DNA of 50,489 bases from Nemertoderma westbladi (taxonomy: Eukaryota > Animalia > Xenacoelomorpha): positions 1 to 50,489 of the forward strand of contig JAUCBJ010007001.1 in NCBI GenBank assembly GCA_032718475.1. Reading direction: 5' to 3'. Under the pieces are notes generated by a model that was not told the DNA's origin, searched no databases, and saw only the letters and a list, made by a program, of their open reading frames with translations. The position numbers were made by a program, and so were the translations under genes. Below are positions 1-50,489 of the stretch, piece after piece. How positions within the stretch are numbered: the stretch's first letter is position 1; each line of letters starts with the position of its first letter.

Positions 1-2568
1 AGTGAGCAGTGTTGTGCGTTACCGGTAGCGTGCGTGATTGTAAAGTGATTGGATCTGATAATAAAGCATTCCTAAAGAATGCGCCCTATGCTTGAAATTT
101 AAGCCATATCGTTGTGTGTAGTATCAGTCATAACTCTGTTTACATAGGTAGAGCGCCACGTCCTAAAAGGAACTGCTAATATTTCCCGAAAGTGAATAAT
201 ATTTGTAAGAGATTATATATTAGTAATCAATCGAATAATACAGTAGGCTTGACCGCAAATAAATTTAAGCCCACGAATCCAGTCTCCCGGTGTTATAAAC
301 GGGTCATTTGGACGCGCATGGACTGGCTTCGGCTAATGTTTTTGGTTTGTTTTGTATTAAATCTTATCATCTTACAAAAGGCAGATTATCAATAAAGACA
401 TATAAATTTCGGCAGGTTAAACTGCTGAAGGTCTATAAAAGCGCGTACAGTCTCTATCATGCCGAAAGAGATAGAAATTATCCAGTTCAATACTACCATC
501 TGATACATCATTCTGCAGTGTGGATTCTTGTATTGTAACCACAGTCACATTATTGTATAGTACAACTAATTCACACAAAATAACGTGTTTACCTTGAAGC
601 CCATTGACATTGTTGTTTAAAATGAATGGTAGCGACAACCACTCAGTGGGAAGGTTAGTAGAATCCTCACATGGGCCAGGGCAGTTTTTGTTTCGGCACG
701 AATGCTTTAAAGGGACCAGCCAGGGCGCATCTCTGCCATGCATACGTAAGTGGTAGCTAAATGAGTACTGGAGTTTCCTCTGGGTAGTAAAGTTCTGGGG
801 GTCCGCACTGGAAATAAGTCGTCAGACTTTGTGCGTAATCCCTGGCCTAGTGGCCGAAGAAAATTTACTTTACTTTTTACTTTTAAACGGAACTCAATAT
901 CCAATATTGGTTTATGTTGTTAAAAGCGGGTATCTAGTTACCTAATAAATATTCAGAGAACACTAAATTATTTAACATTGGCAGGCAGCATCAGGAGTTG
1001 AAGAGTACAGTAATTTAAATTGCAGTAACTATGGAAGCAATATAGTAAAATAATAGTTCAATTTATTTTGTACCACTATATCGCTGTATGTACATTTTAT
1101 TAAAGAATTAAGCAACAAAAATGTACCAATTTAAGAATATAATTACATGTTACATGGGAAAAAAAACGTAAAACATTTTTTTTTTTTCAATATTCTCTCT
1201 GCAGAAGTTTTGTTTCGTACTTTTCAAGGAAAATACCGCTATTTTTCCGATTTTGAAAAAGCACTGTTATTATCTTAAAAAATGTTATAACCGATGCACA
1301 ATTGCTGCAAAACTATAAAAACCGCTGGAATTTTATTATTGCGCACACTACAAGCTTTCATTTGAAGCTAAGAACCTACAAATTGGTTGAAAAATGGCGG
1401 AGACGTAGTGATTAATGAAAAAATGCCATTCGAAGTACCGGTAATTGCCTAGTTAAATGTTTGAACCTTCCCGCGCAAAACCTGTCTGTTAATATGTAAG
1501 CCTGTCTGAGGGAAGACTGTCCTGTCTGAAGTGTTAATTTTAACATTTGATGACTTCCAAATTGGCTGACAGGCTGTTGGTTATATTGTTACAGACAGAC
1601 TGACAGGCATACAGGCAGAAACGATGATTAAAAAATGTAATACTGACATCAGAAATGAAGTCACCAAGGAAAATATGTTTAGATATTGTTTTTGAGACAT
1701 ACTGACGGACAGACCGACAGTCAAACGGACAGAGTGCCATATCTCCAGATGTAAGGGGGGTCTTGCTAAAAAGTTATTTCAAATTTAAAATCTTGATAAA
1801 AATCTGCTCTACTGTATATGTAATAAAAAAAATTTGAAAAAGAAATTTAAAGCCAGTAACCCCCCTTAACATAAATACATAAAATTATATTGTCAGTTTC
1901 CTTGTGTACACTACGTTTGTAGGCCTATACTCATCGTAAGCATATCGTGGAGCTTTTATTATAAAAATTAATTCTGAAATAATGTAATTATGCGATATGT
2001 TTTTAAAACATAAATGTAAGGACTATTAGTCGATAAAAAAAAATAAGCGACAAACACCGCTTTTTTTCACTAATTTTCAATTTAGCGAAATTCAACTATT
2101 CTGTCCGAGTGGTTGAATTTTACAAGAGTTGGCAGGTTTTTAGCACGAGCGAAGCGACTGTTAAAATGCCAACGAGTGGAAAACTCAACACACGAGGGAA
2201 GAATTCGCTAAATTTCTCTAAAGAAAATGAGTGGAAAATAGTGTTTTCCGTTACGTTTTTATATCGAAAAATATCACCAGCGTTATCAATGTTTACGACG
2301 TATAATATGTATAATAATTCTATATTTTAATTGTGACGATTAATTTAATTAATTTAATTTAGAAGATTGTGTGAGCTAGAGTACAGTAAGCTACCCCAAG
2401 TACAGTAAGACAAACCTCGGACTACATTATATAATCATTATGTACCAGAAACTTACTCAATTATATGAAAGTATGTATCAATTTGATTATATTGTGTTGT
2501 AAATAGTTCATTAAATAAAAAAATTAGTTAAAAAATAATTTTTTTAACTAATTTTCTAAAAATTAGTA

Positions 2569-2690
2569 AAAAATTAGTTTAAAAAAGTAAAAAATTAGTT
2601 TAAAAAAGTAAAAAATTAGTTTAAAAAAGTAAAAAATTAGTTTAAAAAAGTAAAAAATTAGTTTAAAAAAGTAAAAAATTATTTAAAAAA
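2569..2690. repeat. AT-rich minisatellite, 20-bp unit AAAAATTAGTTTAAAAAAGT, about 6 copies
   Basis: Tandem units read directly; inverted copies of part of the unit (TTTTTAACTAATTTT) lie on both sides (~2540-2555, ~2695-2710). Confidence 0.85.
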
Positions 2691-2795
2691 AGACTTTTTT
2701 AACTAATTTTCTGGAAATTAGTGAAAAAAAGTTAGATTAATTAACTCAATTTTAAAAATATTAGTGAGAAAAAGAGCCTTTTTCAATTAAATATC

Positions 2796-2994
2796 ATGTC
2801 GCGAGTTATTTTGTTTGTGATAGTTCTCCACGCAGCTGCGACTTTGGGTTGGGTCTGTCACGAACCGTCCTTCCCCCCAGACGCAGTATCCCAAGCCCCT
2901 ACCAATGTTTACAGCGGATCGGTTGATTATACGATGATGTTTGTCGGAGATCAGGTGTGGAAGATGCGAAGCGATAATGGTGATGTTTCCCTAG
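2796..2994 (+). CDS. Probable first coding exon of a secreted protein: signal peptide plus one hemopexin-like repeat
   Basis: MSRVILFVIVLHAAATLG is a typical signal peptide. PDAV...TMMFVGDQVWKM...G resembles the hemopexin repeat (DA...yfFkGdqyWrf). Ends at CTAG|GTAACC (phase 1), after which the ORF becomes low-complexity intron-like sequence. Confidence 0.6.
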
Positions 2995-5400
2995 GTAACC
3001 CAATATATATATATATACAAGGCCAGTTTTTAAATAATTTTAAGAAAATAATTTTCCTAAAAACGGTGGAATTTTCATTGAAAAAGACTGACATTCCTGC
3101 ACCGTTACACCAATAACTGAATAAATGAACGCTGTCATACTCCGAGACGGGGTGGGGTGGGGGGGGGGGGGGGGGGGGGTGGATGCAAATCCCATCTCGG
3201 TGTCGGTGAATTAATATCAAGTATCAATGATAAATTATCCATTTAGGGAAAGGAGCAGGTTACATTGGCGCGTTATTATAACAAAACAACAAACTAAACT
3301 CAATATAACATTGTGTCGGAAGTTCATTCATTAAGCAATTTAGAACCAAAATCAATAAAATTATGGGCTGTATTACTTTTTCTGATCTCTTCCATTTTAT
3401 CAACGTTTAACAAGTTTGCCGATACAAAAACTATATTTATTGCAATTAGCAACTTTTATGCACGGAATTTTCTATCGATATGACCAATCTGACTTATAAA
3501 ATAATTTCAAATTTATAAGCGATACACAAAGATAGGGCACTCGGTCATCTTCAAAACAATTGTTTTTTATCCCGCGCTCTCATCTCATCATTGGTCAGAG
3601 GGAGTTTCTTATCAGGGGGCAGTGCTATGAACTCAATTGACACTGAATTTAAAAAAATAAAAAATAGGTCTACTTTCATTAATTGCATTTTCATAATTCG
3701 ACTTATTTCCGTTGAAGAGCGGGAGTGTGAGGGTTACCTGTAATGTTACCTGTAATGTGTAATGAGTTGTGGGATTGCACTGTTCAGTCAGGTCAGTGTT
3801 GCTGACCGGTAGCACCGGTCAGTTCCGCAGCAAAAATGAAAATACTAATGAAAATGGGGAGGGGGGTCATTTATAATTTTTTCATCTGTATCTTGGAAAC
3901 AGTTGGCCTAATGTTTTAAAAACCGAGATTTCTTTTTCATGTTGAAATTTTCAAATTTTATTTTGGAAATGTTGAAAATGAAATGAGAATTGAAAATTTT
4001 GAAAATGTTCACATTGTCGGCACAACGCAACGCCGACACTGTCTGCACAACGCAACGTATAATTCAGTCCTAAATCAGTCTAAAGAAGGTCGTGCCTAAT
4101 GTAACAATACTGCTGCGCAGAAAACAACAGTTTAATAACGAAATGAAATACTCCCTTTTGCCGTAACTAAATATCAGATCCTAATTTTACAAATACAGAT
4201 AAATTCTGCCTAAATCTAAATTGCGCTATCTAGTAGGAACTCTAAGGGTAAATATGTTTCAGGGCGTGTGTGTGTGGGTGTGTTACAATAAAACAATTTT
4301 GGTGTATACCATTTTACTAGGTTTTAGTAATTCTCTGACCAAAACAATACCGTGCGCTAGCTACTAAAATAAACTAGTCGCGTTTTGTAGAACTTTATAC
4401 TTACAAATGACGTCAAAGCTCTCTCCTTCCTATCCACAACTCAACTGGGCAACCACAGTGTTAGTAACTACACCCGTGATCGGCACTAATACCAGATTCT
4501 GGTTGTAAGATAAGAAATAGGGGTTAATCGCTACCGTACGTTAGCTGATCTGGTATACAAATTTGATTCTAGAACTTTGTTGCCGCGGTAGTTAGCAGCA
4601 AATACCTATCAGTACGTGGCAAGGCGTGGTAGGATATTAATAAAACCTCCCTAGGCCAAGCGGTGTGCCGGTAGCAGAAATACTCCTTGCCTGATCAAAT
4701 AACTAACTTCAGGCAGGGGGGGGGGGGGGGGGGTGTACTAATGTATGTTCTATAAAGCGAACCGGTACCAAACGGTCAGTTTGCGAATTACTAAATTATG
4801 GAACATATGCTGTCTGTACCTAATATGTACTCGCGTACTGACGGACGGCAATAGCTCGCTTCTACCTATGAGGTATACAGGTAAACCCAGGGGTTCGCAG
4901 GACTGACAAAGGGGGTTTCTGCCTAAAATATAATTATTTGATCCTAAATTTTGCGGCGTCCCAGGATGGCGTCACACTTACCCTGATCTATAGGTCTTAC
5001 GTCGGGCAAGGGCGTCGAACAAAGTCTTACCTTCCTCATAAAGCGGGCGCTGCATGGCAAGTGGAGTATTTCGTAGGGCGAAGGGGGTGCGCGGTCTAAT
5101 CTAATGTGGGCGCTAGCGTGTTGTGGACATCCTTTCCCTGCGTTGCTGACGGCCTAACGGTCTAGGCGGCCATCTTCCTGATGCTTTGCTGTCCCAAAGT
5201 TGGACGTTCAGAAAAAGGCATGTTCAGAAGTTTACAGTGTATTTTACAGTTTAGCGAAACTTATCAAACAGATTATAACATATTTGCAACAAGAAACAAG
5301 TTAAGAATGACAACTAAAGTATAAGCAAATGATTAGTTTGTGTCTCGAATGACTAGTACAAGAGTGATAATACAAGTGATAACCAAAGGCAAACCAGCCC

Positions 5401-5538
5401 TTTATATACTAAATCTGGGACATAGAATCCACTAGAACCTTCTAGAGTATTCCATGGCCTCACATTGGAGCCATAAGATGTTCTATGCCCTTTGATTGGC
5501 CCAACTCATCGTTCGATCTGTTGTACGCACCTCATTGG
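5401..5538 (-). promoter_or_regulatory. LTR Pol II promoter: three CCAAT boxes and a TATATAAA box (same in the 5' LTR, ~20407-20544)
   Basis: - strand CCAAT at 5538-5534, 5499-5495, 5468-5464 and TATATAAA at 5408-5401. All four are preserved in the diverged LTR at ~34118-34260. Confidence 0.65.
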
Positions 5539-5587
5539 CTTACCAATTTGTACCAAATGAAAATAAATTGCCCCAAAATGCAAATTT

Positions 5588-5657
5588 CCCGACTGTGATT
5601 CGAACTCGTAACCTATCTGTAATGTAACCAACGCCTTAACCATCTGACCACTACGCC
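5588..5657 (-). other. tRNA-derived (A-box/B-box) module within LTR U3
   Basis: - strand GGCGTAGTGGTCAGATGGTTAAGGCG...GAGTTCGAATC: A-box/D-arm-like part and B box with tRNA spacing. Acceptor and anticodon stems do not pair. Confidence 0.65.
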
Positions 5658-6300
5658 ACGAGAGTAACTAGGGGTTTTAAGTGTACAAATATGAATAGGC
5701 ATATTACATTACTGTAATTTAATCAAAATGCGTCGGATTTTCGAAAGTTTTTACGTTAAAGTTAAACTACAAATGCTATCTTATAGTGAAATAATTCATC
5801 ACCGCTCCATGAAAAGAGTAAGTAAGACTGTTTTCACGAATCGAAATATAAACTATTTACAAACTACTTCTAAATCTACTGGTGGGGCCTAAAATATAAA
5901 ATAATCACTATCTAATTATTGCATACTTAATATTGCAGGTACGGCGTAAATACAATCTATCATACATACAAAACACAAATTTACCAATTAACTTTAGTGC
6001 ATAAAATACGAAAAAAAGCTTTCGGTTATCAAGGTAAACAAATTAAACAAATCAGAACAAAACAAATCGAAACAAATCGAACAAATAATTTTAAATCCTT
6101 CAATAAGTTTTATATATTGCAAATATACATAATAAATTCACCAAATTAAATCAGTCTAAATATAAAATAAACATAACACGCTAATAACTTCCAAATAAGT
6201 CATAAAGTGTCCTCCTGAAGAGCTTAAAGTTCATCCTGCTGGTCTGGATATCTTCTCCTGAGCACTAATTGCTAACGGTAGGCTCGCAAGCCTTCCTTCT

Positions 6301-6955
6301 CTATCTCGCTCCTCCAAACCCAACATCCAAACGTAATGTCCAATATAAATAACCAAATATAATATCCAAATATAAATATCTGGTTGGTCTCGCGACTGGT
6401 ACAACCGCTTTAGTAGGATGGGGCCGAGGTTCTCGCGTCATCTCGACATGAGGTATCTGTAGTCTCTGCGACAAACGCTGAGCAAAAGTGATACTATCGA
6501 AGAGCTCGGGTGTCATCTCCTTAGATTCGGTTTGATCATGGGATATCCAGTAAAATGGTAGGCTCGCGAGCTCCTTGACTCCTTGATCTCGCCTTTCTCG
6601 TATTCCTTCAAATTCGTCCCTGGCTGCAGGCAAGGGTTCGTTTGCCGTCAAATATTGCATCGTATGATATAATCGGCGTATCTCCGTGTCTGGATCCTCG
6701 CAAATGTCACTGGCGTCGCATAACGTATCGTAGGGATACAACGCATTGAACTACGCGCGTAATTCCTCCGCTCTTTTGTTATAAGCGTCCAATCGCTGTC
6801 GCGTAACATTCGGGTCCGCCTTGGATTTAGCGAGATTGGCTGTACTCCTAGCCATACTCTCCACTCCAAACACATTAAAGTTTTGGCTCCATAACGATTA
6901 AACGGTGCCTGGTGCTCCTGTTCCTGCGTGAATCCCTGTATATGTAGTGTTTCTA
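6301..6955 (-). pseudogene. Accessory ORF of unknown function in the env position of the BEL/Pao element (one frameshift)
   Basis: Two overlapping ORFs (6648-6968, 6301-6741) form a GC-richer island between integrase and the 3' LTR. Hydrophobic C-terminal segment YLYLDIIFGYLYWTL. Preceded by branch point, pyrimidine tract and AG. Confidence 0.55.
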
Positions 6956-9499
6956 CTAGAGGAAGCACAAACAGAGGTTAGATGTGAGGAGACTTAGAGT
7001 TTTGTCGGCTTTTGGCTCAACTTTGCTCTAAAACCCCAACCCATTTGCCTAATGATTTCGGCTTCGCGTGATTTCGCACTGGCTCCTAATCCAAAAAATT
7101 GTGCCGATAAAAAACGAATTCCGGGTAAACTAGCCGCGAGTCTAAAATACTCACCTTTTAATTTCCCAAACTACATTCCCAAAGAAAATAATGCAGTCGA
7201 GAATAAATTCGGTCTAAATAATAGTAGACACGACTACGTAGAACAAGGCTGATTTTCTTTTCCAAAAAAAAATTTTCGGTAGGCTCGCAAGCCTTCCATC
7301 CGCTCTTGTCCTCCCCAATTTTAATTTTTTTTTTTTTTATCTAGCCGTATTCTAGAATTCGCATTCACTGGAGAATCATTTTTCTTAAATTTAAATCCAA
7401 CTAAATGGATTTGTCTAATAATTTTTGAAAAATTGTCTCACTTGTGGGTTCCAAGTGGAATTCCATTCCTACTGTACACACAATCCCGCTCCTATGTGAT
7501 ACATAAGGGTACTACCCTCCATGTTCACATATAAAGACAATGGAATTCCACCGCTGTCTCTATCTACAGTGAAGAGGATTACAAATGCACATACAGTAAT
7601 ACAAAATACTAAATTACTAAAATACGGTAAGTCTATGTGGCAGCCATCAAGGGTCCCACATCTCTATTTACTAATATTGGGTGGAGATTTGTAGTCTCCT
7701 GTCTCGTTTCTAGTCTCTTCAAGGAGTACGAGACGTTGTACAGGCCTATCTATGGTACGGCCGTCGATAGTCCTTACAGTAACAGTCCTTACTACACCAG
7801 ATGTAGGGTGCGTGGTCAAAATGACTCCAGTCAGCCAAAACCGTCTTTTCAGATTGGCTTCAGCCAATAAAACGTGGTCTCCTCGTCTCAAACATCGTGC
7901 ATTAAGATACCAAGAGGTTCTGGTCAAAATAGAGGGCAAATAGTGTTTCTGCCATATTTCCAAGAATTTATTTGCTAATAGCTGAGTGATTTTCCAAGCC
8001 TTGTTGCCGTATCCGTCGCTATCAACGGGTACCGAAATGGGCAACAATGTCGTCGGAGCCTGCATAAGCAGGTGCGCTGGTGTCAAGGCAAACTGTGCGT
8101 CGTTATTGTCTGGGATCAAAGCGATCGGTCTAGTGTTTAAAATCGCTTCGATTTCTATTAGTAACGTCGTCAGTTGGTCGTCTGTCAATATGTGTTGCAT
8201 CGGTATTACTTTAGCCATAGCTGTCATAATTGAGCCAATCAGCCTTTCCCAAACGCCGCCTCTCCACGGACTGTCTGGAGTATTAAAATTCCAAACAATA
8301 CGGTGAGGACGTAGTTCCTCGGAAATCTGGTTTTGGTCCAATTTCTTTAAAGCTCTGGTTATTTCGTTCAGTGCACCCACAAAGTTTGTCCCTTGGTCAC
8401 AAAATATGGATTTGACCAATCCACGTCTAGCGATAAATCGCCGTAAGGCTAGGATAAAGGCATTGGTGGTTAAATCTGTCACACGCTCAATATGGACAGC
8501 TCTGCTGGCCATGCAAGTGAAGATTAATCCCCAACGTTTTACCTGTACCCTTCCGCATTTCGCGATTATGCGTCCAAAACAGTCTATCCCTGTCTCAGTG
8601 AAAGGGGGTCTAAACGCCTGTAATCTTGCTAGTGGTAGTTCACTCATTTCTTGGTGTCCTATCCTCGCGTGCACCTTCTTACAAATCATACAGTTCCGTG
8701 TTACCGAACTCAGTGCCTTGCTAGGCCTAATCAGTACAAACCTCAATTGTAAGTGTGATAGGCAGTGATGTCTACCCACGTGTTTGAGTTGTACATTTGC
8801 GTCCAGTATCATAGCGCGCTGTAATTCATGGTGTTGCGGTATGATGATAGGATACCTAAAGTCTAGTGCAAAGTCGATGTTTTGGAGTCTGGACTTGTGA
8901 CAAAGTAAGCCCTTATAAATAATCGGACTCCAACTCAAAATCGGTGAAGACTTGATCTGTTTACCTTGGTTGATCACTGTGAATTCTCGCTTGATAATGG
9001 CGAATGATATCAACTTCACAATGATCAACTTCCTTTAAGGTAAGTCTTCTAGGAAAGTCGCGTTTGCCTCTGGCATATTGTCTCAAACGTTTGAGCCATG
9101 CTAACTTGCGGCACGCGTCAGTCCATGATCTAGTTAGGTTTACTATCCGGTCAACGTAAGTGTTAGTGAAGTCATCAGGTAAGGTATAGTTATAGTGTGG
9201 ATACTTGTCTGGACTTGGTAGGCCCACGGGCCTTCCGGTAGGTTTGTCTGAGTCCCCAAGTATGTCAATCTCCACGGTCTTACCTTTACCGTCCGCATCT
9301 AATGAGTCGACTGGCAGTAACGGTTTCAACTCTACAGTATCAGTGTGTTCCTATGAGCCTGTAAGCTTCCTAACCTTAGTTACACGCTTACCTGTAGGTG
9401 GTAAGTCAAGTACTTTCTTTGAGCGGAGTGTGATCGCTGTGGCCACACCTTTGTCGTCCAAAGAAGTTAAATTTGGTAAGTTTCTAATTGTCCGCTCCA

Positions 9500-9910
9500 A
9501 TGGGTCTTCTAGAGGAGTGTCTAGTAGACAGTCTGGTGAAGCGTCTGGTGAACAGTCTGGTGAGACATAGCGCGGAACATCCGGCGAAATGTCCTGTCGT
9601 CGGTCCCAAAGAAAGTCTGGTGTAACTTCTGTCAGAAAGTCTGGTCTAAAATCTGGTGGACAGTCTGTCGAGATGTCTGGTGGAAAGTCTGGTGAGACGT
9701 CCGGTAGACAATCTGTCGAGAGTTCCATAAAACAATCTGGCGAGCAATCCGGAGAACAATCTGGTGTCGCTTCTGGTGATTAATCTGGTGAGTAATCTGG
9801 TGAACAATCTGGCAAAACGTCTGGTGAAATCTCCCGCGGAACATCTGGTGAAAGATTCGTACGAGCGTCTGGTCGAGATTCTGGTGAGACGTCTGGTGTA
9901 ATGTCAGGTC
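9500..9910 (-). repeat. Degenerate 12-bp coding tandem repeat (S/T-P-D-x tetrapeptide) between RNase H and integrase
   Basis: TCTGG recurs every 12 bp; translation PDITPDVSPESRPD...SPDCSPDASPDC, roughly 30 units, with one in-frame stop at 9780. Confidence 0.85.
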
Positions 9911-11823
9911 TAGCGTCCAGGTCATCAGATTTCGTCCGTCCTTGTTTCCTCTTGACCTTGGCGTTGGCTTTCGCTTTGGATTTTACAACCTTGTCGATTT
10001 TTATCTCGGCACCCTCTGGTATGGTATTGGTCTTCGAGTCGAATAACGGTGGCCATTCGTCTGATGGTCGCTGTAGGAAATCGGGTCCTTTAAACCAAAA
10101 GGATTTATTGTCCGGTTTACAAAAGTCGAGCGGTTGCATCCCCCGTGACGCGATGTCAGCTGGGTTCAGCTTCCCTGGACAGTGACGCCAATCTTGTTTG
10201 AGCGACCGGTCTAATATTTCAGCCCGTCTGTTGGCTACGAAAGTCTTGAACTCAAATGCTTTGTTGTTTATGTACCAAAGTACCAACGTCGCATCCGTCC
10301 AATATGTGACATTCAAGTTAGCCTCCAGCTCGCGTTGAACTAGACTGACAATATCGGTGGATATCGTCCCGGCTTGCAGCTCTCTACGAGGTACAGTCAT
10401 ATACTTCAATGGCATTGTTCTAGCTCTTAAAGTAACGAGAGACACTTTGTAGCTGTCCGATGTCACTTGTCGTCTAAGGTATAAGGTAACCCCCAATCCA
10501 TCCTTGCTAGCGTCACTAAAGCTGTTAAGCTCTAAATCAGCAGGAAAGGTGGTCTGCAAAGGAAAGTATACCCTTGGTATAGTATAGTCTTGTAGGAACG
10601 TCAGTTGGGCTTCCCAGTCCCTCCATTGCTCAGCTAACTTTTCTGGGATGGGGTCGTCCCATTCCAGTCCGGCTTGCCAAATGCTGCGGAGTATGATCCT
10701 AGCATGTAGGATCACTGGACTAATGAAACACAATGGGTCATACAATCGACTCATGGTCGATAAGCAAGTCCTCTTTGTGAGAGGTCTAGTCTGGTCGTTG
10801 GACCTTACACGTACCCTAAAATTGTCGGTGTTAGGGTCCCAACTAAGTCCTAATACTTTGGTCGTCGGTAGAGGTTCTAGGTCTAAGTCCAAGTCACCTC
10901 CACTGCGATCCGTCGAGTCAAATGAGTTCACCAGTTCGGGTTCGTTGGAAACAAATTTCGTCAGGTGAAATCCGCCCTCAGCGAGACAATCCTGGAGTTG
11001 GTGTGCTACGGTTGTAGCGCGCTCCAAAGTGTCACAACTCTTGAGGCCGTCATCCACGTAGAAATCTCGTTCCACAGTCCGAACTACTTTTGAGTCAAAT
11101 TGGTCTCGTCTGTCTAATGCGGTCTGCTTTAAGGCGTACATGGTGCAGTTGGGGCTGTCCCTGGCTCCGAAAACTCTTACCTGCATTTGGTAAGTTTCTG
11201 GCGGAAGTTCTAAGTTTCCGTCCGGATACCAAAGAAACCTCAAGCTGTCCCTGCCCCGCTCCAAAGCCTTAACCTGGTGAAACATAGCCTCTATGTCACA
11301 GGTGAAAGCCACTTTGCATTGTCTAAAACGCATTAGGACTCCCATGAGGTAATTATTCATATTCGGTCCGTCCATCAATTCGCTGTTCATAGACATCCCT
11401 TGGTAAAGCGCGGCACAGTCGTTTACTACACGCACCTTGCCAGGTTTGTCCGGGTGTCGAACAAAATGATGTGGCAGGTAATATGTCTGATCTGTGGTTA
11501 CCTCGGGATTTAACATCCTAATGGCGTATCCCTTTTGGAGATACGTCTGAAGTTGCGCATTGTATTGCATATGGGCCGTCTCATCTTGCAACAATCGCTG
11601 TCTTATTGATTTGAGTCGCCTCAAAGCAAGCGGGTAATTGTTAACGAGCTTAGGTTGTCCATGCCAACCTCGTAGTGGCCATTCACGGTCTGGCGAATGG
11701 TATCTCTCATAATATTTAATTAAATAAATTGGAGATGAGCTGTTGCAACTGTAATTAAAGGTGTAATATTATGGGTTTGTTCAGAAGTGGAAAAAATGGG
11801 AGCGCGTCACCGGGGGTTGAACC

Positions 11824-11869
11824 AGCGCTATACGCACGTTTCGGCCTAACAGGCCTCATCAGTAGCGCT
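11824..11869 (-). ncRNA. Minimal type I hammerhead ribozyme, copy 1 (intact core)
   Basis: - strand AGCGCUA-CUGAUGA-GGCC UGUUA GGCC-GAAAC GUGC GUA-UAGCGCU: 7-bp stem I, full catalytic core, 4-bp stem II, minimal stem III, GUA cleavage triplet. Confidence 0.9.
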
Positions 11870-12163
11870 AACCAGCTCAGCCACTAGCCCCTGACACTCG
11901 CAGTCCCACCTAATCCACTTCTATTGAACGGGCAGTCTTAAGTTGCAAATATTCTATCTCTAACAGCGGACCTAACGGCCTCAAGTATGCTAGAGTGAAA
12001 CAGGAGGGAAGTACAAATAAATAAATATTCAGCTCGGTATTGCTGCCAGGTGATATTAATTAAATGAATTGGAGATGAGCTGTTGCAACTGTAATTAAAG
12101 GTGTAATATTATGGGTTTGTTCAGAAGTGGAAAAAATGGGAGCGCATCACCGGGGGTTGAACC

Positions 12164-12209
12164 AGTGCTATACGCACGTTTCAGCCTAACAGGCCTCATC
12201 AGTAGCGCT
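12164..12209 (-). ncRNA. Minimal type I hammerhead ribozyme, copy 2 (two stem substitutions)
   Basis: Same motif; stem I has a C/A mismatch and the base of stem II is a G-U wobble. Confidence 0.8.
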
Positions 12210-13719
12210 AACCAGCTCAGCCACTAGCCCCTGACACTCGCAGTCCCACCTAATCCACCGCGACGCGCCCCCATTTTTTTCCACTTCTGAACAAACCCAT
12301 AATATTACACCTATAATATTTAATGACCGTTTTTCCTGTTCTGACATAGCGGTCTCGTAACTACCGGGTTCTGCTGAGTCCTGTTCCAACCATTGAATGG
12401 TCCGTTCAGTCAGCAGTCGGTCAAGTGCTGCTTGCACTGCGCCATGGTCCTCATCCACATCTTCGTCCGCTGCGGTGGCTAGTGTCAATGTGTCTGGTAG
12501 GCTCGCAAGCCTTCTGGTGTCACTAGTCGGCGTCGAATCGTCTAGTGGCGGTTTGACAACCTTTTGATCTGTCGGTAGGCTCGCAAGCCTTCCAAGATCA
12601 ATGACCGGTGTCGAAGCTTGGTGGGTGTGGTCAATGACCTTCGGATTTTTCGGTAGGCTCTCAAGCCTTCCAAAATCCTCGTTCATCGAGTCATCCACAG
12701 CAACAACCCTTTGGTCTTCAGTAGTCAATACAACCTGGTTTACTGCAAGTAGTTGTAAGTCAGAGGTCCGTGTGGTCGTGTCCAGATCAGCTACGTCAGT
12801 ATCAGTGGCGTCTGCATTAGCGACGCAAGTCTGTCGTAGTGCCGTCTGTACAATTGGACCACAGGAGTGTGAAGGAGAATTATCTATAGTGTTAGTCAAT
12901 AAACTACACGTACTCAAAACGTCGTCCTCCTGGTCACTTAGCTCTAGTGAACGTATTGGTGCTCTAGTATACCAACCTATGGGAGTTCTACATGCGTAGG
13001 GGTTGCCCGCTGTAATAACAGATGGGCGTGTCTCCCATACCTGATGTACGTTAAACTGGTCTGTCCCAATCAACATCGCGATTGAGCGATAATTAACAGG
13101 ACATTCTGGTATTCCAAGGTGTCGGAAATACTTACGATCTTCCGGTGATTGCTCTGGCACAGGGCCGAGCAAGTTACTAAAGTCCTTCGTAGCTGCAAAG
13201 GTCAAATTTCTTACCGGAAGTAATGAGCGCTCCTCCTTGCTGTGTTCCGCTTTGGAAAGAAGAGTGTCTAAGGTTAATTTTACTCTTGTCACAGGGATCG
13301 CAATCTTACCATGCATGCTACTTACAGTATATTGAGCAGTCTTACCTTGACTCATGTCCGTAACCACGTCGGCTACTTGTTCATCGACATAACTATGCGA
13401 TGACGCAGAGTCTAAGATAGCGTATATATACGCTTGCTCCCTCGGGTTCCGGTAATCTTTATAGGAATCACGCTAAACCCTTTCAATTGGTTCTGTGTGA
13501 GGAGTGTTACCGATGGCTGTTCCTCACCTGCATGCACGTAGAAAGTGTCGTCTTCCTCCTCCTCCTCGTCCTCGTCCGATGATCCTGACTGGTTCGTACA
13601 ATCTGCGTAGAACGTACGGATCTCGCGCGGCGCACGCTCCTTGTATAGTGCGTCGCATCTAGCCGCTTTATCTGGATGCTCTCATCGAAAGCGTTTGGTC
13701 GGAGTATGACTAGTTCTGT

Positions 13720-16700
13720 GAAGCAACGCGTCATGGTTACGTCCACACTGAGGACATGTATCGTCGCTCGGGCAATCCTTCCGGATGTATCCTGGCTTCG
13801 TACATCTCCAGCAAGAATCTAAGGATCAAATTTGAAGTCTTCGCTCTTCGATTCCTAACTCCCTAAAAGCGCGACATCCACGAAGTTTATGTCCGCTATA
13901 GTTTCTGCCGTTCTGCTCGCAGTATGAGCATCCCACAAAGTCCGCCGGCAACTGTTGTCGTGGCTGCGTGGTGCCGATAGGCGTCAGAACTTTAGAAGTC
14001 TCAGTAGGGGTGGCATAGGTAATGGCTTTCGCGTTTGTTGGAAATGGTTTTGTCCGAGTCGGCGCAGAAATAGCTATCCCTTCTGCTGCGATATGGTGAT
14101 CGGTGTAATTCGATCGAGTCTCGATAACGGCCTCCCACGAAATCAGTTGGTAGACGTTGGTGAGTTTTAATAGCCCGCCGGCTTCTTCACGCTGGTACTC
14201 GATGCGTCGCCATTCTCGTCGAAGTCGATGATGAAGTCGACCGATTATCCTGATGAGAACCGTCGGTGCGTTAGCGTACTCGAGTTGTCCAATGGACTGT
14301 AAAGTCCCTATAGCGTTCTTGATTTCGTCCGCGAGTCGTAGAAGGTCGATCGATTTCGAAATGCTGTCTCCTCTGCAGAGGTCTTCGATAATGGATTTTG
14401 CCATGGCGACGTTACCTCCGTAAATCGAATACAAACGGTCGTACGCCAACTCAAAGGCATCTGGAACACCAATAAAGGTTTCCGCTAATCGTTTCGGCTC
14501 ACCAGACAGGACTAGGAGCAAGTAATTAAAATTCTCTGTCGAGGTGAAAGAATACTTAGCGATCTGGGACTCTACATAGTCTACCAGTGTACACCAGTGT
14601 TTTGCTTTGCCAGAGAACTTCGGCGGTTGCTGTGCCGGTATCCGTGTCTAGCCGCGAATTTCGCAATCTCGCTAACTAAATCTAACTGTCCGCGTCCCTG
14701 TTCGGTTGCGTCGTCCAGTCGTTCCCTTCCGCACGTTGTTCGTCGGTAAGAATTATTAACGGGATCTTCTTCTCGATGGGTCGGAGTCTGTCAAGTCTCC
14801 TGTTCTCTCCTTGGTGGTCGATGTAGTCTAGGTTGTTCTAACTCCACGCTGGTTTGTGATCAATCCGACGGTTGCGCTTCAAGTCGCTCCTCGAGTTGAG
14901 CTAGTCGGTCTGTCATCTCGGTAAACTGTTTGGCGCTGATCGTTTCCGCTGGTTGCAACGTGGGTTTCCGAAAGGGTGTTTCTCGTGGTGGGTTGTCGAC
15001 GAATTGGTTCATCGATCGTTCCTCTCGTTTGTAATCCGCTGCCGCTGCTGCCGCCCCAGTACGGAATAATTCCCGTTCCATCGACTCCGAGTCACTGGAT
15101 GAATCGCTGTCGTCCGGATAAGGTGGTTGGCGGGTTCGCGTCCGGCGTATTACTCTTGGTCGAGTTCGTTGTGGTCTGGGATCTACGGCTCTCCGTTGTT
15201 CGGTAGGCTCGCAAGCCTTCCACGTAGTCGTAGGTCTCGTTGAACTCGGTTCGATCCTGTGGGTACTACCCACATCCGTCATCCTTCGTTGTTCGGTAGG
15301 CTCGCAAGCCTTCCACGAAGTCGTAGGTCTCGATAAACACTGGGTGAGGGGTCTAGTAAAAACATCGGGGTTAAGTTCTACTGTAGGTTTATAAATGACT
15401 GGGTTCGCGCAGCACGTCACAGGTTTAACTTGTAATTCACAGGTAATTCACAGCACGTCACAGGTTTAACTTTACTCACCTGTTTTACCGTCATAAACGC
15501 AGGTTCGTCTCTCTCTTCTAGTAAACTTAGGTGGACTACTTATCTTACCTGCGAGAATCGGCGATGAAGTCGCTCGTGGCTGCGGAATTGATTCCGACAT
15601 AACAAACCTATTCGCTTTCGTCCTTCTGGGCTCCTCCCGGAGGTGCACCCACGAGGCGGACGAGTTTCCACCACCCCTGGGGCCAGTCCGACTGATGTTA
15701 TTATCAGACCGGGCCGGAGGGTGGCCCGATGCTTCCCGGGTTCTGTTTTCGGTCCCCCGATCACACCGGCACAGCTCGTCGAACGCGTAGCCAGATGGTC
15801 GGCTACTGTCAACTTACTGTGGCCTGACTGTACATTGAGCCAACTCAAAGTATAACAAAGAGTCAACCGGCAGGTGGACCAGTCGATAGCGATGAAGCAC
15901 CAAGGTCACCCCTGGGCCTAACCGACGGTCTTGTCCCAAGCGGGCTTGCGCTACCCAACATTGGAATTTTGACACGTTTTCACCTGCCTCGCCGGCAGTA
16001 TTGAGGGGAAGTAAGTTCCGCAAACAATACTGACTAGCTCGAAAGCTAGGAACAAGTAACCACTTACCAGTCACTGTACACGTGTACTCAACAGATGTTC
16101 ACAAAATCAAGTACACAACGGTAAGCACAAAATCGAACACATACCATGCACACACAGAAGACAAAATCGGGAAAGACAAAATCGGGGTCAAATCAGAGGG
16201 GACAAATTGTATCGACCAACAGGCTAATTTAGAGTACCTTATTTTGCCGTCAGGGCAAAATAACATTGTGTGCACAAAGTATGCTGGGGCGCAGTAGAGA
16301 TATGGTCCTACTAATACCAGCGGTGACTGGACCAACTGGCAAGGGTTCCCATACTCACTCGCAGTGGCCACACATACAATCACGTGTACTCATGTACCCA
16401 CAGCAACAGAAAGCTCAAAGACCCGAACAAATCCCAAAGACCAATCAGCTGAACATGGAGACAATAATATATAGTATCAAAAAAACGGAACAGCTGATGA
16501 CCAAAGGAACCCGTTCAAGCCCCAAGCAAACTGCCACTGATCGCCCACATACAAAACATAGTTCACACCACATGAACCACAAATCACGCCATGCCACCAC
16601 CCCTACTGTGTACAGGACTGGCAGTACGGCAACATGCCGACTAGACGGTACCACGGCACCATGGCAATTCATGGTTCGTTAGACACGAGGGCCTTCAGTC

Positions 16701-17923
16701 ACTCCCTAGCACTATATAAAAGATTTAACGTGCCCCTAGACCCTCATGAGTCCGCCGCCGCCTGTTTCACGCACCCCTATAGAGACCTCACCTCTTTAGG
16801 TACGTGATTTTATTTGCCGTGCCTCCAACTGAGCACGAGCGTCAGATGCCGCTTTCTTCCGCGCTAACTCATCAGATGCTGCCTGTCTTGCTGCTGCCGC
16901 TGCAGCCGCTTCTTGCGCCAAGTCCTCCTCCAGTCTCCGCATTTCCGAGGCTTCGAATTCGGCTTGAGCCTGGAGTTTCGCAACCCTTGCTTCATCCTCT
17001 CTGCGTTGTTTCTCTCCCTCGATGGCGATCTGTGCCATCTGCCATTGCGCTTCTTCCTCGGCAACTTGTTGTCGGCGTGCGACCTCCTGTTGTTGTCGAG
17101 TAATTACAGACGCTGTCCTACTAACGTCGCCAACGTCGCTCCGCACACTATCGAACGATCTATCCATTGGTGGATTTTGGTAGGCTCGCGAGCCTTCCGT
17201 AGATAGAACTTCTGTCGTCCCTCTCTGTACAACTTCCGGTTCTTCGATTGGTACTCCGCATCTACGAAGAAAATTGGTGAGCGTCCCTAACCTCCCGTCC
17301 AGGCAGTATAGTTCTTCCTCCTCTTCGGGTTGTAATAATGCGTCCGAAACCGACTCACCTAGCAGTTGGTCAAACTGCTCCTGTTGAGCCAATCTTATTA
17401 CTGACTTAAACTGGATAAGGCTTTCTCTCGCACTTACCAACTTATCTATTATCTTCACCTGAGTAAAGTTGTCGCCACGCAACTCTGCAAGTTCGTGTAA
17501 ACTTTAAGTTTATCTACGGAAGCATGTACCCTACTTTCTATCCTTACCTTGTATGGTGTAGAACTCGTATCTCGACATTGGGGCGGTTAACTCGCATAAA
17601 ATGCGAAAACCTTCTCCGAGGTTCCGAGTAATCTGGGCCATGTGTCCTCCTATGCTTCTAATGACGTTCTCCTGGCTTCCAGTCGAACTTACCATGTCCG
17701 GTTCCCGCGATCTAGTCTGCGGGACAGTAAGGAAATCTTCGATTCTGCCGTCGCCACGCGTTGCGGCTTCCGGTATTTCCGTTCGGGGTACCGGCGACGC
17801 ACGCGGTGTGACATCGGTAGAATCTCGGGTTCTCCTTCTCAGTTCGTCTACTGTCGATCTGTCCGGGTCGCACGAGTCATAGTCGGTAGGGGGGTATCGA
17901 GTCGAATGTGGTGTATCACTCAT
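13720..17923 (-). pseudogene. gag: BEL/Pao gag, fragmented
   Basis: ATG at 17923; Glu/Ala/Gln-rich coiled coil (16796-17482); DUF1759-like PKFSG...W...LLLVLSGEPKRL...AYDRLYSIYG; knuckles CSYC..H...C, CWRC....DC, CPQCGRNHDALLH. Interrupted at ~15420-16795. Confidence 0.88.
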
Positions 17924-17949
17924 GTCTTATTATATACGTCAAGTACGGG

Positions 17950-18150
17950 TAATAAAATGTCAAAGTATCAGAATGCAGGAATGTCGAAATGTCAAACTTA
18001 CCTTGGTATATATAGCATATATATACCCTAACCGGTACAAATAAATCAACAAAGTCAGAATGTCGAAATGTCAAAATGTCGAAATGTCCAAATGTCAAAC
18101 TTACCTTGATATATATATATATCATATATATACCCTAACCAGTACAAATA
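17950..18150 (-). repeat. Duplicated ~100-bp unit in the element 5' leader, with AAATGTC sub-repeats and AAG|GTAAGT donor-like sites
   Basis: AATGTCAAACTTACCTTG...CATATATATACCCTAACC.GTACAAATAAA occurs twice. Confidence 0.7.
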
Positions 18151-18506
18151 AAACTAACAAAGTATATAATAAAATATGTAATAATCTAGCCTACCGGCTA
18201 AATTTGTACGAATAAGTGAGATAACGGTATACGTTACCAAAATATAGATCAACAAGTACAAATAATAGGCAAAACAGCAACGTCTAACGGGAAAATAAGT
18301 ACCAACAACACTACTAATTAGACAGTGAAACCCACAAATTTTGAGTACTATTGTGCTTTCTAAGTTTGAACGACACGAGTCGTAAAACTTACGCTCCCTT
18401 GATCTTCCAGTCATGCAAATTCCCAAATACAAACCGGACGTGGGTCGTTCCGTTTTTCGGCATCGCGGACGAATTTTGTGTCTCCCAAACTTGCGAAAAG
18501 CGGTCT

Positions 18507-18524
18507 AATCCTCGAAGCGGTCCA
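18507..18524 (-). promoter_or_regulatory. Candidate primer-binding site
   Basis: - strand ...CTCA TTTC TGGACCGCTTCGAGGATT resembles the tRNA-Tyr-type PBS (TGGTCCTTCGAGCCGGAT) common in BEL elements, but imperfectly. Confidence 0.4.
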
Positions 18525-19351
18525 GAAATGAGTCCTTGAGTCCTGAAAAGTCGAAGGTGAGAGTTTTACTTCTACTCTACGAAAAATCTCTCTACTCTCT
18601 ACTCTACGAAGGTACCGATACAACTTGGTCTTTAAACCCTATGTACCTTTTCAAGTACCGAAAGTAACACCGCACACACACACGGCGTAAAACAAATTGC
18701 TACAAACTAACTATTAGCTAGTCAAATATTAAATACGAAACTACTAGCTACCCTAAAAGCCTACTGAAGCAGGGGACGTTCTACAAATTACTAATTTACT
18801 AACCTTAAATTTTAAATATCTCCTACTTTCAATAGTACAGATCTAAACAATACTATACACTAATTTATATAGTATATACCTCACTGTTGTGTCCTCTACG
18901 TTAGGGACTACCCTACAGCCTACAAATCTACTAATACGAAGCTATAGAATATTTCTAACCGTAGAGTCCAGTAGTATACCGCTTACCAGATCCTAGTAAC
19001 GATGTATCTTACTGTAAGACTCTAGTAATGAAATGGGCTCGTACAGTATCTGACAACAAATCCCAGTCCAGGATATCTAAACAAACAGATACAATACACA
19101 AACTACTACTGGCGAGGAGCAGAGACTGGTGTCTATTCTATGTACGTGAGCGGGTCTAATGCCTACGAACTAGACAAAGGGATACCTGTCCTCTAACCGG
19201 TATGGCAGATGTACAGTTACAGTAACAGACCAAACTCACGGGAAAACAATCCCCACGCAGCGAATCCTAACTATCGCTGACAGTCCTAAATACCGTAACT
19301 TGCCGCGGTGTGATTTATATGGTTGTTTATATACGAGCTAGGTGGTTTACG

Positions 19352-20807
19352 GCGCTAGCTACTAAAATAAACTAGTCGCGTTTTGTAGAACTTTATACTT
19401 ACAAATGACGTCAAAGCTCTCTCCTTCCTATCCACAACTCAACTGGGCAACCACGGTGTTAGTAACTACACCCGTGATCGGCACTAATACCAGATTCTGG
19501 TTGTAAGATAAGAAATAGGGGTTAATCGCTACCGTACGTTAGCTGATCTGGTATACAAATTTGATTCTAGAACTTTGTTGCCGCGGTAGTTAGCAGCAAA
19601 TACCTATCAGTACGTGGCAAGGCGCGGTAGGATATTAATAAAACCTCCCTAGGCCAAGCGGTGTGCCGGTAGCAGAAATACTCCTTGCCTGATCAAATAA
19701 CTAACTTCAGGCAGGGGGGGGGGGGGGGGTGGGTGTGTACTAATGTATGTTCTATAAAGCGAACCGGTACCAAACGGTCAGTTTGCGAATTACTAAATTA
19801 TGGAACATATGCTGTCTGTACCTAATATGTACTCGCGTAATGACGGACGACAATAGCTCACTTCTACCTGTGAGGTATACAGGTAAACCCAGGGGTTCGC
19901 AGGACTGACAAAGGGGGTTTCTGCCTAAAATATAATTATTTGATCCTAAATTTTGCGGCGTCCCAGGACGGCGTCACGCTTACCTTGATCTATAGGTCTT
20001 ATGTCGGGCAAGGGCGTCGAACAAAGTCTTACCTTCCTCATAAAGCGGGTGCTGCATGGCAAGTGGAGTGTTTCGTAGGGCGAAGGGGGTGCGTTGTCTA
20101 ATCTAATGTGGGGCTAGCGTGTTGTGGACATCCTTTCCCTGCGTTGCTGACCCTGCGTTGCGATGGTCTAGGCGGCCATCTTCCTGATGCTTTGCTGTCC
20201 CAAAGTTGGACGTTCAGAAAAAGGCATGTTCAGAAGTTTACATTGTATTTTACAGTTTAGCGAAACTTATCAAACAGATTATAACATATTTTCAACAGGA
20301 AACAAGTTAAAAATGACAACTAAAGTATAAGCAAATGATTAGTTTGTGTCTCGAATGACTAGTACAAGAGTGATAATACAAGTGATAACCGAAGGCATAC
20401 CAGCCCTTTATATACTAAATCTGGGACATAGAATCCACGAGAACCTTCTAGATTATTCCATGGCCTCACATTGGAGCAATAAGATGTTCTATGCCCTATG
20501 ATTGGCCCAACTCATCATTCGATCTGTTGTACGCACCTCATTGGCTTACCAATTTGTACCAAATGAAAATAAATTGCCCCAAAATGCAAATTTCCCGACT
20601 GTGATTCGAACTCGTAACCTATCTGTAATGTAACCAACGCCTTAACCATCTGACCACTACGCCACGAGAGTAACTAGGGGTTTTATGTGTACAAATATGA
20701 ATAGGCATATTACATTACTGTAATTTAATCAAAATGCGTCGGATTTTCGAAAGTTTTTACGTTAAAGTTAAACTGCAAATGCTATCTTATAGTGAAATAA
20801 TTCATCA
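19352..20807 (-). repeat. 5' LTR of the BEL/Pao element (shared portion; may extend to 18529)
   Basis: Direct repeat of 4354-5801. Begins TGATGAAT on the - strand. Confidence 0.93.
20594..20663 (-). other. tRNA-derived module within the 5' LTR
   Basis: Same sequence as 5588-5657. Confidence 0.65.
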
Positions 20808-21260
20808 TATTGGTACAATAACCGATGTAATTAGACCTCTCGAGGCAAAAAGCCATGCACATTACAGGAAGTAAATAGCATAGCTAGTAAAACTGAAAGT
20901 TTTTCGGATGCAAATATCACATGTTCTCCAAAAACGTTATCTAATCCGGGTGCTTTATGGGTGAAAAGTAATTTAATTGCCGAAATAATATCGTCAGTAT
21001 GCACAACCATGTCCTTGGAGTACACGATTGTACTAAGTTCATTAGACAGACTGTCCGGTATGGGAGCACCCTTACTGTTGTTAAAAATAGATTTATAATG
21101 ACTACCCCAAAATTCGGCTATATTTTTTGTTCCGCCATCAATATTAGTGGCTAGCGGTGTGTTACACTGCGTGTCATTTTTTAGTTTTTTCCAAAAATTA
21201 TAGCTACTGTCAGATTCAAGCGATTTCGCAAATTTATTGCTTCTAATTGTGTCAGCGGAG
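20808..21260 (-). mobile_element. LINE ORF2 fragment (region upstream of RT) cut by the BEL 5' LTR
   Basis: NFWKKLK...IAEFWGSHYKSIFN...IISAIKLL..KAPGLDNV.GEH...HGFLP...TSVIVPI ends exactly at the LTR edge. Confidence 0.8.
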
Positions 21261-21399
21261 CGAAAATCTAGAGCGGAGCGGAGCGGAGCGAATAATAATA
21301 GAGTATATCACTATCTAACATGAAAGCTCTTGAATTAGACATTCATCGACCGCGTATGGCATTTGGTTCAGAGGTGGGCTGTGTAATACGCAGTGTGTA

Positions 21400-21548
21400 T
21401 GAATGGTTCGGCCGTGAAGGGGTGGTTCGGTGGTGGGTTGGGTAGGAATGGTTCGGTGCGAAGGGGTGGTTCGGTGGTGGGGTGTGTGAATGTTACGGCC
21501 GCGAAGGGGAGATTCGGTGGTGGTTTGGGTGTAGGAATGGTTCGGATG
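21400..21548. repeat. G-rich minisatellite, ~45-bp unit, about 3 copies
   Basis: GAATGGTTCGG..GAAGGGGTGGTTCGGTGGTGG repeated; a (GCGGA)n run lies at ~21272-21290. Confidence 0.75.
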
Positions 21549-21811
21549 AATGTAAACCACCCTCTCCCGCCTCATATGACAATGATACTGATCTTCATAC
21601 AGTCATATCTAAGATAAAATGTGATAATTTATGTAAATAAGAAATTAACATATATCTGAACGAATAACATAACTGACTCACTATCACATACAGTACTTCT
21701 GTCCATCTGACTGTCCTACCGGTACATAATAATATATAAATAAATAATCAAAAATCAGGGGCTAATAAAATGGCAGCTGGCTTTGAAATTAATACGCCAT
21801 ATCTCAAGAAC

Positions 21812-21876
21812 CTGTGGCCTAGTGGTTGTAGTCTCGGCTTCCACCCCGAGGTCCCAGGTTCGAATCCCACACCACG
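21812..21876 (+). mobile_element. tRNA-derived SINE head (Gly-TCC-like)
   Basis: A box TGGCCTAGTGG, B box GGTTCGAATCC (21857-21867), CTCGG/CCGAG stem around CTTCCACC; no paired acceptor stem. Confidence 0.6.
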
Positions 21877-23323
21877 CTTTCGGTAAAATAAACTTATCAT
21901 TCGAGGTTAAGACCCCTAGATCCCTTCCTATATAATAAATGTATAATAATAATATATTAAAATCGAGTTTGGTGTTGTAAGTTTGTTAATTAACTGTATA
22001 CATATTTTACATTTAACCAGATACACTAACTCCTCACATCTACTGTATTCGCGTGTTTATTTGTAATAGTTTTTTGTGCATATATCTCAACTACTGTACT
22101 TTAAGTAACTCCTCACATCTACACTACAGTACTGTATTCGCGCGCTTATATTTGTAATAGTTTTTAGTCATAGATCTCAAAAATGTGCCTCAGCCTGGAT
22201 TTTTTTAGCCTAGCTTGTAGCTCTAGATTTTGTATCTTAGTCTTAGAAACTTGTTACAATATTGTATACTATCGGTACTGTATGTGTGCATGCGTTTATT
22301 GGAGTAATAAGGTAATATGACCTTGCCTGTGACCTATTGTTTAACTATTATATTACAGTAAAAATATAGTTACGTATTTCTTCCGTTAAAAATTAATCGA
22401 TAATACTTACTTAAACTAGGCCATAATTAATGTACAGTAGGTTATTTGTTTTTGTACTGAGCTTATGTACTGCATGCTACATGACTGTACTGTGTTATCT
22501 AGGATTTCTTTGTATTATAATAACTATTGGTTTATGCAGTTTAGCTGAATGCTAGCGGTGGTTGGTGTAATGGGCCCACCCGTCCAACCACCGTCTACAT
22601 TCTACATTGTTTGTAGAAGTGTAGTAAATTGTTATTAAATAAATAAATAAAAAAAATAAAATAAAATAAAAATTAACACACGTCTTCAGTGATATAAATA
22701 TATATTAAAATGTTTACATAATTTACATGTTAAAATAAATACATACGCGGTTAAGTTTAATTGAATAATATACTGTAAAAGATACTAATTTATACGAGGC
22801 TATCGTACAGTACATGCCTGGTTATTTTCGGATGAACTATCGATCAAATGCGAAGTGTGAATAAAATATGAGCAGTGGTAAAAAGAGAGATTTGGCTGAG
22901 ATAAGTTAAATTAAAATAGGTAAGGAAAATAAAGTTAAATATATAATAATGTGATACTTTTCGGAAGAACATTCGATAAAATGCGAAGTGTGACTAAGGC
23001 TAGGTAGCTACAATTAATTAAGTTAAAATAAGTAAAAATAAATAAAAAGATATACGGCAATTCAGGTATGGACGGCTATTAAGGTACTATTAAATAAAAT
23101 GAAATAAAATAAAATTATTTAAAACATGAGCAGACAATCGATAAAATTCATAAAATGAGATAAAGTTGATAGATGACACCAGAATAAATTACTGCAGGTC
23201 TAGCAGCTGTTGATACAAGCCGCAAACAATAATAAAATATATAATATAATATAACACCACCATTGAAGTTACGCTATTGTTATACAAAGCGAATCGAGTT
23301 ACAAAAAGATTTGACGAAAATAG

Positions 23324-26048
23324 TTCTGTATTGGACTTTCTGACATTTTGATATAAACTTTTTGTTTTCACTATATATTTGGGAACGCGGTATTGTGGCT
23401 GGAACAAACTGAGAAACTACCGCGCTTTTTGCCTTTTTACCTTTTACTAACTATTCTCCTCAATGCAGCCTAATATTTAATTTTACTTACCGGCACCTAA
23501 TTTGTATGGACCTACACTAATTTTAATTATACAGATTCGGACGCTAACTTCCTAATTTATTTTGTATTCCAGAATTGTAGCACTAACTATAGCTACGCTA
23601 CTGGGTTACAATAGAGTTAGCCTAAATACTGTATTAATTTATTTCAATTGAGATTTAAACAGTTAATTATTAGAAATAGAAAGCAGTCAAGAGATATTTT
23701 AGCGCCTACCTAATAATACCACAACAAATAAAGCAAATCAATTCGCCCAACAAGACAACGTTTACATTTTAATTAATACAGAAATACAAGCGAATTTAGC
23801 ATAATTAGGGTGTAGGTAGATCTAGTAGGTACTGTATAACGGCAATTATGTATAAACTAGATTATTTAGAGTTACCGTATTTAAATTTACTGCGGTTTTA
23901 TTATAAAATACACTTTCTTAGAACTATATACTGTATAAAAGAGCTGTTTCGGGCCGAACGCCATATTTCGTAGCAGAATTGTTGACCCAGGACAATGGCA
24001 ACGTTTCTACTCTTGAGAATCCTGCCGATATTCCTTCAAGGGGATCAAATTTATTACCCTTCATATCTAACAAACCCTACCATCATGGATCACCATTCCT
24101 ATCTAAGGCAATAGATGAATGGCCAAAGGAACCATCACCCCCCTCCTCAATTAATTATTATTGAAGCACCTCCAGCTTTGGATCTTGACGGATGTCTAGA
24201 TATTAGAAAATAATCTTTTAATTTTGTGACATTAGTTAATATAGTTCATGGCTTTTACGATTTGTCAACAACTGCCGTAAAGCTATTACTCCCCATAAGG
24301 AGTATCTTTCATTCGCTGAAACTAATCATGCGCTATTATTATTAATTAAGTCTGAACAATGGAAATGTTACAGGAGTGAATTTATGCATCTTCAGGAGCA
24401 TTCCTATCTCCCTGTAATTTCTACAGTCTGGCGATTTCATGCAGTAATTAATGATGGGATTTAGGTAAATGTGTCCCCGCACCAGTGAATCGAGCTATCT
24501 AACTCATTTAATTATACAATATTAAGTATCCTGATGCATCAAGACCCTGAATCTACATTAGCTCTGCTTTGTCAAAAATATTGGATTCCAAAAGGACATC
24601 TCACTTGTTCGACACATAATAGAATACATGATTTCCATAGATTTAAACGCTATCAAGCTCAACCCGGCTACCCACGTTAGTCTCAACTTCATCCCTTTAG
24701 GATTACCGCTACAATGCCATTGTTATGTAGGGGAGTAGATTTTTTCGGACCACTATACTTGTTTGATGGTGAAAAGGTATATGGTCTGAATATCACTTGT
24801 TCTTCCACACGTGCAATACACTTGGAAGTTGTTGAGGAAGCTAGTACAAAACATACCCGTCTTGCTTTTCGAAGATTCTTAGTTCGAAGTCTCCCACCTA
24901 TGTGGCATGTCAATTTTGACTCAGATAATGCGAAAACATTTGTAAAACTTTCAACTATGCGCTTTTCTTCCCACTCCATAACATTTACTTTCATACCCAT
25001 TCGATCTCCATACTGGGGCTGCTGGTGGGAAAGGATGGTATATAGGCATAGTAAAGAAATGTTTAAAAATAACTTGTCATAATCAAGCTTTTACGTTCAT
25101 TCGGTTGGTGACTGTATTTGTGGAAATTGAATCAGCTGTTAACAGCAAGCCACTTACGGCATTATACAGCGATCTGAATCATTCCAATCCATTAACACCA
25201 TCTCACTTCCTGTTCTATCATACTTCTGATACTTGAAAGTATTGACCCTGCTGCGACTAATTGTCCTGATAACCTACGTAAGGCTCTCTTACTTTGAGAT
25301 AAGATTTCACGATCTATTTGGAAACTATGGTCTACTGAATACCTTGCATCACTATAATGTTGGAGAACTCCCAGTCGAGGGACTAGTAATATACCTGAAG
25401 TAGGTCATGTGGTATTGGTGCAACAAACTGGCAAAGTCCCAATTCCGCGAGGTAAAATGGCCACAAACGTATATTGGCTTTACATCCTGGACGGGATGGA
25501 TCAACATATTCAGCTGATATACTACTTATTGGTAAGAAGACAAACCGTGCACTAAACTACCTCATTCCTATGGAATGTGATGTAACCTTTAATGATAGTG
25601 GGATACCCAATGTTATTGTTAGTGTCCCAGATCAACAAACTCTAAAGGACAAAACTGAAAATAACCTAAGACAATTCTAAGACAATAGGACTTATTATAT
25701 TTCGAGATATGGGCGGCGACTAAACCACCCCGATCATTTCGAAAACCCAGTGTTTTCTACGTGGGGGGTATGTAAAACTGATTTTTATCTATACTGCAAT
25801 ATGGGGGTTTTGGTTTATTTACATGACTTTTATTATAGCTAATGTTACTGACGTCTGTTGTCTGTTATACTACTATACCGGTTATACTGCTGTACCCAAT
25901 CAATGTGTTGCTATGTATTCGTATTACTGCTGTAATGTTACTGACGTTTGTTATATTTCTGTATTGGACTTTCTGACATTTTGATATGAACTTATTGTTT
26001 TCACTATATATTTGGGAACGTGGTATTGTGGCTGGAACAAACTGAGAA
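23324..26048 (+). mobile_element. Second, heavily decayed and internally deleted BEL/Pao element
   Basis: ENPADIPSRG (RNase H end), GVDFFGPL, TRAIHLEVV, DSDNAKTF, PYWGCWWER (integrase). G-rich PPT followed by TGT at 25771. ~90-bp direct repeat at 23324-23415 and 25957-26048 consistent with LTR remnants. Confidence 0.8.
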
Positions 26049-26727
26049 CCTCTTGCGCCTTGCCAAAATTGTTCATAGTTATCCAGTAAGTATAGTAAGT
26101 AATCCTAGTAAGTACCCCCCCCCCCCCCCCCCCCCATGGATCCACACCACAGAATTATATTGATAATGATAATCTATGTAAAGCCAAGACACTAGATTAG
26201 CCATATTGCGACAAGCCGTACCTCGACTTTGAAAGTCGCGTTACGGCTACTCTCCCAAAAAATTAGCCGTAGTAGCCGCCGTACTCACTTCACTACATTC
26301 GGAGGAATAACAATACAATACACTACACTGTTACTGTTATAGAATATAGTATATTGGCCGCGCCGCTTTACTTTATTCCAAACAAACCAAAAGTTGTGGG
26401 TTAAACGATTAGCGTGCAGACCTACATACAATATATTTATTGATGTGAATTGGAATTGCGACCGAAGCGAGCACGGAAAATTTTTACACATTTTCGCTTA
26501 AAAAATATTTCCGTATATAACAAATTCCTTGATTTTTCCTCGATTTGATTATTTTTTACAAGAATTCCCTGACATATCAAGAAAATTTAAATTCCCTGTC
26601 TATTCCAGGTATTCCAGGTGAGTGACAACACTGAAATAGCACAATTTTGAAACCGCTATTCTAATCTAAATTTATATGGAATTAATTATTTTTGGTGATT
26701 TTAAATTTATATTTTACAACTGTTCAG

Positions 26728-26850
26728 ATATTAATGAATGTTCTACTGATGCTCATAATTGCCATACTAAGGCAAGCTGCACAAATGCTATTGGTGGATT
26801 CATTTGCGAATGTATTTCTGGCTATTCTGGCGATGGTGTAGAATGCAATG
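26728..26850 (+). CDS. Host exon: calcium-binding EGF-like domain 1
   Basis: TTCAG|...|GTAAGT, 123 bp, phase 1-1; DINECSTDAHNCHTKASCTNAIGGFICECISGYSGDGVECN. Confidence 0.93.
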
Positions 26851-29800
26851 GTAAGTTACTTTTGTAATAAATTTATTCAATACATTGGCCAATTAAACGT
26901 ATGTACCACTACTGAGGAATTGGTTAAACGGAATGGCTTTTAATTTGAGGGGAATTAATTTTGCATGTGCCTCAGATGTGCTCTCAGACGTCCCCCCCCC
27001 CCCACCCCCCCACCCAAATTGAAGGTTTAAAGTAACTAACCAACGCAAACCAAAACTTGTTACCAATTCAGGGAAAGGAGCGTGCAGGTCAATTATATGA
27101 CAAGGTGTAACCAATATTGGTGAGTGTGTATATTATCGGGCTAACTAATAATATTGCACTAATAACTGAACTACAGTACAGTGTAATGATCGTTAATGTA
27201 AATAACAGTGGAGTATGACCTTCTGCTTTAAGTCCCAGAGCGATGTCTTGGCGATGTTTCTTTGTAATATTATTTGATACATGACCTTAGGTCATGTAGC
27301 GTTAAGTCCACCAACATGTTATTCTAACCAAAACAAAAAATGAAAGTCAATAACACTGGTTATGTCACTGGTTATTTTTACTAGAAATCAGCTACTGTAT
27401 AAATAAAAGTACAACTTATTGCTGCAAATACGGCAAAACCTAACGACGTAAGACTTAATGTCCTGCAGTGGTATCTAATTCGGTGGGATCTAACGCGCCT
27501 GGAGCTAATGCGACATTTGCGCCTGTTAGTGCGGCACAGTGCAGCGCAGTGCAACACTCCACTTTTTTTCATTACTTCTACTAACTGAATAACTGATAAT
27601 TCCGGTGTCAATCTCGTAGAAAAGGAATGTTGCATTAATTTTTATATTTAATAATAATAATTTAATATTGCGATGTCCAATATTGCATAATTAATATTGC
27701 ATATTATATTACACCACCTTTATTTGTCATACAGTTGCTATCATTATACAACTATTGCTTGTTGTTACCACAATAGTTGTATTCTAGAAATTTTAGTTCT
27801 ACAATCCAGCTAATATTGCTTTTATACAGATTTCATTAATGTTGTGCTAATTGCAAACCCGAACAGTATTATTATACACCTAACTGCATGTTTTATTCAT
27901 GTTGTAGGCCTATTAACTAAGTGTTTAAACAGGATCAAACATTTCAGCATTTCTGTAATTCGTCTCGTGATCCTTATTTTGGCATTCGGGATACCTGATT
28001 TTTCATTTATCAGAAAAACTTGTCAAAGCTTACAGTAGTGACGATATGAAACGTGGTTTTGAAAACTTCAGATCAGTTTATAGGTCTATTTATTGCAAAG
28101 GAATGTTATATTAAATTTGGTAATGGATCATTTTACAGTTACGGATTCAAAACAAAACTTGGGAAAAAGACTCCTGGGAAAATTTTAAGAGATACAAAAT
28201 ATCAAAATTGCCGTAGCTCCTATATAATAATTCAAGCCTATTCATTTGAATCAGTGCAATGAAATGAGTTATATTTCAGTTAATGATGCAACTAAGGATG
28301 TAACTGGTTTAGGTCTATTAGCGGTAGATAAGATTCGCTGCGCGGGATTGTTTCTCGCGAGTTTGGTCTGTTTCTGTAGACTGTATTTCTGTCTCACCAG
28401 TTAGGGACCGGGTCAACCTGATTGTCAAGTTAGCCCGGGAAATTGATTCGCCAAAGTTTGGTGGAAGACATCAGGCACCGTACTCGTCAGTATTAGTTTG
28501 TGTACTTTAGTATCTATTATTTATAGATTGTAAATACTGTAGATGCTTGATTCTTTCAGCCTGCCTGGACTGACCTTCACAAAACGTCCTAAAAGTTAGG
28601 ACATTTTACCACCCGTAGCCTTAACTGAGAACTACTGAAAATTTGCAAATAACTCCTTTACATTGTTATTTTATCACTAATCCTTTGGAAGATAGGAGGG
28701 AAATTCAATTTTATACCCGATTCACTCAAAACATTAATTTTGAGAAAATTTGCCTTAGGACGTTTTACCACCCGCCCGTCCCACAAAATGCTCTAGTATG
28801 GATAGTGTGCCTTGAAATAATATAAGTGGAACGATTTTGTATGTGTTGTGTAGACTAGATTGTGGACGTGAGTGAGTGAGTAGACTCGGCTATTTGTGAA
28901 TGGATTTTATTGAAATTTGGTGGAAACCTACACATGCATATTACAAACTCTAAACCAAAAACAAAATTTGAAAATCGCAGTAGTGAGTCCGTATTGGCAC
29001 TTTTCGCACAGGATACCAAAATAATGTTGTACCATGCTTATTGCGGCTCTATATGTTTGAATGTTTTTTAAAAATTGGTCAAACCGTACACAAACATAAA
29101 TATTACAAAAATGGATTAGAAGATAATCCCTGAAAGAATTATGGGATTGACACTAATTAGCACATTTCGTGGTGCTAAAATATTTCATAGCATGCAGATT
29201 TTTTGAAAATTTATATGCAACTTTATTACACTTATATATTATTACACTATATACACTTTATTTGTATACAATAGAACCACACCGATTCCAAATCCGTTGT
29301 CCTTTTCCTTGTCCATCTCATTTTCGCATTTTACTACTTGCACTTTTCAGGCTATTGTGGTGCTTCTTAAAAATTCCGAATATTAACATATAATAATACA
29401 GAATCTTGATATAAATGGGTTCAGCGTTAAAAATAATCCAATATCACCGATAAATACGGCATTGGATATAAGTTAACTGAAACAAGTAGTTTAATTCAAA
29501 ATTATATATTTGAAAATTTTAGTAGGGGATCGTCTTTTCATTTTTGGGCCATTTTGGTTAACTACAGCGTCTTATAATTGTCACCAATGAAATCAGCACA
29601 TACGAAAAGCTTAGTATTGGTGAGGATATTGAAGTTGTTTCCTATTTCAAAATTTGAAATTTCACACTACTTGCACTGTTGGACTTGGCGCTCTTGTGGT
29701 ACTTTTCAAATTTCCAATGTTTAGAGGCCAATTTTACCCATAATTGTTTGCAATGGGTTCAGTGTTAAAAATAAGCGAATTTTGAGGATTTATTTCACCA

Positions 29801-30030
29801 TAGAGTGAAGTTACCCCAAAGAAACTGTAATGTGAAATTTCAGTTCTGAAAAGGGCTGACATACGTGTCACAGCTTCCTTAATTTGGGTTCTCTTGATCG
29901 ATCATCTCTATAGATTCTAAAGAAAAACAACAGAGTCGGTGGATTTCACCCACCTTAGGCTTTTCAGGGTTAAATGCAATGAAAGAGTATTGCTTCATTA
30001 TTTACTTTATAAAAAATATTTTTATTATAG

Positions 30031-30281
30031 ATGTAATAAAGTTGGATATTGTAAACAATCGTGCAGAAAGTGATTCAACCTATATGGGTTGCGCAGCGGC
30101 CTTTGCAGTGGATGGAATAAAGACGGGTCAAATTTGGCATAACATGCCAGGAGAATGTGGCGGATTCCATTCGGGCTCGGCACCTACTTGGTGGCGGGTG
30201 AATCTTGGCGTTGAAAAGGAAATTGTTTTCGTTAGAATTTATAACAGACAGGGTCAGAAGGATCGAATAAGTGGCGCCAAG
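30031..30281 (+). CDS. Host exon: F-type lectin (fucolectin/FTP) domain, first part
   Basis: TATAG|...AAG|GTACAT, phase 1-0; STY...A.FAVDG...FHS...WWRVNLG....I..V.IYNR....DRI.GA. Confidence 0.88.
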
Positions 30282-30413
30282 GTACATCAGTAAAAATATA
30301 TTACATTAATTTGTATCATATATATATCTTTTCATTTATAAATAAATGTAATTTTATAAGAATAATATATGTTATTTAATGCAATACTCATTATTTAAAC
30401 TCTTTATGAATAG

Positions 30414-30585
30414 GTATTTGTTTTAAAAGAAAATTATAGAAGTCATCAACTTTGCGGAAAGATAACATCCACGGATCTCATCATCGATGTACAATGCCAA
30501 GGAGGACTACTTGGAAGTTATGTATCCATAGAACATGGATGTGACATGATTAACATCGATGAAGTGGAAGTGTTTGAACGAATAG
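30414..30585 (+). CDS. Host exon: F-type lectin domain, second part
   Basis: AATAG|...G|GTAAGG, phase 0-1; VFVLKENYRSHQLCGKITSTDLIIDVQCQGGLLGSYVSIEHGCDMINIDEVEVFERI (LCG, C...G.YV.I, EVEV motifs). Not in the ORF track. Confidence 0.88.
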
Positions 30586-31329
30586 GTAAGGTGTGATGCA
30601 ATAGTATACTCAGTGTAATAATAGCCAGGAATTGTTAAATACCAAGCAGGGAATTATACTCACACATGGTGATTCATAGAATTTGTTACATATTTGACTT
30701 TCAATAAATAAGAAAATTATCAATAAAAAATTGGGTTTGTGGTATCTATGGAAATACGGAATCCTGACTTAGACTTTAGCATCTGGTTGGAATCATTTAT
30801 TTGCTATGGCAACAAGATATTCGTTGATTTAATATATGTTAAAGTTAAGTTTAATTTAAGGCTAAAAATAGTAAAACTTGAGCATGAAAATCTTAATAAC
30901 CAGTGCATGAATTTTAATGTGGTTATATATCATATGCCATATGAAGAACTTATTGTGTACGAATCATCTCAACCGATCCGCATCTATATAGAAGGCCTAC
31001 TTAATAAATACCGGTAACTAGTTTGTTAAGGAGAGTTGGGACCCTTACAATTTTCAAAAAATAAAATTTTTGCAAATTGTTTGTTTAGATGATAAAGATT
31101 GCAATTTTCCGTAGATTATAGCTATTGACAATTTAAAAAGCTTTAATTTTAAAGCAATGTCAAACGCCAAAACCGCTCGAATTTCTGTCCGTTTGTCGGA
31201 TCCAATCCGGGTGATGGATTCAATAAACATCAATGCGCCCCGACCGACTCAACAGGAGGTAGCCCAGAAAATAAATAATTCAAATAATTTTAAATTTAAA
31301 TCAAAATTTAATTTCAAAATAATTTTAAT

Positions 31330-33855
31330 TTCAAGATACCTCACAAACAATACAGATGCACCGCACCAAAAATTGTATGTAATAGTAATATAATTACTAA
31401 ACGTTATTGTATGGCGATCAGTCGCCATTGACTGCTGCCTAAAATTTTAGGAGACACAATAGCAAAGCTAGTGCTGTGCCTGGGTAACCTTTTACTAACA
31501 GGTTGATTAGCGAGGGGGGGGGGGGGGATTGGCGCTATGACACGAAAGAATTGAGTAACCATCTTATACACCTGATAATGATAACTGCGGGAAGCCAACC
31601 CAGAGTACTCCCGCGAGGACCTTCTTGGTAACCGATTATAGATCAAGTAAATGCCTTTTTAGTTGTTTGGCAAAGATTGATTTAACAACAATATTTCGAA
31701 GGTCATCAGACAGTGAATTCCATAGTAGGGGACATTGAAAAGCGACAGATTGGTGGGCAACTTCAAGACGGACTGAAGGGAGATTAAAATGGCCAGATTT
31801 AGAAGGGCGAGTATTATATGAATGGATAGAAGCAGTTTTACGAAATAAATATGCCAGTGGGTGTTTAGGGTTACGGGATATATCGTAGATTAGATTACAG
31901 ATCTGGTGCTTATATAAAGCTTCAAGGGGTAAGATTTGTAGCTTACGGTAGATAGGAATTGAAGATGATCGGCGGTGGCTGAAAGATAAGACCTAACTAT
32001 TTTATTAATTTTATTTCGTAAAGGTTTTACGATCGAAAAGTATGTACCCCCCCATACAACTAACCCGTAGTTTATGTAAGGATAGATAAGAGAAAAGAAT
32101 AGGGTACGCATTATTTGGTGGGGGAGTAAATGTCTTAGTCTGAAAAAAATGCCACCGGATTTAGATATTTTATTGAGAACATGCTGGACGTGTTGGCAAA
32201 ATGTTAGTTTACTGTCTATGTGTAGGCCAAGCACTTGGAAACTGAAACTTGTTTAATTTGTTTACCATTAATATGAATTGGATTTAACTGTCTGAAGTTG
32301 CCTTGGAGATTGAGAAAAAATTGTATATTCTGTTTTTTGGAAGTTGATTGTTAACTTATCATCCTTTATCCACTTCGATACACCGATACGTCAGATACGT
32401 CAGATTTGAGTTAACTAGATAGAAACATATCGCTAACCGATGCTGTTGTATGGCTTATGATTGGTATCATCAGCGAATAAAGTGGTTCGAAGTTTACTGG
32501 AATTTGGTAAGTCGTTGATATATAGGAGAAGTGGTCCTAAAATAGATCCTTGGGGAACTCCACAGGTGACCGGTTTGATGGAAGAGTGGATATTGGCTAT
32601 GGAAACAAACTGGGAACGTTCAGATAGGTAATCTGTAAGTAGAGAGTGAGGAGTCCCGCGGATACCGTACGAGCAAAGCTTCTTCAGAAGAATTCCTATG
32701 TCCAAAGAGTCGAAAGCTTTCTTTAGGTCTATATATACAACTGAAGTGGATTCTTTATTATCTAAGGCGGTACGAATATTTTCTACAATATTAAGAACAG
32801 CAAAAGTTGTTGTCAATTTTTTCCTAAACCCGAATTAATTTGGACAGATGACTGAGTAACGTTCTAGGTAAGAAACAATTTTGATCATTAATCAGTTTTT
32901 CGTATAGTTTATTGGAAACAGAATGCAATGAGATTGGCCTATAGTTAGATGGGTTCAGAGGACAATCGCCCTTATATACAGGAATCACCTTTGCAACCTG
33001 AAGTAGACTGGGATAACAGCCCTGGGTAAAACTAAGATTTATTAGAGTGGCCAAATGTAATGATAGGGGCTATGCGCCAAATTTAAGTAATTTGATAGGG
33101 AACTTATCATTAGAGGCAGAATCTTCTTTGAGAGGTAAAATATTATATTGAACCTCGACCGGGGATGTTTCGGTTAATCCAATTGAATTCGATTTCTTAT
33201 AACTGATATGACCAGTGGGACAGCATGTGGAACTAGGTACAGCAGCGGCCAAAGACGGACTGATGGTGGTGAAAAAGTTATTGAATTCGTTTACTATGTT
33301 GTTAGGATCTGTAAGAGTTATGGAGACTAGTTTTTTGGGAAGTGAGAGATTTTTCCCGCGATGAAGAACAGAATTTATAGTACGCCAGGTTTTTTTTATG
33401 CTCGACTTATTGTTCTCGATTTCTTTTGAATAATATTGTTTTTCAGCTGCACGGAGAAGAGAAGTATGCAAGTTCCTATATTTTTTATATGCCGTAAGAT
33501 TATACTCAGATGGGTTTGAAACAGATTTTGTGTATAAATAGCCTTTCCGTTTAATAGCAGTCAGAAGTGATGCCGTAAGCCATGGTTTCTTAGGTAAATC
33601 TTTTTTGTTATTATTTTGGTCGGGAGATGATGAGAACAAATATTTTGGAAATCCTTATAAACGCAATTGAAGCGGTCTGTAGAGGCGACATTCAGACTCA
33701 TATAAGTCCACAAATCAGGATTATTTAAGCTGCCAATGAAATTATTTTTATTAAACTGAGAGAAATCGTAACTAGTCTTGGAACTCTCAGGTTTAAAATA
33801 AGTTTTATGGTAGATAAATGGTCAGATGTGCCAATTTCATGGAGGAAAACACCAT
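31330..33855 (-). mobile_element. Decayed CR1/L2-group LINE (endonuclease C-terminus, RT, 3' region)
   Basis: SDH motif near 33815-33823; KPWLT, NYRPISL, DLKKAFDSL, GVPQGSILGPLL, LFADDT, LGLHIDSKLTF; several frameshifts. Confidence 0.88.
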
Positions 33856-34300
33856 TGTTGGATTATTTCACTGTTAAGTAGATATTTACAGTACCACGTA
33901 AAAAACTTTCTAAATCCGACGTATTTTGCCTTGATTTGTAGTAGTTGTAATATGCCTACTTCCTATAATAGTTATAAGTTCACTGGTGATTCTATTGGCG
34001 CAGTGGTCAGATAGGTTAATGCGTTGGTTACATTCTAGGTAGGTCAGGGGTTCGAATCTGGAAAGGGAAATTTGTATTTTGGGCTATTATATTTTCGGTT
34101 TCATTTAATTAGATAAGCCAATGAGGTGCGTACAACACATGGAACGATGGGTTGGGCCAATCATAGGGCACTTACTTAATAATTTATTGCTCCAATGTGC
34201 GGCCCTAGAATGTTATCGAATGTTCTAGGTGATTTCATGCTTAGGATTTGCTATATAAAGGTGCAGTTTGTCCTTTGGTTATCACTTAACTTGCTTGCTA
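33856..34300 (+). mobile_element. Diverged LTR related to the large BEL element LTR (U3 part), interrupted by a LINE
   Basis: TGTTGGATTATTTCACT... aligns colinearly with the reverse complement of ~5801-5375, including the tRNA-like module (33997-34066), CCAAT boxes and TATA. Possible far end CAACA at 37557-37561, but no TSD. Confidence 0.8.
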
Positions 34301-37300
34301 ACAGTAGTAGTAGTAGACGGTATGCGGCCCGTCCGGCCTATAATATCATAATAATGGCGCACAATTCCAAATCAATTTCTGAATAATATATATATATAGC
34401 ACAATAATTTATACGTGAAATAATATCAATAACTAGAGTAATTAGCACTAGATTAATTCAATAATAAAGACATAGGACTTCAGAGACATAACTGCACAGA
34501 TCAACTAGTAAATCGGTAGAAAATAATGAAGATAAATCGGTGAAATCTAACTGTACAAACTTAATTCTAATGTGTTCAGATATCGGGCATTTTAATAGTA
34601 CGTGGTGTTCATTTTGTACAGAGGTATTATCACAATAGCAAACACGTAACTCAGGAGCAACACGAGTCCATCGACCAGTTTCCACTCGGAGTCTATGTGA
34701 CATGAGACGGAGTCTGGTGAAATGGACACGTTTAAAGTCTGGGATGACGGGTTTCAAGCAACTGTATAGTGGATGAGCAGTAAGGCCAGGGTTGATAGTG
34801 TCACTGTAAGTACGGAACTTGGTAGCTGAAAGTGGTTTATTTAATACACGTAAACGGACGGAAGTTAGGGGGTCATCGACCTTGTAGTCAAGTGCTGACA
34901 TTAAACAACGATATCCGGGAGTGTTTGCAGCTTTACAAAGATCATAAATATAATATAAAGGCACATCAGTATCGTGCACGGGTAACCTAAACATATTTTT
35001 CACATATTTAAGTCTAGCATTTACAATATAGTGACTAAGTGGTGGGATATTAAACTCAATTAAGCACAAATCAATTGGTGTTTGTTGACGTACTGAAAGT
35101 AAAATTTTAATTAACCTATTGAAGACCGGTTCAATTTGCTTAGTACATGCATTAACAGACAACCACGTTTCACAACCATATAAAATAGAAGATATTATAC
35201 ATGCATCAAAAACCTTTTTCTTTAAAGCGAATGGGAGTGATGTATTCTTACTGCAAAATATTGCAAATTTATTAATTGTTCTCTCACATATGATAATATG
35301 GTGTTTTAGTGCAGTAGATATGCGGCCATCAGCGGCGAAAACAGAACCTAAATAAACATAAAATTCACATGTAGAAATAACTGTAGTACCTAAAATAAAT
35401 GGTTTACTGTCATCAACATTACCGTTTATTACAAAAAATTTGCTTTTCTTTTGATTAATTACCATACCAAAAACAGTACAATAATCGTATAGAGCACGTA
35501 ATTTAATTTCACAATTTTTCCTAGAAGTTGATACTATTACTGTATCGTCCATAAACAAAAGGCAAACTAAAGCACCAAGGAAACCATCACATTTAACAGC
35601 TTCTTTTAACATGATAACAAGTTTATTAAGATACATACAAAATAAAATCCCGCTTGAAGGCGCCCCCTGGCGGACCCCAATAGTAGTCAGAATTACAGCA
35701 GATCTTAAGATAGATTTTGTTGCAGAATACAGCGCTTTAATAATAAATAACATCCGAAAACCACACCCTGAAGATTTAAGTAGTTCAAACATTTTATCAC
35801 GTGGAACACGGTCATACGCCTTACTAAAATCAATGAAAACGACGTATAATTTAGACTTCTTGAAAATTGCATAATCTATAATGAGTCGAAGTCCGAGGAT
35901 GTGTTCAATGCACCCTCGGCCTTTTTGAGCTCCTGCCTGACATTTATCTAAATTAATCCAATATTTTAACCGATTGTAAATTAATATATCAAAAAACTTT
36001 AACGGTGTTGTCATTATACTAAGACCACGGTAATTGCCACAATCTAATCTATTACCAGATTTGAAACACGTTATTAATTTACTAACAGCCCATTTTACAG
36101 GATATATTGCACCAATAAATATTAAATTAAAGATTGATAAGATGAATATTAGCCATGCACCTGGAAGCCTAGTTAGCAAGCCGGGGCTTACCCCAATATA
36201 ACCTTTGTTGGTTTTCATATCGGCCAAACCTTCGGCAAATTCGCGTTGAGTAAATGGATCATCCAGACATGGTACGTAAATAGTACTAGTGATGTCGGAG
36301 TCAATGTCTGTAGGTTCGCTAGGATTGAGAAGAGACTCAAAATGAGTCCTAAACTCCTCATCTTCAGGTGCAGTATTTGCATTATTCTCATCTTCAAATG
36401 AAATGTTTCCATTCCAGTCAAGAGCTTTCCATAAACTTTTAGGATCATTTGAGTTGATGATATGATCCCATCGACATGCATCAGGATCCCTTGTGATCAC
36501 TGGATCGTTACGAGATCTTCGACACGATCGGGCTGCTTCATCGATTGTCTCAAAGAACGAGTCCAACAACGTATCGACATCGTTAGTATCCGAGATAACA
36601 GGAGGATCACATTGCGCAATCCTAGCCTCAAACTTGTCGCATTCGACAAATTTATGGGAAAGTCCTTTGATATCCATGGCTACTCCAGTAAGCTTAACAG
36701 CGTCACCGTCTTCATAAATTGAATGACCCAAACTCATACTACGAGTAAATAGACCCTTCTTATCAACACGAAAGTTTTCTCTATCAACCTTAACCAAAAT
36801 AGATATTGGTGCGTGATCGGAACCTAGAATGTCTTGATGTACGTCGAGCGTTGCAATTGTACCATAAATATTAGAGCTCGACACGCAAAGATCGATTTCT
36901 GACACCCATTTACCACCTTTCTTATAAGTTAGACCTCCTCCTAGGTTAGAGTACCCAGAACAAAGATTATTACAAACAATCGAATTTGTAGCTGTGCAAA
37001 TGCACTGTAGAATTTGACCACTTTTGTTAACTGTTAGATCAGATACATTTCTATAGTGTAGATTACTTGTATTTATCTCATTGTCGATATCATAGATTTG
37101 TGGAATGCCGACACGAGCGTTAAAATCACCTAACGCAACGAAATCTTTTGACGAGTCAAATTTGTGGTGCAGTTCGGCGAATAATGAATCATCGTAGTAC
37201 AGACTATCATTCGGCGGAATATAGACTCCACCAAACAATATATCAGCTATATAGTCAAACTCAATCCATATCTGACCTTCTACAGACTTATCTATAGATT

Positions 37301-37436
37301 TGATTCTGTCGAGTATAGCGTATTTAACAAGTAAGATTATACCACCACGATGTGGTGACTTTGACGGGTTTGAAATAGTCGCAAAACCTGGTACAGAAAC
37401 ACTGGCGGCCGTTTGCGCTAGTGTACCTGTCAACAA
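34301..37436 (-). mobile_element. Young, slightly 5'-truncated LINE (RTE-X-like)
   Basis: Uninterrupted ORF2, short 3' UTR with a GGCC-GGACG-GGCC stem-loop, and a (CTA)n tail at ~34303-34316. Confidence 0.85.
34458..37436 (-). CDS. LINE ORF2: AP-like endonuclease, reverse transcriptase and C-terminal Cys/His motif (N-terminus missing)
   Basis: 992 codons without a stop; GVYIPP, GDFNAR, IDL, SDHAPI; NYRGLS, DFSKAYDRV, GVRQG, LLFMDD, YLGS; HRLRVETGRW...CYC...EHHVLLKCP. Confidence 0.93.
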   Translation of the reverse strand: MLTGTLAQTAASVSVPGFATISNPSKSPHRGGIILLVKYAILDRIKSIDKSVEGQIWIEFDYIADILFGGVYIPPNDSLYYDDSLFAELHHKFDSSKDFVALGDFNARVGIPQIYDIDNEINTSNLHYRNVSDLTVNKSGQILQCICTATNSIVCNNLCSGYSNLGGGLTYKKGGKWVSEIDLCVSSSNIYGTIATLDVHQDILGSDHAPISILVKVDRENFRVDKKGLFTRSMSLGHSIYEDGDAVKLTGVAMDIKGLSHKFVECDKFEARIAQCDPPVISDTNDVDTLLDSFFETIDEAARSCRRSRNDPVITRDPDACRWDHIINSNDPKSLWKALDWNGNISFEDENNANTAPEDEEFRTHFESLLNPSEPTDIDSDITSTIYVPCLDDPFTQREFAEGLADMKTNKGYIGVSPGLLTRLPGAWLIFILSIFNLIFIGAIYPVKWAVSKLITCFKSGNRLDCGNYRGLSIMTTPLKFFDILIYNRLKYWINLDKCQAGAQKGRGCIEHILGLRLIIDYAIFKKSKLYVVFIDFSKAYDRVPRDKMFELLKSSGCGFRMLFIIKALYSATKSILRSAVILTTIGVRQGAPSSGILFCMYLNKLVIMLKEAVKCDGFLGALVCLLFMDDTVIVSTSRKNCEIKLRALYDYCTVFGMVINQKKSKFFVINGNVDDSKPFILGTTVISTCEFYVYLGSVFAADGRISTALKHHIIICERTINKFAIFCSKNTSLPFALKKKVFDACIISSILYGCETWLSVNACTKQIEPVFNRLIKILLSVRQQTPIDLCLIEFNIPPLSHYIVNARLKYVKNMFRLPVHDTDVPLYYIYDLCKAANTPGYRCLMSALDYKVDDPLTSVRLRVLNKPLSATKFRTYSDTINPGLTAHPLYSCLKPVIPDFKRVHFTRLRLMSHRLRVETGRWTRVAPELRVCYCDNTSVQNEHHVLLKCPISEHIRIKFVQLDFTDLSSLFSTDLLVDLCSYVSEVLCLYY

Positions 37437-37987
37437 AGGCCGCTCACTGTATCTGTTTATTTACCCTTTTTCCCTTCGATGCATTGATTTGCTCTATATT
37501 TCACTATTGTATTTAACTATTGTATTTAACTGAGATACGATACCGGGAGGGTGTGACAACACAGTATAACTGACTAATTAATTATGTAAGGACTCAAGTC
37601 TGGTGACTTTGTTTCCCTTTAGGGGAAACGTATTGTGACAAGTCTTTGGGTCTAATTATATTGATATCACTACAGTATTCAATTTGTGGCAACTCTCAAT
37701 CGTGATGTAATTAATAATAAGAGCTTTTCTTATAGTAATGGTCTGAAATATCGCCATATATTAATTATTTAAGAAGTCAGAGGTATGACAATACACAAAT
37801 CTGATACAATTGTCCAGATTATCACTGATTCTTAGTTACAGCAACCCACCTGTTGTGGTGCGTGTAAAACCTCCTTGATTACGTAATATCAGCGATATAT
37901 TAAGCAAAAAAGAACAATAAATTGAATCAACCAGTAGAATATACAATGTAGCAATAAATAATTATAATTCAATTGTTAACTCTTTAA

Positions 37988-39543
37988 CCCTATTAGTACC
38001 GGGCTATAAAATGCTGTACAAATACCGGGAGGGGGTCATATTGACCCCCCCCCCCCTCTAAAATCTACAAATATTTACGAAAACGTCTGATTTTTTGTTT
38101 GTACGTAGGTATCACTTGTCTGGATCCGACCGAAAAAAAAAATTTTCGAAAAAATGTACTGGGGTGGTTATATTGCAGCACCAAAATTACAAGTAGTGCA
38201 CAATTTTCACAAAATTTGAAAGTTACATTTTCGGCTAATTATTTTTCAATACAGGTTTTCTGGGGTGCAAAATACATTGGAAAATATTTAAAAATGATAT
38301 GATTACTATAAATGGCCGTTTAGTCCTCTCTGCGTAGGAAAAAAATGAAAAAAAAAAGTAACCAGCACTTTTCAGGTAGAACACAAAATTTTTATTTCAC
38401 TTATACGATGCTATAAATTCACATTTTCAGGTTTTCGAGGGCGCTGATTCTAATGGAATACATTTCTAATATGCCAGATCATTGATACTTGTATTTTTCG
38501 GCGTAATTTGGCAAATTTTGGTGCTAGCACCAAATTTCGTACCCATCACCAAAAAGTACAAGTTTGCGATGTCCAGTGCTGTTTTTATGGATTCCATCGG
38601 ATTCAGGACCCTCATAAACCCGTATAACGCAAGAAACAAGGTGATACTATCTCCTGATAAATTTGCATATTTTCCAAAATTTGGTGCTGGCACAACAATT
38701 TTCACCCACTGGCGAAAAATACCAGTTTGAGAACTCTTATGAAATTTTAACTGATTCCATTGAATTCAGAACCATCACAAACCCGTATAACGCAAGAAAC
38801 AAGGTGACACAATCAATTGATATATTTGATGGTTTTCAAAATTTGGTGCTAGCACCACATTTTGCACCCACATCAGAAAAATACAAGTTTGAGATGTCTA
38901 GTTCGATAATTATTTATTCCATTGAATTCAGAACAGCCATAAACCTCTAAAACGCAAGAAATAAATTGTCACAAGCAATTTTATCTATCGAATGAATTTT
39001 CAAAATTTCGTGCTAGCACCAAAATTTGCACACAGCACCGAAAAATACAAGTTTGATACGCTTGGTGCAACTCGTATATATTTCATCGAATCCAGAACCC
39101 CAAAAAAACCCAATTGCGTAAAAAACAAGTTTCAAACAATCAATTTACAAAATTGACATAATTCAAAATTTGGTGCTGGCACCAAAATTTGTCACCCACC
39201 GAAAAAAACAAGTTTGAAATTTCTAAATCAATTTATATGAATTCCATCAAATTTCTAACACCAAAAAACCGGTGTAAATCAAAAATAGAGATGTTACAAT
39301 TCATATTTAATGAAATGTAATTTTCAAAAAACGTCTCAAAAAAAGTGCCAAAAGTAGGGTTAAAAAATGGTCCTATAACTCGAAAAGTACCCAATATTTT
39401 TGAAAACGGTTTTCACTACTAGGAAGACAATAGATTTTTAGGAAAAGTCGTAAAATTTCAGATTCCCAACTGCGTTTGTTTCAGAATTATAATAAAAAAA
39501 CCACGGGGGGGGGTCATATTGACCCCCCCCGGGTTTAATAGGG
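37988..39543. mobile_element. Non-autonomous piggyBac-type DNA transposon
   Basis: TTAA on both sides (37984-37987, 39544-39547); TIR CCCTATTA...CCGGG; subterminal GGGGGTCATATTGACCCCC at both ends; no transposase. Confidence 0.85.
38510..39290. repeat. Five ~163-bp tandem repeats inside the piggyBac-like element
   Basis: Palindrome core GGTGCTAGCACC or variants at 38520, 38683, 38845, 39009, 39172. Confidence 0.85.
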
Positions 39544-41484
39544 TTAAGTTTAGACCTTAGGCCTATACTATCCACCAGTCAATTAAACTTGACCGGGGAT
39601 CAGTGCCTCTGCATGGGCAGTGCGACTTCTTCTGTCAAACAATAACAAAAAGAGTAAATTAATCACAGAACAATCGCACTTATATTCTAACCTATCAGTA
39701 AGGAGCAGAGCCAATAAGGTGGATCCCTAGCTTACACTCTCCAAATACAAATTGGATACGCAGATAATGGCACTAGATGGCGTAAGAACCTTTACTAAAG
39801 AATAATCTGTAAGAAATAATCAATATGATACCGTAACTGGTCCTTTATCAATAAATATACAGTATTTTGGGTAATTTGGTAAAATAAGTAATTTTAAAGG
39901 CAGGATTTATAACTGCAACAACACCCCTTCCATTCATTTAGCTACCAGGGTGTTAAAGTCAAGGCAGAAGTTCAAATTCGTACATAAAAAATAATCTAAT
40001 AAGTAAATAATTCAGTTATCAATACCAAACTGGAATTATACAGGGCGTACGTAACCAACATATAAAAATATCTCAACTCGTGAACAAAATTGAATCGAGT
40101 AGATTAGTGAATATCTATCACCTCTAAATAAGCAAACTATAGTGCTAAAGAGTATATCTAATACGTATAAAAGTCTCAGCTCGTGAACAAATAAGCTAAA
40201 TGAATTATTGGTGATACCACTTACTTATTTTACGCATAATATAAAGTAGGAATATAAGTCATATAAAGTAGAATAGCCATAATAAATAGTAACCGGAAAA
40301 ATTAACGTTTATTTTCGGGGTATTTTTCTTTCTGGGGGTCGCTTGCGAGGTTTTGGTGGACGGGAGCCATTACCAGGTACCGGAGGTGGAGAACCTTGCA
40401 CTTGTAGCCACTGAGTGGCGGAAGGATGAAGTTCCAATGAGTCGGAAGGGGGTGTGACAGTTAGATGTTCCCGGTTAAGGTTCGCTAACCACGATTGATC
40501 AAACAGAATAGCGCAATAACTTTACATAGGCTAACATGATCGCGCAATCCCATAATCTGATGTATTTCAGAAGGGATATTTCGTCATCCCTTTTGGTCGA
40601 GTCGAAATATATTTCACTTTGTTACATGGTCGAGATACTTCTGCAGGGACCCGACTGTGGTATCGTCGAGGGGATTAACCAGAGATAGGAAATCCACGCT
40701 GCAGGCGGGATGTTTCGTTACACAATGTCAACCGAGCGAGACGAAATCCGGGTGGTACTGAGTCCCATAGCACGGGAATGGAGAGGACGTCTTTCGAGGT
40801 AATTATCCCGAATTAAAGTCTTTGTTTGATCAGCTCTACCGGGAGAAGCGATACTCCATTCATCAGTATTGTCGCATATACGCTCTACGACGTGAGTTTA
40901 CAACATCGGAGCATTCACAATTAAATTGGGGTTAGAGATGTCGGTGTCGAGAGGTATCGGTCGGGCTTGACTATAAGCGACACCGAAAACGCTTTACAGA
41001 CCCAGACATGTGAATACGTGCTTTACTTTGGAACCCTTCCATTAAAGTCTGGACCGCGGGTTGGACCAAAGAATGTAATTCGCGTTTCTCGTGCAATCGT
41101 TCATGTTCTGTCCGTTCTTCCTCCTCACATACTCTGAGTGAGTTTGGCAGATTCAAAGGTGAGATCAGCCATCATTGTATCCATCATCTCTGCATGCTGT
41201 CCCGAGAACCTCCTTTAACGGAAGAGGGTGTTTCAACATATTGAGGTGCGAGTTTGAGTACATGACTGCAACGGGGGTAGGCTGACGTCACCACCCCAAC
41301 CAGACAGCCACATGCCGCAACACAGACCCTGGTCGATCCCTGAATGGCGAGACTCGAGTTTGCAACTACCAGCGGTACCGAAGCATCGTGGCTATATGCT
41401 AAACTCTCATCAAGCCAGGGAGACGGGGGACTGGTCCGGAGCCAGAAGTGTCTGCTACAATCCTCGCATCAATGAAAGGTTGGC

Positions 41485-41950
41485 CAATTGTATCTAGGGA
41501 ATTAATGGTGTTAGCCTTATTCTCATATAGATCAATATTAATATCTCCTGTAACGATAACATCATAATTTTTATCAGCCAAAGTATGCAGCGTTGAATAG
41601 AGGTTCGAGATAAAGTTACTAGTGTCAACTTGTGAACGGTAAATACAACCTACTATTAGCGGTTTATTGGAATGTGGATGATTGACCTGGATCCACTTAT
41701 TTTCCGTTCCAATAATCTTAATGTCACTCCTCTCAGTGGCATCAAATTCATTACGAATATAAATCGCAGTGCCACCACGAGGTTTCATTGAATCCCGAAA
41801 ATCACAGAAAGGAGAGGTATAACCAGCGAAGCTAAATCGGCCCAGCTCAATATTATCAGTCAGAAAAGTTTCACTGAAAGTACTAATATAAAATCTCGAC
41901 TCAAGAGTTTCCGAGTAAATTATAGAATTTAGAATTTTAAATTTCCCAGT
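41485..41950 (-). mobile_element. LINE AP-endonuclease N-terminal fragment (CR1/L2 group)
   Basis: FSETFL, RGGTAIYI, IVGCIYRS, TGDINIDL. Confidence 0.82.
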
Positions 41951-42323
41951 GCCCACATTTGAAGGGTATTGACTTCGCATTACTGGGACTGGACGGACAT
42001 ACCACGAGTGTCGATTATAGTCGGGATGGACTTCCCAACGGCCCACCTTCAGTTGGCAAATTTCAACACGAAATGCACGCAGTGCTGAAAAGTGCTGACA
42101 TAAGTGTCAGAGCTTATATTTCGAAAACTACAAGTCGTGTGAACTTCTAGTTTTTTCATAATGATCCCTGATAAATTTGAGGAAATTACATGGAATTTGG
42201 AGTTACCTCGATCGATCATCTCTATAGAATCTATAAGTCCTTTATAACCGTCATCTTTGTGTAATTTGCATTTCATCGATAAGTTAAAAGCATTTTGAAA
42301 AATAAATTTTTATTATATTTCAG

Positions 42324-42446
42324 ATATTAATGAATGTTCATCTGATGCTCATAATTGCCATAATAACGCAAGATGCACAAATACAGTTCGTGGTTTCACG
42401 TGTGATTGTAAATCCGGATATTCTGGTGATGGTGTAGATTGTAATG
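42324..42446 (+). CDS. Host exon: calcium-binding EGF-like domain 2
   Basis: TTCAG|...|GTAAGT, 123 bp, phase 1-1; DINECSSDAHNCHNNARCTNTVRGFTCDCKSGYSGDGVDCN; paralogous to 26728-26850. Not in the ORF track. Confidence 0.93.
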
Positions 42447-42689
42447 GTAAGTTACTTTCATAAATAACTTTATTTTGACAATATCATTCTCATTTAAGTA
42501 TATTTTATATGGTGTTTTTTGTGATTATTTTTCTTTCATAAGGGTAAACCTCCACTCCACCCACATCTATAAATACAACCGTTAATTATCAAATGTGAGA
42601 AAGTAACAGGTTTCAGTGACAGGTAATTCAAACCAAAACGAAAAACATGTGTCATGGCTCAATTATAACTTCTAAATTATTAATCGAAC

Positions 42690-43310
42690 TAGGTCTAGCG
42701 AACTCGGACAGTGGAAATGAGATCCTTCCAGGCTCCCCGATTCTCCATAGTTGTCGCAATTTCGTTTCTTTCAAGTTCAGTATTCCTTTCAAACTGGTCT
42801 ATATATCTTATAGCCGGTCGTCCACGCGGCTACGCTTTCAATGTGTTGGTTGCCAGAAAAGTAGATCTGGTATGACCTCGTCTTTACTTCTCCAACAGTT
42901 CCCACTGTAACTTAATCTGCGTTCACGGAGGGTGGTTGATACATGTGGTATTTATACCACAATGATGTAATATTATCACAATCTAATTTCCAGATGGTGT
43001 TCATTTTTGATAGAGCTACCCAAGCCTTTGCTTTCCTAACTTCTATGTCCTTTTTGCTACACTCTATCCATGACCCAAGGTACTGCTAGTCGTCAACCTG
43101 TGTTATTATTATTCTTGATTATTATCAATTGTTGTCAATTGTCTATTAACATTAAAAGTTATGAATTCGGCCTTGATAGAAGTTATATGCAATCCAAAAT
43201 CATAAGCAGTCCTCTCTACTTTATATAGTAGAAGCTGTGCATCTGCTAACTTATTAGAGAGAATCTCACATCTTCATCCTTTGTGGCAGTCCTCATTGTG
43301 TAATCCAATA
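42690..43310 (-). mobile_element. Decayed RTE-clade LINE 3' fragment
   Basis: YLGSWI..SKKDIEVRKAKAW, LRERRLSYSGNCWRS..E....LLFWQP...GRP...YIDQ, with stops/frameshifts. Confidence 0.75.
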
Positions 43311-43601
43311 TAAGAAAAAAACAGACATACATACATATCATTATTATTATTTATTTATTGACATTATAAATATAAATTAAATAGTAAATAATAATAAATT
43401 AAGTAATTAAATACATAAACACTAAATAAAGAAATATATAGTCTGGGTGAGGCCAATTCGCTATCATTTGCGAGACGTCGCATTGCCTCCGAGGATCACG
43501 AGTCGGGATCACTGGTGAGACCAAACAGGGCATGAATACAAGAATATTAAACACAATGGACCCTCGCATAAAGGCTCACAAACTAGGGCGCCTACCATTA
43601 A

Positions 43602-44810
43602 CCCTATTACCACTGGGGTGTTTAGAACATTAGCAGCACTGGCGGGGGTCGACCCCCCCCCCCCCCCCCCCCCCCGCTGTATTTTTGTAATCATCCAATA
43701 AAATCCTACGAAATTTGGGCTGTAAGTGAACAAATTATCGAAGAACATTTTCAAATACAAAAAAATGAAAATTGCATAGGTTGGGTATGTATCTTTTGAT
43801 CTATTATATGTTTTCTGGACCGCTGAATTGATTGAAAATATTATCGAAGATTGAACACTTAGTGGATCGTCCTTTTTGGTGCACTAAAATTAGGGCGTGG
43901 CACTTCAAATATTGAAAAATACGAGATTCAGAATATAAACCAAAGTTGAGATTTCAAAGCACATTTATAGGTTTTCTGGACCGCTGAATCAATTGCAAAG
44001 TATTTAGAAGCCTGAAGACTTTGTGGTTCGGCACGTTTTGGTGCAGGCTCATTCCATGTAAAGTGCGGGACATTCGTACGACTTTTTGTGCATACTTTAG
44101 TACTGTACATCAATAAAATGAACTAAAATATTATAATGCTTGTGTTTCTTAGAAAAACCTATTATCGGTTCAGTAAAAAAAAAGCAGTTTGGAAAACCTG
44201 CAGCAGTTTATATCTCAGAATTATTGCTTCAAAAAATTGTAAAGTGCGGGCGCGTACGAAAGTGAAATTCTCAACTGTCAACTTCATTGCTAAAGTTCAG
44301 CGAATTGCGTATGTGGGCGTGTATTGCGTTAGTGGGCAAGCTTTTGTTTCGTGATGTTCCTAGATATGTAGGGAAAATGGATTAGCCTTTATTAAACTGG
44401 TAGGTAACCTCAATGATACAGTGGAGCAGTTTCAATAAAGCAAAGACATGTAAAGTGTGGGACATTTCACTCTAAAGTGCGGGACACATGCGATTTTATC
44501 ATTTACAAACCCATTACATCGTTAATTATTCCATTGTTCCGACTAAATCAGTGATAGTTATAAACATTACAGTGAGATTGCTACATATAATTTGAACTTA
44601 AAGATGAATGACAATAACTAACCATAACCAAAATACTAAACCTAACCTATCAAACTTAGTTGGCCCCTTACTAGTGCGTACATGTATACATGTGACTGCC
44701 TGTCAAGTAAGTGTTAAAGTATTTAAAGCATACAATTCCAATGGAGGTCCGGCTTATAGTATAGTGCACACTGCAGTGATGAGGCGGGTGGGGGGGGGGG
44801 GGGGGGGGGG
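43602..44810. mobile_element. Possible second piggyBac-type non-autonomous element (left end clear, right end uncertain)
   Basis: TTAA CCCTATTA at 43598-43609 and a GGGGGTCGACCCCC subterminal palindrome like the 37988 element; GGG-TTAA at ~44808-44814 lacks a matching TIR. Confidence 0.4.
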
Positions 44811-45270
44811 TTAAATTAGAGGGGGGGGGGGGCTAAAAACCTGTTTACCACATAACACGAAACACCACAAATAAACTAAGTACTCCAGATTAAAGATACA
44901 AATATTTGTGCTTTGCATAAGACATATCATCTTTCTATTATAATATGTCTAATAATTAGATCTATATATAATCTTATAAGCTTCGACTACGGATAATTTT
45001 TAGATTAAACGATATCATTCCAACTTGGCACTACGTTCTCTCTTTAAGCAAACTTTTCCACTGGACAAACATTTTAGTATATTTTCATAATGTTACGGAA
45101 TTAATCCATATATATGCACTTTGGAGACCCAAAACCGGAAGCCGTAATTGTCAGAAGTCAAGATCAGAATAGACCTAGAATAGTTCCTCGTGTTATTACA
45201 GTCAATGTTGTTGTAAAACAGTTGACAAAAGTGATCCACCAACTTAAAAATTGGTTTAATATATATTTAG

Positions 45271-45464
45271 CTATTATCGACGTATCTTCTGATGGCCAAT
45301 GTTCTGCATCATCGATGGAGAATGAGCATTTGAGGTACATGAAACACGTTGGGCGATGTGAAAGTGCACTCGTTGACAATGGGGAAGATTGGGCTACAGG
45401 CCGCGTAAGAGTTGGTTCATGGTTTAAGATAGTGTTATCTGGTTTAAAAACAATTTCAAGGTTG
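45271..45464 (+). CDS. Host exon: discoidin/F5-8 type C-like (galactose-binding fold) domain, first part
   Basis: TTTAG|CT...TTG|GTATGT, phase 1 start compatible with EGF exon 2; CSASS...CESALVDNGEDWATG...GSWFKIVL....ISRL. An alternative donor lies after 45460. Confidence 0.7.
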
Positions 45465-45937
45465 GTATGTTTTTTCTCACGGAAACCTTTATATATTACC
45501 TTTACATATATATTAAATATTAATATAAAACTTTGAGGTTAATAGTCAGAATGAATATTTAAATAGATCAAAATTCGACAATGAATTTATTCAGTAAAGA
45601 TTTATATTACAAACATTGAAATTATTGGACCAAGAAAATACAAAGGAAAGAAAACCTCAATACATTGTCGAGGGTGATATCAAAATACAGTTATGAATTT
45701 TGTTGAAAACAAGTTGAGATATGAGCTTCAAACCGTTCATGTTTATAATCTTTCATATTAATTAATACATATTTTACAATCTCCTTTAAAATTTTACAAT
45801 CTTTTACATTTAGGGGGTTGAGCCTCGAAATGTCACTTAGAATACCCAACTGATGTAGGATTGACTGCAATACTGAATTATAAACTAATTACCGGTATGT
45901 GCTGATTGTTAGCGCATTTGAGAAAAAAGACGTTTAT

Positions 45938-46700
45938 GACTAATTATTTATGTAAGGGCACAAGTCTGGCGATTGTGTTTCCCTTTAGAGGAAACGTATT
46001 GCGACTATTCTGTATCTGTTTATATTATTATCGCTACGGTATTCAATTTATGACAACTCTCAATCATGGTATAATTAATATTAAGAGCTTTGCTTGTATT
46101 ATAGGTCTGAAACATCGCCATAGATTAATTATTAGGTAATACAACACACATAAATCTGACACAATTGTCCAGGTTATCGATAATGATTAGCTATAGAGAC
46201 CTACATGGGTTTTGGCGTGTGTAAAATGTATTTAATCTTGGAATATCAGCGATATTGTATTACCCAAATAATAGCAAACAAATTGAGTTTACCGGTACAA
46301 TATCATAACAAATAATTATAAACAAATGTATAATTTAATTGTAAACAGAATTAGTATAGTAATAATCACCAGTCAATTAAAGTTTGACCGGTTTTTTTAC
46401 CCTCTACAATCTACATGAATAAGTATGACTCCACTAAACTTAATGACAAAGGTAATAGCAGAAGTGAGAGAAATTCATTGGGTGAATGGCTATATACTTC
46501 CCAAGGCATGTAGGGTTGCGCCACCTAGACATACCAAACAAGGCTTCTAAGTTAAACTAATTATGTATATAACGACAATAGATGGCGTCAGGTCGCAATT
46601 AATATTTCTGAGTTAATGAAATAAGAATATTATTACACAATTAGCCTTATCAATAAAAATGTAACTTTAAACTTAAATTGAGCAAAATAAGTAAGCTAAA
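45938..46700 (+). repeat. Dispersed repeat, copy B
   Basis: Colinear with 37570-37983 plus 39548-39900. Confidence 0.75.
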
Positions 46701-46931
46701 ATTGCAAAGAACACATTTGCATTAACACTGATTACCTACAAGTGGGCCTACAATCACTCGGCTGACTGTCATGAAATTCTGCTACTTCGTTTTTTTTTTA
46801 AAACTTAAACCAATTACAAATAACTCACGCCCCATCCCCCCTGTCCGTGTTCCATCTATCTATGGGAATTAATGTAATCCTTGAACCTGCAGTTGAGTTC
46901 TATCTAATCTTCTGGGGTATTACCATTAGTT

Positions 46932-48900
46932 ATGGCTCCCAAGAGTTTAGAACTGCGTATGGATGCGCTCGAGCGCACTTTGTATCAGATTTCAAAAAGC
47001 GATAGTAACTTAAACATCCGACTGAATCCATCCGATGGTTCCCAATCTCTCACTAAAGTGTTGTCGGATCTCAAACGAGAAAACGTGCAACTACGCGCAG
47101 ACAACATTAACCTTTCTAAACAAATTGAAGACGAAAATCTCAGATATCGAATGTGCCAGCGATGATCTCACCCAATATGGCCATCGTAACAACGTTATTA
47201 TATATGGCATTCCCAAAATATGTTACCAAAATGACGACCTTGTAATTAAGAAAATCTTGTCCTTTTGCTCAATCAATCCCTTCGAAATAGATGTTTGGCA
47301 TCGCATCGGTCGTTGTCCTGATCCTAAAGCTACCAAACATCGCCCCATTATTACTCGTTTTCTGCGCCACTCAACCCGATTCCAGGTTTTCGCTCAAAAA
47401 AGTGAGTTTGACAAGGGAACTTATCCCTCTGATCATTTGACTTCTCCCAGAGCAGCGCTCTTTAAAGAAGCTGTTAAACTTAAGAAGGATGGTCGAGTTT
47501 TTGCCGCATATTCAAATGGGAAAATTCTAGTCAGATTCACTGAGGATTCTAATCCAATCCCGATAACTTCAAGCTGTAGCTGTAGTCTCGATGACATTCA
47601 CAATGAGTCTGGACCTCAAGACAACCATCATAGATCGAAAAAGAAACCAAACGAGTCATGTAAAACTCGGAGCACTTCTCGGGCCGGATCATCTCTCAAT
47701 CCGATACCTTTGACTCCTGGCTCTTATTACAATGTCTTGGAGGATGGAGTCTCCAATCCCGTTTCTCAACCTGTTTACTCGCCAAGAGAGGATGATAATG
47801 GCGATATCTTGGAAACCACTCTTTGCGGCTAAGTTCAGAACTTTGTATATAATTTTAAAAAATAAATTTGATAAACCCGCTATATAAGAGACTTTTAGTA
47901 CCTTTTAGTACAGTAAGTAACATCCCCAAGCTTGCTCCTCCATGTTCTGTTTTCGTTTTTTTGTGTACCACCAGCTCAAGGGGGCTGTTGTAAGCTTTCC
48001 CCCTTGTCCTTGACAGCCCAGTCCCGTATATTGTAGTCCACTGTGTATAGCATCTACCAAAACTACGAGCACCAAATCCCCTTGTCTACCCGCCCCTAAT
48101 ACTGCATTGGTTATATATCCCTACACCCCCCCCCCCCCCCCCCCCCTCCTCTCCCAGGCAATATTCCCCTTCCAACTCCTGCAATTTCTGCTACAGAAAA
48201 ATCGTAAAACCCGATCCCTCTTTTACATGTTTAATATGTTCACAAATTTTCCATATTCCCTGTGGTACCCATTTGTCTGCTGGCGAGGTTAGTGACTTAT
48301 CGTGGTGTGGTGCTGGTGTTTTCTTCCTAAACTGTTAAGACTCCAATATGTTCCCGTTTTCTGGGACAAGCACAGACGATTCCGATGTATTTGTACCGCC
48401 TGCCGAGAGTAATTCCTCGAAATCCGATTCATCTACATTGGATATCCTAAACCAGACATTCAGCAAAACTGAACGAATTTAAACATAGACGTAGGCAATT
48501 ATTCTGAAATAAAATTTAATAATGAATTCAAAGACTTAAAATCAAAATCAACTCTCTTAATTTTAATCTAAATTGTAGGAGCCTTCCAACAAATATATCT
48601 GCTACAACCGACTTTCAGCTTGCTTTAAATAAAAAGTTTGATATTCTTACATTTTCAGAAACATTTCTTTGTGAAAACGATTACATTCCGTACTGTCCGT
48701 ACCTTGACAACCGTAAATATGGTATATTGAAAAGAGGAGGAACAGCAATTTACGTAGCTGATGGCTTTGACGTTATAGAAAGAATTGATTTAAAAATAAA
48801 TGTCCAGAAAGGCCATGAAAACTCATGGATCCAAATTCAACGCACTAACCAAACGTAAATTTAACTTCATCATTACCGGCGACTTTAATATTGACAGAAG
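46932..48900 (+). mobile_element. 5' part of a CR1/L2-group LINE: frameshifted ORF1 and decayed endonuclease start
   Basis: Coiled coil then QYGHRNNVIIYGIP, HRIG, RPIITRF, DHLT (LINE ORF1 pattern); downstream NLNCRSL, FDILTFSETFL, RGGTAIYV, TGDFNID, similar to 41485-41950. Confidence 0.82.
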
Positions 48901-50319
48901 TAAGATGAACCCCATTTCGGCGACAGTTTGATCGACTTCGCACCTTAGGTGTTAAGTAGGTCATTAATTAATTAATCAATTAATTAATTGGTCGATTAAA
49001 CAATTAATTAATTACTTAATCGATCGATTTGTATCAAATAATGTTGCCAAAGGCAATAATTTGATACAAATCGATCAGATAGGGGACGCACGATGTATAT
49101 AGTATTACAGTAGGTACTATAGATAAAATATACAATACAACAGGTACCGTACAGTACAATATACAGTACATTGTCATACAGTAGAATGATAGAATGAAAT
49201 AAAAAGACGTAGTGGGGCCCAAAACATAATTTACCCTGACAGGAAAATATATGGGCCAGTTTGGCTCTGGCTCAGTCCCCCAATAATCTGAGGCTGTTGG
49301 GCTCTTATTAGACGTAGCAAGATTAATCTATTTGAATCCTATACTGTATGTCAACGTGTAGGTGGGGGTTGCATCGCGCTGTAAATTATTTAAACCTCCA
49401 GCTTCGTTATTAACTGCAACCATTAATTACACATCATACGACCATTATTTTCAAATACGCCTGAGAAAAATTCAAGAAACATCTGGTTTGCAATAGATTG
49501 CCTTCTATCACATTGTACTGTATGAAGCAGCCTGCGCGCTGGGGGTTGCATCGAGGTGTAAATTATTTAAGCCTCCAGCTTCGCTATTATGTAAGATTGG
49601 AAACCATAGGTTTACATCTTACGCGCCAGCATTAACCCCAAATCGCACATAGGCCAACTACAACCATGGGCCATATGAGGTTAGCTGAATGCGTGATACA
49701 ATATTACCACTAGTCGAGTAGACACTAACCTAAAACATTAAGAGGACGTGGAAATTTGGTACAGCTGAGATTTTTTTTACAGTTTTTAGTCAATTCGAGG
49801 GTGCTGATTCCGAATCCGGTTGATGCCAAGCGTGAAAAGTTGAGCATTTTGTTCTAGAAGAATTTATATTCTAGAATACAGACTTGTGATGGGATACCAT
49901 TGTTTTGGTTGATATAAATTGATTTATTTTAATATAATTGATAATTAAACTTCAATCATATGACAATCTGGACAAACGACCCAATGGACAAAAGAGGACA
50001 ATGTAAGAAACCTGAACTTGTCATCATGTTAAACCATCATCTAAATCATCTAACCATATCAACGCCAATTTCATTGTTAGTTGCATGCAGATGAATCAAT
50101 AGTAATATTAGGAAAATTATCGGCCTACATACGTAAATGATGGTGTATGTTACATGTTAGCGAGCGGTATTCTAGAATTGTGTTCTGGAATAGTAATATT
50201 TTTGAAATTTTTGGCAATTAAACATCATGGGGCAGTTACAAAAACACTAATTTAGTACGCCCATATTATATAAGCAATTCCTCAACCAACGTGTTACATT
50301 TTATAGGTTTGTAATCCAA

Positions 50320-50489
50320 TTGCGCTTCCAGATTTTTCTTGGAAAGAAGAACCCACCAAAATTAAAGACATTACCACCTACCGATGAATCCCTTGTAGAG
50401 CATATTAAAAGAGCACATCTGCAAGCAATGATATGGAAAGGAGCCGACAACTTTAATCCACCTGAACTTCCAATATTCGTTCTTGGAAT
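50320..50489 (+). mobile_element. Academ-like (XPG/Cys8-type) DNA transposon protein fragment, runs off the window
   Basis: LRFQIFLGKKNPPKLKTLPPTDESLVEHIKRAHLQAMIW...P: LPPT..L..H..RA..Q..IW motif that I associate from memory with AcademX-type proteins. Confidence 0.5.

Follow-up and report, generated by a model that had tools for sequence, protein, structure and literature searches.

The window, the whole 50,489-nucleotide stretch of Nemertoderma westbladi DNA that we analysed, contains a decayed copy of a BEL/Pao LTR retrotransposon, with stops, frame breaks and one insertion. It is assigned to BEL/Pao by its BEL-type Pfam families (matches to DUF1759, Peptidase_A17 and DUF5641), its Gag-PR-RT-RH-IN order and its two bounding LTRs, which are 97.2% alike (4354-5801 vs 19352-20807); the proteins nearest to its reverse transcriptase are 40-45% identical. 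This element carries ten same-orientation copies (nine intact, one degenerate) of a 20-nt near-palindrome, hereafter the motif. The parts of the element are:

4354..20807 (-), BEL/Pao LTR retrotransposon, ~16.5 kb, from the LTR pair and Pfam domains
19352..20807 (-), 5' LTR; starts with TG, without a motif copy
16796..17503 (-), upstream frame; predicted helix, linker and long coiled-coil-like helix
13826..14647 (-), capsid-like part of Gag (DUF1759) and first Cys-His knuckle, from ORF and Pfam
12186..13472 (-), protease and a linker with three motif copies, from tblastn against BEL loci (E 1e-9)
9780..11768 (-), frame encoding reverse transcriptase with RNase H, from Pfam and protein comparison
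7664..9034 (-), integrase frame, from ORF and Pfam
4354..5801 (-), 3' LTR; starts with TG, end near CA, without a motif copy

The upstream frame weakly resembles BEL Gag N-termini (best E 7e-4 among 78), and no RNA-binding fold is recognisable in it. We also considered it as a Rev-like or DNA-binding partner; this idea is unsupported, and a DNA-binding fold was not seen. The protease-linker frame gave 0 matches among 1.8 billion protein representatives. The motif copies, in element order, are:

17179..17198 (-), CGCG-loop copy whose core is a perfect 14-nt palindrome; frame EGSRAY, predicted disordered linker
15295..15314 (-), UGCG-loop copy within a 93-bp tandem unit; reads WKACEPT
15202..15221 (-), UGCG-loop copy within a 93-bp tandem unit; reads WKACEPT
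12652..12671 (-), motif copy, loop UGAG private to this element copy, 78-bp tandem unit; flanks extend the stem
12574..12593 (-), UGCG-loop copy within a 78-bp tandem unit; reads GRLASLP, stem lengthened by the flanks
12496..12515 (-), UGCG-loop copy within a 78-bp tandem unit; its first base is specific to this element copy
9217..9236 (-), variant with a CGUG loop and a U-A to C-G change; RNase H-integrase linker, GRPVGLP
7278..7297 (-), motif copy, loop UGCG, 3' of the integrase
6557..6576 (-), degenerate CGCG-loop copy with damage to one arm; from mismatch scan and covariance model
6382..6401 (-), weak candidate for the remnant of an eleventh copy; from alignment, missed by the covariance model
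6277..6296 (-), UGCG-loop copy in the 3' region, ~480 bases ahead of the 3' LTR

The first-pass annotation had reported ten copies in one orientation and had noticed none outside the element; a mismatch scan and a covariance model trained on the nine intact copies confirm this for the window. The string GGTAGGCTCGCAAGCCTTCC is matched at 0-1 mismatch by eight copies (6277, 7278, 12496, 12574, 12652, 15202, 15295 and 17179); the ninth row of that scan is the 17179 palindrome on the opposite strand, and 0/100 dinucleotide shuffles held any match. The 9217 copy has four mismatches to this string and the 6557 copy six, the latter being recovered by the covariance model at E 0.02. Across the whole window, that model finds no further site below E 2 except known sites read backwards. 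All copies lie between the LTRs, with none in the LTRs and none in the 34 kb outside the element. The ten dispersed copies of the first-pass annotation amount to only seven independent sites, however, since five of them belong to two tandem arrays (78-bp and 93-bp units). A read joint at 17199-6578 points to an intact form of the degenerate 6557 copy, which may occur in a minority of other element copies. Another read joint, 6375-7276, falls near the 6382..6401 relic and has a 900-bp deletion as its alternative reading.

Seven of the ten copies fall within probable coding frames, and every copy lies outside the conserved domains (at copy positions, an alignment is obtained for 0-1 of 78 polyproteins). 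The motif peptides, described in the first-pass annotation as translated in all three frames, do fall in the longest stop-free frames; their translation is nevertheless inferred, because the surrounding stretches are without homology to other BEL proteins. Two bases of the window proved to be its own: in public runs, the common letter accounts for 77345/77345 (X1) and 85881/85928 (X3) of the depth at position 12661, and for 41859/41919 and 29041/29041 at position 12515. The UGAG loop (12661) and the 12515 letter are thus private to this copy of the element, and other copies keep the common form; the varying loops noted earlier are reduced to UGCG, CGCG and CGUG.

Conservation of the motif is sharply bounded. 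Among the six intact independent sites, column identity is 0.92 within the motif vs 0.24 and 0.27 in the 25-nt flanks, and it drops abruptly at the edge of the palindrome. Within the tandem units, adjacent bases have diverged to 29-53% identity while the motif has stayed intact. A synonymous-site check, also proposed in the first-pass annotation, supports its view that the motif is selected as RNA or DNA: between units of one array (three pairs), third codon positions are identical at 6/6 sites each inside the motif vs 9/20, 5/20 and 5/20 outside it, and the pair from the other array gives 7/7 vs 12/24. Taking one pair per array, third positions are identical at 13/13 sites inside vs 21/44 outside (Fisher p 7e-4). 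Because third positions are identical within the motif and identity stops at the palindrome edge, and with copies in three frames and in the 3' region, selection on the nucleic acid rather than on the protein is supported at the level of sequence. Selection on pairing as such is weakly supported. Six of the seven stem pairs are without any pair-keeping change, and although the compensatory U-A to C-G change at 9217 is present as first described, it is matched by 59/500 shuffles and is not significant covariation. What these comparisons show to be conserved is the sequence itself, including an A-A mismatch that is retained in 9/9 intact copies.

Among the families compared, we found the motif in this one only. 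Conservation in other BEL elements, for which the first-pass annotation had suggested a library scan, was not borne out: there were 0 matches with up to 4 mismatches in 101 distant BEL loci, and the covariance model, run over 100 of these, reached a best E of 0.45. A de novo dispersed-repeat scan picks out the window, with 7 clusters and 10 copies; the other BEL loci (many of them partial or redundant, and scanned without a shuffle control) yielded only 3 clusters (29 loci) or 4 (L148), and a longer non-hairpin repeat (L151). Metagenome contigs contained 0 matches to the exact 21-nt motif. A relaxed pattern matched 68 loci in viral contigs, once each and with no multi-copy locus; these are taken as chance (1.86 expected per Gb), and no BEL relatives were detected in viral contigs. 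The motif peptides had only scattered single one-mismatch matches among 240 proteins. Nor did the motif match a tRNA or a known family: Rfam 15 models returned no family match and, at E up to 1, one chance-level match outside the element. A tiny mobile element with target-site duplications was discarded, the flanks having no consistent duplication, and self-priming between the post-LTR stretch and the LTR complement, either plain or across possible splice joints, is unsupported (best 7 and 8 nt). Searches of open-licence papers turned up no description of such a motif system, and nothing on genomic RNA choice or pairing for BEL/Pao.

A property absent from the earlier reading, and newly recognised here, is that the UGCG, CGCG and CGUG loops are self-complementary, through G·U pairs, on the element-sense strand only. 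Hence, like the palindromes of dimer linkages, the motif is self-complementary on the genomic strand and computed as able to form both a hairpin and an extended duplex. The self-duplex of the common form is computed at -30.7 kcal/mol for the sense strand vs -22.9 for the antisense strand; the hairpin is -7.6 on both. A homodimer gain of -12.9 or lower is obtained for 9/10 of the 80-nt motif contexts in the sense and 2/10 in the antisense direction (motif-free controls: 17/400 and 14/400), and the only sense context without it is that of the privately mutated UGAG loop. Motif copies also make up seven of the nine strongest self-pairing 20-mers on the sense strand and two of nine on the antisense strand. 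Zipping between adjacent copies is predicted for the sense strand alone. This evidence is all computed, however; dimerising benefits any hairpin, and a near-palindrome will by its nature score high in such rankings. The strand asymmetry itself depends on just two changes from a palindromic loop, for which we estimate a chance of about 1 in 4 (transitions only).

Given this loop-mediated self-complementarity of the sense strand, copy-to-copy RNA pairing is at least as likely as the packaging signals proposed earlier. Our best reading, held tentatively, is that the motif acts as a family-specific, multi-point signal for RNA dimerisation or assembly. Each copy in the genomic RNA would be a recurring pairing point, a small hairpin that opens into a 14-base-pair duplex with a second copy; any two copies are predicted to anneal through their G-U-paired loops, and the duplex would carry an A-A mismatch and a two-pair clamp to either side of them. 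The nucleocapsid of Gag could chaperone this switch, and two genomes might thereby be linked in register every 1-3 kb; alternatively, a single long RNA might be compacted, or several RNAs clustered at assembly sites. Template switching and tandem duplication probably gave rise to new copies at places where the protein could accommodate them. More speculatively, and fairly improbable in our estimation, we liken the ten copies to a genome-long zipper that links the two genomes: one family-specific palindrome every ~1-3 kb would pair copy to copy and stand in for a single 5' dimer signal. The RNA would thereby identify members of its own family, gather in assembly bodies and, while reverse transcription proceeds, keep its two templates in register.

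The invariant stem letters are what cross-pairing would require, and we count them for dimerisation. Several points count against it: the 9217 variant is computed to pair with other copies ~6 kcal/mol less well than those copies do among themselves; covariation is not significant; the 101 distant BEL loci are without the motif or a comparable repeat; the 5' leader, which is home to the known dimer signals, is without a copy (none in 19351-17930; the first is ~2.15 kb inside the element); ten interchangeable sites could mis-register the genomes; and the loops also retain both G residues, a pattern equally expected of a zinc-knuckle site. This last feature, common to UGCG, CGCG and CGUG, suits dispersed local hairpins whose partner would be either an export factor or, for packaging or assembly, the zinc knuckles of Gag; this reading is compatible with dimerisation, and we consider it somewhat unlikely. 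RSV nucleocapsid provides a precedent by binding the G residues of a UGCG tetraloop, yet a change to that UGCG reportedly left specific Gag binding unreduced (PMC5035970). The constant A-A mismatch, the hairpin preserved by the 9217 change, and the flanks of 12574 and 12652, which lengthen the stem (z -4.6 and -3.9, with two matched double changes identified by eye), favour bound hairpins too; an export need is plausible because splice-donor words are enriched in the element's 5' third (7 vs 0.99 expected). Nevertheless, the stems, invariant apart from one compensatory change, show no significant covariation of the kind typical of dispersed packaging signals, z is below -2 in only 3/10 40-nt windows around a hairpin that is weak in itself, and in a 200-nt sense context hairpin probability is absent for 5/10 copies.

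Conservation of sequence rather than pairing would also be expected of DNA, in which inverted half-sites in the integrated element are bound by a dimeric host or element protein with an anti-silencing, insulator or chromatin role. VANC motifs, which as described in PMC5735166 form family-specific, one-orientation arrays, multiply by way of tandem repeats and are gained or lost from copy to copy, resemble the two tandem arrays and possible copy gain or loss seen here. We regard DNA sites as unlikely, given LTRs without copies, mostly probable coding positions where VANC motifs are mainly non-coding, loop changes that favour the RNA sense strand, and an upstream frame that offers no DNA-binding fold. 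Least probable, to our minds, is neutral spread, whereby a pause-prone palindrome is copied by template switching during reverse transcription, homogenised, and survives in tolerant linkers. It would account for the copy-free conserved domains, for the orientation, which template switching preserves, and for restriction of the motif to this family among those examined. It sits poorly with a tandem-unit motif that is intact amid diverged neighbours and with conservation that ends exactly at the palindrome edge. Moreover, templated correction of near-palindromes would remove central asymmetry and mismatches, yet both persist.

Genomic RNA choice and pairing are poorly defined in LTR retrotransposons, even in Ty1 and Ty3, where scattered sites have been suspected (PMC4974528). 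One repeated, exact, strand-biased 20-nt motif is an unusually clean experimental handle on the hairpin, duplex and protein-binding readings. Its closest parallels are Ty1 PAL1/PAL2, which undergo a hairpin-to-duplex dimerisation (PMC6844567), and the palindromic dimer linkages of HIV-1 (DIS), MLV and ALV (PMC516450): in each, a self-complementary hairpin of an LTR-element RNA is convertible to an intermolecular duplex, with Gag as chaperone. Those signals are reported to comprise between one and three distinct palindromes close to the 5' end, whereas the BEL/Pao motif is one sequence that recurs at ten places spanning 11 kb, chiefly within coding linkers and never in the leader, and its likeness to them is computed only. 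Packaging signals of ssRNA viruses and the HBV pregenome are likewise many small stem-loops along the genomic strand that overlie coding sequence, but they are described as a short recognition feature on varied stems (PMC6281560); here, the whole 20-mer is near-identical and self-complementary. Stem-loop C of RSV micro-Psi shares the UGCG loop, the commonest form of the motif, and our element also has Cys-His knuckles; that stem-loop, however, occurs once, at a three-way junction within the 5' leader, and the likeness covers loop letters only (PMC5035970). The VANC targets of Arabidopsis VANDAL DNA transposons match the motif in family specificity, single orientation and tandem-repeat amplification, but are 9-nt, non-palindromic, non-coding sites in a DNA transposon, and the protein that binds them is known (PMC5735166). 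Finally, the homotypic clustering of nanos and pgc RNAs has been attributed to multivalent palindromes as a means of RNA self-recognition, an in silico proposal that concerns host mRNAs with varied palindromes rather than one motif repeated in a retroelement (PMC13079385); were copy-to-copy pairing true, the BEL/Pao motif would be a natural example of multivalent palindromes serving that purpose.

All copies of the 20-nt near-palindromic motif lie in one orientation, on the minus strand and inside the BEL/Pao element, at the positions that the first-pass annotation had claimed; eight copies agree within one base, versus none in 100 shuffles. The LTRs and the 34 kb of the window outside the element contain none, and a covariance model built from the nine intact copies recovered the degenerate one (E 0.02) and no new site.

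4354–20807, minus strand: BEL/Pao LTR retrotransposon
6277, 7278 and 17179, minus strand: single motif copies
6557, minus strand: degenerate motif copy
9217, minus strand: variant motif copy
12496, 12574 and 12652, minus strand: motif copies in 78-bp tandem units (linker array)
15202 and 15295, minus strand: motif copies in 93-bp tandem units
16796–17503, minus strand: upstream frame, containing copy 17179

The element has 1.45-kb LTRs (97.2% alike) and carries DUF1759, Peptidase_A17 and DUF5641 in the order usual for BEL/Pao; the window's copy has decayed: it contains stops and frame breaks, and its RT is interrupted by an insertion. This insertion (11712–12317) splits the RT frame; it consists of a 207-bp unit present twice (11712–11918 and 12053–12258, 97.6% alike) and an inverted fragment. 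On the minus strand it resembles a tRNA-derived short repeat containing a candidate hammerhead ribozyme core whose third stem is very short. It gave no Rfam or ARAGORN match, and stem II alone is clear in its predicted fold. Between 19351 and 15380 (minus strand) there are seven GGTRAGT splice-donor words versus 0.99 expected (0 of 100 shuffles), two of them in a duplicated unit, and a 1.3-kb stretch lacking a long frame separates two gag-like parts, also in other element copies; the gag region may therefore be spliced. At the LTR ends as aligned (window 19351–19320) neither a tRNA primer site nor a target-site duplication is obvious, and complementarity of the stretch after the 5' LTR to the LTR is no longer than 7–8 nt; the LTR may in fact end at another position, and 19185–19290 recurs inverted at 28308–28411. 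About 390 bp in both LTRs (5374–5756, 20380–20762) include a tRNA-like piece and recur inverted at 33896–34287 (76% alike), beside a LINE frame (34458–37460) at its 3' end. In the RNase H-integrase linker, a 12-bp tandem repeat (9500–9920) encodes SPD-type peptide repeats. The protease-linker frame (12186–13472) is highly divergent: it has no match among 1.8 billion representative proteins and a weak match to BEL loci.

Along the sense strand the copies are spaced by 1884, 93, 2550, 78, 78, 3279, 1939, 721 and 280 bases. Five of the ten fall in the two tandem arrays, which leaves seven independent sites: these occupy the upstream linker, Gag N-terminal repeats, protease-RT linker, RNase H-integrase linker and 3' region, and each aligns with none or one of 78 full-length BEL polyproteins. 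Of the three-frame reading proposed earlier, the peptides do lie in the longest open frames; their translation is presumed.

It is the nucleotide sequence that is conserved. When the six independent sites with an intact copy are compared, column identity reaches 0.92 within the motif versus 0.24 and 0.27 in the flanks, falling at the palindrome edge, and paired tandem units are identical at 18–20 of 20 motif positions, with 17–25 of 58 and 39 of 73 in the remainder. Third codon positions agree: 6 of 6 are retained in the motif versus 9, 5 and 5 of 20 outside in the three linker-array pairs, and 7 of 7 versus 12 of 24 in the other array (p = 7e-4, one pair per array). From these alignments, selection acts on the nucleic acid of the motif.

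Other copies of the element were drawn from public sequencing runs (18,713 contigs in X1 and 8,958 in X3, most 90–99% alike; 40 of 1242 variable places were listed). Within the linker array the window deviates from the motif at two places, 12515 and 12661; there the common letter makes up >99.8% of the other copies' depth in both X1 and X3, summed depth not being copy number; the sole covering X4 contig has it too, and X5 has no cover there. The UGAG loop, listed earlier among the loop variants, is thus decay at 12661, leaving UGCG, CGCG and CGUG. Two joints suggest that in some copies the motif is intact at the 6557 site and that a further one lies near 6380, although a deletion would equally be a reading of the latter joint.

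The compensatory change reported at first pass is present as a double change at one stem pair only, and 59 of 500 shuffles equal it; what is conserved is therefore the sequence, and covariation establishes no hairpin. The local hairpin is predicted to be modest (-7.6 kcal/mol), and only three of ten 40-nt windows have a folding z-score below -2, flanks lengthening the stem in two.

A further feature is strand asymmetry. With G-U allowed, all three loops self-pair on the sense strand only, a property of 36 of the 256 possible four-base loops. For the common form, the predicted self-duplex is -30.7 kcal/mol in sense versus -22.9 on the other strand, with equal hairpins. In 80-nt contexts a predicted homodimer gain of at least 12.9 kcal/mol is reached by 9 of 10 sense and 2 of 10 antisense copies, and by 17/400 and 14/400 motif-free controls; the two antisense gainers have a perfect CGCG loop, and the sense exception a privately mutated one. 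Within clusters, sense-strand annealing is predicted for 15295 with 15202, 12574 with 12496 and 6557 with 6277, whereas antisense folds give separate hairpins.

We tentatively favour an RNA pairing element: Gag, as a nucleic acid chaperone, would turn hairpins into copy-to-copy duplexes. These could hold a pair of genomes together at numerous positions, or else make them compact and gather them where assembly takes place. PMC6844567 and PMC516450 describe hairpin-to-duplex linkage at the 5' end by Ty1 PAL1/PAL2 and retroviral palindromes, and PMC13079385 proposes palindromes as a general route to RNA self-recognition. Against this, pairing is a prediction throughout and near-palindromes score high by construction; the asymmetry depends on just two changes in the loop, which by our estimate would arise by chance about 1 time in 4 if only transitions count, and which also preserve the two G residues there; and the 9217 variant is predicted to cross-pair some 6 kcal/mol worse while self-pairing well. 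Protein-bound hairpins, which we think somewhat unlikely, have precedents in the dispersed-signal model (PMC6281560) and the RSV UGCG loop, yet that loop is dispensable for specific Gag binding (PMC5035970).

DNA sites of VANC type are, like the motif, specific to a family, uniformly oriented and amplified in tandem (PMC5735166). VANC motifs are mainly non-coding, however, and depend on a protein that binds them; the upstream frame appears not to supply one, and this reading is unlikely. Neutral spread accounts for placement in linkers but fails to explain exact retention within diverged tandem units, and is quite improbable.

Neither 101 distant BEL loci nor metagenome contigs yielded the motif, and 240 proteins did not yield its peptides; a de novo scan able to recover it in the window found no comparable dispersed hairpin in the distant loci. 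Database searches gave no close relative of the element (RT identity 40–45% at best), and the motif is family-specific as far as seen. Twenty-three loci with BEL/Pao RT in a prokaryote genome collection (L147–L169; bins and a Wolbachia record) are most likely animal contigs binned into prokaryote genomes.

The motif is real, selected, limited as far as seen to one family, and undescribed as far as searched, the open-licence literature yielding no description of a dispersed motif of this kind in BEL/Pao elements. In its working it would resemble either dimer-linkage palindromes, from which its location differs, or dispersed packaging signals, whose varied but pairing stems have a single compensatory change as their counterpart here; it is accordingly placed in neither class. 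A review (PMC4974528) notes a possible role of dispersed sites in the packaging of Ty elements.
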